Assembly (NCBI RefSeq): GCF_043770645.1
Contig: NZ_JAYVHZ010000202.1
From: Undibacterium sp.
GTDB lineage: Bacteria > Pseudomonadota > Gammaproteobacteria > Burkholderiales > Burkholderiaceae_D
DNA: 53,329 nucleotides
Reading direction: 5' to 3' (one strand)
The position numbers and the translations under genes are program-made. Positions 1-53,329 of this stretch are shown here, piece after piece (positions within the stretch are counted from its first letter, which is position 1; each line of letters starts with the position of its first letter). The notes beneath the pieces are model-generated. The model ran no database searches, was not told the origin of the DNA, and saw only the letters and a list, made by a program, of their open reading frames with translations.

Positions 1-156
1 TTTAGCCACATTAGCTACGGGAAAACAGGGATTAGATCAAGTTAAAATCAGTTTTGCAAAGCCACGAACAATTCGATTATGACGGGACGCCGAATGACAG
101 CAAGTAAGATAGGTAGACCAGTTTGCTGGCGTAAGGCGAACAGTCAGAAAATTTAA
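1..156 (+). pseudogene. C-terminal remnant of a REP-associated tyrosine (RAYT/Y1 HUH) transposase
   Basis: Frame 1 reads KATNNSIMTGRRMTASKIGRPVCWRKANSQKI*. This resembles the RAYT C-terminal ATN...GRRxxxxKxGRP tail but has frameshifts and a deletion. It abuts the TCTGACCCC end motif. Confidence 0.5.
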
Positions 157-176
157 TTTGATCTGACCCCAGTTAT
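151..176. repeat. Element end, copy 1 (ATTTAATTTGATCTGACCCCAGTTAT)
   Basis: Its reverse complement matches 3144-3169 at 25/26 nt; 164-176 is also the exact reverse complement of 1367-1379. Confidence 0.85.
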
Positions 177-204
177 CCGAGCAGAGTGCTAGGAAACTGC
201 ATCG

Positions 205-327
205 TTGAGAAATCCTATTCCATGTGCAGATACCGATACCGCAAGACTAGTTAACTCGATAGCACGCGGCCTGAATGATTTTGGTAGTTGGTTAGGTGGC
301 AAAATTCATGATGCAACAAAGAAATAA
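205..327 (+). CDS. Small 40-aa peptide, bacteriocin-like C-terminus (possibly 5'-truncated)
   Basis: TTG start 8 nt after AGGAAA; reads MRNPIPCADTDTARLVNSIARGLNDFGSWLGGKIHDATKK*. Not in the ORF track; lies directly upstream of a CPBP gene. Confidence 0.45.
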   Translation: MRNPIPCADTDTARLVNSIARGLNDFGSWLGGKIHDATKK

Positions 328-458
328 TAATATCTAATTACTATTTATTTGTGAATTTAATATGGGTCGTAGGAATAATCTCTAAAGTTATTTTTGCGAT
401 CCAAATTTCTATAAGGTTCAAGGAATATTGGGGACTTAAACAGATCGTTTTCTAACTT

Positions 459-1343
459 TTGCATAACCTCTATCCTGAATTCCAAATGACCATAAAAATG
501 GAAAAATTAACACGTATATCATTACCGTTCCCCGTAAAAAGTACTAAGGATTTATTAGTCATACTATTTTTTTGCGTGATTTTACAAGCTATATTGCAGA
601 CCTACTTGCCAAAAATATTCCCGCCATATTACCAAACAAGAATTACTCAGTATTTTCAATTCATAAGTCTTATTGCTCTTTGTATTTTCGTACTTAACTT
701 GCGAATAGGAACTTTAGTCCAACAATTGGGGGAACTTCCAAACTTCAGAGATGTAGTACAGTCGATCTTTATTGGCTTAGCCTTATTCGCTTTCACACTT
801 GGTGAAAATGCCTTAGAAGTAATTATTTTTTCTCAATTTAACTTGTCTTCTGCCTATAATCTTTGGAATTTCCACCCTGATCGACATAGTGTACTGAGTT
901 TTTTTACGCCAGCAATTCAATTTAATGTACTTTTACTTGTTGTTATAGGACCCATCGCTGAAGAATTCTTCTTCAGAGGTATGTTATTCACATCGATTGC
1001 TCATAAAAGATCGTACCTCCTTAGCTCGATCTATGTTTCTTTAGTATTTCTATTGCTTCATTTAATGAGTCAATATTTCATTAGTACATTTATCTTTTCG
1101 ATGACATTGTGTTTTTTTTATCTTATAACCCGATCTGTGTATTTATGCGCCATAGTGCATGGCACCTATAACTTTATTGCTTTCATCCATCAACATTATT
1201 TCGATATTCAATACACAAGACCAATTTCTCATATTTCTAAAATTGATTACTGGTTACCTCAACTAGCAATGTTAGTCGCTTCAAGTCTGGTGCTGGGAAT
1301 ACTCTATGTGAAATGGTATCGTAAATTCAAATTATTAGGTTAA
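459..1343 (+). CDS. CPBP family (Abi/CAAX-like) intramembrane metalloprotease
   Basis: Multi-TM protein with PIAEEFFFRG (EExxxR), FLLLH (FxxxH) and HGTYN (HxxxN) motifs; the true start may be ATG 486. Confidence 0.9.
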   Translation: MHNLYPEFQMTIKMEKLTRISLPFPVKSTKDLLVILFFCVILQAILQTYLPKIFPPYYQTRITQYFQFISLIALCIFVLNLRIGTLVQQLGELPNFRDVVQSIFIGLALFAFTLGENALEVIIFSQFNLSSAYNLWNFHPDRHSVLSFFTPAIQFNVLLLVVIGPIAEEFFFRGMLFTSIAHKRSYLLSSIYVSLVFLLLHLMSQYFISTFIFSMTLCFFYLITRSVYLCAIVHGTYNFIAFIHQHYFDIQYTRPISHISKIDYWLPQLAMLVASSLVLGILYVKWYRKFKLLG

Positions 1344-1366
1344 TTGACTCACCCATTAATAGCTGA

Positions 1367-1379
1367 ATAACTGGGGTCA
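1367..1379. repeat. Element end, partial copy 2 (ATAACTGGGGTCA)
   Basis: Perfect 13-bp inverted match to 164-176, located 23 nt after the CPBP stop. Confidence 0.75.
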
Positions 1380-1792
1380 CCCATTAGCCCCCGGTAGTCA
1401 AGTAGTCGAAACAAATACTCGCAAAAAAATGCGATCAATTTTCTGCGCCACCACACGCCTGTTTCAAAATGTCATCGTGCTTTTTGCTTCGCCGTGTGGT
1501 TGCGTTTGAATCGCACTAGTCATCCATGTGGTTCTAGCGAAAATGATGTTGCTGTTTTCGCCCAAGTAGCATTGCTACTCCAGAAGCATCTCAGTACCGC
1601 TTAGCGTCCAAGTGATGGGCAGATCTGTGGCTACCAATCCAACCCAGTGTGGCTCGCATTGCAGACGACTCATTTTAAACAAACTCATGTGATGGCAAAT
1701 ACTGCGTGTCGAATCAGTTCAGATGGTTTTGTATCCAACCCCAATTGCCAATTGCGTGCGTGGCTTGATTTTACGGGAGGGCTACACGCCCT

Positions 1793-2980
1793 TTATGACC
1801 CTTTGAAACCGACTGGTCTCGTTTTGACATCATGCAGATCGAAAAGCTGAATTTGATTGAGACGATCATAACAATCGCTGGCATTGGAAGGTATTCCAAT
1901 TTTTAGTCTTTGATCATTGGACATGATTTGCGCATGATTCACCAATACACGCATTTTGCTAATCAAATCTGCCGTATACAAAAGATGTCCCAAGGGCGTC
2001 CATTCGATCACTTTTCCGTTGCTTGATTGTTGTTGTAGCGCCTCGGTAACGAAGGGGGGGAATTCCCAACGTTCAGCAATGCGGTGGGATAGCGTAGCAG
2101 CGACTTGGGCGAAAGAAAGCCGAAAATTGTTGGAGTATTTAAATTTGGGTTCTTCGCAGACCTGATCGAGGACACGAAAAGCGATGATCATCCCTATGTT
2201 TTTCATTAACCCCGTTAGAAAAGCTTGGAATGGACTAACGCCGGCTTCCGTTGCGAGATGATGACTGGCGATTGCGCATTTTTCGGACTGCTCCCAAAGA
2301 TGTATCGCGGCACGCCGTGTATATGGACCGGAATGGAGGTTAATAATCGGGTTAAATACGACCTTAGAGATGAGCAAGCGCAAACCGTCTTCACCTAGCA
2401 TCATGATGGCACTTTCTAGACTATTGATTCGATCCGCAGGGTTATATCTTGCACTATTGACGACTTTAATAACCGAGCCAACAAGAGCCGGATCTTTCAA
2501 GATTTGCTGCGAAAGTTCGGTGATTGATATCGATTTATTGCGTAAGCTTCGGAGTAATTGCGGGATGACACTTGGCATCCTTGGAACCAACACGGCATCA
2601 TTCAGATCCGAGGTGAGTAATTCTTTTAAGGCCTTTAAGACTTTTCTCTCAGTCGCTAGATTACTACCCTCACCAGGGTGTCCCATCAGCCAGTCAAAGT
2701 AGGCGGCTTCAATGGGAATAGTGGGCGCCCAAATAACCAAGGACGGGTGGACTGGTGTCGCCGTTGTCTCAGTATAAACTTCGGATGCGACAAGTTGAGT
2801 AGTGGTATCGACCGGATCTGCTAAAGTGACTTTATCTGAGTTGAGCTCCAGTTCCTTGGCGCTTGGTTCAGCAGGTTTTGCTTCTAGTTTGATTTCTCTG
2901 GCCGGTGTCTCGCTACCACCACCTTCACTTGAAAAACCGAACCAGCGAAGGAAAATGCTATTGAATCTGCTCACCATCAC
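1793..2980 (-). CDS. HDOD domain-containing signal protein
   Basis: PRMPSVIPQLL, DPALVGSVIKVVNS, AIMMLG and FLTGLMKNIG match the HDOD pattern. Confidence 0.85.
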   Translation of the reverse strand: MMVSRFNSIFLRWFGFSSEGGGSETPAREIKLEAKPAEPSAKELELNSDKVTLADPVDTTTQLVASEVYTETTATPVHPSLVIWAPTIPIEAAYFDWLMGHPGEGSNLATERKVLKALKELLTSDLNDAVLVPRMPSVIPQLLRSLRNKSISITELSQQILKDPALVGSVIKVVNSARYNPADRINSLESAIMMLGEDGLRLLISKVVFNPIINLHSGPYTRRAAIHLWEQSEKCAIASHHLATEAGVSPFQAFLTGLMKNIGMIIAFRVLDQVCEEPKFKYSNNFRLSFAQVAATLSHRIAERWEFPPFVTEALQQQSSNGKVIEWTPLGHLLYTADLISKMRVLVNHAQIMSNDQRLKIGIPSNASDCYDRLNQIQLFDLHDVKTRPVGFKGS

Positions 2981-3143
2981 TTGCCTTTCATTGCTTGTAC
3001 TCTAATGCGATTGGACAAACCATCAAGATGTCTGAATGAAGCGGAAGTTGCTGCTTGTATTGTAGCCCGAGTTTAAATTGGCAGTACACCAAAAAATGAC
3101 GGAGATGCCGCAAGTACGAAGTCCTCCCGAGTATAACTGAAGT

Positions 3144-3169
3144 ATAACTGGGGTCAGATTAAATTAAAT
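3144..3169. repeat. Element end, copy 3 (ATAACTGGGGTCAGATTAAATTAAAT)
   Basis: Inverted match to 151-176; preceded by a local duplication AGTATAACTG-A-AGTATAACTG. Confidence 0.85.
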
Positions 3170-3211
3170 GCAGCCAACCTGATAGCTGGGGCAGGTAAAA
3201 TTTGAGTGCGC

Positions 3212-3261
3212 GCCAACACTCCACAGCACATAATTCATCGCGGAATAATCGACAAGCGTAT
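3212..3261 (+). pseudogene. N-terminal remnant of a RAYT/Y1 transposase
   Basis: Reads ANTPQHIIHRG then, after a 1-nt frameshift, NNRQA; this matches the RAYT N-terminal PxHIIQRGNNRQ motif. Confidence 0.65.
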
Positions 3262-3359
3262 CAAATTAGACCACAACCAAATTTCTCCATGCTTGGATAA
3301 TTTGACATTGAGCTGTGTTAGTCTTTCGTGCAGAAAAATCATAACGTCGAAGGTATAAC

Positions 3360-5597
3360 ATGAATTTCACGCCATTCAATCGGAAGAATATCCTAGCAAT
3401 TACGCTTTCCTTACCAACTAAAAAACTCGCCGTATTCGGGTTTCTATTTTGTACCACATTCACGATAGCGCTCGCTCACAGCGCGCCAGCCACCAATACT
3501 AAAGACCTTGCCCGTTGGCAAGCCACTGCCAAACAAGTCACGATTTCTCGCGACCAATGGGGTATTCCGCATGTCGCCGGTAAGAGTGATGCGGATGCAG
3601 TGTTTGGTCTTTTGTATGCACAAGCCGAGGACGATTTCAAACGCATCGAACTCAACTACATTAATGCGCTAGGACGGCTGTCTGAAGTCGAGGGCGAGGC
3701 TGAAATTTGGCGTGATTTGCGCATGAAGTTGTTTATACAGCCAGCCGAATTGAAGGCGCAATATGCGAAGAGCCCGGCGTGGTTAAAACAATTGATGAAC
3801 GCTTTTGCCGACGGTCTCAATTATTATTTGCACACCCATCCCGAGGTCAAACCGCGCTTGATCACCCATTTCGAACCATGGATGGCACTGGCATTTAGCG
3901 AAGGCAGTATTGGCGGCGATATCGAGACAGTCAATCTCAAGGATTTGAACGCCCTGTATGGCGATAAATTGGAATCCCTCAGTCTGGCGCAGTCGCCAAT
4001 CTTGCCCGAACCACGTGGCTCCAATGGCTTTGCGATTGCGCCTAAACTCAGCGCCAATGGTCAGGCGATGTTACTCATCAATCCCCACACGTCTTTTTAT
4101 TTCCGACCTGAAGTCCATGTCCGCAGTGAACAAGGCTTGAATGCCTATGGTGCGGTGACTTGGGGACAGTTTTTTGTATATCAGGGATTTAATCAATACA
4201 ACGGCTGGATGCATACTTCCAACGCCGCGGACGTGATCGATGAATTTGCGCTCAATATCACCAAAAAAGGGGATAAGGTTTTTTACACCTACGAAGGCCA
4301 ATTGCGCCCCTTAAAGATGGTCGAACAAACCATCCCTTATCGTTCATCGACGGGTATGGTCTCGCGTAAAGTGAAAACCTATTTTAGTCATCATGGCCCC
4401 GTGGTACGCGAAGCCAATGGTAAATGGATCGCGGTGCAATTGATGAATGAACCGATGAAGGCGTTGATGCAATCCTACCTGCGCACCAAGACGCGGGATT
4501 ACGCGGGCTTCGCTAAAGTCATGGATCTGCGCGCTAACTCGTCGAATAACACCGTGTATGCCGACAAGGATGGCAACATCGCCTATTTCCATGGCGACTT
4601 CGTGCCACGGCGCAATCCTCAACTCGATTGGACCCAACCGGTCGATGGCAGCAAGCGTAACGCCGATTGGCAAGGATTGCACGAGGTCAAAGACATTATT
4701 CACCTACTCAATCCAAAAAGCGGTTGGATACAAAACACTAATAATTGGCCATTCTCTGCGGCCGGTGTAGGCGCTGATGGCAGCAGCCCAAGTCAAAAAG
4801 ATTACCCGCGCTATATGTGGACCAATGGTGAGAACGCGCGCGGTCAGCATGCCGTCAAAGTATTACAAAATGCAAATCAACTGAATTTAGATAGTCTCAT
4901 CAAGTTAGCCTATGACAGTGAATTAACCGCTTTCGAAACCCTCTTACCACCTTTATTCAAAGCCTACGACGCCACGCCTGAGCCTGCCTTGGCCGAACAA
5001 ATCAAGAGTCTGCGAAACTGGGATTTACGCGCCACGATCAATTCGACCGCGACCTCATTAGCCATCTATTGGGCGCAGGATTTAGTCGCCCAACATAGCA
5101 AAGAAGCAGGTCATAAGCGCATTCCGGTAGTCGACTATCTACCAAGTTTGCCAGCCCCCGCCTTACTTGCGGCCTTGCAGCGCGCCAGCAATCGCCTGCA
5201 AAACGACTTTGGCAATTGGCAAACCGCTTGGGGTGACATTAACCGTTTTCAACGCTTGAGCGGCGATATTCATGCCAACTACGACGACAGCAAGCCGAGC
5301 TGGCCAGTCGCCTTCGCCTCCGGCAATTGGGGCGCTTTAGCCTCCTTCGGAATGACGGCAAAACAGACCACAAAGCGTATCTACGGTGACCGTGGTAATA
5401 GTTTTGTGGCGGTAGTCTCCTTCGGTCCACGCCTACAGGCGAAGAGTATTTTGGCAGGCGGCAATAGCGGTGATCCAAATTCGTCGCATTTCAATGATCA
5501 GAGTGAGATGTATAGCAAGGGAGAGTTTAAAGACGTCCTGTTTTATCCAGAAGACATAGCGAAAAACACCAAGCGCAAATATCATCCGGGGCAATAA
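3360..5597 (+). CDS. Penicillin acylase family Ntn-hydrolase (secreted)
   Basis: Signal peptide, RDQWGIPHV, beta-chain start SNGFAIAP, LLINPH, YADKDGNIAY and GNSGDPNSSHFNDQ. Confidence 0.93.
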   Translation: MNFTPFNRKNILAITLSLPTKKLAVFGFLFCTTFTIALAHSAPATNTKDLARWQATAKQVTISRDQWGIPHVAGKSDADAVFGLLYAQAEDDFKRIELNYINALGRLSEVEGEAEIWRDLRMKLFIQPAELKAQYAKSPAWLKQLMNAFADGLNYYLHTHPEVKPRLITHFEPWMALAFSEGSIGGDIETVNLKDLNALYGDKLESLSLAQSPILPEPRGSNGFAIAPKLSANGQAMLLINPHTSFYFRPEVHVRSEQGLNAYGAVTWGQFFVYQGFNQYNGWMHTSNAADVIDEFALNITKKGDKVFYTYEGQLRPLKMVEQTIPYRSSTGMVSRKVKTYFSHHGPVVREANGKWIAVQLMNEPMKALMQSYLRTKTRDYAGFAKVMDLRANSSNNTVYADKDGNIAYFHGDFVPRRNPQLDWTQPVDGSKRNADWQGLHEVKDIIHLLNPKSGWIQNTNNWPFSAAGVGADGSSPSQKDYPRYMWTNGENARGQHAVKVLQNANQLNLDSLIKLAYDSELTAFETLLPPLFKAYDATPEPALAEQIKSLRNWDLRATINSTATSLAIYWAQDLVAQHSKEAGHKRIPVVDYLPSLPAPALLAALQRASNRLQNDFGNWQTAWGDINRFQRLSGDIHANYDDSKPSWPVAFASGNWGALASFGMTAKQTTKRIYGDRGNSFVAVVSFGPRLQAKSILAGGNSGDPNSSHFNDQSEMYSKGEFKDVLFYPEDIAKNTKRKYHPGQ

Positions 5598-5627
5598 CAA
5601 TTACGTAAAGTGAAGCGCGACAGCACC

Positions 5628-5665
5628 TCTACACAGCACAGCCTATTTTGCTTGTGCTGTGTAGA
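5628..5665 (+). terminator. Hairpin after the acylase (probable terminator)
   Basis: 13-bp perfect stem TCTACACAGCACA/TGTGCTGTGTAGA; the U-tract is weak. Confidence 0.55.
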
Positions 5666-5838
5666 TCGTATTGGATAGAAATTTAGTATTTTTGGTCGTG
5701 CAATACCTTTAATTCAAAAACTGATTTCGGTATTTGGAAGTTTGAGTTTGCGCTATCACAAAGAAATTTGCTTTGCCTAATTCGTAGCCTCTAGATCAGG
5801 CTATGATCGTTGAAAAATTTTCAAGCAAAGGAATTTTC

Positions 5839-6015
5839 ATGCATAGCAAAGACAATGGAGATTGGCTCTCCGCACAACAAGCAGTGCGCCCCGATGGGAC
5901 CGAAGTCACAAATTTACCACTAATCAATAAGAAACTGCCGCCCTTGAGTCAGTCGCCATCCTCAGGTGAACTTGAGCCTGATCAACACGCTTCTATCACG
6001 GAAGTTAAAGAGTAA
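5839..6015 (+). CDS. Small hypothetical protein
   Basis: AAGGAA RBS before ATG 5839; no recognisable motif. Confidence 0.4.
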   Translation: MHSKDNGDWLSAQQAVRPDGTEVTNLPLINKKLPPLSQSPSSGELEPDQHASITEVKE

Positions 6016-6302
6016 GGCTCTGCCGCTATCTTCGGCACGTCATCTACAAAAAAGTCCAGTTAAATTGGCTGGATTAAAACAGCCCTATGTTACCGCTTTC
6101 GTCTACCTTGGCGTTGCAGCTAGGGCTCGCCATTGTATCAATGCGCAATCAACCTAGGTGCTTGAGTTTATCTCGCCGCATCACTGTCAACACATCACCA
6201 CCGATTTGAGACATCGACACCTGATTAAAATCGCTCGGTATGTGCTTTGCGCTTACTATGCTGTAATCAGCGGTTCTGACAAAGATACATAGTGGAGATG
6301 TA

Positions 6303-7679
6303 ATGAGCGAAAACCACAAGAGCTTCACAGAGATTACTACGCGCGAAACGGGTCTGCAGCGGCATTTGAGTCGTCGTCAGATGACCATGATCGCCTTGGG
6401 TGGTGCGATCGGCACAGGCTTGTTTTTGGGCAGTGGGTTTGCGATCAGTTTTGCCGGGCCTAGTGTACTAATCAGTTATGCGATTGGCGCGGTGATTGCC
6501 TTGCTTTTGATTGCCAGTTTGGCAGAGATGACGGTGGCACATCCTGGTGGCGGGTCGTTTGGCGCACTTGCCGAACACTATGTCCATCCACTCGCCGGAT
6601 TTTTGATCCGCTATGCGTATTGGGCGGCGAATGTACTCGTGATTGGTACCGAAGTCACAGCCATTGCGCTATACATGCAGTATTGGTTTCCTGATTCGCC
6701 GGGATGGTTTTGGATAGCTGGATTTTCGGCTTGTTTGGTCGTTGCTAACGCGATGAGTGTCAAAGTGTTTGGCACGATCGAGTATTGGTTCTCAAGTGTC
6801 AAAGTGATCGCCATTATGGCTTTTATTTTGCTCGGCTCGTATCTCCTAGTCAGTGCACCGCCGACTCGTGACATTGGTTTTCATCATTATGTCAGCCACG
6901 GTGGTTTCTTCCCTAAAGGTGGCTGGGGAATGTGGCTGGCGGTGATTGTGGCTTTGTTCAGTTATTTGAGTATAGAAATGATTGCCGTGGCCGCTGGCGA
7001 AGCTGAAAATCCAGAACAGGCAATTACGGGTGCGTTTCGCTCTGCCCTGTTGCGTTTGGTGATTTTTTATATGCTGACTCTGGCTTTGGTGTTAGCGATT
7101 GTGCCGTGGACGCAGGCAGGTCAAGATAAAAGTCCATTCGTCACAACCATGGAAGCCTTGCAGATACCCGGCGCGGCGGGGTTGATTAATTTTGTGATTT
7201 TGATTGCTGCCCTGTCGGCGATGAATAGCCAGCTCTATGCGGCGACTAGAATGATGTTTAGTTTGGCGCGTGGTGGATTTGCACCGGCCGGATTAGGGCA
7301 TTTAAATCGCCAAGGATCACCGATGCGGGCACTCATTTTGTCTTGTGCGGGGATTGCCATCGCTACCCTACTGAGTGTGATTTATCCAAGTAATGCGTTT
7401 ATGTTGATGATGGCGATCTCGATGTTTGGCGGGATGTTTACTTGGTTGATGATCTTTGTCACGCATTATTTCTTCCGCCGTTCTTGGGATCGTGCGGGTA
7501 AGGATCGATTGGCGTTTCGGATGTGGGGTTTTCCTTGGCTGACCTTGCTGGGGGCGGGTTTGATGTTGGCTTTGATGGTCACCACGGCATTCACGCAGGA
7601 GTTCGCAATGACTTTGGCAACTGGGATTCCGTTTTTGATTGTCCTATGTATCTTCTATTTTGTCAGATATCGAAAATGA
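6303..7679 (+). CDS. Amino acid permease (APC superfamily, AAT family)
   Basis: MIALGGAIGTGLFLGSG, FGTIEYWFSSVKV, AAGEAENP; about 12 TM helices. Confidence 0.95.
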   Translation: MSENHKSFTEITTRETGLQRHLSRRQMTMIALGGAIGTGLFLGSGFAISFAGPSVLISYAIGAVIALLLIASLAEMTVAHPGGGSFGALAEHYVHPLAGFLIRYAYWAANVLVIGTEVTAIALYMQYWFPDSPGWFWIAGFSACLVVANAMSVKVFGTIEYWFSSVKVIAIMAFILLGSYLLVSAPPTRDIGFHHYVSHGGFFPKGGWGMWLAVIVALFSYLSIEMIAVAAGEAENPEQAITGAFRSALLRLVIFYMLTLALVLAIVPWTQAGQDKSPFVTTMEALQIPGAAGLINFVILIAALSAMNSQLYAATRMMFSLARGGFAPAGLGHLNRQGSPMRALILSCAGIAIATLLSVIYPSNAFMLMMAISMFGGMFTWLMIFVTHYFFRRSWDRAGKDRLAFRMWGFPWLTLLGAGLMLALMVTTAFTQEFAMTLATGIPFLIVLCIFYFVRYRK

Positions 7680-7728
7680 GCTTGGTATACGATCAAAATT
7701 GATTCAATCACGGACGAGATTGGTGACT

Positions 7729-8535
7729 ATGCGACGTTTTCTCAAACAAATTTCCTTTACCTTATTGCTGTCATGTTCTGTAACTACGACTGCAACCGCG
7801 GCGGTCGATGCCGGTAAAACCTCGGCCACCACGATCACTGTGTATCTTCAAGAAACTTTAGATACCAACGGTAATTTGCAGCCAACCTCAAAAGGTCTAT
7901 TGAAGTTCTTTCAATTTTTGGAACGTGAAACGGGTTTGCATTTGCAACCAGTTTCAGTACCTTGGAATCGCGCCAAATTGATGACTTTAGAGGGCAAAGG
8001 AATTATATGGGGTTTTTCCAAATCACCAGAACGCCTGCTGTCGTATCGCTATTCGCAGACTGTTTTTAGCTCAAGAATTTGGGCAATTGCTTATGGCGAA
8101 CCGCATTTACATTTGCGTTCTATTAGTGATTTACAAGGTAAAGTTGTTAGTGTCGAGCGCGGGGTCAGCCATGGTATGGAATTCGAACTAGCCAAAAATA
8201 AGGTCTTTAGAATCGATGAAGATTCGGCACAAGCCTCTGCCAGATTTAAAAAACTCATCGCCAAACGCTCGGATGTATTGCTTTGGGGATTGGCGCAATT
8301 TGATCGTCCTGACCTGTTCTTAACATATCTGCACAAGACTTATATCCCAGAATTAGCCGATCCAGAATTGCTGGGTAAGACGTTTTACGTTTCAGATAAG
8401 CCATTGTTTTATGACTCAATACATTTTGCCAGTGGCAAAACGCACTTTGAAATTGAGATGCAGAAAATTGATGCAGCGATTAAACGTGGATTTAAAACTG
8501 GTGAGTTGACGCGATTGGTAGCGACCTTAGATTGA
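7729..8535 (+). CDS. Periplasmic substrate-binding protein, family 3-like
   Basis: Signal peptide, VPWNRA, KSPER, DLQGKVV; start moved to the ATG at the signal peptide. Confidence 0.8.
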   Translation: MRRFLKQISFTLLLSCSVTTTATAAVDAGKTSATTITVYLQETLDTNGNLQPTSKGLLKFFQFLERETGLHLQPVSVPWNRAKLMTLEGKGIIWGFSKSPERLLSYRYSQTVFSSRIWAIAYGEPHLHLRSISDLQGKVVSVERGVSHGMEFELAKNKVFRIDEDSAQASARFKKLIAKRSDVLLWGLAQFDRPDLFLTYLHKTYIPELADPELLGKTFYVSDKPLFYDSIHFASGKTHFEIEMQKIDAAIKRGFKTGELTRLVATLD

Positions 8536-8652
8536 AAATAATGCAGCGCTCTGGTTCTCTTGCCCCTACTTTCAGCAAACAAGCGCGTGGCGTGCTTACA
8601 TCGTAAAAGGACAAGAGAGATCATTCTCAGAAGACTGTTACTAACGTTAGGT

Positions 8653-8921
8653 TAGGGTCTGTTAACATTTAAATCGGGAGATGCGTTCAAGCCAAAAGGT
8701 GCGATGGCAAGGCGTAGTTCGCCGCCGAGGCTGATGCCTCGGCAAGAGCTACAACGCTGTCCATCGCGCGTTTTGGCTTGAACCCTTCGGGAATGGGTAA
8801 AACGGGCGCATGGCGTTGTTGCAAGTCGCTTACAGTGCTCGCACTGCGGCGCGCCTTGACGCCTAGCCCTGCGCCCGTTTTTCCGCATTCGCACTCCCGA
8901 TTTAAATGTTAACAGACCCTA
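8653..8921. mobile_element. MITE (269 bp) with 28-bp perfect terminal inverted repeats
   Basis: TAGGGTCTGTTAACATTTAAATCGGGAG at 8653-8680 and its exact reverse complement at 8894-8921; TA at both ends; structured non-coding interior. Confidence 0.9.
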
Positions 8922-9144
8922 GTCAAGCAGGCAATTTCACCGCCATCACATCCTCTACCTGAGGCGCTTTAACCGACTTACCCAGTTCCTGGTTAAGTTG
9001 ACCATTCTAGAAATGGTGAAACCGGATGCCCAGTGACATGAAAGCAATGGTGTACCGAACTATCCTTGTGTCCATTATCAAGAGCGACTTGGCGAGCGGC
9101 TATTGTGGATAAGCGCATTGCAGTTTTCACTTAGCCTCACTATT

Positions 9145-9176
9145 TCCGCATTTCAAGCCGCGCTCTCCGCAGCTCA
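9145..9176 (+). promoter_or_regulatory. 21-bp-period direct repeat (LytTR-type site candidate)
   Basis: TCCGCATTTCA (9145) and TCCGCAGCTCA (9166), about 110 nt upstream of the GIN gene. Confidence 0.4.
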
Positions 9177-9283
9177 TCGCTTTGTCATAGTGAACGGCGT
9201 GTGGCTTCGATACAGTGCTGTTCTTGTAGTCTTCAGTGCTGATTTTTCAGCGCACGATTAATCTCCTTTTTGAAAGAAAACCC

Positions 9284-10144
9284 ATGCGTACTATTTTTGC
9301 CCTTTGCTCTATTCTCGCCTTCTCAGGTTGTGCCATTATCATCGCGCCAGATGGCAATGACGCGCGCTTTGAATCCGCTTGGAGTAGCAACGCCGTTAAG
9401 GGAAATGGCGATTTGCAATTAGATAAGCGTCAAGTTAATGGCGTGACTGCTTTAAACGTCAGCGGTCCTATGCAAGTGGAAGTCCGCGTCGGTAGCGCGG
9501 CAGGCTTGGAAATCAGCGGCGATAGCAATTTGCTCAAATTGGTGCAAACGCAAGTGAATGGCGACACGCAAAAAATCTGGATCGATGAAAAATTTAATAG
9601 CGATAACCCAATTCGTGTTGTGTACACAGTGCCAGCCTTGACGGAAGTCACATCGAATGGTTCAGGACGCATGATGGTCAGTGGTTTGAATGGCGGTAGT
9701 TTTGCCGTAAAAAATTATGGCTCACGCAGCATCAACTTAGATGGTCGTGTTACGCGACTTGATATTACCAATAGCGGTTCAGGCAGTATTAATGCCTTGG
9801 CTTTGATGAGTAGCGATGCCAAAGTGCATGTGCAAGGCTCTGGTTCTTTAAGCCTTGGTGCGGTCAATGGCAATGAGTTACAAGTTTCCGTGAATGGTTC
9901 AGGCTCGGTTAATGCCAGCGGTAATGTACGTAATCTGGTTGCGAACACCCATGGCTCAGGTTCAGCACAATTGTCTTCAGTCAAAAGCGTGAGTGCGGAT
10001 TTGGCTAGCTACGGCTCTGGTTCTGTGTATGCCGCTGTGTCGCAAAATGTGAATGCGCAGAGCAATGGTTCAGGCAGCGTCACTGTGTATGGCAATCCCG
10101 CGCAACGTAATGTGAATGGCCGTCGCGTGAATTTTATGAATTAA
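9284..10144 (+). CDS. GIN-domain (DUF2807) lipoprotein, putative adhesin head
   Basis: Lipobox FSGC, repeated xGSGSx beta-helix units, DSNLL motif and terminal VYGNP. Confidence 0.88.
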   Translation: MRTIFALCSILAFSGCAIIIAPDGNDARFESAWSSNAVKGNGDLQLDKRQVNGVTALNVSGPMQVEVRVGSAAGLEISGDSNLLKLVQTQVNGDTQKIWIDEKFNSDNPIRVVYTVPALTEVTSNGSGRMMVSGLNGGSFAVKNYGSRSINLDGRVTRLDITNSGSGSINALALMSSDAKVHVQGSGSLSLGAVNGNELQVSVNGSGSVNASGNVRNLVANTHGSGSAQLSSVKSVSADLASYGSGSVYAAVSQNVNAQSNGSGSVTVYGNPAQRNVNGRRVNFMN

Positions 10145-10175
10145 TGTCCTCTTAAGTTTGAGGAAAAGTTCGAGG

Positions 10176-10210
10176 AAAATAGCGATAGCTTGTTCTATCG
10201 CTATTTTTTT
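10176..10210 (+). terminator. Rho-independent terminator
   Basis: Stem AAAATAGCGATAG/CTATCGCTATTTT followed by a T-run. Confidence 0.85.
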
Positions 10211-10366
10211 GTCCGCATCCATGTGTCCTTATCAACGCTGTTACAAGTTCTTACTAGCTTAATCTCAATGTTACTAAATACCCCGTGCATTTTACGCTTG
10301 TAAGATTTATTCTGAACCCTTCGCATTTTGTCATAGCTGGTCTCCGCTCAAAATTGAAAGTGTTCT

Positions 10367-11947
10367 ATGTTAACTCTGCCGCGTTCATCCTCCCTTATGT
10401 CTGGCTTGCTAGCGCTCACCGTGCTATGCATCTTGCCCGCCTGTAGTCATCAGCCCAGCAATTCACAAATCCAATCACAAGCCTCTTCAAATTTTTTTCA
10501 ACGAGCACAAGTCGATCAATACGCATTTTTAAATCGTGTGACCTGGGGCGCGAATCAGTCTAGTGAGCAGCAATTACGTGAGCTTGGTCCTGATGCCTAC
10601 TTGCTGAGGCAATTGAAGGCGACACCAGCACCCTTGCCAGCACCAATTCAAAGTCAGATTGATGCCATGACGATTTCGAAAAAACCATTTGTCGAGATGA
10701 TGCAAGCGCTTGATCAGCAACGGGAAGAGTACGTCAAGATGAAAGGCACTGATGACAGCTTGCGTCAGGCTTATCAGCAAGAGCTAACCCGTCTTGCACG
10801 TGAGGCCGCTTCGCGTTCTTTGTTGCGTTCTGTTTATTCATCGAATCAATTACTGGAACAAATGAATTGGTTTTGGATGAACCATTTCAATATCTCTAAT
10901 CGCAAAGATAATGTACGGGCGATGTTGGCTGATTTTGAAGAAACAGCAATTCGCCCGCATGCGCTGGGCAATTTCCGCGATTTATTGAAAGCGACCGTGC
11001 TACATCCGGCGATGTTGCGTTACTTGGATAACGAACATAACGCGGTTAACAAAATCAACGAAAACTATGCGCGTGAATTACTTGAGCTGCACACGATGGG
11101 TGTTGGCAGTGGCTATACTCAGGCGGATGTGCAAGAGCTGGCGCGAGTCTTGACCGGCTTGGGCATCAAAGTTAAGGCGGATACGCCGCGTCCTAATCAG
11201 GCACAATTGGCGGGCTATCAGCGTTTGGGTTTGACTGAATTTCATCCAAGACGACACGATTTCGATACCAAAACAATATTGGGAACCACCATCAAAGGCC
11301 AAGGTCTTGCGGAGATCGATCAGGTCTTGGATCTGCTAATGAGCCAACCTGCAACAGCCAAATTCCTCAGTCATAAACTAGCCCAATTTTTTGTCACGGA
11401 TGATCCCTCTGATGCTTTAGTGCAGAGCATGGCGAATCAGTTTTTGCGCAGTAAAGGTGACATCCCTAGTGTCTTGCGCACGATGTTTGAGTCGCAAGAT
11501 TTCCTAGCCTCTTTAGGCAAAAAGTTTAAAGACCCAATGCACTATGTGATCTCCTCAGTGCGACTGGCGTATGAAGACAAGATGATCGTGAATACGGGAC
11601 CTGTCTTAAATTGGATTAACAATCTGGGACAACAGCCGAACGGCCATCAGACTCCTGATGGCTATTCGATGAAAGAAATGGCTTGGTCGAGTCCAGCACA
11701 AATGACAGCACGCTTTGACGTCGCCAGACTGATCTCACGTGGTGCGCCGAATTTGTTTAAAGCAGATATGGAAGAAACCACGGCACAACATCGCGAAGCA
11801 GCGCGTCCAGCACTAGCGCAAAATCCATATGTGAAAGAGCTTAGTGCTCGATTCGGCACCACTTCGAAGGAGGCCTTGAGTCAGTCTGGCTCGGCTCAAG
11901 AATGGAATGCTTTTTTCCTTTCAACACCAGAAATGATGCGCCGATAA
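10367..11947 (+). CDS. DUF1800 family protein (lipoprotein signal)
   Basis: FWMNHF, HPAMLRYLDN, NENYARELLELHTMG, YTQADVQELARVLTG. Confidence 0.92.
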   Translation: MLTLPRSSSLMSGLLALTVLCILPACSHQPSNSQIQSQASSNFFQRAQVDQYAFLNRVTWGANQSSEQQLRELGPDAYLLRQLKATPAPLPAPIQSQIDAMTISKKPFVEMMQALDQQREEYVKMKGTDDSLRQAYQQELTRLAREAASRSLLRSVYSSNQLLEQMNWFWMNHFNISNRKDNVRAMLADFEETAIRPHALGNFRDLLKATVLHPAMLRYLDNEHNAVNKINENYARELLELHTMGVGSGYTQADVQELARVLTGLGIKVKADTPRPNQAQLAGYQRLGLTEFHPRRHDFDTKTILGTTIKGQGLAEIDQVLDLLMSQPATAKFLSHKLAQFFVTDDPSDALVQSMANQFLRSKGDIPSVLRTMFESQDFLASLGKKFKDPMHYVISSVRLAYEDKMIVNTGPVLNWINNLGQQPNGHQTPDGYSMKEMAWSSPAQMTARFDVARLISRGAPNLFKADMEETTAQHREAARPALAQNPYVKELSARFGTTSKEALSQSGSAQEWNAFFLSTPEMMRR

Positions 11948-12007
11948 TCGCCTCCTATCGCTTCCTATACATAGGACGAATTTCAAACACTTCTTTAGCA
12001 ATGTCAG

Positions 12008-13225
12008 GTGAACACGATGAACCGTAGAGACTTATTAAAATCTTTTGCAGCAGCTGCGACCACCTTGAGCGCAACGGGCTTTAGCTCGCAACTATTGGCG
12101 GCACCAGCGATTGAGGAGCGTTTCCTTGTGGTGTTTTTGCGTGGTGCTTATGATGCGAGCAATTTACTGGTGCCTGTTAGTAGTAGTTTTTATTATGAAT
12201 CTCGGCCTAACATTGCGATTGCAAAAACCAGTGCGGATCCTTTATCGGCTTTGGCATTGAACGCTGACTGGGGACTCCACCCTGCATTGCGTAATTCGAT
12301 TTATCCTATGTTTCAAGCGGGTGAAGCCGCCTTTATTCCCTTTGCTGGAACGCACGATGTATCACGCAGCCATTTTGAAACTCAAGATGGTATCGAGATG
12401 GGTCAAGAGCTTGGTGGTAGTCGCAATTTTCAATCAGGATTTTTGAATCGGCTGGCAGCACAACTGAATGCCGGCAGTGCGATGTCATTCACTGAGCAGC
12501 TTCCTATCATTATGCGAGGTGATGCGAAAGTCGCCAACGTCGCATTGCAAAAAGCCAGCAAGAATAGTCTAGACGACCGACAAAGCAAAATCATCGCGCA
12601 GATGTACGGCAAAACTGCATTAGAAAAACAAGTCGAAGACGGCTTCGCGGTGCGTGGTGAAGTCGTTCAGAACATGAAAGCAGAAGAAGCCATGATGACG
12701 AATGATGGTAATCGTGATGCGATCTCGACCAAAGGCTTCGCATTAGAAGCCAAGCGGATCGCAAAAATGATGCGCGATAAATATGCATTAGGATTCATCG
12801 ATGTAGGTGGCTGGGATACCCACGTGAACCAAGGCGCTGGGAATGGTACGCTAGCCAATAAACTGGAGGAGTTGGGGCGCGGACTTCTAGCGTATAAAAC
12901 TGAAATGGGTAGCATGTGGAAAAACACCACGGTGGTGGTGATCAGCGAATTTGGTCGCACCTTCCGCGAGAACGGCAAGCGTGGTACAGATCACGGACAT
13001 GGCAGTGTGTATTGGGTCTTGGGCGGTGGCATCAAAGGCGGTCGCGTACTCGGTGAGCAAATGGCATTGACGCCAAGCAGTTTGTTTCAAAATCGCGACT
13101 ATCCGGTCTTGAACGAATACCGCGCAGTGCTTGGCGGCTTGTTCGCACGAAGCTATGGCTTGAATGCAAATCAGATGGACAAAATCTTTGCCGGTGTGAA
13201 ACCGACTGATCTCGGATTAGTGTAA
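12008..13225 (+). CDS. DUF1501 family protein (Tat-exported)
   Basis: NRRDLLK Tat motif, VVFLRGAYD, SRSHF, GGWDTH, SEFGRT and GTDHG; canonical partner of DUF1800. Confidence 0.92.
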   Translation: MNTMNRRDLLKSFAAAATTLSATGFSSQLLAAPAIEERFLVVFLRGAYDASNLLVPVSSSFYYESRPNIAIAKTSADPLSALALNADWGLHPALRNSIYPMFQAGEAAFIPFAGTHDVSRSHFETQDGIEMGQELGGSRNFQSGFLNRLAAQLNAGSAMSFTEQLPIIMRGDAKVANVALQKASKNSLDDRQSKIIAQMYGKTALEKQVEDGFAVRGEVVQNMKAEEAMMTNDGNRDAISTKGFALEAKRIAKMMRDKYALGFIDVGGWDTHVNQGAGNGTLANKLEELGRGLLAYKTEMGSMWKNTTVVVISEFGRTFRENGKRGTDHGHGSVYWVLGGGIKGGRVLGEQMALTPSSLFQNRDYPVLNEYRAVLGGLFARSYGLNANQMDKIFAGVKPTDLGLV

Positions 13226-13365
13226 ATCCATAATTTTTCTTGTTGTCTTTTTGCTTAGCTGTTAAGGTAGATGCTCTGAACGCCGTCTGCCTTGATGAGC
13301 CAAACCTAGGGCAAGCTGGCTTGATGCACTGGTTCAAAACAACAGCGTGAAAAACCAAGAAAAAT

Positions 13366-13788
13366 ATGATGACAAACAAGCCCTCTCAAATCTCTCGAAA
13401 GCTGAAAGCATTGGTGAATATCGTCGCCTTAACCACATTAGGACCTATCGCCATGACAGCTTCTGCACAGCAGAACCCGCCAGTTGAAACCAAAGATCAG
13501 CATCCCATGGTCAAAGTTTTTCAGCCTTGCGTCAATGCGACCGGCTTGGTTGTGGATTTGCCACTTGCCGATCCACAGCCAGCGTATGAGTCCAGTGGAC
13601 AGCTATATCAATTAAATGAACTTGGGCGTATTCGTGATGGTTATAAACATTACTTACACATCAGCGCTGATACCAAGTTATTTTATATCGTGCAAACTGG
13701 TGGTATTGCCGGAACGCAAAAGGTCTTTGGACCATTAGATCCTAGCAATCCTTGTTCTGTTAAGTCTGTTAAACCTAGAAAACCGTAA
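13366..13788 (+). CDS. Secreted hypothetical protein
   Basis: Signal-like N-terminus ending ASA-Q; C-terminal TGGIAG...FGP. Confidence 0.65.
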   Translation: MMTNKPSQISRKLKALVNIVALTTLGPIAMTASAQQNPPVETKDQHPMVKVFQPCVNATGLVVDLPLADPQPAYESSGQLYQLNELGRIRDGYKHYLHISADTKLFYIVQTGGIAGTQKVFGPLDPSNPCSVKSVKPRKP

Positions 13789-13801
13789 TTTTCAGCTCGA
13801 A

Positions 13802-13843
13802 CCCCCCTTCTCCCGCAAGCGGGAGAAGGGGCGGGGATGAGGG
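13802..13843. repeat. REP-like GC-rich hairpin
   Basis: CCCCTTCTCCCGC-AA-GCGGGAGAAGGGG followed by GGGGATGAGGG. Confidence 0.7.
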
Positions 13844-14107
13844 AGTTTCAAGTTCGATTAACAGCAGTAGCACTTGATACAGTATGACGATAATCAGGAC
13901 CTGTCAGGTGCTCATCATAGGGACTGAATATTCACGGTAATCCTTCTAATCCTTTAAATACCACGAAAAACAAATTCCGTACGCTCGGTGCCAACCTAGA
14001 AGTCAGCACTAATCAGCACTAGATAGAAGAATCTGAGCGACTCTAGTAAGATAGAGCGCTTCTGACATTCGTTAAATCAAAGATTCTCGCGTTAAAAGTC
14101 ATCCCCT

Positions 14108-14653
14108 ATGCTTCCAATATCCCCAGTCCCATCATCAGCACCATACGAATTCCGCCTTGCCAATCATGACGATGCACCAGCATTGGCGGCGCTAGCACGA
14201 CAAACATTCATCGATACCTATGCCGAACAAAATGATGCCGAACAGATTCGTGCGCACTGCGAAAAAAACTTCGGTATCTCACAACAAAGCAAAGAAATAG
14301 CCGACCCTGATTATGTGGTGATTCTCGCTTACCACGATGAAGAGCTCGTCGGCTTCGCGCAGGTCGTCAATAACCCACCGCCAGAGTCGATTGCTGCAGA
14401 CAAAGCGGTCGCGCTATATCGCTACTACGTTAAAAAAGAATGGCACGGCAAAGGTATCGCTCAACCACTATTGGCAGAAGCAGCGACAGCAGCAAAAACC
14501 TTCAATGCCAATCAACTTTGGTTAGGCATGTGGGAGCACAACGCGCGCGCCCTGGCCTATTACAAAAAGGTTGGGTTTGAACATGTGGGTTGGATGGACT
14601 ATGAATTTGGTGGCGTGATCGAACGGGATTATGTGTTGTTGAAGAATCTGTGA
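14108..14653 (+). CDS. GNAT N-acetyltransferase (PaiA-like)
   Basis: TFIDTY, WHGKGIA, LWLGMWEHNARALAYYKKVGF. Confidence 0.9.
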   Translation: MLPISPVPSSAPYEFRLANHDDAPALAALARQTFIDTYAEQNDAEQIRAHCEKNFGISQQSKEIADPDYVVILAYHDEELVGFAQVVNNPPPESIAADKAVALYRYYVKKEWHGKGIAQPLLAEAATAAKTFNANQLWLGMWEHNARALAYYKKVGFEHVGWMDYEFGGVIERDYVLLKNL

Positions 14654-14822
14654 AAACAAACTGTTCGGAGTATCGCCCTCTTTTTCAGCTTGGTATTTAA
14701 AATATGTGAAAACTTTTGCCAAAAAAAGTAGTCGAGATTTTGGTTCATTGAATTTAACTCCTCATAGCCGTATCGTTTCGGCAGAGTGTTCGATTCGTGT
14801 GATTTCTTTGATGAGAATTAAA

Positions 14823-15605
14823 ATGAAAAAATACTTAGCTTTGTGTCTGGTTTTGTTGACGATGGTGGCCTGTTCTAAAGTGCAAGCGCCAGCGGAATTA
14901 CAAGCGGAGCTGGCCGCGGAAAGTCAGAATGCGGCCTCTCGTTATTTAGCATATGAACATAGCATTGAGCTCGACACCGACGAAGAAAAAGTTTCCGAAA
15001 TCTTTAACAAAGCTTTGGCCGCTTGTCATGAGGCCAGCGATGCCTTGTGCACTGTTCTGCAATCAAATTTCAATACCGGTCGTTCAGCGTATGCTTCGCT
15101 CAAGTTTCGCGCCAAACCACAAGGCATACAAAAATTGATCAGCAGTTTGCGTCAACAGGGACAAGTGACAGATCAATCCACGACAGCAGAAGATCTGGCG
15201 GCACCGATTGAAGACAGCAGCAAAAAATTAGCCATGATGCAGGACTACAGAAGCAAATTAGAAGCTCTGCGTACCCGCGCTGCCAACGATGTCGACGCCT
15301 TGATAAAGGTCAACCGCGAACTAGCTCAAGTGCAATCAGAGATTGAAGCAGCGGAAGGAAAGAAAGCGCATTTGCTACAGAGAGTAGAAACGGAAATCTT
15401 AAACGTGCGAATTAGCTCACAAGAGAAACGCAGCTTTTGGACGCCAGTCGGCTACGCGCTGAGCGGCTTCAAAGCCGACTTTTCACAGGGCATTGCGACG
15501 GTGATTACCGCTAGCGCTTATATGATTCCATGGTTGGCCTTATTCGTGTTCTTGTTCTGGGCTGCACGCAAGCTGTGGCGTCGTCGACATATCTCGAAGA
15601 CCTGA
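14823..15605 (+). CDS. DUF4349 domain lipoprotein
   Basis: Lipobox MVAC, YLAYEH, TTAEDL, coiled coil and a C-terminal TM followed by RRR. Confidence 0.85.
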   Translation: MKKYLALCLVLLTMVACSKVQAPAELQAELAAESQNAASRYLAYEHSIELDTDEEKVSEIFNKALAACHEASDALCTVLQSNFNTGRSAYASLKFRAKPQGIQKLISSLRQQGQVTDQSTTAEDLAAPIEDSSKKLAMMQDYRSKLEALRTRAANDVDALIKVNRELAQVQSEIEAAEGKKAHLLQRVETEILNVRISSQEKRSFWTPVGYALSGFKADFSQGIATVITASAYMIPWLALFVFLFWAARKLWRRRHISKT

Positions 15606-15656
15606 ATACTCGCATAGAGATATGCCACGAATTTCTACAATATTCAAATCGCTTGC

Positions 15657-15684
15657 TTGACATGACCTAGAAGCTGGGTAGAAT
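15657..15684 (+). promoter_or_regulatory. Sigma70 promoter upstream of the cassette array
   Basis: TTGACA (15657-15662), 16-nt spacer, TAGAAT (15679-15684). Confidence 0.6.
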
Positions 15685-15854
15685 GCGAGTCAATTATAGT
15701 GACGGTTTTCGTAGAGAATTTAGTACTGATTGAGTGCGCACTGCATCTCTGAGGAGCTTTGCTGCAAAAGGGTTTTAAGAATATTTTTTAAACTTTTTAT
15801 GCGAACGGTGTCGGGTTTATTCGATGAATGGTTGCGGAAAACACGTTAGATCTT

Positions 15855-16421
15855 ATGGAACAAATACTTGAAATTGCCGCGTCGGTTAGATCGCATTACC
15901 TTGAGAAGATGATTGCATCGTTCGAAGACTTTCGCGCACTGCATTCGCCGTCAGCATTAGAGGTTTTGTTTGAATTGCAACGCGAATGTGAGTACCCATT
16001 TAGACTATATCGGGCCGATATGGCGTCGAACACAGAAGATGGACCGAAACTCCAAGATGTAAATCCGGAAGGATACTTGAACTTTAGTGCGATCACTGAG
16101 AGCATCTCTGAAAATTTGCAAGTGACGCTTAATCCGATTGTGTGGCATGGAGTAGATTTTGATTGCGACAAAGTGTTAGCTGAGACTGATTTGGAGGGTT
16201 GGGCAATGAGGTGGCTCGACGTCGATGATGAACATATACAAGATAGCGTAGGACTTCAAGGCGTTATTCATTCCGTGACAGCTCCGGAACTTCAAGGTTC
16301 ACGTACTGAATTTTCCGTTGACTTTGGTTCTGCTCCAGTGGAAGCACTCAAAGAATTATTGGATTTGCTTTCGTCAATCGGCGCGACCTCTGTGAAAATC
16401 CGTTCCTCATGCTTAGGTTAA
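15855..16421 (+). CDS. Hypothetical acidic protein (cassette 1)
   Basis: ATG 15855 follows the core GTTAGAT; the stop overlaps the complementary TAAGATCTAAC. Confidence 0.8.
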   Translation: MEQILEIAASVRSHYLEKMIASFEDFRALHSPSALEVLFELQRECEYPFRLYRADMASNTEDGPKLQDVNPEGYLNFSAITESISENLQVTLNPIVWHGVDFDCDKVLAETDLEGWAMRWLDVDDEHIQDSVGLQGVIHSVTAPELQGSRTEFSVDFGSAPVEALKELLDLLSSIGATSVKIRSSCLG

Positions 16422-16422
16422 G

Positions 16423-16476
16423 ATCTAACTCAACAATCGGTACGGACGCTTCGCGCCCGCCATTTCAGCATTAGGC
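16423..16476 (+). repeat. attC-like site
   Basis: ATCTAAC...GGACGCTTCGCGCCC...ATTAGGC, 54 bp, 59-base-element layout with a G>A change in the right core. Confidence 0.75.
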
Positions 16477-16481
16477 TTCAA

Positions 16482-16958
16482 ATGAAACTTTGGACTGCAC
16501 GTCTTGTTGTTGTCATGTCTTTCGCGAGTACCTCTTTGCTAGGTATTTCGGCAGAAGCTAGCGATTCTGTGGCGCTAATACGCTATGGAACCAGCTACGG
16601 AAAATGCATCGGCTACTGCTCAAAGAGCATCGAAGTGTTTCCCGCTCGGGTCGCGTTTATTGCAATTGCATATAACCAGACAAAGAGGCTTCCGGCAATT
16701 AGTAACGAAGCCAAGCTAGATAAGCAAGAGCACGAGGAATTGCGTCGCTTACTCAAGGAAGCATCTGTCAACGGTCTTGAAGAGCGAATTGGTTGCCCAG
16801 ATTGCACTGATGGAGGTGCCGAATGGATAGAGATCCCCCAACACGGTCGATTCAAGCGAATTACGTTCGAGAAGGGAAAACCGCCCACTCAGCTCAGAGC
16901 ACTAACAAACTGGCTGGGAACACTGCAGGGCAGATTCCCCGTCCCGTCGGTGCGATGA
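16482..16958 (+). CDS. Secreted Cys-motif hypothetical protein (cassette 2)
   Basis: Signal peptide; YGTSYGKCIGYC and IGCPDCTDGGAEWIEI. Confidence 0.8.
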   Translation: MKLWTARLVVVMSFASTSLLGISAEASDSVALIRYGTSYGKCIGYCSKSIEVFPARVAFIAIAYNQTKRLPAISNEAKLDKQEHEELRRLLKEASVNGLEERIGCPDCTDGGAEWIEIPQHGRFKRITFEKGKPPTQLRALTNWLGTLQGRFPVPSVR

Positions 16959-16959
16959 A

Positions 16960-16989
16960 GCCTAAACCTTCCATCGAGCAATGTTAAAA
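16960..16989 (+). repeat. Internally deleted attC-like site
   Basis: GCCTAAA-CCTTCCATCGAGC-AAT-GTTAAAA; only about 30 bp remain. Confidence 0.55.
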
Positions 16990-17002
16990 CCAAAAGGAAA
17001 TT

Positions 17003-17242
17003 ATGCAAATACTGTGGGAAATCTTAGTCGGTTGGGGGCCAATGTTTCTACTTATTGGTGTCTGGATTTATATGGCACGAAAAAGTGGAGGGATGAAGCA
17101 AGGTCAATACTTTGATGAAGTAAAGGTGTATCTGTCTGAGCATTTAGCCGAAACAAAGCAGCTAAACGTTAACTTGGAAAGAATTGCTAATGCGCTCGAG
17201 AGAAAAAATGCAGAGAGTAGCAACGATGGAAAAGATAAATAA
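17003..17242 (+). CDS. Small single-TM protein with an FtsH-TM2-like segment (cassette 3)
   Basis: AAGGAA RBS; WGPMFLLIGVWIYMARKSGG followed by a coiled coil. Confidence 0.75.
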   Translation: MQILWEILVGWGPMFLLIGVWIYMARKSGGMKQGQYFDEVKVYLSEHLAETKQLNVNLERIANALERKNAESSNDGKDK

Positions 17243-17254
17243 ATTATTGATTTC

Positions 17255-17365
17255 CATAGGAGTAATTTGCCGTTCAAGTTTTACCAGTATGGTCGGTCGG
17301 ATTGGCCGCGATACGGCTCAGTATTTTATAAATCTGTGGGCCACCTGCTCAACGTTGCGTTATAT
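17255..17365 (+). repeat. Eroded attC-like site
   Basis: Right arm GCCACCTGCTCAACGTTGC-GTTATAT is typical of attC 3' ends; the left arm is unclear and the left boundary approximate. Confidence 0.5.
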
Positions 17366-17385
17366 TTCAAGAGGAAGACTGACGA

Positions 17386-18078
17386 ATGGCCGATAGAGTA
17401 TTGCCACAACCAGAAAAATTTGCATCGTGCCCATACGATGAGAAGATACTCGATTTCTATGAAGGCCAATTCGACTCTGTGTTTGTCCTACTTCATCCTT
17501 TCTTCTATCCTCGGAAAATTAACATTGACCGGTTCTGTCCGGAGCATTGGCCAACAAAGCTTGAAATTATCGAGACTTGTGAAAGAGTTTCTTGGAAACG
17601 GATTATTGAATTGACCGAGCTATCTTCTTTCGCTCAAATAGATGTCGGACTAAGGACAAGTATTCAGGGATTAAATCGAGAAATTGCGAATGAAGATTAC
17701 GCATCTCGTTTAATCGAATTGACTCAAAAGGAAAATATCATTCGTCCACAAGAAGGAGATCTTCCACCTCTTCTCGAAAATCGAATTTATGAGGCGATTA
17801 AAGTTTTGGGACATGAGTGGTTGTGGGTTGGAGACGAATTTGGAACGGAGAGAAAGCTGCATTGGATTGATGACTTAATCAAGAGTGATGTAATCCCAGT
17901 TCACGGCTGTGTATTTACTCACGATCATAGTTTGCTAGTGACGACTCATTGGGATAGTCATTGCTCATTCTTATGTTCGTCGAAAGAGATCATTGAAGGA
18001 ATTTTAAAGGTTGATGATTTTGAAGGTTTCTACTGTACCGAAAAAACAGAAGTGTACTGGGGCGCATATGAAATATAG
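17386..18078 (+). CDS. DUF2711-like protein (cassette 4)
   Basis: FYEGQFDSVFVLLHPF, TTHWDSHCSFLCSS and FEGFYCTEKTEVYW, recalled as the DUF2711/YwbB-like family. Confidence 0.75.
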   Translation: MADRVLPQPEKFASCPYDEKILDFYEGQFDSVFVLLHPFFYPRKINIDRFCPEHWPTKLEIIETCERVSWKRIIELTELSSFAQIDVGLRTSIQGLNREIANEDYASRLIELTQKENIIRPQEGDLPPLLENRIYEAIKVLGHEWLWVGDEFGTERKLHWIDDLIKSDVIPVHGCVFTHDHSLLVTTHWDSHCSFLCSSKEIIEGILKVDDFEGFYCTEKTEVYWGAYEI

Positions 18079-18162
18079 CCGGACAATTGATCGGGCTGGC
18101 CGTGTTTGTACTGCATTCTTTCAAAATTTGTGTGCGACCCTCCGCGCATCTCAGCTTTAGAG
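18073..18162 (+). repeat. Eroded attC-like site
   Basis: ATATAGC (overlapping the stop) ... CCGCGCATCTCAGC-TTTAGAG. Confidence 0.55.
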
Positions 18163-18170
18163 GTCAGACA

Positions 18171-18554
18171 ATGAGCGCACTTGCAAGAATCAAAGCATGG
18201 TGGAAATCTCGTCAGCCCAAACGGTTAGAAGAGCTTTTGGAGGTTGAGTTCGATGCGCTTGAAGTTCGTATTCGTGTTCTAAGCGCCGAAATGGATCCGG
18301 GCTGGAATCAGACATTTTTCTGGGATAACATCGCGCGAGTTTGCTTCAAAGACGAAGGGCTTTGGACATCAGATAGTGTTTTTATTTCATTACACAATCA
18401 AGAATCTGTGGTTCATGTTTTAATTGAAGCAAAAGGTGGCTCGGAGTTTTTCGGTGAACTTTGCAATCGAGGTCTATTTCCAGAAAATATATGGCGCAAG
18501 GCTATGGGCGACACCAGTGGCGGAACCCATTGTTGGCCACCGTTTGATAAGTGA
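18171..18554 (+). CDS. Hypothetical protein (cassette 5)
   Basis: GAGG RBS then ATG 18171 (MSALARIK); the upstream TTG start would lie inside the attC-like site. Confidence 0.75.
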   Translation: MSALARIKAWWKSRQPKRLEELLEVEFDALEVRIRVLSAEMDPGWNQTFFWDNIARVCFKDEGLWTSDSVFISLHNQESVVHVLIEAKGGSEFFGELCNRGLFPENIWRKAMGDTSGGTHCWPPFDK

Positions 18555-18555
18555 C

Positions 18556-18645
18556 TGCTAAGTGGACATTCGAGGGTGAAGACGTGATATGGTTTTGTCT
18601 TCGTGTGAGCAGATTAGTGCGGCTCACGTCAATTTTGAGTTAGGC
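18556..18645 (+). repeat. Eroded attC-like site
   Basis: TGCTAAG ... CGTGTGAGC/GCTCACG stem ... GTTAGGC (canonical core at 18639). Confidence 0.55.
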
Positions 18646-18655
18646 CCATAGAGAT

Positions 18656-19057
18656 ATGACATATCAAGCTTCAATTGCGACCGTCGCCCTTGTAGTTCGA
18701 GACTATGACGAGGCACTTTCGTATTTCACTGAGGTATTTCGGTTCCAAGTCGTCGAGGACCTTGTCCTCACTCCAGAGAAGCGTTGGCTGGTCGTGGCGC
18801 CCCCTGGGTCTCTGGGGGCTCGGCTGCTCCTAGCAAAAGCATCAACGCCAGAGCAATTGGCACACATCGGGGACCAAACCGGCGGGCGCGTATTTCTGTT
18901 CCTCGAAACGGATGATTTCTGGGAGACTTATGCTCACTTGAAATCCCACGGAGTTACATTTACCGAGGAACCTCGCCAAGAGTCATATGGTACCGTCGTA
19001 GTGCTAGTTGATCTCTACGGCAACAAGTGGGATCTCATCGGGCGCCGACAGCCCTAA
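18656..19057 (+). CDS. VOC/glyoxalase family protein (cassette 6)
   Basis: ALVVRDYDEA, KRWLVVAPPG, GDQTGGRVFLFL, YGTV..DLYGNKWDL. Confidence 0.92.
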   Translation: MTYQASIATVALVVRDYDEALSYFTEVFRFQVVEDLVLTPEKRWLVVAPPGSLGARLLLAKASTPEQLAHIGDQTGGRVFLFLETDDFWETYAHLKSHGVTFTEEPRQESYGTVVVLVDLYGNKWDLIGRRQP

Positions 19058-19110
19058 TCCATTATTTAAGTGGGACACGTTCAAGCGTGCCCTTCATTCA
19101 AACCTTAGCA
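19052..19110 (+). repeat. attC-like site
   Basis: CCCTAAT...GGGACACG-TTCAAG-CGTGCCC...CTTAGCA, 59 bp; the stem has one unpaired base. Confidence 0.7.
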
Positions 19111-19547
19111 AAGTATAGAAAACCAACAAATAGTATTTATCGATACCTGCATCCAGCATTTTGTTTGGTCTGTGATTTTCCGTCAGAAATTGTTGATAAA
19201 AAATTGAATAGAATCTCTCCTGGATCTGGCCAGAACTTCTATCATTGGAGAGATGGATGGTCGGTATAGCTTTTGCTAACAAGACGCCCGATACAGAAAT
19301 TGCGCGAGTTGCCGCTTCAACCTGCTGCAAATCTTCATCACCAACTCTTCGCTTGTAAGGCGTCACGCGCAGCTCATATCATGGTTGAACCGAGCAAGGG
19401 CATGAAATGGCACACCAAATACCCAAGTAATTTCTAGCAAGTCGCTCAAGCTCGCACTCTTCGTGTGCTGTTATATTCCAAAAAACCACAACTTAAAAAC
19501 CAGCGTTGCACTTGGCGTCAAGCGTCGGAGAGAAAGAATAGGCTTTC

Positions 19548-19679
19548 ATGGGAATCGAATACAAAATCAAGTTCACCGTGCCCGACGACTTCAAGTCGTC
19601 CGGGCTGCTTGAAAAGCTTCCCAGTCCAATGTCGCTTAGTGGGACAGCGTGGACATGCGTAAAAAGCCTGCTTCTCTAA
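19548..19679 (+). pseudogene. Truncated small hypothetical gene
   Basis: MGIEYKIKFTVPDDFKSSGLLEKLPSP reads as protein-like sequence and then degenerates. Confidence 0.4.
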
Positions 19680-19690
19680 ATCAAGAATGA

Positions 19691-20185
19691 CTAAAGCAGG
19701 AGTTGCCAGTAACCGACATCAATCCAGCGATCTTGTTTGAAGCCGACTTGTTCAAAGTGCGCGACTTTTTTAAAGCCTAATCTTTCGTGTAATCTGATAC
19801 TGACCTCATTGGGAAGGGCGATGCCGCCAATCACTGCATGGGCTGACATCGCGCTAAGTTCGGTGAGAAGAGCGGTATAGAGCTGTGAGCCTATGCCTTT
19901 ACCGCTGGCGTCGACGGCTAGATAGACGGTCGATTCTAGTGAAAAACGATACGCAGCACGGGCTCTCCACTTAGTCGCATAGGCATAGCCTAGGATGTGA
20001 CCGGATTCCTCCGCGACCAGCCAAGGCAAAGATGCCGTGATCAAATCCGAAATTCGTTCAGACATCTCAGATGTTGATACAGGATCGGTTTCGAAGGTGA
20101 TGCAGGTTGCTGTGACATAGTGGTTGTAAATATCAGCGATGGCGGCGGCATCGTTAACTGTGGCGGGACGAATTGAGATAGTCAT
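19691..20185 (-). CDS. GNAT N-acetyltransferase, phosphinothricin acetyltransferase/ArsN1-like
   Basis: IYNHYV..TCITFE, LPWLVAE, GYAYATKWRARAAYRFSLESTVYL, LPNEVSIRLHERLGF, GFKQDRWIDVGYWQ. Confidence 0.9.
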   Translation of the reverse strand: MTISIRPATVNDAAAIADIYNHYVTATCITFETDPVSTSEMSERISDLITASLPWLVAEESGHILGYAYATKWRARAAYRFSLESTVYLAVDASGKGIGSQLYTALLTELSAMSAHAVIGGIALPNEVSIRLHERLGFKKVAHFEQVGFKQDRWIDVGYWQLLL

Positions 20186-20391
20186 GACGTGAATTGTGAG
20201 TGGATATCAATATCGTTAAGTACGGGTTTGAATTACTAGCGAGTTCTTTATTATTGAGTTTGGCGAATTAACTGTACACGTATCAGATCGCGCCCGTATG
20301 GAGACGACATTTGCCCTGAGGCTTGACGATGCTGAGTCAATCTAGCACCTCATTCAGGCGTATGGCCATGGGGTTGGTGTTTGCGGTTCGT

Positions 20392-20446
20392 GCTAATTCA
20401 CCAATGAGCATCAAGGTTTCACCATGCGGCACAAAAATTGACAAGC
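20392..20446. repeat. 55-bp direct repeat, copy A (remnant of an amidohydrolase 3' end)
   Basis: 50/55 identical to 28182-28236; the minus strand reads ACQFLCRMVKP*. Confidence 0.85.
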
Positions 20447-20538
20447 GGATAGGAAATTCAAGCCACTCACCTCAAGTATTCCACACCTCACCCCTTGTCG
20501 CCAATAGCCAATACATTTCTTGATTCCGGTATCCGTTC

Positions 20539-20964
20539 TTGAACCCCACCGTAGCTGGTGGGGTTATCAAGGAAGTTGAAACACTGGGCTTGCTCGGGAG
20601 CGTTGTCCTTGGAACTGCATTTCTCGCGATCGTTTTTCTGTACTGCCGTGATCTTTATCGGTCACTTTCCTTGGTGCGTCCGAGCGCGCGAAAAGCGTCT
20701 CCACGCAGCGTTTGGCTAATGTTTCTGATTCCCTACAACTTCGTCGAGGATTTCTTCATCATTGTTAATGTCGCGAACTCGCTACGGCAGGAAGCGCAAC
20801 ACAATATTGCGCTTCGTCCGTTCAAGAGCTTTGGCATGGTGCCAGGCATTGGTTGGTGCGCGGCGCAGATTGTATCTTTGCTGCCAAATGAGATCGGTGC
20901 AATCGCGGGCGTGCTGGCCTTACCCCTCTGGATCGCGCACTGGCGACTCATCGGCCGAAAATGA
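20539..20964 (+). pseudogene. Membrane protein, probably truncated at both ends
   Basis: Three to four hydrophobic segments (SVWLMFLIPYN); TTG start without an RBS; ends abruptly after the last TM. Confidence 0.5.
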
Positions 20965-21036
20965 CCGTAAAATCGCCGTCAGCGCTCAAATCGCACCGAA
21001 GGTGCGCTTAATGGAAAACCTCGGTTTAATCTCTGT

Positions 21037-24000
21037 TTAATGTATCTCGCGAATAAAAATAATCGGTGCATTTTTGTACACGCCTAAGGTTTGACGCCCC
21101 AGTCCAGGCAAGTAGGGGAATAAGGAATTGAGGTTAAAGCTGCCTTTGCTTGTAATGACCGGTGGGGTGATTGGTATGAGCAATTTGATCGTGCCGATAC
21201 CGGAGGTCATTGTGACACCCGTGTTGGCGGGGATATTTGTGGCCGTGGTCATGTTGGCCGCTGTGACCCCGCCCGCATGTCCGTTCAGGGAATAATTAGC
21301 TCGTGCCAACGACGTACAGTTGTCCAGTGTATTGGTGACGTAGGCGGAACCGTTCCAATATTGCGCTGCCAAGTTGACGGAAAGCGGTAACAGTTCTGAG
21401 CCATACGCATTTTCAATCCGCATACGACCATAACGAAGTTTTGTACTGCCGTAGAGTATAGTGTTGCTCGCAGTTATAGGTACACCGTTAAGACGTGTGA
21501 TGTTGGCGCCATCTGGGTCAGTAATGACTGTCTTGAGGGCGAAATTATCATAGGGTCCATCCTGTGTGCTGAGCCGATCAAAGCTGTGCAAGAAATTCAC
21601 GCCAGTTGAGGCTGCTGGTATGGGGAGCAAAAGAGGTGGCGTGATAGTGACAGCGACAGGTGTGACGGTATTCATCGTACCGCCAGCCGTCACTTGGTAG
21701 GTGTTGGGATCACCGGAAAACATCAACGAATCTCCATTGAGCACAACGCCTATTCCCAAGAGGTTGATCACGGTCGCTCCTGTGGCATAACCAGCGCCAT
21801 TCGTTGCGACGGAGCGGCCAGAGTTACCATTCGTCCAAAAGTAGCTGGGGAGGTCTGGCGTTAAGCGACTGTTAAGTGGTGAAATGGGTGTGCCGCTTGA
21901 ATCCCCACTCACAACCATGGTGGCAAGGGTCGGGTAACCTGACGTGTAATGATTGAGTGGTACGTCATTGCTGCTCAATGCTGTGGCCAACACGCCGATT
22001 GTTAAATTGGGTTGACCCATATAAGTAAAGCCGTTGCAGGCTGCACCAAGAAAGGCATTGATGGCATAGTGGTCTGGGTAAAAGCGTCCGAATTGGGCGG
22101 AAGCGCTTTGATTGGCAATAATGCAGCCAAATTTTCCGTTGCTGTCGGCAGTATTACTCGAACTACCAGCAACGCAGTCGCTCGGTTGATCCGTGCTTGT
22201 ATAGGTTTGATCCGAGATGCCGCCTGCCTTAATACTAAAGTTGCCGACATCGTCATATTTCATGGTGGCATTGCTGGCCAAGCCTGTGGCAATGGTGGCA
22301 GTACCAATGGGGATGGGGCTAATACCGCCCGTGCTCCCTAAATTTCCTGTGTAGTCAGTCGCACCGACGTGGGTGACAATCTTTTGTCCTAACAGCGTAT
22401 TATCGATCAGCGGTGTGCCGTTGTAACCGGCGACGGCCGTTGCACTGACCGTGAATGGCGCACCCGCGTTGAGTTTGGGTGTACCAGTTTGGGCCGCATT
22501 CGTCATAGTCGAGGCCACCGTCAAGTCACGCGGGCGGATGGCGAAATTGTCTGTTGAGCAGCCAGTGGTCGCCGTGCCACAACTGGCCGCATTGCAGGTC
22601 ACACGGACGCGGACATCACGGTAGGCGCTATAGTTTGGCGCAACGGCACTAAATGCATTGGCCGGGACAGTGATCCCCAATGAATTGCTGCGACCACTGT
22701 TAAACGCGATCGATCCCAAGGGAATGACCGCTGTTTGAGAGACGGGGCAATTATTGGCAGACAGCGCCACCCCGGTATTGGTGTTGACCAAAAGATCGAC
22801 AGTGGCGCTGTTCGAGTAGGTGGTTTCTAAGGTGCCGTCAATTTTGAGTTTGACAAAATCGAGGAGAAAAGCGGTGTTAGCTAATTTCGTCCATAACTTG
22901 GCATAAGCAAAAGACGCGCCGCTGGGGACGCATCGCGTCGCTGTGAGCTCACAGGCATTAAAGCGCGCGGTGAGGCAGGTGGTAATCACTAAGCCGGGGT
23001 CTTCCGATTCTTTGAACTGACCGTCGGTGACGTTGATATTGACCGTCGCAGCAGACGGGTAGTTGAGGCCGAAGACGGCTTGATACTCGCCATTAAATAA
23101 ATAAGTCGCCGCGCCGTCATTGGCGGCACCATTATTGAGCGTGCCGTAGCCACTGATTAGTGTCCAATCACCAATTCCTCCCGCTGTCGTAAGTTGAATT
23201 TGCGTTGTATTGTTAGGCATCGTGATGTTGCCGTGCAAACTGTCGTGCGCGGTGATCGTGACCTGACTTTGCTGACAAGTGAGGCCCGTACCCGCATGTG
23301 AAATGGCGTAGTGACTGAGGCAGCCAGAGGCACCAAGGTTTTGGTCGCGCTGAACTAAGGCTAAGCCCCCCTCAAAATTGTAGATGCGAAATTCATCGAT
23401 GATGCCATTGGTTGAATTGCCGGTGCCAGACGAACCGGTAAAACCGCTACGATTATCACCGATGTATAGCGTGCCGATTTGCGCTGAGATCGTGCCTGTG
23501 GTGGTAAAAGCGCCGGTCGCCTGCAAGACGCCATCGACATAAATGCGCAAACGATCGCTATTGGCTGCGCCTAAGACATTAAAACTCCAACTCACCGCGA
23601 TATGCTTCCAAGTATTGGCAGCGACCGCAATGGCGGCAGTCTCTGCACTGCGTACGTTTCCAAGACTATCTGTGATCACAAAACGCAAATTGCCATTACT
23701 CCGCCGGACTAAGAAAAACCACTGATTGTTGACCACCGTCGCATCAAGCAGTTGGGCATCGACGACACCACCACCTGACCAAGCGGTATTCGATTTGTAC
23801 CAGAAGGTGATCGTTCCTGTGCTACCCACCGTGGACGGCGTGGTGATGCCGGTATTGATCGCATCAATCGTGGCTGCGCTAGCATTATATGGAAAACTGG
23901 CGCCACGACACACTTTGCCATTGGCGATGGTTTGTGGACCGCCGAGTACGGTACCACTACGGCCATTGCCACTGGTATCAAGCACCTGTCCAGCAGCGTT

Positions 24001-24837
24001 CGTCCAGCTCGGTTGCTCCATGCGATATTCAGCAACTGGTTGGGGAATATAGAATTTAATTGCTGTGTTATTCGTCGGAAAACCCGTCGCAACCGTATCA
24101 TAGTCGGTGCTGTCTACATGCCAGCCAACTTGGCCAAGTGAAGCCGACGGGCCATTGACCGAAGTACCATATTGGTAAATAAACTCGCCATTTTCTTGCA
24201 AAATGATTTGTAAGTTGTAGGAACCGACTGGGTTGGAGCCTGTCGTCCATTCCGGGACATTATTCCAGGTCACCACAAAGCTACGATTCGGTGCTGAGCC
24301 TATCGTCGCGTAGCTGATGTAACAGGTGGTGGAACTGAGGCACGGCGTATTGTAGGCAGGAACATCCACTTTATTGGTCGGATCCAGATCATTGCCATAA
24401 ATGCGCATCGTGTAGTTCAGTGACGAGTTGGGGTAGGGTAAGGTTTGCACAGGGCTACCATAACCGCAGGTGAGATTGTTGTTAAATTGAATCCGACCAT
24501 TGGTCATGATTCTGATCGTGCTGAAATTGACGCCCGCATAGGTAAAATTAAATCCGATCGGAATGGCATCGCTCAAGGTATCGTCGGTCGTGGGAGGAGC
24601 GGTTCCGCAACCAGCGGCCGCCGTAAACTTATAGGGCACAGTGTTATAGCCGACCTTGGTATGGGCATTCGCATCGATCCAAGAAAACGGATAAGCCGAG
24701 TTGGCGTAAGTGCCTGCCAACGCTGTTTCACTGGTCAATAGACAACTTAGACAACTGATAATGAGTGCCCACGGTAGAAAGCGTGAAAAAGGGCCTTGCA
24801 TAGGATTCTCCAATTTGTTTATTCTTCCATTATTCAA
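21037..24837 (-). CDS. mshQ: MshQ-like pilus tip adhesin (LamG-like + DUF6701)
   Basis: Signal peptide, LamG-type WKHIAVSW..LRIYVDG..IDEFRIY, DNFAIRP, GRFYPDHY, LRYGRMRIENAYGSELLPL and terminal IFIREI; last gene of the msh minor-pilin operon. Confidence 0.8.
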   Translation of the reverse strand: MNNGRINKLENPMQGPFSRFLPWALIISCLSCLLTSETALAGTYANSAYPFSWIDANAHTKVGYNTVPYKFTAAAGCGTAPPTTDDTLSDAIPIGFNFTYAGVNFSTIRIMTNGRIQFNNNLTCGYGSPVQTLPYPNSSLNYTMRIYGNDLDPTNKVDVPAYNTPCLSSTTCYISYATIGSAPNRSFVVTWNNVPEWTTGSNPVGSYNLQIILQENGEFIYQYGTSVNGPSASLGQVGWHVDSTDYDTVATGFPTNNTAIKFYIPQPVAEYRMEQPSWTNAAGQVLDTSGNGRSGTVLGGPQTIANGKVCRGASFPYNASAATIDAINTGITTPSTVGSTGTITFWYKSNTAWSGGGVVDAQLLDATVVNNQWFFLVRRSNGNLRFVITDSLGNVRSAETAAIAVAANTWKHIAVSWSFNVLGAANSDRLRIYVDGVLQATGAFTTTGTISAQIGTLYIGDNRSGFTGSSGTGNSTNGIIDEFRIYNFEGGLALVQRDQNLGASGCLSHYAISHAGTGLTCQQSQVTITAHDSLHGNITMPNNTTQIQLTTAGGIGDWTLISGYGTLNNGAANDGAATYLFNGEYQAVFGLNYPSAATVNINVTDGQFKESEDPGLVITTCLTARFNACELTATRCVPSGASFAYAKLWTKLANTAFLLDFVKLKIDGTLETTYSNSATVDLLVNTNTGVALSANNCPVSQTAVIPLGSIAFNSGRSNSLGITVPANAFSAVAPNYSAYRDVRVRVTCNAASCGTATTGCSTDNFAIRPRDLTVASTMTNAAQTGTPKLNAGAPFTVSATAVAGYNGTPLIDNTLLGQKIVTHVGATDYTGNLGSTGGISPIPIGTATIATGLASNATMKYDDVGNFSIKAGGISDQTYTSTDQPSDCVAGSSSNTADSNGKFGCIIANQSASAQFGRFYPDHYAINAFLGAACNGFTYMGQPNLTIGVLATALSSNDVPLNHYTSGYPTLATMVVSGDSSGTPISPLNSRLTPDLPSYFWTNGNSGRSVATNGAGYATGATVINLLGIGVVLNGDSLMFSGDPNTYQVTAGGTMNTVTPVAVTITPPLLLPIPAASTGVNFLHSFDRLSTQDGPYDNFALKTVITDPDGANITRLNGVPITASNTILYGSTKLRYGRMRIENAYGSELLPLSVNLAAQYWNGSAYVTNTLDNCTSLARANYSLNGHAGGVTAANMTTATNIPANTGVTMTSGIGTIKLLIPITPPVITSKGSFNLNSLFPYLPGLGRQTLGVYKNAPIIFIREIH

Positions 24838-24860
24838 TTTCGTCGTCAGTCCAATGCCAC

Positions 24861-25340
24861 TTAGAATTCAACTTGCATGACTCGTTGTAAGTAGTCGGGG
24901 TTGTTCGTGGCATTCGGACAGCCAGCAGCGCCATTGGGTTGATTGCAAGCGGTCGAGGTCAATTGCCAGCGTTGCAAACTTCCTGGCCCTGACGTCAAAC
25001 TACAGGTCACCGTCACAGTAAATCCACTCAGTGAGTTACCTGCCGGAAGCGCAAACGTCGTTGTGGCAAAGCATGCGGCCGAGGGTATCGGACGGAGTTG
25101 CCGATACAAACCCCATTCTATGCCTGCACGGGCTGCTTGATATGCACGCGCCCCTTGAACATCAATGGCACTGCTCGATTGGTGGGTAGTTGATACCGCT
25201 ATCATGGCTGCTGCTAAAGCGGCTAAAACCACCAAGAGAAAAATGGCCGCAACCAAGCTCATTCCACGCATCGTTTTGCGTGCGACACAGTGCCTACTGC
25301 GTGGCGTTGTGCTGGGGCGTTGAAGTTTTTGTGGTCTCAT
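24861..25340 (-). CDS. mshP: MSHA biogenesis protein MshP-like
   Basis: RGMSLVAAIFLLVVLAAL prepilin segment without Glu5; GARAYQAARAGIEWG. Confidence 0.85.
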   Translation of the reverse strand: MRPQKLQRPSTTPRSRHCVARKTMRGMSLVAAIFLLVVLAALAAAMIAVSTTHQSSSAIDVQGARAYQAARAGIEWGLYRQLRPIPSAACFATTTFALPAGNSLSGFTVTVTCSLTSGPGSLQRWQLTSTACNQPNGAAGCPNATNNPDYLQRVMQVEF

Positions 25341-26290
25341 GGCGTGTTGTTGATATGAATTTGTTTAATCAGTGTCACGACACCGGTACTGCTGCTGGCG
25401 GCTCCAAAGGTGAGTCGGAGTGTGACCAAACCGCGCTGAACATTGGCAAGGCTGTTAAATAAAAATGCACAATCGGCGACCTGCTCTGCCATTCGCCCCC
25501 TAGTCGCGGTCGATAGTGGTGCCGCGAGAATGCTGATTGGCTGCGCCGCCTGTATGGCATACCCCGAATAACGCGTCAAAGTACCAGTCTTTGCCACGCC
25601 GCCGATCAAGCCATCACAATAGTAAGTTACGGGCGTTGTCACGACTTGAAAGCGCGCAGTAGGCGATCCCATTGACGGTACTTGGTTGACAAAAGGGTTG
25701 TCCGTCATGGTCACCACATTACCGACGATGCTAACGACAGTAGACCGATTACAAAGGCGATTAGGTGACACGCCGGTGCAATTATAAGCGTCGCTAGGAT
25801 CAAATCCTGGACCCAAGTTATAAACCACAATGGAATCTCCAGCGACAATCGTTTGTCTCCCCGAAGGTGGGGTGCCAACGATGTTGAAGGTGTTCGGGTT
25901 GGGGCTCGGTGTTGCCGCTGTAAAGTTGAGAACGCCTGAAAGTCCTAGCCCATCTTCTTCGGCCAAATACCGCCCCCCTGTTTTGGTCAAGAGAAATTCG
26001 AGATATCGGCCATCTGCTGAGATACGGACACTATTGGGCAAAGCCAAGTGTAAGTCGCGTGTGAGGCGATTGGCGGTGATATTGACAGCATCGGTTAATT
26101 CTGCACGAGCGACATTGTCGACGTAGTTTTGTATTGGAACCCGAATAAACAACGCCATCATGGTGGCTACGATGCCTGTCAGGACAATGACGACAATAAG
26201 TTCGACTAAGGTAAAACCGCGCCGCCTGGATATCTCCGGAGGTGGAAATAAATGTCGCTGTGTGCGCGATAATCGTAATCGTTTTTTCAT
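25337..26290 (-). CDS. mshO: MSHA minor pilin MshO-like
   Basis: RGFTLVELIVVI, RLTRDLHLALPNSVR and terminal HINNTP. Confidence 0.85.
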   Translation of the reverse strand: MKKRLRLSRTQRHLFPPPEISRRRGFTLVELIVVIVLTGIVATMMALFIRVPIQNYVDNVARAELTDAVNITANRLTRDLHLALPNSVRISADGRYLEFLLTKTGGRYLAEEDGLGLSGVLNFTAATPSPNPNTFNIVGTPPSGRQTIVAGDSIVVYNLGPGFDPSDAYNCTGVSPNRLCNRSTVVSIVGNVVTMTDNPFVNQVPSMGSPTARFQVVTTPVTYYCDGLIGGVAKTGTLTRYSGYAIQAAQPISILAAPLSTATRGRMAEQVADCAFLFNSLANVQRGLVTLRLTFGAASSSTGVVTLIKQIHINNTP

Positions 26291-26925
26291 GGGAGTGAAG
26301 TGGGTGCGTAGCGAGTACGATAGCCGTCGATGACCACGCTTTCGGCACCGTTCAGATAGCTCACGGTGACCGTGATGCGTAATACGTTCATATTGAGCGC
26401 TGTGCCATCTGCCGGCGTGATAGGAGAACCGGCGGGTCCCAAATTGGCGTCAGGATTGATCGTGACCGTGGCCGTATAGCCAGCGGGTAAGGCGCCACCT
26501 GCTGCGTCGGTCGCATAGACTAAGGGCGTGCCAAAGGTCGCCACATAGTCGCTGACGTTGTCATAAGGACGCGCAACGCCCCCTGCTTCTTGTCCTGCCA
26601 ACTCGGGTTTCGCGCAGGTCGCGGCGGTAGGTGCGGTGTCTGCGATGGGGTCTGTCGGGTCACAAAAGGTAAAGCTTGCGAGCTGTACCTCTTCTAGTAA
26701 GCTCTCCGCAATGGAGATCGCCTGCTTGCGTAATTGCGGGTCAGCGCTTATTTTGGTGGTCAAACTAAAGACTTCCAAAATACCTACCACCGCAACGGTG
26801 ATGATCATAATGGAGATGAGTAATTCAATGAGGGTGACACCGCGCATCCGTGCAACGGACGACAGCTGTTTTGTGCTAGCGACTGCCATTTGATGCGCAT
26901 CGTGCTGTCGTCTAAAAGTGCACAT
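26287..26925 (-). CDS. mshD: MSHA minor pilin MshD-like
   Basis: RGVTLIELLISI, SADPQLRKQAISIAESLLEEV, YDNVSDY, GYRTRY; start placed at MCTF, which overlaps the upstream gene. Confidence 0.82.
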   Translation of the reverse strand: MCTFRRQHDAHQMAVASTKQLSSVARMRGVTLIELLISIMIITVAVVGILEVFSLTTKISADPQLRKQAISIAESLLEEVQLASFTFCDPTDPIADTAPTAATCAKPELAGQEAGGVARPYDNVSDYVATFGTPLVYATDAAGGALPAGYTATVTINPDANLGPAGSPITPADGTALNMNVLRITVTVSYLNGAESVVIDGYRTRYAPTSLP

Positions 26926-27484
26926 AACCCGTCTCTGGTTCCACATAAATATCATGATTGTTACCATCACCCGTTATTCTAATGCGAAGTAGCGCGAAGC
27001 TCGAGACCGGTGTTGGAGAAACGTCAGCCGCCGCAAATGGTTTTCCCAGCGCATCAAAATAAAAATAGCTGATACTCGGGCTCAAAGTATAACTAATGCC
27101 CGTTGGTAAACCTTCACAATTCCACGTGCTGACATTATTGCAGGCCGCGAGTGTGTTGGACGTTTCACTATTTTTTAATGCGGGTGTGGCAACTTGATTG
27201 TCTACAGTGCAATTAGGAAAACTTCCATCCGATGGATAATTGAAACACATGGCAATGCTGGCGCCATCGAGCCGTACATAGACTGGGCGGTTTTGGGCGA
27301 TCGCTAACTTTTGTCCATACCGCAGCATCAATTGTGTTCTATCGACAAAGGTGCGTGCATCAAAAGATTGCCGGTCAAGAGAACGAGAAACGCCGATGCC
27401 ACCCAAGATCGCGATTAAGACTATCACGATGATGAGTTCAGCTAAGGTAAAACCAGCTTGCTTCGTTAAACCTGCCTTCCTCAT
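26912..27484 (-). CDS. mshC: MSHA minor pilin MshC-like
   Basis: AGFTLAELIIVI, LRYGQKLAIAQ, FDALGKP and terminal VEPETGYVH. Confidence 0.8.
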   Translation of the reverse strand: MRKAGLTKQAGFTLAELIIVIVLIAILGGIGVSRSLDRQSFDARTFVDRTQLMLRYGQKLAIAQNRPVYVRLDGASIAMCFNYPSDGSFPNCTVDNQVATPALKNSETSNTLAACNNVSTWNCEGLPTGISYTLSPSISYFYFDALGKPFAAADVSPTPVSSFALLRIRITGDGNNHDIYVEPETGYVHF

Positions 27485-28181
27485 GCGTTTCTCCAATTGG
27501 TGTTTTCTTTATGGGCAAAAAGATCGTGGGTAGGCCAGAATTTCCTACGCTATTCTTATCGTAGTTCCATTTTAAATGGAAACCAGTTCTCAACGTAACA
27601 ACCAACGGTGTTTCGGGCAACCTGCTGCAGGAGAACTAGGGAAAACTGGGGAACAAATGGATATGGCGCAATGACTTCAGTTATCACAGGTATCTATAGT
27701 GCCTATTTCCATTCAAATGTCAAGCTAGGTTCTATATCGATGAGCTAATGATGCCCCTACCCGAACTGCAGCACTTGTCAATCCTTAATCCGAGATTTTG
27801 CATTAGGCGCACCTTCGGTGCTTTTTGAGCATTGACGGCTATTTTGCGGTCATTTTAGGCTGATTTCATAATGGATGATGCAGGTCTATCATTCCATCTA
27901 ACCGCGCACGAAAAAAATCAGGAATCGTCATCTAATTTACCTCATTAAAACTCTCAGCAATTGCCGTCTATCTTAGCAATTATTGTGTGTTCCTACGGTG
28001 CTTTATTGCGGGCATTTCCTTGTCAGTGTTAGTTCTTGGTGATTTTGCAGGGTTGATTATCTAGTTGTCATTTGACGGTTTTTTTTTGAGAAGACTGATC
28101 GCTGGTCGTCAGATTCACAACAACATTTGTAGCAAATTGATTTGCCGCTGGCAATGGGGATAAAGGACGCCAAAGCTGTGG

Positions 28182-28236
28182 GCTAATTCACCAATGAGCC
28201 TCATGGCTTCACCATGCGCCATAAAAATTGACAAGC
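28182..28236. repeat. 55-bp direct repeat, copy B (true 3' end of the amidohydrolase)
   Basis: Matches 20392-20446. Confidence 0.85.
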
Positions 28237-29718
28237 CATCGCAAAACTACTCGTCTGTTTTTTGACGTAGCCGAGCAATTGGTCAAGGTCGGTCCTGCTG
28301 TGTACGCGGCCTTGGTGGATGACCGTGTCTATGCTTTGGCTGTGTGCGATGTCGATTAAGGGATTCTTGTTGATGATTACCAAATCTGCCTGATAACCGA
28401 CGGCGATCTTGCCGTAGTCGTTTTGCTTACCCATAAAGGTCGCTGGCTCGGTAGTCGCAGCAGCTAGTGCTTGCGCTGGTGTAAAACCGGCTTTGACCAA
28501 TTGCTGCAATTCTTCGTGTAAGGAAAAGCCGTGCGTGACGTAGGCATCCATGGCATCACTACCCGCCAAGACTTTGACGCCATGCTGACGCGCTTGCTGA
28601 CTGAGTTTTAATGAGGCTAGGTAATAGGCCTCTACGACTGCGCGGTGTTCTTGCTTCACGCCCGAGACCGCAAATTTTGCGTACAACCACCACAGCCAGC
28701 GTTGTGGTGCGATGACATATTGGTTATGTGGCTGAGTTTGGGGTGTTCCTTCTACTAGCATCCAGTCTTGACCGTTAGAAGCGACGTGCGTGGGGACAAA
28801 AGCGGTGCCTGCTTGCGCCATGCTGTCCAGCACCTGGGAGCAATCTTGCGCAGCAATTTGTTGTAGCAAAGCTTGTTTTGAGCGATTGCGGCCATCAAAT
28901 TGGGCGTGCTCTTTGGCGCACTGTGGCAATAAGGAATTGTCGTGCTCTATGCTGACGAGTTGCTTAGCGCGAGGGTCTAATAAGCTCGCGGTATAAGGAA
29001 AATGTCCGGCGACTGGCATGTTGGCGAGGCGTGCCGCATCTAGGATGACATAAAAACTTGCTGGGTTTGCGGTCGGTGCCAATTGCAGTTTAATCAGTTC
29101 ATCGCCACGATTTTTTAATTGACTTACCAACGCGCTTGCTCGCTGTTGTGTTTGTTGCGCATCCTGATTGTCTTCCAGATCTTCACCCAAATCCTCTACA
29201 TGAAATTGTGCAGCCTGATGAATATGGGGGCCAGACATCGTTCCTGTCTGAATTTGCGTGCGCCAGTTTTTGCTTAGCGAAACGCAATCCAAGCTGCCAG
29301 TCCAAGAGCAGCCATCACCCATGTCGCGTACGTGAGTGATGCCATTGGCGATCAAGAGCGGAAAATGTAATTGTGGTGACAGACTAATCGTATGCACATG
29401 CATATCCCATAAACCAGGGATTAGAAATTTTCCGGTACCGGAAATCGTCTGTGTATGATTCAGCGCCGGGGCTTGATCGTTGGCACCGACAAACGTGATG
29501 CGACCATTGCTAATCGCCACTGTTTGTGAAGGAAGTGCTTGCCCAGTCTCAGGCGAAATCACAGTAATATCGGTGATGAGAATGTCTTTTGGTGCTGCGA
29601 TTGTTGGCGCTTTAGTCATCGGTATTTGAACGCCGATGGTGACGATGATGGCGAGCGCTAAACCCAGATAGAGGAACAGTTTGAGTATGCGGAGTGTGAA
29701 GCGCCAGATTGATTTCAT
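28201..29718 (-). CDS. Amidohydrolase family protein (N-terminal membrane anchor)
   Basis: GKFLIPGLWDMHVH, NGITHVRDMG, AGSDA, LHEELQQLV, GKIAVGYQADLV..NPL. Confidence 0.92.
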   Translation of the reverse strand: MKSIWRFTLRILKLFLYLGLALAIIVTIGVQIPMTKAPTIAAPKDILITDITVISPETGQALPSQTVAISNGRITFVGANDQAPALNHTQTISGTGKFLIPGLWDMHVHTISLSPQLHFPLLIANGITHVRDMGDGCSWTGSLDCVSLSKNWRTQIQTGTMSGPHIHQAAQFHVEDLGEDLEDNQDAQQTQQRASALVSQLKNRGDELIKLQLAPTANPASFYVILDAARLANMPVAGHFPYTASLLDPRAKQLVSIEHDNSLLPQCAKEHAQFDGRNRSKQALLQQIAAQDCSQVLDSMAQAGTAFVPTHVASNGQDWMLVEGTPQTQPHNQYVIAPQRWLWWLYAKFAVSGVKQEHRAVVEAYYLASLKLSQQARQHGVKVLAGSDAMDAYVTHGFSLHEELQQLVKAGFTPAQALAAATTEPATFMGKQNDYGKIAVGYQADLVIINKNPLIDIAHSQSIDTVIHQGRVHSRTDLDQLLGYVKKQTSSFAMACQFLWRMVKP

Positions 29719-30014
29719 TTTGTGACTACCACCTTATGCTTTTTAAAGTACCAGAACATGACAGGAATCTCGATTGCGGTATAGGTCGCGAGTGTAAACC
29801 AAAACCAATTCACCTCTGTGACTAGCAAATTAAACTGGTAATCACTACCCCAATAGTGATAGCCGACAATCGCCAATGCGATACTAGATGTGCCGAGGTC
29901 ATATAAGGCGATCTTGTTGAAATCATTTCCCGCTAGTGTTGGATAAACCGAGAGGTAGGCTAGTAAAGTGATGCCGACATTGAGCAGGATGACTGTGAGT
30001 TCAGGGGGAAACAT
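29715..30014 (-). CDS. Small membrane hypothetical protein
   Basis: Three TM segments, VNWFWFTL; 4-nt overlap with the amidohydrolase start. Confidence 0.8.
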   Translation of the reverse strand: MFPPELTVILLNVGITLLAYLSVYPTLAGNDFNKIALYDLGTSSIALAIVGYHYWGSDYQFNLLVTEVNWFWFTLATYTAIEIPVMFWYFKKHKVVVTK

Positions 30015-30157
30015 AGGTGTCGTTACAAAAAATTTTTGGAGGCTTGAAGTTTAAAGCAAATGACTGAGCTTTCCTATGTTAGATTGGTTGCACGCCATAC
30101 TAAGAGAATGAACAGCCTCGTGCTCTCTTTACATTAATTGATCTCTATCCTCAAGAA

Positions 30158-31465
30158 ATGCTAAGCCACATTCCTCACTTTATTGTAATCATCTTGCTCC
30201 AAGCGATTTCGTTTAATGCGATCGCTCAAGAACGTCTGCCCTGTGAGTGGGGACATATTGATGTCAGTAATCCTGCATGTGAGCGCCCACTAGTTATCCT
30301 AAAACAGTACCGGAATGCCTCCACCTACGCGGAACATCAATCGCTTCTGAACGACGTAATTCAATCGCGTAATGAAGATTTTCAGCGCCGGATTGCGGCC
30401 AAGAAAGAGATTGATCTGTATGATCCATTTATCGATGACGCATTGATGATCTGGCTAGATTGGTATCAAGTAGCGTTCACCGCGCGCGCCGAAAACCGCC
30501 AATTGCTCGATAGTGAAACCTGGCGCAAGTACATACAATTAGCGCATCGAGATCCTTATGTTGCCATTGCTCAGCTTAATAAGCTGAGAGTATTCGCAGA
30601 CGACAATGAGCATGCTTTGAGCCTGCTATTGATTGGCGTGCTCACCAATCAATTGAATACGCTGGCAGAGGCCGCCAATCACGCGTCATTTCCGGTTAAA
30701 TCCAACGACGACGATTACCAAAAACGAGCACAACGGTTTGACACCTATGTGGAACAACACAAACAGGATTTCTATGTTGGGGAAACTTGTTACGGCGGGA
30801 ATTACACGGGGCGACATTTTGCCGCCGTTAAAAAACGCTATCCACAATCAAACTACGCACAAGCGGCCGCGTATTTAGCGATGCGGATTACGCCTTGCGG
30901 TGAATGTGAAGGGGATTTTGCCTGTTACCTCAGCAAAGGCTTGGATCCGACGAGCGAGTTTTTACAGGCATATCCGCAATCAACTTACGTTACGATGCTG
31001 TTAAAGCGTGCCCATAATCGCATCCGTGGCGAATTTATCGCCAGAGAAGCACAAGGCGACTACTTAAGTAAAAGCGATCCTAAGACGGGTGACTACTCAC
31101 CACAAGGCGTGGCCAATGTTTTGATCGCATACGAAGGCTCTTTGAAGCAAATTGCGCCACCCGAGTTGATCGCTACCAAATTGTTATTAGCTGATTTGTA
31201 CATCAAGCTAAACCAACGCGGCAATGCCAAACGTGTCATCGACTGGCTGTCAGAACATGCACCAGGCTCTGCCGAACTGAACGGTCTGCGTCAAGCATTA
31301 GCGAGCGACCAGAATCCTAAGCGACTAGAAAACACGAAGCAAGTCGCTGAGAAAAAAAAGAAACTATTGCAAGCCTACAGACTCCAAGCATGCGAACTCG
31401 ACAAAGCTTGGCTGGGTCAAGAAGGTATTGCTTGTCGATACGCGAGATTGAAGGCGCTTGAATAG
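30158..31465 (+). CDS. Secreted helical hypothetical protein
   Basis: Signal peptide (AIA-Q), PCGECEGDFAC motif and YPQS repeats like those of TPR/BamD-type helical pairs. Confidence 0.75.
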   Translation: MLSHIPHFIVIILLQAISFNAIAQERLPCEWGHIDVSNPACERPLVILKQYRNASTYAEHQSLLNDVIQSRNEDFQRRIAAKKEIDLYDPFIDDALMIWLDWYQVAFTARAENRQLLDSETWRKYIQLAHRDPYVAIAQLNKLRVFADDNEHALSLLLIGVLTNQLNTLAEAANHASFPVKSNDDDYQKRAQRFDTYVEQHKQDFYVGETCYGGNYTGRHFAAVKKRYPQSNYAQAAAYLAMRITPCGECEGDFACYLSKGLDPTSEFLQAYPQSTYVTMLLKRAHNRIRGEFIAREAQGDYLSKSDPKTGDYSPQGVANVLIAYEGSLKQIAPPELIATKLLLADLYIKLNQRGNAKRVIDWLSEHAPGSAELNGLRQALASDQNPKRLENTKQVAEKKKKLLQAYRLQACELDKAWLGQEGIACRYARLKALE

Positions 31466-31529
31466 GTTTCCTTATCTTGATATGTGGTTGACTAAATTTT
31501 TTGTAATGCATTTTTTTGGAGGTATATCG

Positions 31530-32489
31530 ATGACTAGTTTTTGGCAGCATGCCAGGTTCAGTGGCATCCGTTTGTGGAAGGTCTTGTCCCTCACTATTTG
31601 CTTGGTTTCAGCGTCTCAAATCGCTATAGCACAGTCTGTTGCACTGACGTTTGACGATGGGCCAAATCTGGCGGAAACGCCGCGCTTGAGTGCTACCCAG
31701 CGCAATCAAGCGATGTTAGCGGCATTGGCAAAACATGGACTTAAAAGCGCCCTGTTTGTGACCGCGGGTTATGGTGCAGATACGCCAACCGGATATGCTT
31801 TGGCGAAAGCATGGGGCGACGCTGGTCATGCCATTGGCAATCACACCGTGCATCATCCCGACTTAAATAACGCGAGTGTGAGTTTGGCGCACTACCAACA
31901 AGAAATATTGGCGTGCGATAAGATCATCAGCACCATGCCCGGCTATCAAAAATGGTTTCGCTACACCTATCTGCGTGAAGGAAATACGCCAGAAAAACGC
32001 GATGACATGCGCAATTTTCTGCGAGAGCAGCAATATCGTAATGCTTACGTGAGTTTGGATACCAGCGATTGGCGCTTCAACGAAAAGCTGATTGAAGTCT
32101 TAAAACGTGACAGTCAAGCCGATGTCAGTGAAATCAAAATCGCTTACCTTGCGCACATCAAACAGCGCGCTTTAGCCTACCGCGAGTTATCGTACAAACT
32201 TCAGGGACGGGATATTCCACAAGTGCTATTGCTTCATCATAATCTGGTCAATGCCCTGTGGTTAGACGATGTGATCACGCAATTTAAAGAGATGGGATGG
32301 ACTTTTGTCACGCCAGCACTAGCTTTTGCCGATCCGGTTTACCAACTCTTTCCTGATCGCCCGGTAGCAGGACAAAGCCTACTACTGTCGCTCGCTAAGA
32401 CCTTAGGTCTGGGAAAGTTTGATGGATGGCTGCGTTTGCATGATGACGGTGATTTTGAAATGCAGGCCCTAAAAGAGAAGGGCTTGTGA
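31530..32489 (+). CDS. Polysaccharide deacetylase (CE4/NodB family)
   Basis: ALTFDDGP, IGNHTVHH, FRYTYL, VLLLHH; GGAGG RBS before ATG 31530. Confidence 0.92.
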   Translation: MTSFWQHARFSGIRLWKVLSLTICLVSASQIAIAQSVALTFDDGPNLAETPRLSATQRNQAMLAALAKHGLKSALFVTAGYGADTPTGYALAKAWGDAGHAIGNHTVHHPDLNNASVSLAHYQQEILACDKIISTMPGYQKWFRYTYLREGNTPEKRDDMRNFLREQQYRNAYVSLDTSDWRFNEKLIEVLKRDSQADVSEIKIAYLAHIKQRALAYRELSYKLQGRDIPQVLLLHHNLVNALWLDDVITQFKEMGWTFVTPALAFADPVYQLFPDRPVAGQSLLLSLAKTLGLGKFDGWLRLHDDGDFEMQALKEKGL

Positions 32490-32490
32490 T

Positions 32491-32609
32491 AGACCTAAGC
32501 ACAACCTACTGCGCGGCCGAATTTTGAATTTCCGGTGCTCGCTGTGCTCTAGCACAGGTCCGCTCCTCAATTCAAACTTCGACCGCTCGCTACGGTTGTG
32601 CAGAGGTCT
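32491..32609. mobile_element. MITE-like palindromic element (119 bp)
   Basis: AGACCTAAGCACAACC ... GGTTGTGCAGAGGTCT (14/16 inverted match); inner arms TTTGAATT/AATTCAAA and CTGTGCT/AGCACAG. Confidence 0.7.
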
Positions 32610-32616
32610 CTGTGAT

Positions 32617-33021
32617 TCAGTTCGAATAGGTATCATCGAGGGTGGATGGCGCATCATGCGAGATACCAAATACGAGACGTAAAATCCATCCACCGATCAC
32701 TGTTCCAAATAGGACGAAACCGATAAACAGCGGCGCCATTATATAAAACAAACCACCCGCGCCCTGTGAGCGCGGGGCGGTACAAGCTTCGGTGCTAAAG
32801 ATATAGCCAACTGGCAAATATGCCAGGCATGCAGCAATCGCTGAATGCGGATTTTTAGTCATGACCAGCGATGCAGCGAACAGCATCAGTATCCACACGC
32901 TGCCATGTACATTGCCGGCACAAGGCCCAGTACGCCAACGGTAGGCTGTTACCGCCATGAGTACGATGGGTGTTAGTAGGATGCTTGCTGCGGCTAAGCG
33001 TCTGGCGGTTTTGAGGTTCAT
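32617..33021 (-). CDS. Membrane hypothetical protein
   Basis: About four hydrophobic segments; ATG start. Confidence 0.65.
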   Translation of the reverse strand: MNLKTARRLAAASILLTPIVLMAVTAYRWRTGPCAGNVHGSVWILMLFAASLVMTKNPHSAIAACLAYLPVGYIFSTEACTAPRSQGAGGLFYIMAPLFIGFVLFGTVIGGWILRLVFGISHDAPSTLDDTYSN

Positions 33022-33205
33022 GTGGGTACGCTACTTCATTCTAAGACAGTTAGTCAAATCTGCACGATTTAAAATTTGTAGTGAATATAGAGAATCGCCC
33101 GCAATGGTGATCTTTCAGGTTATGGTGCCACAGTACATTTTCAAACCGGTGCGGGTTTGAACGACCATTTCGGGCGAATACGTAGCTTAAACAATTTGAT
33201 ACGCA

Positions 33206-34654
33206 TTACTTGACTGTCTTCATATATGACTTAACATTTTTAATGTAATCATCCAGATTTTCATCCAGCATTTTTCTATACTCAGCCACAAAATACTCAA
33301 GAATTTCTTGCTTTGCTGCTGCCATTTTTTGCCCACTTTGCCAACCACAAGCACTAAGCCATGCGTTGAACCGAGCTGTGGCATACATAGTCGATGCACT
33401 CACTTTACCCGCGCCTATCGTTTCCGTCATTTGATCATTGGACAAATGAATGTGAGTGGCCAAAAATACACTCTTGGCCAAGTTGGCTGCCTCAGCCTGT
33501 TGCCGCGCGGCGGTGAGTTCTGCTGTGCGCGATGCTACCAGTTCTTCCAGGTGATGGCGGTGCCCATCGGGCTGGCGCAGTGGGGCAATCACGGCGGATT
33601 CAATACAACTGGTGCCGTCTTTGCGCGGGTTGTGAAACTCACCGGTCCATACCGCCCCGCCTCTTAATGTTTCCCATAGCACTGTGTAGGTTTCAGGAAG
33701 CGTGTCGCCAGACTGGCTGATGGATGGGTTACGGCCCTTGACTGCTTCCAAGCTGTAGCCGGTCTGAGCCACGTAGGATTTGTTGACTTATTCGATGGGA
33801 CCGTTCAAATCTGTGATGATAATCATCTCCGGGCTTTGCTCGACTGCCAGCGACAGTTTGCGAATCTGGATTTCAGCGGCGCGGCGCACTGAGATGTCGT
33901 GAATCAAGCCCACAAAGACCGGTTGGCCGGCGCGGGTGATGCGCGATATCGACAAACCGATGGGGAACACACTGCCGTCTTTGCGCTGTCCGTCTAACTC
34001 ACGCGGCTTGCCAATGATTCTTTCCTCACCCGTATCGTGGTAATGGGCCAGGTAGCCGTCGTGCTGACCGTGGTGCGGTTCGGGCATCAACATCGACACA
34101 TTGCGGCCAATGGCTTCATCGGCGCGATAACCAAAGATCGTACTGGCAGCCAGGTTAAAAGACTCCATGATCCCTTGCGCGTTGATGGTGATGACGGCAT
34201 CCACCATGTTGTCCAAAATCGCTTGTGTGTGCTGGGCTGACTCTTGCAGAGACGCGGCGCTTTGGCGCTGCTTGAGGTCAGCCTGGTGTTTGTACAGCGC
34301 CATCTGGATTACCGTGTGGATCTCGCGCTCGGAGTAGGGCTTGAGAATGTAACCGTAGGGCTCGGTAATTTTGGCTCGCCTCAGCGTCTCTTCGGTGGCA
34401 AAGGCGGTGACAAAGATGACCGGTACATCAAATTGGTCATGGATGGCTTGGGCGGCGGCAATGCCGTCCATGTCGCCCGCTAGCTGAATATCCATCAACA
34501 CCAAGTCCGGCAACAACTCGCCGACCAGTGCAACAGCCTGCGCACCCCGCGTGGCGTGGCCGACCGGCTCATAACCCAGCATGCGCAACTGCACCGCCAA
34601 CTCCCTAGCGATGATCATTTCGTCTTCAACGACCAGAATGCGCGCAGGTTTCAT
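33206..34654 (-). pseudogene. Disrupted REC-PAS-PAS-(HisKA) sensor fused to a DUF3144-like C-terminus
   Basis: ORFs 33788-34654 and 33206-33772 are in frame across one TAA (PIE*VNKSY, expected IEYVN). The HisKA start AEAANLAKSVFLA is joined at about 33458 to HIHLSNDQ..ATARFNAW..ENLDDY. Confidence 0.8.
33788..34654 (-). CDS. Receiver + FixL-type PAS protein (product up to the premature stop)
   Basis: ILVVEDE..DLVLMDI..KP receiver; PAS segment GRNVSMLMPEPH..HDGYL..Y..TGE.RIIG. Confidence 0.75.
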   Translation of the reverse strand: MKPARILVVEDEMIIARELAVQLRMLGYEPVGHATRGAQAVALVGELLPDLVLMDIQLAGDMDGIAAAQAIHDQFDVPVIFVTAFATEETLRRAKITEPYGYILKPYSEREIHTVIQMALYKHQADLKQRQSAASLQESAQHTQAILDNMVDAVITINAQGIMESFNLAASTIFGYRADEAIGRNVSMLMPEPHHGQHDGYLAHYHDTGEERIIGKPRELDGQRKDGSVFPIGLSISRITRAGQPVFVGLIHDISVRRAAEIQIRKLSLAVEQSPEMIIITDLNGPIE

Positions 34655-37600
34655 TGTTTCACTCCATCGAGAGTAATTTTCAGCGGTGCTGGCACTTCAG
34701 CCTTGAAGTCCACCGTGAACACAGCCTGCGGGCCGGCACCGATGTGCAGCGTACCACCCATTTGCGTGGCCATGTCAACCGTCAGTTGCAGCCCCAAAGA
34801 GGTTTTGCGCCGCTCCTCAAAATCGGCCGGTAGACCGATGCCGGAGTCGCTCACCAGTAAGCGCCATTGACCGGCCGTATCCAGCGGGTGCAGGCTGATA
34901 CAGATTTCGCCAGTGCGAGCTTCTGGGAAAGCATGCTTAAGGCTGTTGGATATCAACTCGCTGACTAGCATGCCAGCGGGTGTGGCTTGATCAAGGCCTA
35001 CTTGCAGTGTTTCCATATCAAGCTGTAGGCGAACCGCACCGGGGTTGACTTGCATCGATTTCAACGATTCGCTCGCAATTTGCCCGACATAGCTCCCCAG
35101 GTCAATCGCGGCAAAGGTGCCCTTGCGGTAGATGGTTTCATGCAGCAGCGCCATGGAGCGCACCCGGCTCTGCATGTCTTGCAGCACCGATTTGGTGGGC
35201 GCATCTGTACTGCGGAAACTCTCCAGACGCAACAGGCTGGTGATGACCTGCAGGTTATTTTTGACACGGTGGTGTACTTCGAGCAGAAGGGCGGTTTTTT
35301 CTTGCAGTGAGATTTGCAGGTCCATTTGGATCTGCTTGCGCTCAGTGACATCGCGCTCCACCGCGATCCAATGGGTGAACCACCCGCTGGCGTCGGCAAC
35401 CGGAACTATGTCCAATTCAATCCAAAACTCCTCACCACTCTTGCTGTAATTGAGCAGCTCAGCACGCACCGGCTCCCAGCGCTCTAGTGCGACACGGATA
35501 CGATCCAACTCCTTGCGATCTGTTTTGGGTCCCTGTAACAGTCGGGGCGACTTGCCAATGACCTCTTCACGGCTGAACCCTGTGCGACGGACAAAAGCGT
35601 CGTTCACAAACACAATGCGCGGGCCAGGTTCGCTAAAGGGCTCTGCCTCAGTGATTAGTACAATGTCATTGAGACGGGAAACAGAGGTCTCCAGAAGTTG
35701 GAGTTGTGCATTACTGGCTTTCAATGCCAATTCCGCATTTTTACGCTCGGTGATGTCCAGATGGGTCCCGACCGCCCGCAAGGGCGTGCCATCGGCAGCG
35801 CGTGACACGACGTTGAAGCGGTCGAGAATCCAGACATAGTGGCCGTCTTGGTGACGCGCACGAACTTCAACTTCGCCGCCCTGGCCGTCAGGGTTCTGGA
35901 TCACCTGCTCGAACAGACGAACCAGCTTGGGTGCGTCGTCGGGATGGACCCGCGAGTTCCAAACCTCGATGTCCAGCGCCAGCGCTTTGGGGGCCAGCCC
36001 CAGCATTTCGCACCAACGCTCGTTGACGATGAGCCCACTGCCGCGCAAGTCCCAATCCCAGAAGCCGATATCGCCCCCGCGGATGACGAGCCGCAGTCGC
36101 ATTTCGCTTTCCTGGCGGACCATGTCCAACTGGTGGCGCTCGGAGACATCACGTGCCAATAAAATAAAGCGGGGCGTCACACCGGCAACGATGGGCATGG
36201 CCGCGACTGACAGTTCAAACCAGGCCTCACCTTGCGGCATTAGCAGGGAGTAGGTCGCCCCAGTGACCCACCCTTTGGTCCCTGCCTCCCTTAGCGCGTT
36301 CATGCAAACGTCGGTCGCTGCTGGCGGCAGAACGTCCGCAAAGCACTTGCCCATGAACACCTCGGGCGGTGCGGCCAGCAAATCACTGCGGTGGGCGTGG
36401 TAGCTCAAAATGCGTCCGCTCGCATCCACTTCAAACAGCAGATCAGGGATGGCGTTCAGTGTGGTTTGTAAATGGTCTTTGGCGACGCGCAAGGCTTCTT
36501 CTGCCCGGTATTTTTCGGTGACATCGCTGAACACCAGTACCACCCCCACGATGGCATCGTTGGCGTCACGGATCGGGGCGGCGCTGTCGGCAATATGGTA
36601 TTCCTGCCCGCCACGAGCTAGCAGCACGGTGTGGTTGGCCAAGCCCACCACCTTTCCGGTCTTCATCACCAGTTGCACTCGGTTGGCCGAAGGCAACCGC
36701 GTTACCGCGCTGATGATGCTAAATACCGTATCTAAAGTTTGACCCAGCGCTTCGGCCAGAGGCCAGCCGGTGAGTCGCTCGGCGACTGGATTCATGCGTG
36801 TGATCAGACCCGCCGCGTCGGTCGCGATGACGGCGTCACCGATGGAATTCAGGGTGATGGAGAGATTGTGTTCGCTCTGTTTTAGTGCGATCTGAGCCAG
36901 TTTACGATCCCTAATTTCCTGGCGTAACTTGTAATGCCAGAGACCCAAACCGAATAGGACCACAGCGAAACCGGTCAACGCCCGCCAAAGCAGGGTGTAA
37001 TCAAAACCGTGCTCGTAGCGGATGGGCAGCCAGCGGCGAAATATCTCGTTGTGCTCCGCTTCGGAAATGGAATCCAATGCCTTTTGCAATATCCCTGCGA
37101 AGGGTGCCCAATCTTTGCGCACCGCCATGCGCTGCGCGTTGAAGTAGGGCGTGGTCCCGGCAATCTTCAGACCCACTACGTCACCGCTGGCCTGGAAGTG
37201 GCCGATGGTCGCTAAATTGTCGATGAATGCGTCCACTTCGCCGCGCTGCAATTGTTGCAAGCCTTCCAGACTTGTTTTGACTTTGAACAGGCGGATTTCG
37301 GGGTAGTCTCGCGGTATCCATTCGTTCACAGCGTAGCCATCGACAGCGGCAACCTTCTTGCCCGCCAGTTCCTGTAAATTGGGAATGTAGCTGACATCCT
37401 GCCGTGTAGCGATAACGATGGGAATGTTCATGTAGGGCTTGGTAAAAGCCCAAAACGCCAAACGCTCCGGGGTCTCGGCCACCGTGGTCGTCATGTCGAT
37501 CTCGCCGCGCTTCAAACGGGCAAACGCCTCTTGCCAGCTAAGGTGCAGTACCGGTTCGAATTTTTGCCCCAGTCGCTGTTCAATGAGGGACAAGTAATCC

Positions 37601-37842
37601 TTGGTCATGCCGCTTGGATTTCCACGTTCATCGGCGAACTCAATCGGCGGCCAATTGGGATCCTGCACCACGCGGATGACCGGATGGGCGCGCAACCAAT
37701 CTCGCTCTTGCTCGGTGAGGGAGGCTAGAAATCCCGAAGAAACTGTGGAAGTGGCGTCCGCTGCGGTCAAACACACCAGACAAAAACCTGCGATTGCTAA
37801 GCCTGCCAGCAAACGCCATACTTTTTGAAAGGAAGTTGTCAA
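34651..37842 (-). CDS. Sensor histidine kinase: periplasmic SBP3 + multiple PAS + HisKA_2 + HATPase
   Basis: LTEQERDWL..HP, DPNWPPIEF, one TM, four PAS/PAC units, EVHHRVKNNLQ, ELISNSLKHAF, DSGIG and SLGL. Confidence 0.93.
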   Translation of the reverse strand: MTTSFQKVWRLLAGLAIAGFCLVCLTAADATSTVSSGFLASLTEQERDWLRAHPVIRVVQDPNWPPIEFADERGNPSGMTKDYLSLIEQRLGQKFEPVLHLSWQEAFARLKRGEIDMTTTVAETPERLAFWAFTKPYMNIPIVIATRQDVSYIPNLQELAGKKVAAVDGYAVNEWIPRDYPEIRLFKVKTSLEGLQQLQRGEVDAFIDNLATIGHFQASGDVVGLKIAGTTPYFNAQRMAVRKDWAPFAGILQKALDSISEAEHNEIFRRWLPIRYEHGFDYTLLWRALTGFAVVLFGLGLWHYKLRQEIRDRKLAQIALKQSEHNLSITLNSIGDAVIATDAAGLITRMNPVAERLTGWPLAEALGQTLDTVFSIISAVTRLPSANRVQLVMKTGKVVGLANHTVLLARGGQEYHIADSAAPIRDANDAIVGVVLVFSDVTEKYRAEEALRVAKDHLQTTLNAIPDLLFEVDASGRILSYHAHRSDLLAAPPEVFMGKCFADVLPPAATDVCMNALREAGTKGWVTGATYSLLMPQGEAWFELSVAAMPIVAGVTPRFILLARDVSERHQLDMVRQESEMRLRLVIRGGDIGFWDWDLRGSGLIVNERWCEMLGLAPKALALDIEVWNSRVHPDDAPKLVRLFEQVIQNPDGQGGEVEVRARHQDGHYVWILDRFNVVSRAADGTPLRAVGTHLDITERKNAELALKASNAQLQLLETSVSRLNDIVLITEAEPFSEPGPRIVFVNDAFVRRTGFSREEVIGKSPRLLQGPKTDRKELDRIRVALERWEPVRAELLNYSKSGEEFWIELDIVPVADASGWFTHWIAVERDVTERKQIQMDLQISLQEKTALLLEVHHRVKNNLQVITSLLRLESFRSTDAPTKSVLQDMQSRVRSMALLHETIYRKGTFAAIDLGSYVGQIASESLKSMQVNPGAVRLQLDMETLQVGLDQATPAGMLVSELISNSLKHAFPEARTGEICISLHPLDTAGQWRLLVSDSGIGLPADFEERRKTSLGLQLTVDMATQMGGTLHIGAGPQAVFTVDFKAEVPAPLKITLDGVKQ

Positions 37843-37865
37843 AGTTGATTCCTTGAATTAAAAAG

Positions 37866-38009
37866 TCAGATGAGTGAAAGGCTGCATCGCTTAATCTCTA
37901 TGACTATTGGCAATGGCAACAAAAATGGTTGAAGCAAGCTGCTAAGAACCTCCAGGTTGTCCGGGTTATCGTCCACTAGCAGTATCGTTGGTTTTGAGCT
38001 TGTCAACAT
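37866..38009 (-). pseudogene. N-terminal stub of a response regulator receiver domain
   Basis: MLTSSKPTILLVDDNPDNLEVLSSLLQP, followed by unrelated sequence and a stop at 47 aa. Confidence 0.65.
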
Positions 38010-38477
38010 GGGCAGCATAAAATCAAAATAACTTTCCAAAGTACCGATTTTTGGTTTTGAATATACCAGCTTGCGCGAACGCCAGATGCACGAATTGCTA
38101 GAGGATAAATTGCAGATAGGAAATTTAAGTTGCTATTACTCAACGGAAATATTGTACATGGACTTTGAGATCACAATGCCACTTTAGACGCGATCAAACA
38201 ACGCATTTCCACGCACGCCACTAATAAATATGCACAATATCGCTGCAACCAACACCCCAAGACATCGCACCAACGACAGTATCGACTCGATCGACATCGT
38301 AGTTTTTTTGCTGCATGGAGCCAGCCTATCGCTGCGAGCGAACCGGTCACATAGCAGGCTGGTACTTTTTCCATGCAGAACGCATTCAAATACAAGCAGC
38401 ATCAAAATAGAAGTCCATCATCACCTCTAGGCAGATGCCGGACTTCCATGAAAACCGACGCTGGTTTTATTCCTTGT

Positions 38478-39215
38478 TCAATGAAAATCGAGTCGCTTAC
38501 GACCAAACCATGTAATCGAAAGAAATATAGTCGCTGCACTCACCGCTGTCGCCAAATACAGCGCTTTTTCCTTCATGTCCGATGAAGATCCAATATTGGC
38601 AACTAGGCCGTAATTCCACGGCGTATACACCCAATATGGTCCTTTTGAGATGATACCGGACGCGATGGTCGCGAAGAATCCAAACGTTAAGGGCACCGCG
38701 AAATTTTGAAAACGCCAACTCAAACTATGCTGAATCACGACGATCGTAATCGCACCCAACACTATTTTCGCAAAAAATATTACGTAGAACGTCGGTAAAT
38801 CCGTAACGCTGGTATATCCAAGCGCGCCGAGCAAATAGATGCACACTTGCGTCGCGATTAAGCATATCAGGTTTGCGGCAAGCATCAACATTAAGCCCAG
38901 CACTAACTTTGCAGCAAATAAACTGCGCGTACTAATCGGCTGAGTCAGCATCACGCGCCATGTCGCGTTCTTGTGATCGGTTCCGTTTAAAAGTGCCAGC
39001 ACCAACGCCAAATACAAGGGCTGCATCATTGCGCACCAAATCATCACAGTGCGGTCCCAATAACCAGTCAGCCAAGTGGGATCACCTAGCCCCTTTTTGG
39101 ACAGTAATGCGCCAATAAAAACGCCTAGAACCACCAACAAAGGACAAACGAAGGTCATCAAAAAAGCCATCGTACGCCGCGTCTTCAATATTTCAACACG
39201 AATTAAATTTAACAT
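38478..39215 (-). CDS. ABC-2 type permease (LanE/LanG-like)
   Basis: IRVEILKTRRT, DHKNATWRVMLTQP..LFAAKL, YTPW; six TM helices. Confidence 0.88.
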   Translation of the reverse strand: MLNLIRVEILKTRRTMAFLMTFVCPLLVVLGVFIGALLSKKGLGDPTWLTGYWDRTVMIWCAMMQPLYLALVLALLNGTDHKNATWRVMLTQPISTRSLFAAKLVLGLMLMLAANLICLIATQVCIYLLGALGYTSVTDLPTFYVIFFAKIVLGAITIVVIQHSLSWRFQNFAVPLTFGFFATIASGIISKGPYWVYTPWNYGLVANIGSSSDMKEKALYLATAVSAATIFLSITWFGRKRLDFH

Positions 39216-40135
39216 GGGGCATCCTCCAAGGTACGTCCAGCGAACCATTGTTCCAAAGACGGTTTTTTAAAAATAGCTTGTTGTAGTCCCACATTTGCCC
39301 GCACTAAACACGCATTGACCAGTATGGCCTGCTCGTGTGAAATATTGGAAACGCGTACTTGATGATCATTTATGAAGACGCTATCGAAAGCGTGGCTCTG
39401 TAACACCCGTTCAGCAAAACGTGCGTTATCGACATGCAAGTCAAGCGCGGTCGCTTGATTTGCATAAATTTCAGCGAGTGTTGATTGATGCTGCACGCGA
39501 CCGTTGCGCAGCAATGCCACATGTGTCGCAATTTTTTCAACTTCATCTAACTGATGGCTAGAGACGAACACAGTACATCCCGCCAGACTGGGTAAGCTCG
39601 CAATCAGGGTACGGAGTTCTAAAATGCCCGATGGGTCAAGACCGTTCGTAGGCTCATCTAAAATCAGGAGCTTAGGGCGGCCAATCAAGGCATTTCCCAA
39701 AGCAAGTCGCTTCTTCATACCGAGTGAAAAAGTAGCGATCAATTGCTTCTTCTCTGGACGCAAACCAACCACTTCTAACACTCTGTCGATCTCTTTGCTC
39801 GGAAGGTTTTGCAACAAACAAGGGATTTTTAAAAATTCTTGCGCAGTTAGATTTGCATACGCGCTGGGCGCATCAACAATACAACCCACCTCAGACAAAA
39901 TCGCAGTGCGCTCAGCATGAATATCGCGACCCAAAACGTGTATCGCGCCACTATCGACTTGCATCAAGCCGACGATCAAGCGAATCGCGGTCGATTTGCC
40001 CTCGCCGTTGTTGCCCAAAAACGCGTAGATACTTTTAGTCGGTACTTGAACATCTACGCCTTTAAGTACCTCATGTTTTCCAAACGATTTTTTCACGCCG
40101 CGCAAAACAATTGCGCAATCTTCCATGGTCTCCAT
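39209..40135 (-). CDS. ABC transporter ATP-binding protein (BcrA/LanF-like)
   Basis: GNNGEGKST, FSLGMKKRL, LILDEPTNGLDP, SSHQLDE. Confidence 0.93.
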   Translation of the reverse strand: METMEDCAIVLRGVKKSFGKHEVLKGVDVQVPTKSIYAFLGNNGEGKSTAIRLIVGLMQVDSGAIHVLGRDIHAERTAILSEVGCIVDAPSAYANLTAQEFLKIPCLLQNLPSKEIDRVLEVVGLRPEKKQLIATFSLGMKKRLALGNALIGRPKLLILDEPTNGLDPSGILELRTLIASLPSLAGCTVFVSSHQLDEVEKIATHVALLRNGRVQHQSTLAEIYANQATALDLHVDNARFAERVLQSHAFDSVFINDHQVRVSNISHEQAILVNACLVRANVGLQQAIFKKPSLEQWFAGRTLEDAPC

Positions 40136-40202
40136 CGTGATCTCCTCGGCTTGTAATAAGAATCAAAATCATACAAGTCGGAGTCGCGGGCGTCTCACCC
40201 TC

Positions 40203-40257
40203 TGAGATGAAGTGCTCTTTTTAGAGCATGAGTTCATCAATAAATCACATGAGCGTC
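40203..40257 (-). promoter_or_regulatory. Triple 21-bp-period direct repeat (LytTR-type site)
   Basis: ATGA cores at 40207, 40228 and 40249 (GATGAAGTG, CATGAGTTC, CATGAGCGT) upstream of the ABC operon. Confidence 0.65.
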
Positions 40258-40372
40258 GTCTTCACATGCACCAAAATAATCCGAGTTTTTTCTAACAATC
40301 CACCACAACAAAATTCGCACGTGAGCATTTTTTCACCAGAATCAAAATGCGACTCGTACTCATACGATTGGC

Positions 40373-41131
40373 TTACATACTCTTAAAACGCCACGCATAG
40401 GTTTGACTCACTTTTAGTTGCTCTGGGTGCCCTTTTAGTTCCACTAAAATATTACCCATTTCATCGCGACGTGCCTTGGCGATTGCCTGCGCGTTGACCA
40501 CCACACTTCTGTGGATTTGCCAAAATTGTTCTGGATCGATGCCTTTTTGCAGGTCTTTGATCGAAGTGCGGATATGTCCTTCATCGGTAGCGCTGACAAC
40601 CCGCGTGTAACGCAAATCGGATTCGAAAAAAAGTATCTCTTCTATCGGGAAAAGTTTGATAGTATTGCCAGAACTTGCGCTAATCCAACGTATCCTTTCT
40701 GTTTGTGTTGGCTCACGTAATCGTTTATCTAGCGCCGACATCACTTGTAATAGATCGGCCTGGGTGTTGCCCGCGGCGAGTTGCGCTTTTAGACGCACGA
40801 GCGTCTCTTTTAAACGATCCTCGGAAATCGGTTTGAGCAGATAATCGACTGCGCCTAGTTTGAATGCTTCGATAGCATGGTTATCATAAGCGGTAGTAAA
40901 TACGATGCGGCACTTGCCATCGCTGGCTCGGGCAACGTCTAAGCCCGTTAATTCTGGCATGCGAATGTCAAGGAAGGCGATATCAGGCTGGAAGCGCACG
41001 ATCGCTTCTAGTGCTTCACCACCATCTTCACAGTCAGCAATGATAGTGAGCTCAGGCCAGATTGTAGTGAGCATGCGGCGTAAATCGGTACGTTGTAAAT
41101 CTTCGTCATCGGCGATCACTGCGGTAACCAT
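40373..41131 (-). CDS. LytTR family response regulator
   Basis: IADDE, FLDIRMP, FTTAYD..A..AF, DYLLKP, FWQIHRSVVVN and LKVSQTY. Confidence 0.95.
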   Translation of the reverse strand: MVTAVIADDEDLQRTDLRRMLTTIWPELTIIADCEDGGEALEAIVRFQPDIAFLDIRMPELTGLDVARASDGKCRIVFTTAYDNHAIEAFKLGAVDYLLKPISEDRLKETLVRLKAQLAAGNTQADLLQVMSALDKRLREPTQTERIRWISASSGNTIKLFPIEEILFFESDLRYTRVVSATDEGHIRTSIKDLQKGIDPEQFWQIHRSVVVNAQAIAKARRDEMGNILVELKGHPEQLKVSQTYAWRFKSM

Positions 41132-41158
41132 ATAGGCTCCTTTTGCTTAACTTAAATT

Positions 41159-42493
41159 TCAATTAGATTTACTATCGTCGCCGAGGCTATTCATTGGCAA
41201 ATAGATTGAGGCCTCAACACCGCCGTCTTCTCCTGCCGATAAACTGAGTGCTGCATCGTCATCGTAGAGTTGTTTTAAACGTTCGCGAATATTGCTTAAA
41301 CCTATACCGCTCCCAGACGTGTTGCCACCAAATCCAACGCCATTGTCTTTCACGCAGAGTTGAAGTTTTTCTTGACCAGCGACAGTGGTTTTTTTCGCGG
41401 TAACCTCAATTTTTACGGCGCCTTTTTTTGGCTCAATGCCATGCTTAACTGCATTTTCAACCAATGAAATCAGCATCAGCGGTGGTATGGGTAGCGCTAG
41501 TAAATCCGAACTACATTCTACTTCGAAACTCAAACGCGGCATACGCACATGAATCACGCCGAGGTAGGCGCGTACTGAATCGAATTGATTTCCAAGGCTA
41601 CTTTGGGTAGAACTACCGTCGCTGCGCATTTGTGGAATAGTCGAGCGCAAGTAGTCGACTAGATGATCGATGATTGCCACACCTCGTGCTGGGTCGCTGA
41701 GCATGGCTGCACGTACGCCGGAGAGCGTGTTAAAAAGAAAGTGCGGCTCCACTTGGCTGGCCAAGACAGAAAGCCGCATCTCGGCTTGGTTTCTCTCTCT
41801 CTTGTAACGTTCAATTTTTTCTTCCATGAGTGCCTCCTCTAATGCCTTTCCCTGGCGAAAATACGCACGTAAATCAAAAACGCCAACTAACCATAGCGTT
41901 AATAATAGCCAGACCGAGCCATTGACGATTCTTTGGGTTGTTTTACTGGTCGCAGAAAGATGTATGCCTCTCTCTGAGGAATTTTTGTCCGTATTTTCTG
42001 CTTCTTTACCAGCATTTTTAGGTGCAGATTTTTTTGCAACTTCTGTCACGTCGTTTTCTTTTGATGCCGATATTTTGTCGCCATAGTTATTACTGATTAA
42101 TATCGCGCCTGCTGAGATCGACATGGCAATTGCCAGTGATACGATGATGCTGATGGATTCTTTTTTTGCAGACCATGAGTGAAGTTTCCCATAGCTACGG
42201 GCTTTGACTGCTAACCAACGCCCCAGTAGTACCGAATTCACAAAGGAAAACCACAAGAAGAAAAACGAAAGATAGGCATTTATGTTCATGATTTCGTTCG
42301 GCCCTACGAAGCTGATGAGCATCAAAAACATGCTGAGCAAGACCAAGGGAATGATGAAACCGCGTATCCTGTAAGAAAACCAGGTCGGACTGAAAATGGG
42401 ATAGTGCAAGGCTTTGCTTGACCAACTCCCCATTTTCCCCACTAAGCTGAAAGGGACTTGCTGGTCGGGAGGCATGGGCGTTTGTTCGGGCAT
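41159..42493 (-). CDS. LytS/YehU-type sensor histidine kinase
   Basis: About four TM helices, SQVEPHFLFNTL, LVENAVKHGIEP, DNGVG and GIGLSNIRERL. Confidence 0.93.
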   Translation of the reverse strand: MPEQTPMPPDQQVPFSLVGKMGSWSSKALHYPIFSPTWFSYRIRGFIIPLVLLSMFLMLISFVGPNEIMNINAYLSFFFLWFSFVNSVLLGRWLAVKARSYGKLHSWSAKKESISIIVSLAIAMSISAGAILISNNYGDKISASKENDVTEVAKKSAPKNAGKEAENTDKNSSERGIHLSATSKTTQRIVNGSVWLLLTLWLVGVFDLRAYFRQGKALEEALMEEKIERYKRERNQAEMRLSVLASQVEPHFLFNTLSGVRAAMLSDPARGVAIIDHLVDYLRSTIPQMRSDGSSTQSSLGNQFDSVRAYLGVIHVRMPRLSFEVECSSDLLALPIPPLMLISLVENAVKHGIEPKKGAVKIEVTAKKTTVAGQEKLQLCVKDNGVGFGGNTSGSGIGLSNIRERLKQLYDDDAALSLSAGEDGGVEASIYLPMNSLGDDSKSN

Positions 42494-42720
42494 GAAAATA
42501 TCCAGAGGAAGGTAGGGATTAGCAACATCATATTCCTAGAAATGTACGTCGATAAAGCGTTTTTTGTTTTTCTTGATCGGACAGATTCAAGATAGAGGAA
42601 AAACTCCGCCGGGTGAGCATGAGCATGGGCAAACACACGCACAAGTACATCCGGGCATCGCGACAGGTGACTATTGGCTTGAATAATCCAGTTTCACTCA
42701 AGCCATGTTGTCGGTAGCAT

Positions 42721-44157
42721 TTACTGTTGACGTATCCAATCGGAGATCGTGTTCAGTGCCAGTGGTGCAATGGTCTCCTCTATCTTGCTATATTCACTAG
42801 GCGAACCAGTGGTGGCGGTCTGAAAAATATGATTGAGCTTCGGTAGCTCGCGTATCACGGCCTTCTTGTTATGCTTAAGCGCATCCCGCAATCCTGCTAA
42901 ATTGGATTTGGCAGCAACTTGTAAATCTAATTCGCCATTCAACGCTAACACCGCTTGATTCACTTTCTTTAGTGTTGGTGCCGGATCGTATTTGATAAAG
43001 CTACGGAACCAAGAATTGCTTAACGTGGCCACCTGCCTCTTTGCGACATCCGCGGGCATGTCCCCCTTAGCAACGATTTGATCGAAAAGAGCGGTGAGAT
43101 GCGTGGTGATGGTGTTGTCGTCATTCCCCGAATTCATGACTGTATAGGCTTTCTCCAAAAACACCTCATTCTCTGCAATATCCTCTTTGCTTTGCCCATT
43201 TGCTGCAGAAATCAAGCGACTTTGTTCTAGCATTAAAGACTTGATCGCAATTGCTGGTCCTCCCATCAAGACGATAAATTTAACTTGAGGGTCGCGCGCT
43301 GCAACGATCGGGGCGATCAGGCCGCCTTCAGAGTGGCCAATAATACCGATTTTTTTATGATCAACATCGTTACGGGCTCTGAGGTAAGCGATCGCGGCCT
43401 CCGTATCCTCAGCGAAATCAAAAGTTGTCGCCGCTTTATAGTCGCCTTTAGACGCGGCAACGCCACGTTTGTCATAGCGCAAAACTGCGATGCCTTGCTT
43501 GGTTAAATGGTCAGCCAGAACCAGGAAAACCTTATGCTTGTGCAGATCTTCATTCCTGTCGAGCGGGCCAGAACCATGCACTAACACCACGGTCGGGAAT
43601 GGCCCCGTTCCCTTTGGTATCGTTATGGTGCCAGCAAGTTCAATCTGTGCCTTGGCATTGGTAAAGCGCACTTCGCTACTACTGTAATTGGGCGTAGCTT
43701 TTTCGATAGACTCTTGCTGTGGACGCTTCTGCACTAGCGCAGCTAATGCTTTAGTATCAACGATACGCTGTGCTGGCGGCATACTCTTGCCATTTTGTGA
43801 AATATTGAAGCTGCTCGCCATTCCATCTGCACCGAGAACGAAATTGATCTTGATGTCGGCAATTTTGGCGTAGAACGATGTGGCGGAATCGGCAAATATT
43901 TCAAAACTTTGCTGGCCAGGTGTTTGCGTCAGAAATTTTCCGTCTTTTTGGAAAATCGTAATGACAAAACCTGGTGCCTGATACTGCCCCTCAAATTTTT
44001 TAAATTGCTCTGAGGTGACTGTGATCGCCTTATTTTCTGTGGTCTGCGTTGCTGGCACGGTTTGTTGTGCATGTGGCGCTGCGGTAGCCTGATGGCTAAG
44101 GCTAGTGATTAAGGTGAAAATAATGGTGGACGTAGAGATAACGGCTAATCTTTTCAT
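42721..44157 (-). CDS. Secreted alpha/beta hydrolase with N-terminal DUF3471-like domain
   Basis: Signal peptide; FEGQY..TIFQKDGKF..F segment; HGSGPLDR, LRYDKRG, GHSEGG nucleophile, DLQV and LNHIFQ. Confidence 0.9.
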   Translation of the reverse strand: MKRLAVISTSTIIFTLITSLSHQATAAPHAQQTVPATQTTENKAITVTSEQFKKFEGQYQAPGFVITIFQKDGKFLTQTPGQQSFEIFADSATSFYAKIADIKINFVLGADGMASSFNISQNGKSMPPAQRIVDTKALAALVQKRPQQESIEKATPNYSSSEVRFTNAKAQIELAGTITIPKGTGPFPTVVLVHGSGPLDRNEDLHKHKVFLVLADHLTKQGIAVLRYDKRGVAASKGDYKAATTFDFAEDTEAAIAYLRARNDVDHKKIGIIGHSEGGLIAPIVAARDPQVKFIVLMGGPAIAIKSLMLEQSRLISAANGQSKEDIAENEVFLEKAYTVMNSGNDDNTITTHLTALFDQIVAKGDMPADVAKRQVATLSNSWFRSFIKYDPAPTLKKVNQAVLALNGELDLQVAAKSNLAGLRDALKHNKKAVIRELPKLNHIFQTATTGSPSEYSKIEETIAPLALNTISDWIRQQ

Positions 44158-44248
44158 AATAGACTCCAAATGACTGTTCGTTGACGAGTGGCTGTCTTGA
44201 TACACAGCATGTGGACACTATAGCGACGATCAAAGTGGTTCAGAATAT

Positions 44249-44303
44249 ATGCGGTGAATTACGATTTTCGCGACATGAATTCGGTGTTTGGCGACACGAG
44301 TTC
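44249..44303 (-). promoter_or_regulatory. Triple 21-bp-period direct repeat (LytTR-type site)
   Basis: GTGAATT (44254), ATGAATT (44275), ACGAGTT (44296); GCGACATGAATTC and GCGACACGAGTTC lie exactly 21 bp apart. Confidence 0.7.
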
Positions 44304-44318
44304 TTAAAACTAATGGGT

Positions 44319-45923
44319 TTAAAGATCCAAGGTAATCGACGCCGTATGCGCACGGGAGACACATACGCACATCAAATTATTTTGTCGTTGTTTGGCATTG
44401 AGCGCATGGTCGCGATGTTCGACTTCGCCGTCCAACACTTTGACCGCACAGGTACCACAATTGCCCACGCCGCAATCGGAGAGCGTATCAACGCCAGCGT
44501 CGTTTAAAGCCTGCAAGACGGTTTGCTTGGCTTGAATCGGTATGACTTTATTCGAGCGTTTAAGTACGACATTAAAGGGACGATTCTCAGTGGTTTTTGT
44601 GGCGGAAAAATGTTCGTAATGGACCTGCTCCTCGTCAAAGCCGTAGCGTTTCGCTGCCTCCATCACCGCATCAATCAGACGACTCGGGCCGCATACATAG
44701 ATGTCGCTGTCTTTGTTGGCATTTTGAAGTAATTCATCGATGGCGAGACGTTGCCCTTGATCCGAAAAATAGTAATGCAATCGTGTGCCCAAGTCGCGGC
44801 GCAAGCGATCTCCGAACGCCATGTCGCGTTGTGATGCTGCCGCATAGTGCATCTCGAATGCTTTGCCGCTTGCCGCTAAAGTTTGCGCCATGGGTTTAAT
44901 GGCAGTGATACCGATACCGCCAGCGATCAAGAGAGCGGGTCGGGCGTTGCTGGATAAACGGAAGTCATTCTTTGGTAGCTCACAATGCAGCAGGCTTCCC
45001 AATTGATAGTGTTGATGTACAAAGACGGAGCCGCCTTCGCCTTGGTCTTCGCGTAGCACCGCGATTTCGTAAATATCGCGCCGCGCCGGATTCGATGCGA
45101 TTGAGTAATGACGCACGGCAGCCTGCCCATTGCTTAAGATGACGGGAAGCTTAAGGTGTGCTCCAGCCTCGACTTTGGGTAAGTCAGCACCTTGTGGATC
45201 ACGCAATTCAATCGCGCGAGTTTTTGGTGTTAATTGGCGGATGCCGCTGACGACTAGGCTCAAGGGGCCGTTGCCAAGACCAGCAGCGGGCACGGCCGGC
45301 GTGTTCGCTGTTTTTGTTTCATCACTGGTTTTTTGCATTTGCTTGAGCGTGGCGATTTCCGCTTGCATGGGTGCCAGCAAGAGTTCAATGTCGCGGTCGG
45401 TATAGCGCGGCGTGATGTGTTGCGGACAGTTCCAATCCCAAGCCTCGACCGTGATGATGAAAGCACGTTCAATGCGAGCGCGATAGGCTGGCATTTCTAA
45501 GCGGGCGATGAGTTCGGGTGCTTCATGTTCGTGAACGATTTTGACGCGGCCCCAAATCTTGATGCGTCTTTGTTCGCGATAGTCCATCAAGATCATGGCG
45601 ATGCGGTCGTTCGCTTGTAAATTGCCCACACTCAGATATTGACGATTGCCGCTAAAGTCGGCAAAACCTATGGTGTTTTTATCCAAGACTTTGAGAAAAC
45701 CAATGGGACCACCACGATGCTGTACGTATGGCCAGCCATCCTCATTCACAGTCGCTTGGTAAAAACTGTCACGTGCTTCGATAAATTCCGCTTCACGCAG
45801 TGTCAGATCACTGCGTGTGTCGTCTGCTAACTCGAAGCCCATATTCGCCTCACGGCTGTGGTAACGGGTTTGCGCAGCTTTGACGCTAGGCGTGAAATTG
45901 ATGGCGGCGAATGCACGTGGCAT
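44319..45923 (-). CDS. Pyridoxamine 5'-phosphate oxidase-like domain fused to a PDR/VanB-type flavin-NAD-[2Fe-2S] reductase
   Basis: GWPYVQHRGGP, FADFSGNRQY, DWNCPQHITPR; then RHYSI, GGS, AGGIGIT, YVCGP and CGVGNCGTC..CVCVS. Confidence 0.92.
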   Translation of the reverse strand: MPRAFAAINFTPSVKAAQTRYHSREANMGFELADDTRSDLTLREAEFIEARDSFYQATVNEDGWPYVQHRGGPIGFLKVLDKNTIGFADFSGNRQYLSVGNLQANDRIAMILMDYREQRRIKIWGRVKIVHEHEAPELIARLEMPAYRARIERAFIITVEAWDWNCPQHITPRYTDRDIELLLAPMQAEIATLKQMQKTSDETKTANTPAVPAAGLGNGPLSLVVSGIRQLTPKTRAIELRDPQGADLPKVEAGAHLKLPVILSNGQAAVRHYSIASNPARRDIYEIAVLREDQGEGGSVFVHQHYQLGSLLHCELPKNDFRLSSNARPALLIAGGIGITAIKPMAQTLAASGKAFEMHYAAASQRDMAFGDRLRRDLGTRLHYYFSDQGQRLAIDELLQNANKDSDIYVCGPSRLIDAVMEAAKRYGFDEEQVHYEHFSATKTTENRPFNVVLKRSNKVIPIQAKQTVLQALNDAGVDTLSDCGVGNCGTCAVKVLDGEVEHRDHALNAKQRQNNLMCVCVSRAHTASITLDL

Positions 45924-45991
45924 GGTGTTCTCCAAGATGTTGGATTGCGTAAAAGGATCTTACAGCTGTGATGGGTTTGTGGTTCAGATCG

Positions 45992-46465
45992 TTATATCAA
46001 ATGCTTAGTCTTGCGCCGACCCCAATAGTGATCAACTTGAAATAAATTAGCCGGCGAGCAGGCAATCAACATCAGCATCAAGCCCCATTCCATATGATCT
46101 TGGAGTGCAGCAGGGATGTCTTGCAACACACTGTAGTAGGCGACCACGGCGACAATGTTAACGGCCAAGAGACCAAGCGCAGCAAGTTGTTTGAACAACC
46201 CCAAGACCAAGAGCACGGGTAGAAGTAACTCAGCACCAGTCGCCGCATAAGCAGCGACTTCAGGCGACAGTAGAGGCACATGATATTCGTCGGTGAACAA
46301 GGAAACGGTCATTTCCCAATCGCGTAATTTACTCAATCCGGACATCAAGAAAATTTTAGCCACATAAAGCCGCAACAGCAGATCCGTCAATGGCAACAAG
46401 ATCTGCAAACCTTGCTGCGCATGAACAATGGGTTTTAGCAATGAGATGCTTGGCTTGGTTTGCAT
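45992..46465 (-). CDS. DoxX family membrane protein
   Basis: LLRLYVAKIFLMSGLSK, LFTDEYHVP, ELLLPVLLVLGL and HMEWG. Confidence 0.9.
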   Translation of the reverse strand: MQTKPSISLLKPIVHAQQGLQILLPLTDLLLRLYVAKIFLMSGLSKLRDWEMTVSLFTDEYHVPLLSPEVAAYAATGAELLLPVLLVLGLFKQLAALGLLAVNIVAVVAYYSVLQDIPAALQDHMEWGLMLMLIACSPANLFQVDHYWGRRKTKHLI

Positions 46466-46466
46466 A

Positions 46467-46739
46467 TTAGCTGCTCTTTCCGGCAACGCCATGTAATAGC
46501 TGATCGAGCTGCCCTGTTTGTTCTAATTGGTGCAAATCGCTAAAGCCGCCCACATGCAAATCATCAATAAAGATCTGTGGCACGGTTCTCCGGCCAGTGC
46601 GAGCAATCATTTGTTCGAGCTCTTGTGGCAGTTGATCGATCATCACTTTATTGACCTCGACGCCTTTACGATCCAAGAGTAACTGTGCTTGGACGCAATA
46701 AGGGCAGGTGCCAGTGCTGTACATGGTGATTTCAGGCAT
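46467..46739 (-). CDS. grxC: Glutaredoxin 3
   Basis: CPYC active site and TGRRTVPQIFIDDLHVGG. Confidence 0.9.
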   Translation of the reverse strand: MPEITMYSTGTCPYCVQAQLLLDRKGVEVNKVMIDQLPQELEQMIARTGRRTVPQIFIDDLHVGGFSDLHQLEQTGQLDQLLHGVAGKSS

Positions 46740-46853
46740 GGTGTTCTCTCTTTCGTTTAGATAGTTGTGCTTTAATTGACAAGCTTTAATTGATTAAGAT
46801 GAGCGATCTGATCTCGATATAGATTGGATGAGATCAAATCGCTTAAGTGTGAT

Positions 46854-46889
46854 TCGATTACAGACTCAATTACAGACTCAATTACAGAT
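46854..46889. repeat. 12-bp tandem repeat, 3 copies
   Basis: TCGATTACAGAC TCAATTACAGAC TCAATTACAGAT, overlapping the YHS gene stop. Confidence 0.85.
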
Positions 46890-47385
46890 CTTTCGGGGCT
46901 TTGGTTTTGATCGATGGCCAAGCTTGGCCGGCTTTGACGATATGACCAGGCACATCTTCTAACCATTTTTTCTGAATGTCTTTATTGACGTTTAAATACA
47001 GTTTGCCATCGACTACGCGCCAGGCTTGCGGATCACCGTCGAGTTTCTTTTCCAAGACCACGCCCATGGCGCAGAAGCCACCAAATTGCGGTGCGTACTG
47101 TGCTGGATGTGCTTTAAATTTTTCCAAATTGTCTTTAGATGCAAAGCGGTAGGTCGCGCCTTCGAATGTATGCGTGTATGCGGCCTTGCCTAAAGTTGGT
47201 GCCTTCACGGTGAAGTAAGCAACTGGATCGTAGCCGTGCAAAGCCACACCTTGGGTATCAAGATTGACAGCAGCAGTTGAGTTTTGATCTTGTGCTTGTG
47301 CAGTCAGCGGTGTGCCAACAGAAATTGCAAATGCTGCCAATAAAGTGGAAGCCAAGATAGTGCGACGTAAAGTTGAGTGAAACAT
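46882..47385 (-). CDS. Secreted YHS domain-containing protein (Cys form)
   Basis: Signal peptide, GYDPVAYF, YRFASKDN..F..P..YAPQFGGFCAMG and VDGKLYLN. Confidence 0.9.
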   Translation of the reverse strand: MFHSTLRRTILASTLLAAFAISVGTPLTAQAQDQNSTAAVNLDTQGVALHGYDPVAYFTVKAPTLGKAAYTHTFEGATYRFASKDNLEKFKAHPAQYAPQFGGFCAMGVVLEKKLDGDPQAWRVVDGKLYLNVNKDIQKKWLEDVPGHIVKAGQAWPSIKTKAPKDL

Positions 47386-47451
47386 GATGTATTCCTTTTA
47401 AATGATGAAAGTGTGAAGTGCTTTTATGCTGCCTGAATGCTTTGCTTAGTT

Positions 47452-47480
47452 GTGCTCAATGAAAAATCTTCATTGAGCAC
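47452..47480. other. Intra-operon hairpin
   Basis: 12-bp perfect stem GTGCTCAATGAA/TTCATTGAGCAC directly after the AhpD-like gene. Confidence 0.7.
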
Positions 47481-47487
47481 TGGACGA

Positions 47488-48024
47488 TTACGCTAAGTTG
47501 ACTTTCGGGAAGTCGACTTCTACGCGGCTAGCTTTGCCTAAAATATTCGTCAGAATATTCATGCCAACGTGAGTAATGATCTCGACGATATCGCCATCAG
47601 TGAAGCCAGCATTGCGGGCTTCGATTAATTCTGCTGTGGTGATTTCGCCTTTGTGTTCTGCTAAGGAACGCGCCAATTTCACGGCGATCGCGGCTTTTGC
47701 ATCTTGGCTGCTGCCAGCGCGGTTAGCCGTGATTTCATCATTGCTCAAGCCCGCTTTTTTGCCCAAGGCTGTGTGTGCTGAGAGGCAGTATTCGCAAGAG
47801 TTTTGCTGAGCCATAGCGAGGGCAATGCGTTCACGCGTCAATGGTTCCAAACTACCTTCATTCGCTACGCCGTATAAGCCGAGGAAGGATTTCAAAGCCA
47901 CTGGTGAGTTAGCAAAGATTTTCAAAAAATTCGGTACTACGCCCAATTGCGATTGGATCGCATCGAACAAAGCTTGTTGTTCTTGCGTGGCTGTTTCATT
48001 GGTGACGAGATTAATGCGGCTCAT
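47488..48024 (-). CDS. AhpD-like / carboxymuconolactone decarboxylase family peroxidase
   Basis: GVVPN, RERIALA..NSCEYCLSAH (ExxxxxxxxxxxCxxCxxxH) and VDFP. Confidence 0.92.
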   Translation of the reverse strand: MSRINLVTNETATQEQQALFDAIQSQLGVVPNFLKIFANSPVALKSFLGLYGVANEGSLEPLTRERIALAMAQQNSCEYCLSAHTALGKKAGLSNDEITANRAGSSQDAKAAIAVKLARSLAEHKGEITTAELIEARNAGFTDGDIVEIITHVGMNILTNILGKASRVEVDFPKVNLA

Positions 48025-48159
48025 GGTATTTCCTTTTCAATAAGTGAATGTCGATTTGGTTTGCATCGCCTTGATCCGGTATTTCTTGTCGGTGTTCAGC
48101 GAATGCACGCATTGTGCCTATAGTCATTGAAATGAAGAATACTCATGGATTACAATTGA

Positions 48160-48180
48160 TTATTGCGAAAATCGGAATAA
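48160..48180. promoter_or_regulatory. LysR-type binding site (T-N11-A dyad)
   Basis: Imperfect palindrome TTATTGCG-AAAAT-CGGAATAA in the divergent intergenic region. Confidence 0.6.
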
Positions 48181-48204
48181 TTGAGCGTAGCTCGGAGAGA
48201 ATCT

Positions 48205-49104
48205 ATGGATAGGTTTCATCAAATAGCGGTGTATGTCGCGGTGGCTGAGGAAGAAAGTTTTGCGGCAGGAGCCAGACGACTAGGCATGTCGCCACCCGCA
48301 GTCACACGTGCAGTGGCGGCATTGGAAGAGAGTCTGGGTGTGAAATTATTGAATCGGACGACCCGTTTTGTCAGGCCGACCGATGCTGGGCAGCGCTATC
48401 TGGATGATGCGCGCCAGATTCTCGCCAAGGTGCAAGAAGCCGATGAAGCGGCAGCCGGGATTAATGCCGATCCGCGTGGCCATTTGACCATCACCGCGCC
48501 GGTCTTGTTCGGCAAAATATTTGTCATGCCACATATCGTTGAATTCTTACAGCGCTATCCAGCGGTTGATGTGTCCGCCCTATTTTTAGATCGTGTCGTG
48601 AACATGATGGAAGAGGGCGTGGACGTCGGTGTACGTATCGGCGCGCTGCCGGATTCCAGCATGCGTGCGCTAAGGGTGGGCCAAGTGCGGCGAGTCTTGT
48701 GCGCGTCACCGGATTATTTGGCGCAATATGGTATTCCTCAAACACCCGAGGATTTGAAGCAGCATCATATCGTTGCCGCCGCGGGTGTGAGTCCTTCAGT
48801 CGAATGGAAATTTGGCGACAGTGATCACGCGGCTGCCATTCGTATCAAACCGCGTTTAACTGTCACCAGCAATGACGGTGCCATTGCTGCGGTGTTAAAG
48901 GGAGCCGGCATCACACGTTTGCTGTCCTACCAAGTGGCACGCGAATTGGAACAGGGCACTTTGAAGACGGTATTGAGTGAATATGAATCAGCACCGTTGC
49001 CTATCCATATTGTGCACAGAGAAGGGCGGGACGGCTCAGCTAAGGTGCGTAGCTTTGTTGACTTTATGGGGCAGGCATTGCGAGCGCATTCAGCGTTACG
49101 TTGA
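48205..49104 (+). CDS. LysR family transcriptional regulator (CrgA-like)
   Basis: SFAAGARRLGMSPPAVTRAVAALE..LGVKLLNRTTR HTH; GGAG RBS before ATG 48205. Confidence 0.95.
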   Translation: MDRFHQIAVYVAVAEEESFAAGARRLGMSPPAVTRAVAALEESLGVKLLNRTTRFVRPTDAGQRYLDDARQILAKVQEADEAAAGINADPRGHLTITAPVLFGKIFVMPHIVEFLQRYPAVDVSALFLDRVVNMMEEGVDVGVRIGALPDSSMRALRVGQVRRVLCASPDYLAQYGIPQTPEDLKQHHIVAAAGVSPSVEWKFGDSDHAAAIRIKPRLTVTSNDGAIAAVLKGAGITRLLSYQVARELEQGTLKTVLSEYESAPLPIHIVHREGRDGSAKVRSFVDFMGQALRAHSALR

Positions 49105-49171
49105 AAGCCTTGCCCTAGCCCCCACCGCTGTCTGGAATAATTTTCTTGACAGCGCTGCAAATTGATTTCAG

Positions 49172-49203
49172 CCCTTTCCCCTTCAAGGGGAAGCTTGGGA
49201 TGG
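49172..49203. repeat. REP-like hairpin between convergent genes
   Basis: TTCCCCTT-C-AAGGGGAA followed by TTGGGATGG; same layout as 13802-13843. Confidence 0.55.
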
Positions 49204-49210
49204 ATTACTT

Positions 49211-49966
49211 TCAATAACCCGTGCTGCTCGTTTTCACATTTTTCACCACATACACAAAGCGATCCGTTTTACCGCGCACACTAGGTTCAAAAACCAGATT
49301 GGTTCTCGGATCAGCAGGATTGCGTAACAAATCACTTTGCTTGACGATTTCAAAACCAAAACCGGTGAGTGAGGCCTTCACAAATTCTTCATCAATTCTA
49401 TGATTATCTTGGGTCTGCGCCAACTTGCTACCGAGTGGTGCAGAGTGGTCGATCACCAGCATCATGCCGTTGGGTTTGAGGGCTTTTTTGATTTGACCCA
49501 TCAAATCTTTGTCGTCAATTTTCCAGTTTGGTTTGACGTGATACATGTCGTGATAGCCCATCACGAAAAACACCGCATCCAGACTATTTTCTGCCAGACC
49601 TAGCTGATCTACTTCGCGGTCATAGCGCACCACATTTTTTAAAGAGCCATCGGCCAAACGTGCTTCTAAATCTTTGCCGACGAAAGGCAGGTAAGCCTTA
49701 TTATTGTGCAACAGGACTTTACCTGTGGCACCGACTTGCTGCGACAGGAGCTCGCTGAAATAGCCATTTCCACCCAAAAGATCCAACACCGTCATGCCTT
49801 CTTTGATCGGCATTAAGGCGATGGTTTCGAGTGGTTTACTGGTGACATCCCGCACTTTATCGGCACTCGAACGATGTGCTTGATTTAAGTCGATTTGTGC
49901 TGTTGCAATACTGCCGAAGCTGGCGAGGCTAAGCGCGATGAAACATTGCAGAACTGTTTTTTTCAT
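49211..49966 (-). CDS. Secreted class I SAM-dependent methyltransferase-like protein
   Basis: Signal peptide, VLDLLGGNGYFS, YHD, ALKPNG..VIDH, HRID and RGKTDRF. Confidence 0.88.
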   Translation of the reverse strand: MKKTVLQCFIALSLASFGSIATAQIDLNQAHRSSADKVRDVTSKPLETIALMPIKEGMTVLDLLGGNGYFSELLSQQVGATGKVLLHNNKAYLPFVGKDLEARLADGSLKNVVRYDREVDQLGLAENSLDAVFFVMGYHDMYHVKPNWKIDDKDLMGQIKKALKPNGMMLVIDHSAPLGSKLAQTQDNHRIDEEFVKASLTGFGFEIVKQSDLLRNPADPRTNLVFEPSVRGKTDRFVYVVKNVKTSSTGY

Positions 49967-50103
49967 AGCTATCTCTATTCTTAATTTTGAATTCATAAAA
50001 TTCTCGATCTTTTTATTAATTGCTGCTGGCTGCTGAGTTTAGTTCACTTTCGACTGCTGTCCAAATTTCATTAAAGCGAATTGATGCGAGCCGAGAGCTG
50101 CCT

Positions 50104-50559
50104 TCAAATCGCAAGTTCCATGACAATATTCGCTCTTGAATAGACCGGATGAGGGCCTTCAAAAACTGTTTGAAAACCAAATTTTTTATACAGATGAATG
50201 GCGGCCTCTAGCTTGGTGTTCGACACCAGATAGACCTTTTTTGCTTGTAGAGTTTTGAGTTTCGCCAAGCAGTGCTCCATCAATAAATTGCTATAGGCTT
50301 TACCATGATGAGCAGGCGAGACCGCCATCCTGGCGAGCTCATAGACACCATCACCGTTATTAAATAGGGCACATACACCGACCACTTCCTCGTCACTTAT
50401 CAAGGAAAATATATAGCCACCCTTGTCAATGACTTGATACGGGTCGGCTGCCAGCTCTCTATCGGTTTCCTCAAGTTGAAAATAATGACTGATCCATTCT
50501 TCATTAAGACGGATGAAATCTGTTAAGTGCTCTTTGGAGTTTTCTAGAATTTTGATCAT
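50104..50559 (-). CDS. GNAT N-acetyltransferase
   Basis: FIRLNEEWI, YELARMAV, HGKAYS and LVSNTKL..A.HLYKKFGF. Confidence 0.88.
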   Translation of the reverse strand: MIKILENSKEHLTDFIRLNEEWISHYFQLEETDRELAADPYQVIDKGGYIFSLISDEEVVGVCALFNNGDGVYELARMAVSPAHHGKAYSNLLMEHCLAKLKTLQAKKVYLVSNTKLEAAIHLYKKFGFQTVFEGPHPVYSRANIVMELAI

Positions 50560-50691
50560 GGTTTTAGTGTAGTAGGTGCGATTAGCGACAGCGTAATCGC
50601 ACGAATGGAAACAGATCGGTAGTATAAACAAAAGTTCAGATGCTTAAGATAATTATGGAAGTTGACGTGAATGCGGTTCTCACACTGCTCG

Positions 50692-51423
50692 TTACGGCAA
50701 TAGCCTGAACACCGCATAAACTCCTCTGAAAATTGGAAAAATCGTGAAAGCGATGACAGCGGCTCTCGCTAAATAAGTCCAATAGATGCGTGAAGTGTTT
50801 TTTGCTGACTGCCATACTAAGATAGCTGAAATGACGTGCAAGGTCGTTGGAATGGCTAAGACAATTGGCACAGCAATGAGACTTGCTACGCCATGCGACC
50901 CAAAGGAGCCTGCACTCACCAGTATCGTTACCAGTTCACTGAAGATGAATCCCAGAGCTAAGCTCAGTGTGACATATAGGCCCCAAAATATTTTCCACAG
51001 ATCAAGCCTTCCTGCTAGAGCCAGATCGACCATACTCTCGTCTATTGCATTGACTTCAGTTTGTGATGTGCTAGTGATTTGTCGATACAAAATAATCGTT
51101 ACCGACCCTAATAGCGCTGCCCAGATCAGCACAAACGATAATCCCCATGAGGCCAATAGGTCAGCACCGGTTCTGAGCTCGTGGGCAGCAGCGAGAAACG
51201 GTAGCAGAATTTGTTTGAGAACCTCGATATCATTGGTGTTGCTAATATCTGTAAGGACGTCAGGATTGATTGTTGCGGCGTGCGTCATGGATAGCACGCG
51301 GTAAATCACGAGCGAAATAAGTGCCGAGATGAATGCGCAAGCGCAAAGTGCAATTAAGAGTTGTGTAAGTCTTCGGATACGTAGCATTTTCTTAGACGTA
51401 ATGAGGTTTGATTGACCCGACAA
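50692..51423 (-). CDS. Membrane hypothetical protein
   Basis: About five TM segments; GRLDLWKIFW and WTYLAR motifs. Confidence 0.7.
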   Translation of the reverse strand: MSGQSNLITSKKMLRIRRLTQLLIALCACAFISALISLVIYRVLSMTHAATINPDVLTDISNTNDIEVLKQILLPFLAAAHELRTGADLLASWGLSFVLIWAALLGSVTIILYRQITSTSQTEVNAIDESMVDLALAGRLDLWKIFWGLYVTLSLALGFIFSELVTILVSAGSFGSHGVASLIAVPIVLAIPTTLHVISAILVWQSAKNTSRIYWTYLARAAVIAFTIFPIFRGVYAVFRLLP

Positions 51424-51758
51424 TAGACTATCACTAGATGAAAAACAAGTTGTTTTATCTGTCTATTGTCAGCACGACGCAGGCGCTATTGGTCGCTAAG
51501 CATTTAACCAGGTGCATCTGATCATCAATCTGCAGCCTAGCTTTTGACGAGACCTGGATCTTGGCACTTAAATTCAAAATGATGCCTTCGGTGACTTCAA
51601 TTAATAAGGGGAGAAAAATCCGACGTAGGTCTTTTATGATTGGTGTGTGTGGATGCTGATGTTTGAACATAAAAGCATCCACCGCAGCGCGGCTGTCGCT
51701 GGCTTATTGGTGTTTTGATCTACTTTTCTCTAATGGCATGCAATCGTTTTCCAAACAA

Positions 51759-53329
51759 TTATTCCAAACGCACCCGCAATACATGATTTCGATTCGCCAC
51801 ATTGCCCGCATAGTCAGCAGCATGTACGTGAATTAGGTAATCCCCAGCAGGTAAATCTTTGATCTGCCAAAACTTGATGATCGCGTGACCGTCATGAATT
51901 TCGTTGGTGATGTTGTATAAGAATTTGGTCGCGGCGCTGCCGTGTACGGTGATGCCACTGTTTTCGGCATACGCGACTTTGACCGCTTCTTCGTCGGCTG
52001 GTAGGTGGTTGAAGCGTATCGTCATTTTCGGTTTTTCGAAACCCGGTAGCGGTGTGCCATCGGCATTCAGGATCTGATAACCAAGTTCATACAAGCCCAA
52101 GCGACGACGCGCGATATTGCCATCGGCTTGATCGAAGGCATCGACGATGATGCTGACTTGTTCTAAGCTGCGTGACAGCGTTAATGGACCGCTGCTTTGC
52201 GGGACGACTGCCGGCGCTTTGTCTTTCTTCTTGCCCTTGGCTTTCGTCGCTGTAATGGCAGGTCTGCCCAAGATTTTGCCGTCTTGATCCGCGATGTCGA
52301 TACGATTAATTTGCGGAATGACGCTATCTTTGAAGCCGATAAATTGTAGCGACAGCGGATTGACTACATCGCCTTCGGGTGCGTAATTCAAATGGACGTG
52401 GTACATGCTATTGATCGTTCCTACCGCTTCGCCAACTTGAAAACGGGTGCCGCGTTTGACTCTGACTTGTTGGAGCTTGCCGCTGGCATCTTTGATTACG
52501 CTAAATTTTTGTGAATCAAGTACAGCTTCATTGAGCTTACGCCCCACTTTCATGTGGATGTACGAAAGCTTGCTGACTCGCATGCCCTCGTTGATGGTGC
52601 CAGCTGCCCAAGCGGGTACTGGTGAGCTGACTTTTTCATTCTTGATGGCGACCACAGCTTCGCCCATATTGGCTTGCATATCCACGCCACGATGAAAGTG
52701 ATGACGACTGTCGCCACCAGATTCGCCGCGGACTTCACCGATGGTGCCAACCACTTCATGGGGCTGATCTTGTGGTAGCAACGGCCACAGCGATGGTTGA
52801 ACGACTGGCGCGACAGGTTCGACAATGCGTAAGACTTGTGGCGACATGCTCAAGCCTTCTTTGGCATCTTTACGATGGACTTGATGTAAGCGATTCATGG
52901 CACTGTCGCTGACCAAGAGATTGCCATCTGGGTTGACGGCGATTGCCATCGGATTGCGCATGCGTGGACTGGTATCGTCACCGGGAATTATGTCGATATC
53001 GACGCCAGTGAGGCCACGGGTTTCGCCAGTGGGGGCAATTTGCAAGAGGCGTCCATGCGAGAGCTCGCTGACATAAATGTGATCATCATGCGTGATCGCT
53101 AAACCAGCTGGGCGGCGCAGTAGGGCTTCTCTATCCTTGGGTTCGCTGGCGATTAGAGTTGAGACTTCGCCTAAAGCATTGATCTTGCGAACGGCATTGT
53201 TGCGCGTGTCGGCGATGATGAGTTCGCCTTTGCTATTGATAGCGATGCTGCTAGGCGTATCAAATAAGGCTTCGGTACTTACGCCATCTTGATAACCGGG
53301 CGCTGCGCCACCGGCAATAGTTTGTACCG
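51759..53329 (-). CDS. NHL-repeat protein with an M23-like metallopeptidase region (5' end outside the window)
   Basis: The frame stays open from 53045 to the window edge (TIAGG..GYQDG..ALFDTPSSIAI..IADTRNNAVRKI). HRGVD (HxxxD) and HVH (HxH) motifs follow. Confidence 0.85.
   Translation of the reverse strand, partial: VQTIAGGAAPGYQDGVSTEALFDTPSSIAINSKGELIIADTRNNAVRKINALGEVSTLIASEPKDREALLRRPAGLAITHDDHIYVSELSHGRLLQIAPTGETRGLTGVDIDIIPGDDTSPRMRNPMAIAVNPDGNLLVSDSAMNRLHQVHRKDAKEGLSMSPQVLRIVEPVAPVVQPSLWPLLPQDQPHEVVGTIGEVRGESGGDSRHHFHRGVDMQANMGEAVVAIKNEKVSSPVPAWAAGTINEGMRVSKLSYIHMKVGRKLNEAVLDSQKFSVIKDASGKLQQVRVKRGTRFQVGEAVGTINSMYHVHLNYAPEGDVVNPLSLQFIGFKDSVIPQINRIDIADQDGKILGRPAITATKAKGKKKDKAPAVVPQSSGPLTLSRSLEQVSIIVDAFDQADGNIARRRLGLYELGYQILNADGTPLPGFEKPKMTIRFNHLPADEEAVKVAYAENSGITVHGSAATKFLYNITNEIHDGHAIIKFWQIKDLPAGDYLIHVHAADYAGNVANRNHVLRVRLE

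Follow-up and report, generated by a model that had tools for sequence, protein, structure and literature searches.

Positions 20–3258 of the window (the whole 53,329-nt stretch of Undibacterium sp. DNA that was analysed) probably represent a patch of decayed TIRtrons in a hotspot of gene turnover, in which foreign genes lie between outward-facing element ends rather than in precise cassettes. The 26-bp motif that recurs in the patch is identified by sequence comparison as the terminal inverted repeat (TIR) of TIRtrons (TIRYTs; TnpA-Y1 subclass 2.1), and the locus as a further example of this already known kind. The ends belong to transposase units and point outward; their outer edge is fixed and joined to variable partner DNA, genes are cut at this edge, and the enclosed CPBP and HDOD genes are accessory.

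Layout of the patch and its transposase

The window begins at the contig start. The patch and the gene to its right comprise the following features.

20–177 (+): internally deleted mini-TIRtron, with a decayed left end at ~20–48, the last 22 Y1 codons at 79–144 and a right end
151–176 (−): right TIR, 26 nt, outer edge 176/177 towards the cargo
178–327 (+): double-glycine-leader peptide gene, now a remnant that lacks its first 15 codons (cut at the TIR edge) and has one in-frame stop
459–1343 (+): CPBP (Rce1-like) membrane protease gene (PF02517, E = 1.6e-17), accessory
1367–1379 (+): third TIR, outer half only, interrupted at GGGGT^CA by an IS110 element
1376–1744 (−): what is left of an IS110-family element that targets TIRtron ends, namely its 3′ non-coding end without the transposase gene
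1793–2980 (−): HDOD-domain gene (PF08668), accessory in the clade
3131–3143 (+): partial tandem copy of the end, with ATAACTG at 3133–3139
3144–3169 (+): left TIR, outer edge towards the HDOD gene, matching the L238 element's left end at 89%
3204–3258 (+): decayed, frameshifted 5′ fragment of a Y1 gene, cut off at 3258
3360–5597 (+): penA, a penicillin-amidase-family gene (PF01804), the conserved gene that anchors the variable slot on its right side

The inverted pair at 151–176 and 3144–3169 is 26 nt long with 25/26 identical positions, and an exact 13-nt copy of the end core lies at 1367–1379, all as described in an initial annotation made from the sequence alone. TCTGACCCC occurs twice in the window against 0.13 expected, a count reached in 1/100 shuffles. 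An exact inverted match of 13 nt is in the chance range for 6 kb (simulations mostly gave 12–14 nt), in a simulation that counts palindromes and is an unfair control for the 26-mer; the copy at 1367–1379 is not left to chance, since homology accounts for the match. The end at 151–176 has its own decayed partner at ~20–48, and 20–177 is self-contained, aligning end to end with the mini-element C581:1673–1831 (83% over 159 nt). Positions 3144–3258 comprise a left end and a gene fragment.

The window's own Y1 remnants lack the protein core. The RAYT-like C-terminus noticed earlier outside the left end matches the C-terminus of the intact Y1 protein of contig C133 at 79–144 (77% over 22 amino acids, tblastn E = 3e-6). 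On the right flank, tblastn returns just 8 amino acids at E = 5 and a protein profile gives E = 0.14; protein-level proof of this remnant was dropped, and the frameshifted RAYT-like N-terminus proposed there holds at the DNA level. An nhmmer profile of 77 related 5′ ends matches 3217–3259 (E = 4.5e-5) with a one-base gap at the place of the annotated frameshift, and the pairwise DNA score exceeds 300/300 shuffles. At 3258, where this remnant stops, there is no outer end. Positions 3259–3280 were considered as a decayed right end and dismissed as host DNA, since the match to a contig of another study begins only at 3259.

An intact TIRtron copy is present elsewhere in the genome on contig C133, where the same 26-nt motif closes an intact Y1 gene and both ends point at that gene. 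Its protein (PF01797) carries the motifs NHVH, WE and YIESNP; residues H60, H62, Y120, N124 and P125 are invariant in 41 sequences, and NHxH and Y..NP are both retained in 68 of 70 open relatives. The protein scores 69 bits against the NCBIfam RAYT model, below the cut-off of 80, and its C-terminal tail has no Pfam HTH match and is modelled as helices (158–213) at pLDDT 45–73. The left motif was found in 58, the right in 45 and both in 39 of 79 related loci, with end conservation dropping to background beyond position −7, and the motif is strongly concentrated beside Y1 genes (224 versus 4 control matches in 1.14 Mb). The end core occurs in 13 copies on 5 contigs of the genome. The four end strands fold no better than shuffles (z 0.09 to −0.74) and the motif has no GTAG foot, in agreement with the earlier statement that the ends are not GTAG-type REP hairpins; the GTAG-footed palindromes in many genome-wide copies that characterize REPtrons (RAYT groups 2/3) are absent.

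Junctions, cargo and the IS110 remnant

The seams sit exactly at the outer edge of the motif and, judged by comparison with other contigs, mark real junctions: the same ends are joined to other DNA at 176, 177, 3131 and 3144, with different DNA preceding 3131 on another contig. The edge at 177 removes the first 15 codons of the peptide gene, and the peptide of the initial annotation is a 5′-cut remnant of a 62-amino-acid gene (86% to residues 20–61 of P0006; tblastn aligns residues 16–61 from position 181). A search for peptide relatives among longer proteins was empty, and no NCBIfam family matched. The rest of the AT-rich module that had been described as bracketed stands, in that the CPBP gene has 33% GC against 48% for the window and both junctions of the module are edges. 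The gene is found in 0/60 relatives and in 3/350 family genomes (at 31–35%), and a 3,978-nt contig carries an 84% CPBP match together with the whole peptide gene. The HDOD gene (46% GC versus 33% for CPBP) occurs in 43/83 genus genomes, yet in 1 of the 21 that share penA. Both genes are absent from the nearest relatives, consistent with the earlier view that the enclosed genes are variable, and they are not neighbours elsewhere. The slot before penA, a gene present in 21/83 genus genomes, has nine different contents in 11 genomes; its LytTR side (the end of C618) is tied to this contig by synteny only. A metagenome scan with penA returned relatives at 49–66% only, with no same-species alleles. 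Promoter, terminator and Rfam scans stayed at chance level, Rfam without a match.

The initial annotation overlooked the IS110 remnant at 1376–1744 between the cargo genes, which matches the whole element L263 (85% over 378 nt), whose ORF combines PF01548 and PF02371 (DEDD transposase). A second Y1 family, considered for the repeat at 1367–1612, was rejected, the repeat being IS110. Targets rebuilt from whole IS110 copies read GGGGT^CA or GGGCT^CA in five cases and AGGGT^CA in the sixth (L320), and exact GGGGTCA precedes 15 of 25 right ends, variants the others. As candidate bridge/seek RNA guides to target and donor, the words GGGGT and then GATCTG, picked post hoc, occur in this order in 17/2000 shuffles, and an 8-nt donor match arises in 131/2000. 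This IS110 was found in none of the E. coli genomes.

Partial tandem copies of the end, 7–30 nt long, accompany 71 of 165 related ends against 1.1 in shuffles. No target duplication was detected in 27 of 37 elements, the longest being 4 nt. Extra copies are co-oriented in 17 of 18 cases; flank GC skew gives no significant strand bias (30/50, P = 0.2) that would account for the co-orientation. Among viral contigs, 67 exact 15-mer matches were found, none near a Y1 gene, and one locus (L373) has true ends; plasmids contributed 8 records and phages 0.

Proposed mechanism and alternative readings

The HUH enzyme likely cuts 6–7 nt outside GGGG and joins the end to almost any DNA, within pre-existing hotspots. 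The whole cutting and joining mechanism, as read from the seams, would run as follows. In established HUH chemistry, shown for TnpA-REP (PMC8266576), a 5′-phosphotyrosine is resolved by a 3′-OH; by analogy, the enzyme here would stay attached to the cut end until a free 3′-OH takes it over. Each event would be one-ended and would stop at no fixed position, within the element or past it, which would explain the stacked partial ends, the 5′-only and 3′-only fragments and the absent target duplication. Homologous recombination, either in the core genes alongside or in a neighbouring copy, may form the other junction of the incoming piece, and would then also account for the common orientation of the copies. 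The enzyme would be supplied in trans from the intact C133 gene. An IS110 element later inserted into the middle end and was then truncated itself. Against this account, the HDOD gene has only one TIR-edge junction, its other junction lying inside the IS110 remnant, and independent insertions of small elements beside resident genes would yield many similar pictures.

Such insertions are the core of a rather doubtful alternative, in which a hotspot simply accumulates TIRtrons and their mini-derivatives, which then decay, its genes come in by separate routes, and the brackets result incidentally from insertions and deletions close to one another. Hotspots are indeed as variable without the element: in the Shewanella gcvP slot, 43/67 ORFs are locus-unique with it and 150/227 without it (P = 0.45), and 7 of 9 LytTR–penA slots lacking TIRtron DNA still hold inserts. 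TIRtron DNA was found at 0/35 HDOD orthologue loci and 0/3 CPBP homologue loci elsewhere, and the element at 20–177 needs no distant partner. Plain insertion leaves both target halves, and the lost halves therefore speak against it: the 15 codons missing at 177 have no matching half across the element, nor has penA in G061 (L238), where the left edge cuts the resident gene after ~295 nt and a second whole penA of a different 5′ type follows the cut copy. The inserts of L077 and L082 have edges on both sides, as does the CPBP module.

The initial annotation had favoured a dedicated recombination site at which defined gene units are exchanged between copies, forming an integrase-independent cassette locus. 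The flanks match Y1, the motif is enriched and the cargo differs between relatives, all as it expected. Outward-facing ends bracket DNA 19 times, in 18 of 79 loci, and in many cases the bracket holds one or two genes (toxin–antitoxin, STAND NTPase and helicase genes among them); locus L089 carries an array of about ten ends, C154 an empty head-to-tail junction, and neighbouring genes are co-oriented at 93/145 edges. In Shewanella, L105, L077 and L082 have nothing, 70 nt and two genes, respectively, between the right end and a common downstream gene, and these swaps break at edges; a bounded unit never recurs, and no bracket with the same bounds was found elsewhere. Bracket lengths range from 70 to 5,677 nt and spacing is scattered (edge-to-stop median 94, quartiles 25–186; edge-to-start median 140), genes are cut at edges, no site stays with the cargo, and target duplication is missing. 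No joint skipping the cargo was seen in five sequencing runs (two near-full, probably the source, and three with a small share), in which rare circles could escape. With hotspots equally variable where the element is absent, a cassette system is very unlikely. More improbable still is a composite transposon in which two TIRtron copies once carried CPBP and HDOD as one unit. Two co-oriented copies do flank 2,967 nt and both genes are foreign to the clade, but they are separated by a third end and an IS remnant, their GC contents differ, they are not adjacent elsewhere, and the right remnant stops at 3258 short of an outer end.

Beyond this locus, we tentatively raise the possibility that TIRYTs are one-ended gene-capture recombinases, whose non-homologous junctions admit foreign genes to hotspots and build polarised arrays without an integrase, and which are common enough for an RNA-guided IS110 lineage to have specialised on their ends. 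The seams give concrete predictions, a cut 6–7 nt outside GGGG and a promiscuous acceptor, and they matter because subclass 2.1 is large. If true, the proposal would mean that horizontal gene gain has a route so far overlooked, and would offer a small tool for joining single-stranded DNA (ssDNA); if passive clustering is the whole story, the locus amounts to ordinary debris of mobile elements, and patterns of this type should no longer be flagged as cassette systems.

Comparison with known systems

TIRtrons, or TIRYTs, the latter a term found in just two works, were named in 2013 by Di Nocera, De Gregorio and Rocco (PMC3733652) and correspond to TnpA-Y1 subclass 2.1 of Quentin et al. 2018 (PMC6006769) and RAYT group 1 of Bertels et al. 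2017 (PMC5581495). Among TnpA-Y1 groups, subclass 2.1 ranks second in size, with 14.9% of strains carrying it (PMC6006769). The motif, initially taken for a new type of site, is thus an already published end (PMC3733652, PMC6006769). As here, published TIRtrons have a ~238-amino-acid Y1 gene with NHVH, WE and YIExNP motifs, non-palindromic inverted repeats holding GGGGWSAS, no REPs, and ends that also occur as dimers and clusters. The available portions of these papers are silent on an outer edge 6–7 nt outside GGGG, stacked partial ends, co-orientation, cut genes and cargo between outward ends, and contain no biochemistry. Literature searches, covering main texts from largely open-access journals, found no reports on the biochemistry of TIRYTs, on cargo capture or on IS110 elements that target TIRtron ends.

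The E. coli REPtron enzyme TnpA-REP (PDB entry 4ER8) shares the HUH/Y1 core (phmmer E = 7e-4; top Foldseek match). It cuts ssDNA and transfers the resulting 5′ end to a 3′-OH (Corneloup et al. 2021, PMC8266576); it needs a GTAG hairpin, whereas the TIRtron end has none, and the Y1 protein here has a tail 80 amino acids longer. IS110/IS1111 elements on the ends of other elements (IS4321/IS5075 in Tn21 TIRs, IS1111-attC, ISPa11 in REPs; cited in PMC11187229 and PMC11208160) likewise have a DEDD transposase, a long 3′ non-coding region with guide-like words and a fixed landing point in a repeated end; the present target, the TIRtron end GGGGT^CA, is not named in the accessible parts of those two papers. 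Prochlorosin loci hold full and truncated subclass 2.1 genes among variable small genes, for which a part in diversification has been suggested (Laurenceau et al., bioRxiv 10.1101/2020.03.09.984088), the authors later noting no strong evidence for or against causation; unlike here, inverted repeats were not found there.

Integron cassettes (IntI/attC) similarly present single accessory genes punctuated by a repeated site in a variable locus, but the bounds here are imprecise and the site belongs to a transposase unit, not to a gene. A simple box-pair scan of 1–3420, which degenerate sites could escape, found no attC-like pairs, and neither of the two IntI genes in the genome lies on this contig. 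ISCR/IS91 elements move by one-ended rolling-circle transposition with a Y2 HUH enzyme and dissimilar ori and ter ends. They share with the TIRtrons here an HUH enzyme, one fixed and one variable end, the absence of target duplication and the carriage of adjacent genes, and differ from them in that the TIRtron has a Y1 enzyme and two equivalent inverted ends.

Terminal repeats and the intact transposase unit

The window constitutes the entire contig C202 of a 670-contig genome, and its sequence contains the 26-nt inverted pair and third, 13-nt copy described in the initial annotation. Among seven PF01797 matches in this genome, the gene on contig C133 is open, encodes 238 aa with NHVH and YIESNP, and is flanked on both sides by the window's motif, both copies pointing toward the gene. 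These protein motifs, this length and the consensus GGGG[AT][CG]A[CG] are ascribed to TnpA-Y1 subclass 2.1 (Quentin 2018, PMC6006769), and such units have been named TIRtrons (Di Nocera 2013, PMC3733652). The predicted C133-protein model (mean pLDDT 61) has TnpA-REP (4ER8) as its top structural match.

The best 80 of 477 relatives, the closest named one among them (88%) in a record titled Undibacterium amnicola, gave 79 loci. An upstream motif is present in 58 of these, a downstream one in 45 and both in 39, with some loci ending too soon and the gene start misplaced in two. Enrichment beside Y1 genes held (224 versus 4 control matches). End conservation reaches 6–7 nt outside GGGG and stops there, so the annotated 26 nt represent the whole TIRtron end and are part of the transposase unit. 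The 15-nt core has 13 copies on five contigs of this genome (reversed control, 0), and the 14-nt form occurs in 4 of 83 genus genomes, never more than once each; in ten other genomes, the majority of copies are concentrated in few clusters.

A single-copy subclass 2.1-like gene of this genome (C160:19277-19996) has neither the first histidine of the HUH motif nor the catalytic tyrosine. Nearly all genus genomes have a 36–42% match of this kind, with some match in 81 of 83; this suggests a domesticated, nuclease-dead form, the missing residues being read in this genome's copy only. A viral-collection contig (L373:126-320) carries two adjacent gene-less mini-TIRtrons of different families.

Seams and cargo of the window

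20-177: complete mini-element, 83% like that on contig C581, with a decayed left end
459-1343 (+): CPBP gene
1376-1744: IS110-element 3' non-coding end
1793-2980 (-): HDOD gene
3144-3258: left end and Y1 gene fragment, oriented as 20-177
3360-5597 (+): penA

The left flank, annotated as RAYT-like, indeed encodes the last 22 residues of a Y1 transposase (77% to the intact C133 gene, E 3e-6). The same proposal for the right flank failed at the protein level (E 5 and E 0.14) and stood at the DNA level, where a profile from 77 related 5' ends matched 3217-3259 (E 4.5e-5). In a contig from another study, the match to the window begins only at 3259, and in contigs of other samples the same ends are joined to different DNA exactly at 176, 177, 3131 and 3144. 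The head-to-tail junction at C154:490-820, element 3' half plus 5' half with one base between outer hexamers, corresponds to the window's arrangement with no cargo. The small contigs C581 and C133 show TIRtron ends and fragments interspersed with lipoprotein-like genes and a RelE/Phd-like pair; some C581 genes are homologous to ones immediately ahead of penA in relatives, so this contig may be part of the slot between LytTR and penA.

The IS110 element's end occurs in 34 of 83 genus genomes. Rebuilding the empty site gives GGGGT^CA or GGGCT^CA for five whole copies and AGGGT^CA for one further, longer copy; at L326 an intact Y1 gene has the rebuilt site as its left end, and the sites of the remaining copies were judged by likeness. 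Because this landing site lies within TIRtron ends, the 13 nt at 1367-1379 represent the outer half of a genuine third TIR. The element lands at GGGGT^CA in the ends of TIRtrons from at least two families (window 1376-1744; L263, L315, L317, L319, L320, L322, L326). Guide-like words occur in the 402-nt IS110 3' non-coding region, but were chosen after the fact.

CPBP, HDOD and penicillin-amidase domains were all confirmed, and the cargo is accessory. The CPBP gene (GC3 0.31 versus 0.55 for penA; four database proteins) is found in 0 of 60 relatives and 3 of 350 family genomes, at 31–35%; the HDOD gene is in 43 of 83 genus genomes, yet in 1 of 21 of those sharing penA. A LytTR operon lies 106 to 9456 nt upstream in 11 of 20 penA loci, with nine different interval contents, and is absent upstream of penA in the closest relative (G024, penA 92%). 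Here LytTR ends a separate contig, C618, so its link to the window is by synteny only. TIRtron DNA precedes penA in 3 of 20 relatives, and most TIRtron-free slots vary too.

Window 178-1343, L414 and L415 hold a conserved two-gene module of a short double-glycine-leader peptide and a CPBP protease, possibly a bacteriocin or signal peptide with an immunity or processing enzyme; no NCBIfam family was found for the peptide. A perfect 13-bp, terminator-like hairpin lies 3' of penA (5628-5665), and a palindromic repeat of about 98 nt (32514-32611), probably a REP-type element, is common to at least ten other contigs.

Hotspots, proposed cassettes and probable one-ended joining

The interpretation in the initial annotation is partly supported: ends mark exact junctions. 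Three Shewanella loci share an element (91–96%) and next gene (94–96%); between the two lie no extra DNA, 70 nt or two genes, and the inserts are bounded by TIR edges. Outward-facing brackets number 19, in 18 of 79 loci, around typical accessory genes (Pfam hit in 12 of 33). Precise cassettes are nevertheless quite improbable, as edges cut genes, edge-to-gene distances scatter (145 edges) and none of the brackets was found again with identical bounds. The window keeps only residues 16–61 of the 62-aa peptide P0006, which has a double-glycine leader, so the edge at 177 falls inside the peptide gene; the peptide–CPBP pair is whole, without TIRtron DNA, in two other genomes. In G061 (L238) the left TIR edge cuts penA about 295 nt in, and a second penA follows, its first 100 nt 97% like another lineage. 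A box-pair scan of window 1-3420 found no attC-like site, and TIRtron or IS DNA was found at 0 of 35 HDOD loci; a composite transposon is the most improbable reading. Elsewhere in this genome, two genes score above the family cut-off as integron integrases (C599:1203-2144, C272:13264-14205).

Passive clustering is unlikely, if clearly less so than precise cassettes or a composite transposon. Of 45 evenly drawn Shewanella genomes, 39 were taken (in five the remaining contig was <6 kb, and one belonged to the set beforehand), and 34 with at least 12 kb were kept for the gcvP comparison. TIRYT DNA lies beyond gcvP in 7 of 34, all in one orientation, always opposite to gcvP. Locus-unique ORFs are similarly frequent with (43 of 67) and without it (150 of 227; P 0.45), which favours passive clustering: the TIRtron resides in hotspots and does not create them. 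The slot downstream of gcvP is hypervariable across Shewanella (L077, L080, L081, L088, L089, L105, L126; L417-L455). L089, the most array-like locus seen, has about ten TIR clusters between the Y1 gene and gcvP, one gene between each (9100-19950).

One-ended joining of a TIRtron end is the reading we moderately favour. Incomplete copies, beginning at the outer hexamer and running for 7–30 nt, precede 71 of 165 ends (shuffles, 1.1). Target duplication is absent, with none in 27 of 37 elements and no more than 4 nt in any, and all but one of 18 extra copies share an orientation, in counts that include kin loci and are not independent. TnpA-REP passes a cut end to a free 3'-OH (PMC8266576). A HUH nick 5' of the outer hexamer, transfer of the nicked end to a free 3'-OH and joining finished by recombination or early termination would fit the seams, because the outer start is fixed and the stop variable. 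The window locus is a member of a known, under-studied kind, the TIRtrons, with unusually clear seams.

Follow-up and report, generated by a model that had tools for sequence, protein, structure and literature searches.

A cassette array of Undibacterium at a probable orphan integron platform that keeps a predicted Pc promoter and attI

CALINs, which like the locus described here contain two attC sites or more with no nearby intI, are usually taken as promoterless leftovers or cassette donors. In the part of PMC4889954 available to us, loss of intI is listed as one origin of CALINs, they are treated chiefly as cassette donors, and those with very degenerate attC sites are suggested as a step towards the stabilisation of genes, so that the idea of domestication is already in print. 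That part also states that the attI of most integrons is not known and cannot be searched for, and that the expression of CALIN genes is not known; it thereby raises the question of their expression and continued cassette gain. The Xanthomonas integrons, as described in the accessible portion of 10.1101/2025.06.18.660453, have an array that persists, with lineage-fixed cassettes, after the integrase was lost through deletion or stop codons, and the same portion reports that CALINs can be mobilised in trans. SALINs, or non-att insertions, also place cassettes far from intI through an integrase acting in trans, and are expressed if a promoter is near (10.1101/2022.09.11.507474, in the section available). 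Searching for orphan Pc-attI heads or for Undibacterium integrons, we found no paper, in a search that left most subscription papers and all supplements outside and so does not establish absence from print.

We analysed a window of 53,329 nucleotides from an Undibacterium genome (contig C202). An earlier note, made from the letters alone, had proposed an eroding, CALIN-like cassette array with no integrase between 15845 and 19110. We identify the window locus as a CALIN variant that retains attI and a predicted Pc, and we give a probability of roughly two in three (0.68) to the reading that it is an orphan integron platform, in which a deletion left of intI only the 22 codons around the predicted Pc, this Pc and attI were kept, and attI likely continued to take cassettes from an integrase elsewhere in the genome. 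The features are the following.

15647 to 15712, minus strand: intI stub, 22 N-terminal codons; ACG in place of the start ATG, and a stop where the deletion junction lies
15657 to 15684, plus strand: predicted Pc-like sigma70 promoter, TTGACA-16-TAGAAT, lying within the intI stub and directed into the array
15726 to 15741, no strand assigned: putative LexA-box-like operator of PintI in decayed form, with CTG-N10-CAC for CTG-N10-CAG
15800 to 15851, plus strand: attI, with L box 15833-15839 and R box GTTAGAT 15845-15851; left limit approximate
15846 to 16470, plus strand: cassette 1; ORF 15855-16421, 188 aa, no family; attC1 16423-16476, GTT to ATT
16471 to 16983, plus strand: cassette 2; ORF 16482-16958, 158 aa; putative attC2 16960-16989, centre deleted
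16984 to 17359, plus strand: cassette 3; ORF 17003-17242, 79 aa, FtsH-TM2-like segment; attC3 17279-17365, AAC to ACC
17360 to 18156, plus strand: cassette 4; ORF 17386-18078, 230 aa, DUF2711 (PF10924); attC4 18073-18162
18157 to 18639, plus strand: cassette 5; ORF 18171-18554, 127 aa, no family; attC5 18556-18645, AAC to AAG
18640 to 19104, plus strand: cassette 6; ORF 18656-19057, 133 aa, VOC/glyoxalase fold (PF00903); attC6 19052-19110
19105 to 19330, plus strand: remnant cassette 7, about 170 bp, no ATG-started gene; right limit approximate
19432 to 19480, plus strand: tentative attC-like left half, AAC to AGC

At the head of the array, 15647-15847 shares 78.6% identity over 201 bp (E 3e-40) with the head of the intact integron that this genome carries on contig C272; the block comprises the 5' end of intI, Pc, the LexA box and attI. 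The stub translates as TKTVTIIDSHSTQLLGHVKQAI*, against MKTDTAIPLHSTKLLDRVKEAI in the intact intI of C272. The 22 surviving codons are those that contain the predicted Pc, which matches the consensus at 11 of 12 positions; among the 17 copies of the head that were aligned, 16 have TTGAC-16-TAGAAT at the matching position. We take 15726 to 15741 to be a LexA-box-like operator of PintI, from the CTG-N10-CAG motif of such boxes. Its CAG is kept in the three copies adjoining a full intI (L071, L073 and C272) and is CAC in all four copies at the window locus. The attI crossover is G/TT, at 15845/15846, and identity among the 17 head copies ends directly after GTT. By homology to the site adjoining intact intI, the array is headed by an attI; the match at 15845, which the earlier note had read as an attC-type core, belongs to this attI, at the end of the 201-bp homologous block. 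The window attI carries private changes, one of them in the L box, and may be weak now. What lies beside it, where a complete integron has intI, is the stub, and the first cassette adjoins an attI homologue, not a non-att genomic site as in SALINs.

The note's claim that there is no integrase holds for the 53 kb, where intI is the 22-codon stub only: tblastn of the C599 IntI against the contig has a best E of 0.64, whole-genome tblastn with the C272 and C599 IntI gives no match on C202 at E<=1e-3, and TIGR02249 has no match there. The claim does not hold for the genome, since the search for intI that the note had proposed finds two full-length open genes with catalytic motifs, on contigs C272 and C599, whose composition fits the assembly. 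This assembly has 670 contigs and 4.2% contamination, so that intI and array are linked by binning only.

The array itself is real, and all six genes are integron cassettes. We recover the five inverted pairs of the note at the same positions, with 11/11, 10/10, 10/11, 8/10 and 5/7 matches; gene 3, which it had left out, is bracketed too (TTAAAAC at 16984 and GTTTTAC at 17278, 6/7), and TTRRRY at the start with RYYYAAC at the stop brackets all six genes, at 5/7 to 11/11. As a null test, we scored the best TTR-anchored 10-mer inverted match between pre-start and stop regions for 4139 non-shadow ORFs of the same genome. A score of 10/10 occurs in 2 of them, at least 9 in 42, at least 8 in 232 and at least 7 in 1159; genes 1 (scored from the ATG at 15855) and 2 reach 10, gene 4 reaches 9, gene 5 reaches 8 and gene 6 reaches 7. 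The run of matches is far beyond chance; the gene-6 match by itself is at chance level. A first attC model, from 18 sequences, recovered two of the six sites and missed the three of 87-90 bp, and for that reason we built a second (R2) from 41 attC of relatives, which recovers four at E<=0.0012, above the two attC sites that make a CALIN; a fifth is weak, in the first model. These four spacers are the top four matches in the 53 kb (23-37 bits, against 9.4 for the next). The alignments and the attC model agree on IntI-type cassettes with eroded attC, and the expectation that a model can miss such sites is borne out by the two built here. Rfam over 12-22 kb gives nothing relevant and one irrelevant weak match. 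A competent attC has intact AAC and GTT and a pairing bottom-strand hairpin; here, the triplets are changed in 6/6 sites, and the folds predicted for attC3 and attC4 lose the canonical hairpin of their intact counterparts. All six ORFs are open, and the combination of damaged sites and intact genes that the note had described is what we find.

For attC1, the attC model gives 37.4 bits (E 2.7e-7). The cassette 1 homologue in the genome G007 is 94% identical with GTT intact; 50 aligned bases of attC1 differ at no more than 4 positions, and the G of GTT is among them. The start of gene 1 is likely 15855, because the ATG at 15828 falls within attI; its atlas matches are unnamed clusters only. Gene 2 has an Emfourin match (PF20242, E 0.0015) that is weak and below cut-off, and 822 distant relatives without genomic context; an exact-pattern search of metagenome contigs confirmed no gene 2 relatives. 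The 30 bp that remain of attC2 have AAC changed to AAA and have lost the centre; both models miss the site and its alignment is no better than random (16/150 controls as high), and it is the core matches (10/10) and the position that suggest an attC. The attC3 (24.7 bits, E 4.6e-4) aligns to an intact attC in L073 better than 150/150 random controls; for gene 3, the 83 genomes of the genus give matches to its FtsH segment only and no true homologue. Cassette 4, with AAC to AGC and GTT to TTT in attC4 (23.1 bits, a homologous attC having been in the training set), has a homologue in G048 with 90% identity and its triplets intact. Cassette-borne homologues exist for genes 1 and 4, and both provide the intact attC sites elsewhere that the note had suggested looking for. 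The attC5 (25.8 bits, E 2.4e-4) aligns to an intact attC on contig C80, with 1/150 random controls higher; an exact-pattern search of genome contigs confirmed no gene 5 relatives, and three loci of gene 5 homologues in two other genera have no attC. The attC6 (AAC to AAT, GTT to CTT) scores weakly in both models (13.3 bits, E 0.41, and 8.2 bits), and its alignment beats 150/150 controls; two of three gene 6 homologues have neither attI nor attC. The note's limit of 19110 fits the six cassettes, and remnants continue beyond it. Remnant cassette 7 has an intact R'' (TGCTAAC at 19274) and the left half only of an attC, with TTAGCAAAG matching TTTTGCTAA at 8/9 and a weak alignment (2/150 controls as high). 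The tentative half-site that follows has an alignment score of 20 against a control maximum of 19, and is found by neither attC model.

The locus is found in three Undibacterium relatives (G095, G096 and G024) among 83 genus genomes searched; intI is absent from it in 3/3, and the deletion junction is identical to that of the window. No cassette is shared among the four genomes. G095, with two cassettes, and G096, with one, show 96.8% identity as far as the attI crossover, share nothing across the cassettes, and resume at 92.6% identity exactly at the G/TT of the last attC. Several cassettes of the relatives still have an intact attC. The downstream flank common to the three relatives is absent from the window's assembly. 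Since the intI deletion is shared and the cassettes differ, it is likely that the orphan head continued to capture cassettes in trans. The full intI genes of G095 and G096 are of other classes only (65% and 56% identity to the C272 IntI), so that a non-cognate or since-lost integrase would be required there. Where the note had the cassettes immobilised, the present ones are likely locked in, yet the site was not inert, the platform having taken different cassettes in relatives after the intI deletion. Cassette 1 has a dS of 0.17 (95% bootstrap 0.10-0.26) between the window and G007, where it lies at another attI class. This is below the dS of the flanking genes of platform-sharing genomes (0.40-0.75, lowest bound 0.32) and of the core genes of G007 (1.3 or more), and cassette 1 therefore moved after the platforms split; the dS of cassette 4 overlaps that of the flanks. 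The core genes of platform-sharing genomes have dS 1.1-2.6, against 0.4-0.75 for the flanking block, so the platform block itself moved laterally. L003 was dropped as an unsuitable core marker. Contigs of two other studies span c2-c3, c3-c4 and c4-c5 without gaps, which indicates that the window array is now stable; cassette order, which the note had proposed comparing between strains, is kept in those contigs, and the relatives hold different cassettes.

The starting points for a history are a head homologous to the intI-Pc-attI of the intact C272 integron, with one junction in four genomes, and the unrelated cassettes that those genomes carry, with the same attI crossover on one side and the same downstream DNA on the other. 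Recombination of attC x attI in trans would have inserted the cassettes, and its most plausible agent is the IntI of C272, which is cognate and predicted to be SOS-controlled, or a relative of it. Pc would transcribe the first cassettes at least, and this would account for independent deletions in the genus ending shortly upstream of its -35 box. The six attC would have been damaged later, and the cassettes would no longer excise. The decay of the LexA-like box with Pc kept is an observation that favours an orphan platform; that homologous exchange could swap arrays too, given a laterally moved block, is one that counts against it.

Such exchange is the core of a different account, in which the arrays arose at intact integrons, homologous recombination or lateral transfer of a block brought them behind the head that lacks intI, with the conserved head as one homology arm, and the orphan attI was never the substrate of an integrase. 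A block exchanged laterally, with dS far under that of the core, and several heads of one class per genome would make this possible, but the return of G095 and G096 to common DNA at the G/TT of the last attC requires a donor with the same downstream flank, and none of the three relatives with the locus has intI there; we regard it as improbable. We hold it very improbable that the locus is a dead relic of one long ancestral array that pre-dated intI loss, of which the lineages kept different subsets by deletion with no later insertion. Damage to all six attC, trailing remnants, the stable order in other samples and, in the available portion of 10.1101/2025.06.18.660453, fixed arrays with inactivated intI in Xanthomonas all fit a relic. 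It would nevertheless require 10 or more ancestral cassettes, none of them kept in more than one of the four genomes, and losses placed precisely at att crossovers, which themselves imply IntI; it is weakened by a cassette 1 younger than the platform split, and several cassettes of relatives retain an intact attC. As for chance inverted matches around ordinary chromosomal genes, with no integron at all, the chance-level match of gene 6 and the homologues of genes 5 and 6 that lack att sites are what could be said for it; it has almost no probability left, being refuted by the attI homology at the head, by genes 1 and 4 as intact cassettes elsewhere and by the ranking of the spacers in the attC model. 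Spacers no better than random and syntenic homologues, which the note had named as grounds for giving up the array, are not what we find, as the genes are not syntenic in relatives.

A separate question concerns the lesions only. Neutral decay together with loss of excisable cassettes would suffice for them; selection is possible and not needed. Triplet lesions are present in 6/6 window attC, against 6/26 other attC in the genome and 7/41 in relatives, comparison sets that came from a model favouring intact sites. Genes 1, 4 and 6 have dN/dS of 0.17, 0.15 and 0.08, each against a homologue elsewhere and thus covering time in other genomes too, and purifying selection is shown for these three ORFs. 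The chance of lesions in all six sites is p about 0.005 to 0.3 for per-base divergence of 0.085 to 0.25, computed before allowing for loss of excisable cassettes; at 0.165, all six are struck 8% of the time. That the lesions were selected to lock useful Pc-expressed genes against excision by a trans-acting integrase, which is the domestication proposed by the note, would agree with the triplet counts, with the G of GTT being among so few differences in attC1, and with the dN/dS values. We find it rather unlikely, because excision purges cassettes with intact sites even if their genes give no benefit, and because attC3 and attC4 are changed at many positions outside the triplets as well.

Orphan heads are frequent in the genus. 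In the window's genome, 21/23 attI-like sites are without adjacent intI, and 11/17 intI-free attC loci in four relatives begin with an orphan attI-like head; profiles from DNA beside intact intI locate these heads, which are invisible to attC-only tools. Heads of the window class are 78-88% alike, with several copies per genome. Nine stub-only heads have five different junctions, each lying upstream of the -35 box by roughly 10-45 bp, and inspection of the left deletion junctions by eye showed no site-specific (GWT-type) signature. A promoter scan of 21 orphan heads, with no control set, gives 7-11/12 matches, strong in the window head only. A second intI-less platform, next to a gene that is presumably hemE-like, carries three different first cassettes in G008, G021 and G041, with distal ones shared by G008 and G041; G041 has orphan heads, yet intI as broken pieces only. 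We tentatively propose, at a little under even odds, that Undibacterium has a distributed integron, in which 1-3 integrase loci serve about 20 dispersed promoter-attI pads of several attI classes. Duplication and lateral transfer would spread these pads without intI, and the pads would take up cassettes, express them and fix them as attC decay; many bacterial CALINs may be hidden pads, missed as attI is unsearchable.

An eroded array by itself would be ordinary. This one is a concrete case of an orphan Pc-attI with a cognate integrase in the same genome and relatives that have other cassettes at the site, and it displays stages from mobile cassette to fixed gene. The sedentary chromosomal integron on C272 has the same head, with a predicted Pc in the 5' end of intI, the LexA-like box, attI, and cassettes along the Pc direction; the window locus differs in having 22 codons left of intI, a LexA-like box in decay and damage in every attC. 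Xanthomonas, in the portion of 10.1101/2025.06.18.660453 available, has one main platform at ilvD, frozen after inactivation, whereas in Undibacterium the intI-less heads of one locus vary in cassettes and there are many heads per genome. SALINs, as far as the available section of 10.1101/2022.09.11.507474 describes them, use an arbitrary genomic site, and the window locus offers as target a true copy of attI, together with the integron's own predicted promoter. Compared with CALINs as presented in the available part of PMC4889954, the window locus keeps attI and a Pc-like promoter, and the comparative data indicate cassette gain after intI loss.

The six-cassette array at 15845..19110 still carries the remains of an integron head. 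In the block 15647-15847, which matches at 78.6% identity the DNA preceding the integrase gene (intI) of C272, another contig of the same genome, we find codons 1-22 of intI, their start codon mutated, a predicted promoter-like TTGACA-16-TAGAAT within this stub, a decayed LexA-like box and, closing the block, attI. Because the homology runs up to the GTT at 15845-15847 and stops there, the first bracket is attI, not the attC-type core proposed in an earlier note, and the head is still on the array. The array itself lacks an integrase, as that note says; elsewhere in the genome two full-length integron integrases (on C272 and on contig C599) score above the TIGR02249 cut-off, with open frames and the catalytic motifs. 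No further intI is found in the assembly (670 contigs, 4.77 Mb; completeness 91%, contamination 4.2%), of which the window is contig C202 in full. The same first cassette stands at three different attI classes, at C272:14376-14474, at C599:2316-2409 and in L012, an integron of the relative G008; it starts with GTTCCC, not GTTRRRY, it has a LexA-box-like sequence, and both C272 and C599 end inside it.

The first bases of an integrated cassette are the TTRRRY of its own attC and the last are the complementary RYYYAAC, so the bracketing of the array genes is the footprint expected of integrated cassettes. All five inverted pairs listed in the earlier note lie where it placed them, and gene 3 is likewise bracketed (6/7). 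Genes 1, 2, 4, 5 and 6 score 10, 10, 9, 8 and 7; by the same scoring 10/10 occurs in 2 of the 4139 ORFs of the genome, at least 9 in 42, at least 8 in 232 and at least 7 in 1159, a background that is impure, as some of its matches are themselves cassettes. A first attC model, R1, was trained on an alignment of 18 sites chosen among 28 candidates that a heuristic gave for the arrays of relatives. In the window it detects attC1 at 36.2 bits and, weakly, attC6 at 13.3 bits (E 0.41); it also finds 26 more attC on 16 other contigs of the genome, and 41 in the relatives' loci. The model R2, trained on those 41, homologues of attC1 and attC4 among them, ranks attC1 (37.4 bits), attC5 (25.8), attC3 (24.7) and attC4 (23.1) as its top four in the 53 kb, with the next-best match at 9.4. 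In direct alignment to intact attC, sites 1, 3, 4 and 6 exceed 150 of 150 random segments, site 5 fails to beat one of 150, and site 2 (30 bp) does no better than the random segments.

Every attC of the array (6/6) has an altered AAC or GTT. The lesions are derived, since copies of cassette 1 in G007 (94% identical to the window gene) and of cassette 4 in G048 (90%) have intact triplets. Gene 5 homologues in two other genera lack attC; of three gene 6 homologues, two show no attI or attC and one lies at an orphan attI without attC; a search for cassette-borne homologues of genes 2 and 3 found none. Gene by gene, these cases count against the cassette reading.

Heads of the window's class occur in 18 of 84 genus genomes, in up to 5 copies each and in every state from full intI to stub. 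The nine stub-only copies have five distinct junctions, each about 10-45 bp upstream of the -35 box. G024 has one copy with the window's junction at an unrelated locus and a second head 1.8 kb behind the first. For six attI classes, profiles were built with only the DNA next to intI genes as seed (one of these genes, L023, being a broken copy). They match 23 sites in the genome, against 0 when its sequence is reversed. Two of the 23 have intI next to them; of the remaining 21, 17 are preceded by at least 1.2 kb of their contig. To avoid artefacts of metagenome-assembled genomes, intI-free attC loci were taken from four better assemblies. In 6/7 loci of G007, 4/5 of G024 (part of its attC loci), 1/4 of G073 and 0/1 of G045, an attC is preceded, at a distance of about one gene, by an orphan attI; the total of 11/17 excludes three loci truncated at contig ends and one that had been selected for its attI. 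In a fifth genome, G014, the attC search gave no match. Another contig of the window's genome (C415:1-3750) has an array in which attI-like sites of a single class stand four in tandem, three at E<=0.01 by profile and the fourth by blastn; the site near 1957 is fused to an attC left half. In G008, G021 and G041, too, an attC-like left half precedes the head on the hemE side. These arrangements may hint at how heads are copied.

The locus itself is found in 3 of 83 genus genomes (G024, G095 and G096), all with the window's deletion junction and without intI there. Before the common downstream flank, whose match in G024 was judged by eye only, these genomes hold 1, 2 and 1 cassettes, with no relation among them or to the six of the window. 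Between G095 and G096 identity is 96.8% as far as the crossover and 92.6% past the last attC, and the cassettes in between cannot be aligned. For cassette 1 and its G007 copy, located at an attI of another class, dS is 0.17 (0.10-0.26), below both the flanking genes in the genomes sharing the platform (0.40-0.75) and the core genes of G007 (at least 1.3); therefore cassette 1 moved after the intI deletion. For cassette 4 dS is 0.33 (0.23-0.46), an interval that overlaps the flank range and does not place its move before or after the deletion. The arrays could instead owe their differences to homologous exchange. The block 14100-33000 has a dS of 0.4-0.75 to G095, G096 and G024 versus 1.1-2.6 for core genes, which points to lateral exchange of the block, orphan head included, between Undibacterium species and keeps a recombinational origin alive. 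We favor cassette insertion at the head: judging from sequence, the array is likely a satellite locus at which cassettes are inserted and expressed, its integrase being supplied in trans.

Features in and around the array include the following.
13805-13850, intergenic: likely a dispersed repeat; many contigs in four runs match it, then diverge on both sides.
17003-17242: cassette 3 product, 79 aa.
19548-19661: short ATG-started frame of at least 38 codons past an attC-like half-site, possibly another cassette remnant.
19691-20185, minus strand: ArsN1 family B N-acetyltransferase (arsinothricin resistance family), which passes the NCBIfam cut-off, directly past the remnants of the array and oriented against the cassettes, absent at that place in G095 and G096.
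20450-28180: about 8 kb between the array region and an amidohydrolase gene, none of it there in G095 and G096; its genes include three for N-methyl pilin-like proteins and one of DUF6701/LamG type (1266 aa), an MSHA-like cluster.

The cassette 3 product has a segment resembling transmembrane helix 2 of FtsH (GPMxLLIGVW; E 3e-5 to residues 98-139 of NCBIfam FtsH), followed by a likely coiled-coil-like tail. Its family is small and stand-alone (8 matches of 56-112 aa, one near-identical to the query), and the product could be a membrane-anchored FtsH modulator.

The array looks fixed now, because contigs bridge its cassettes without gaps: cassettes 2-3, 3-4 and 4-5 in contigs from two other studies (16/631, 7/395 and 15/389 mismatched letters), and cassettes 5-6 in a run from the source study. 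The match of one low-depth contig ends at 16471, where cassette 2 starts, and another contig departs right past the attC5 crossover; being single contigs, these are only hints. dN/dS is 0.17 for gene 1, 0.15 for gene 4 and 0.08 for gene 6. Six damaged sites would arise by chance alone with p 0.005-0.3 over plausible divergences. An integrase acting in trans would remove cassettes still excisable and leave those with damaged sites, and selection for attC lesions cannot be told from chance decay with such loss. The present cassettes are likely locked in.

Cury et al. (PMC4889954) define CALINs, list intI loss among their origins, propose degenerate CALINs as a stage towards stabilisation and describe attI as not searchable in most integrons; origins are given again in PMC8618304, mobilisation in trans is stated in PMC9668308 and 10.1101/2025.06.18.660453, and 10.1101/2022.09.11.507474 describes off-target cassette insertion. 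In the paper listings searched, no account turned up of cassette gain at dispersed Pc-attI heads without intI. By the tests applied here the array is a CALIN and not a complete integron; the CALIN-like reading stands, with the addition of the head with its Pc-like promoter and attI. The array is a variant of the CALIN, a kind already described.
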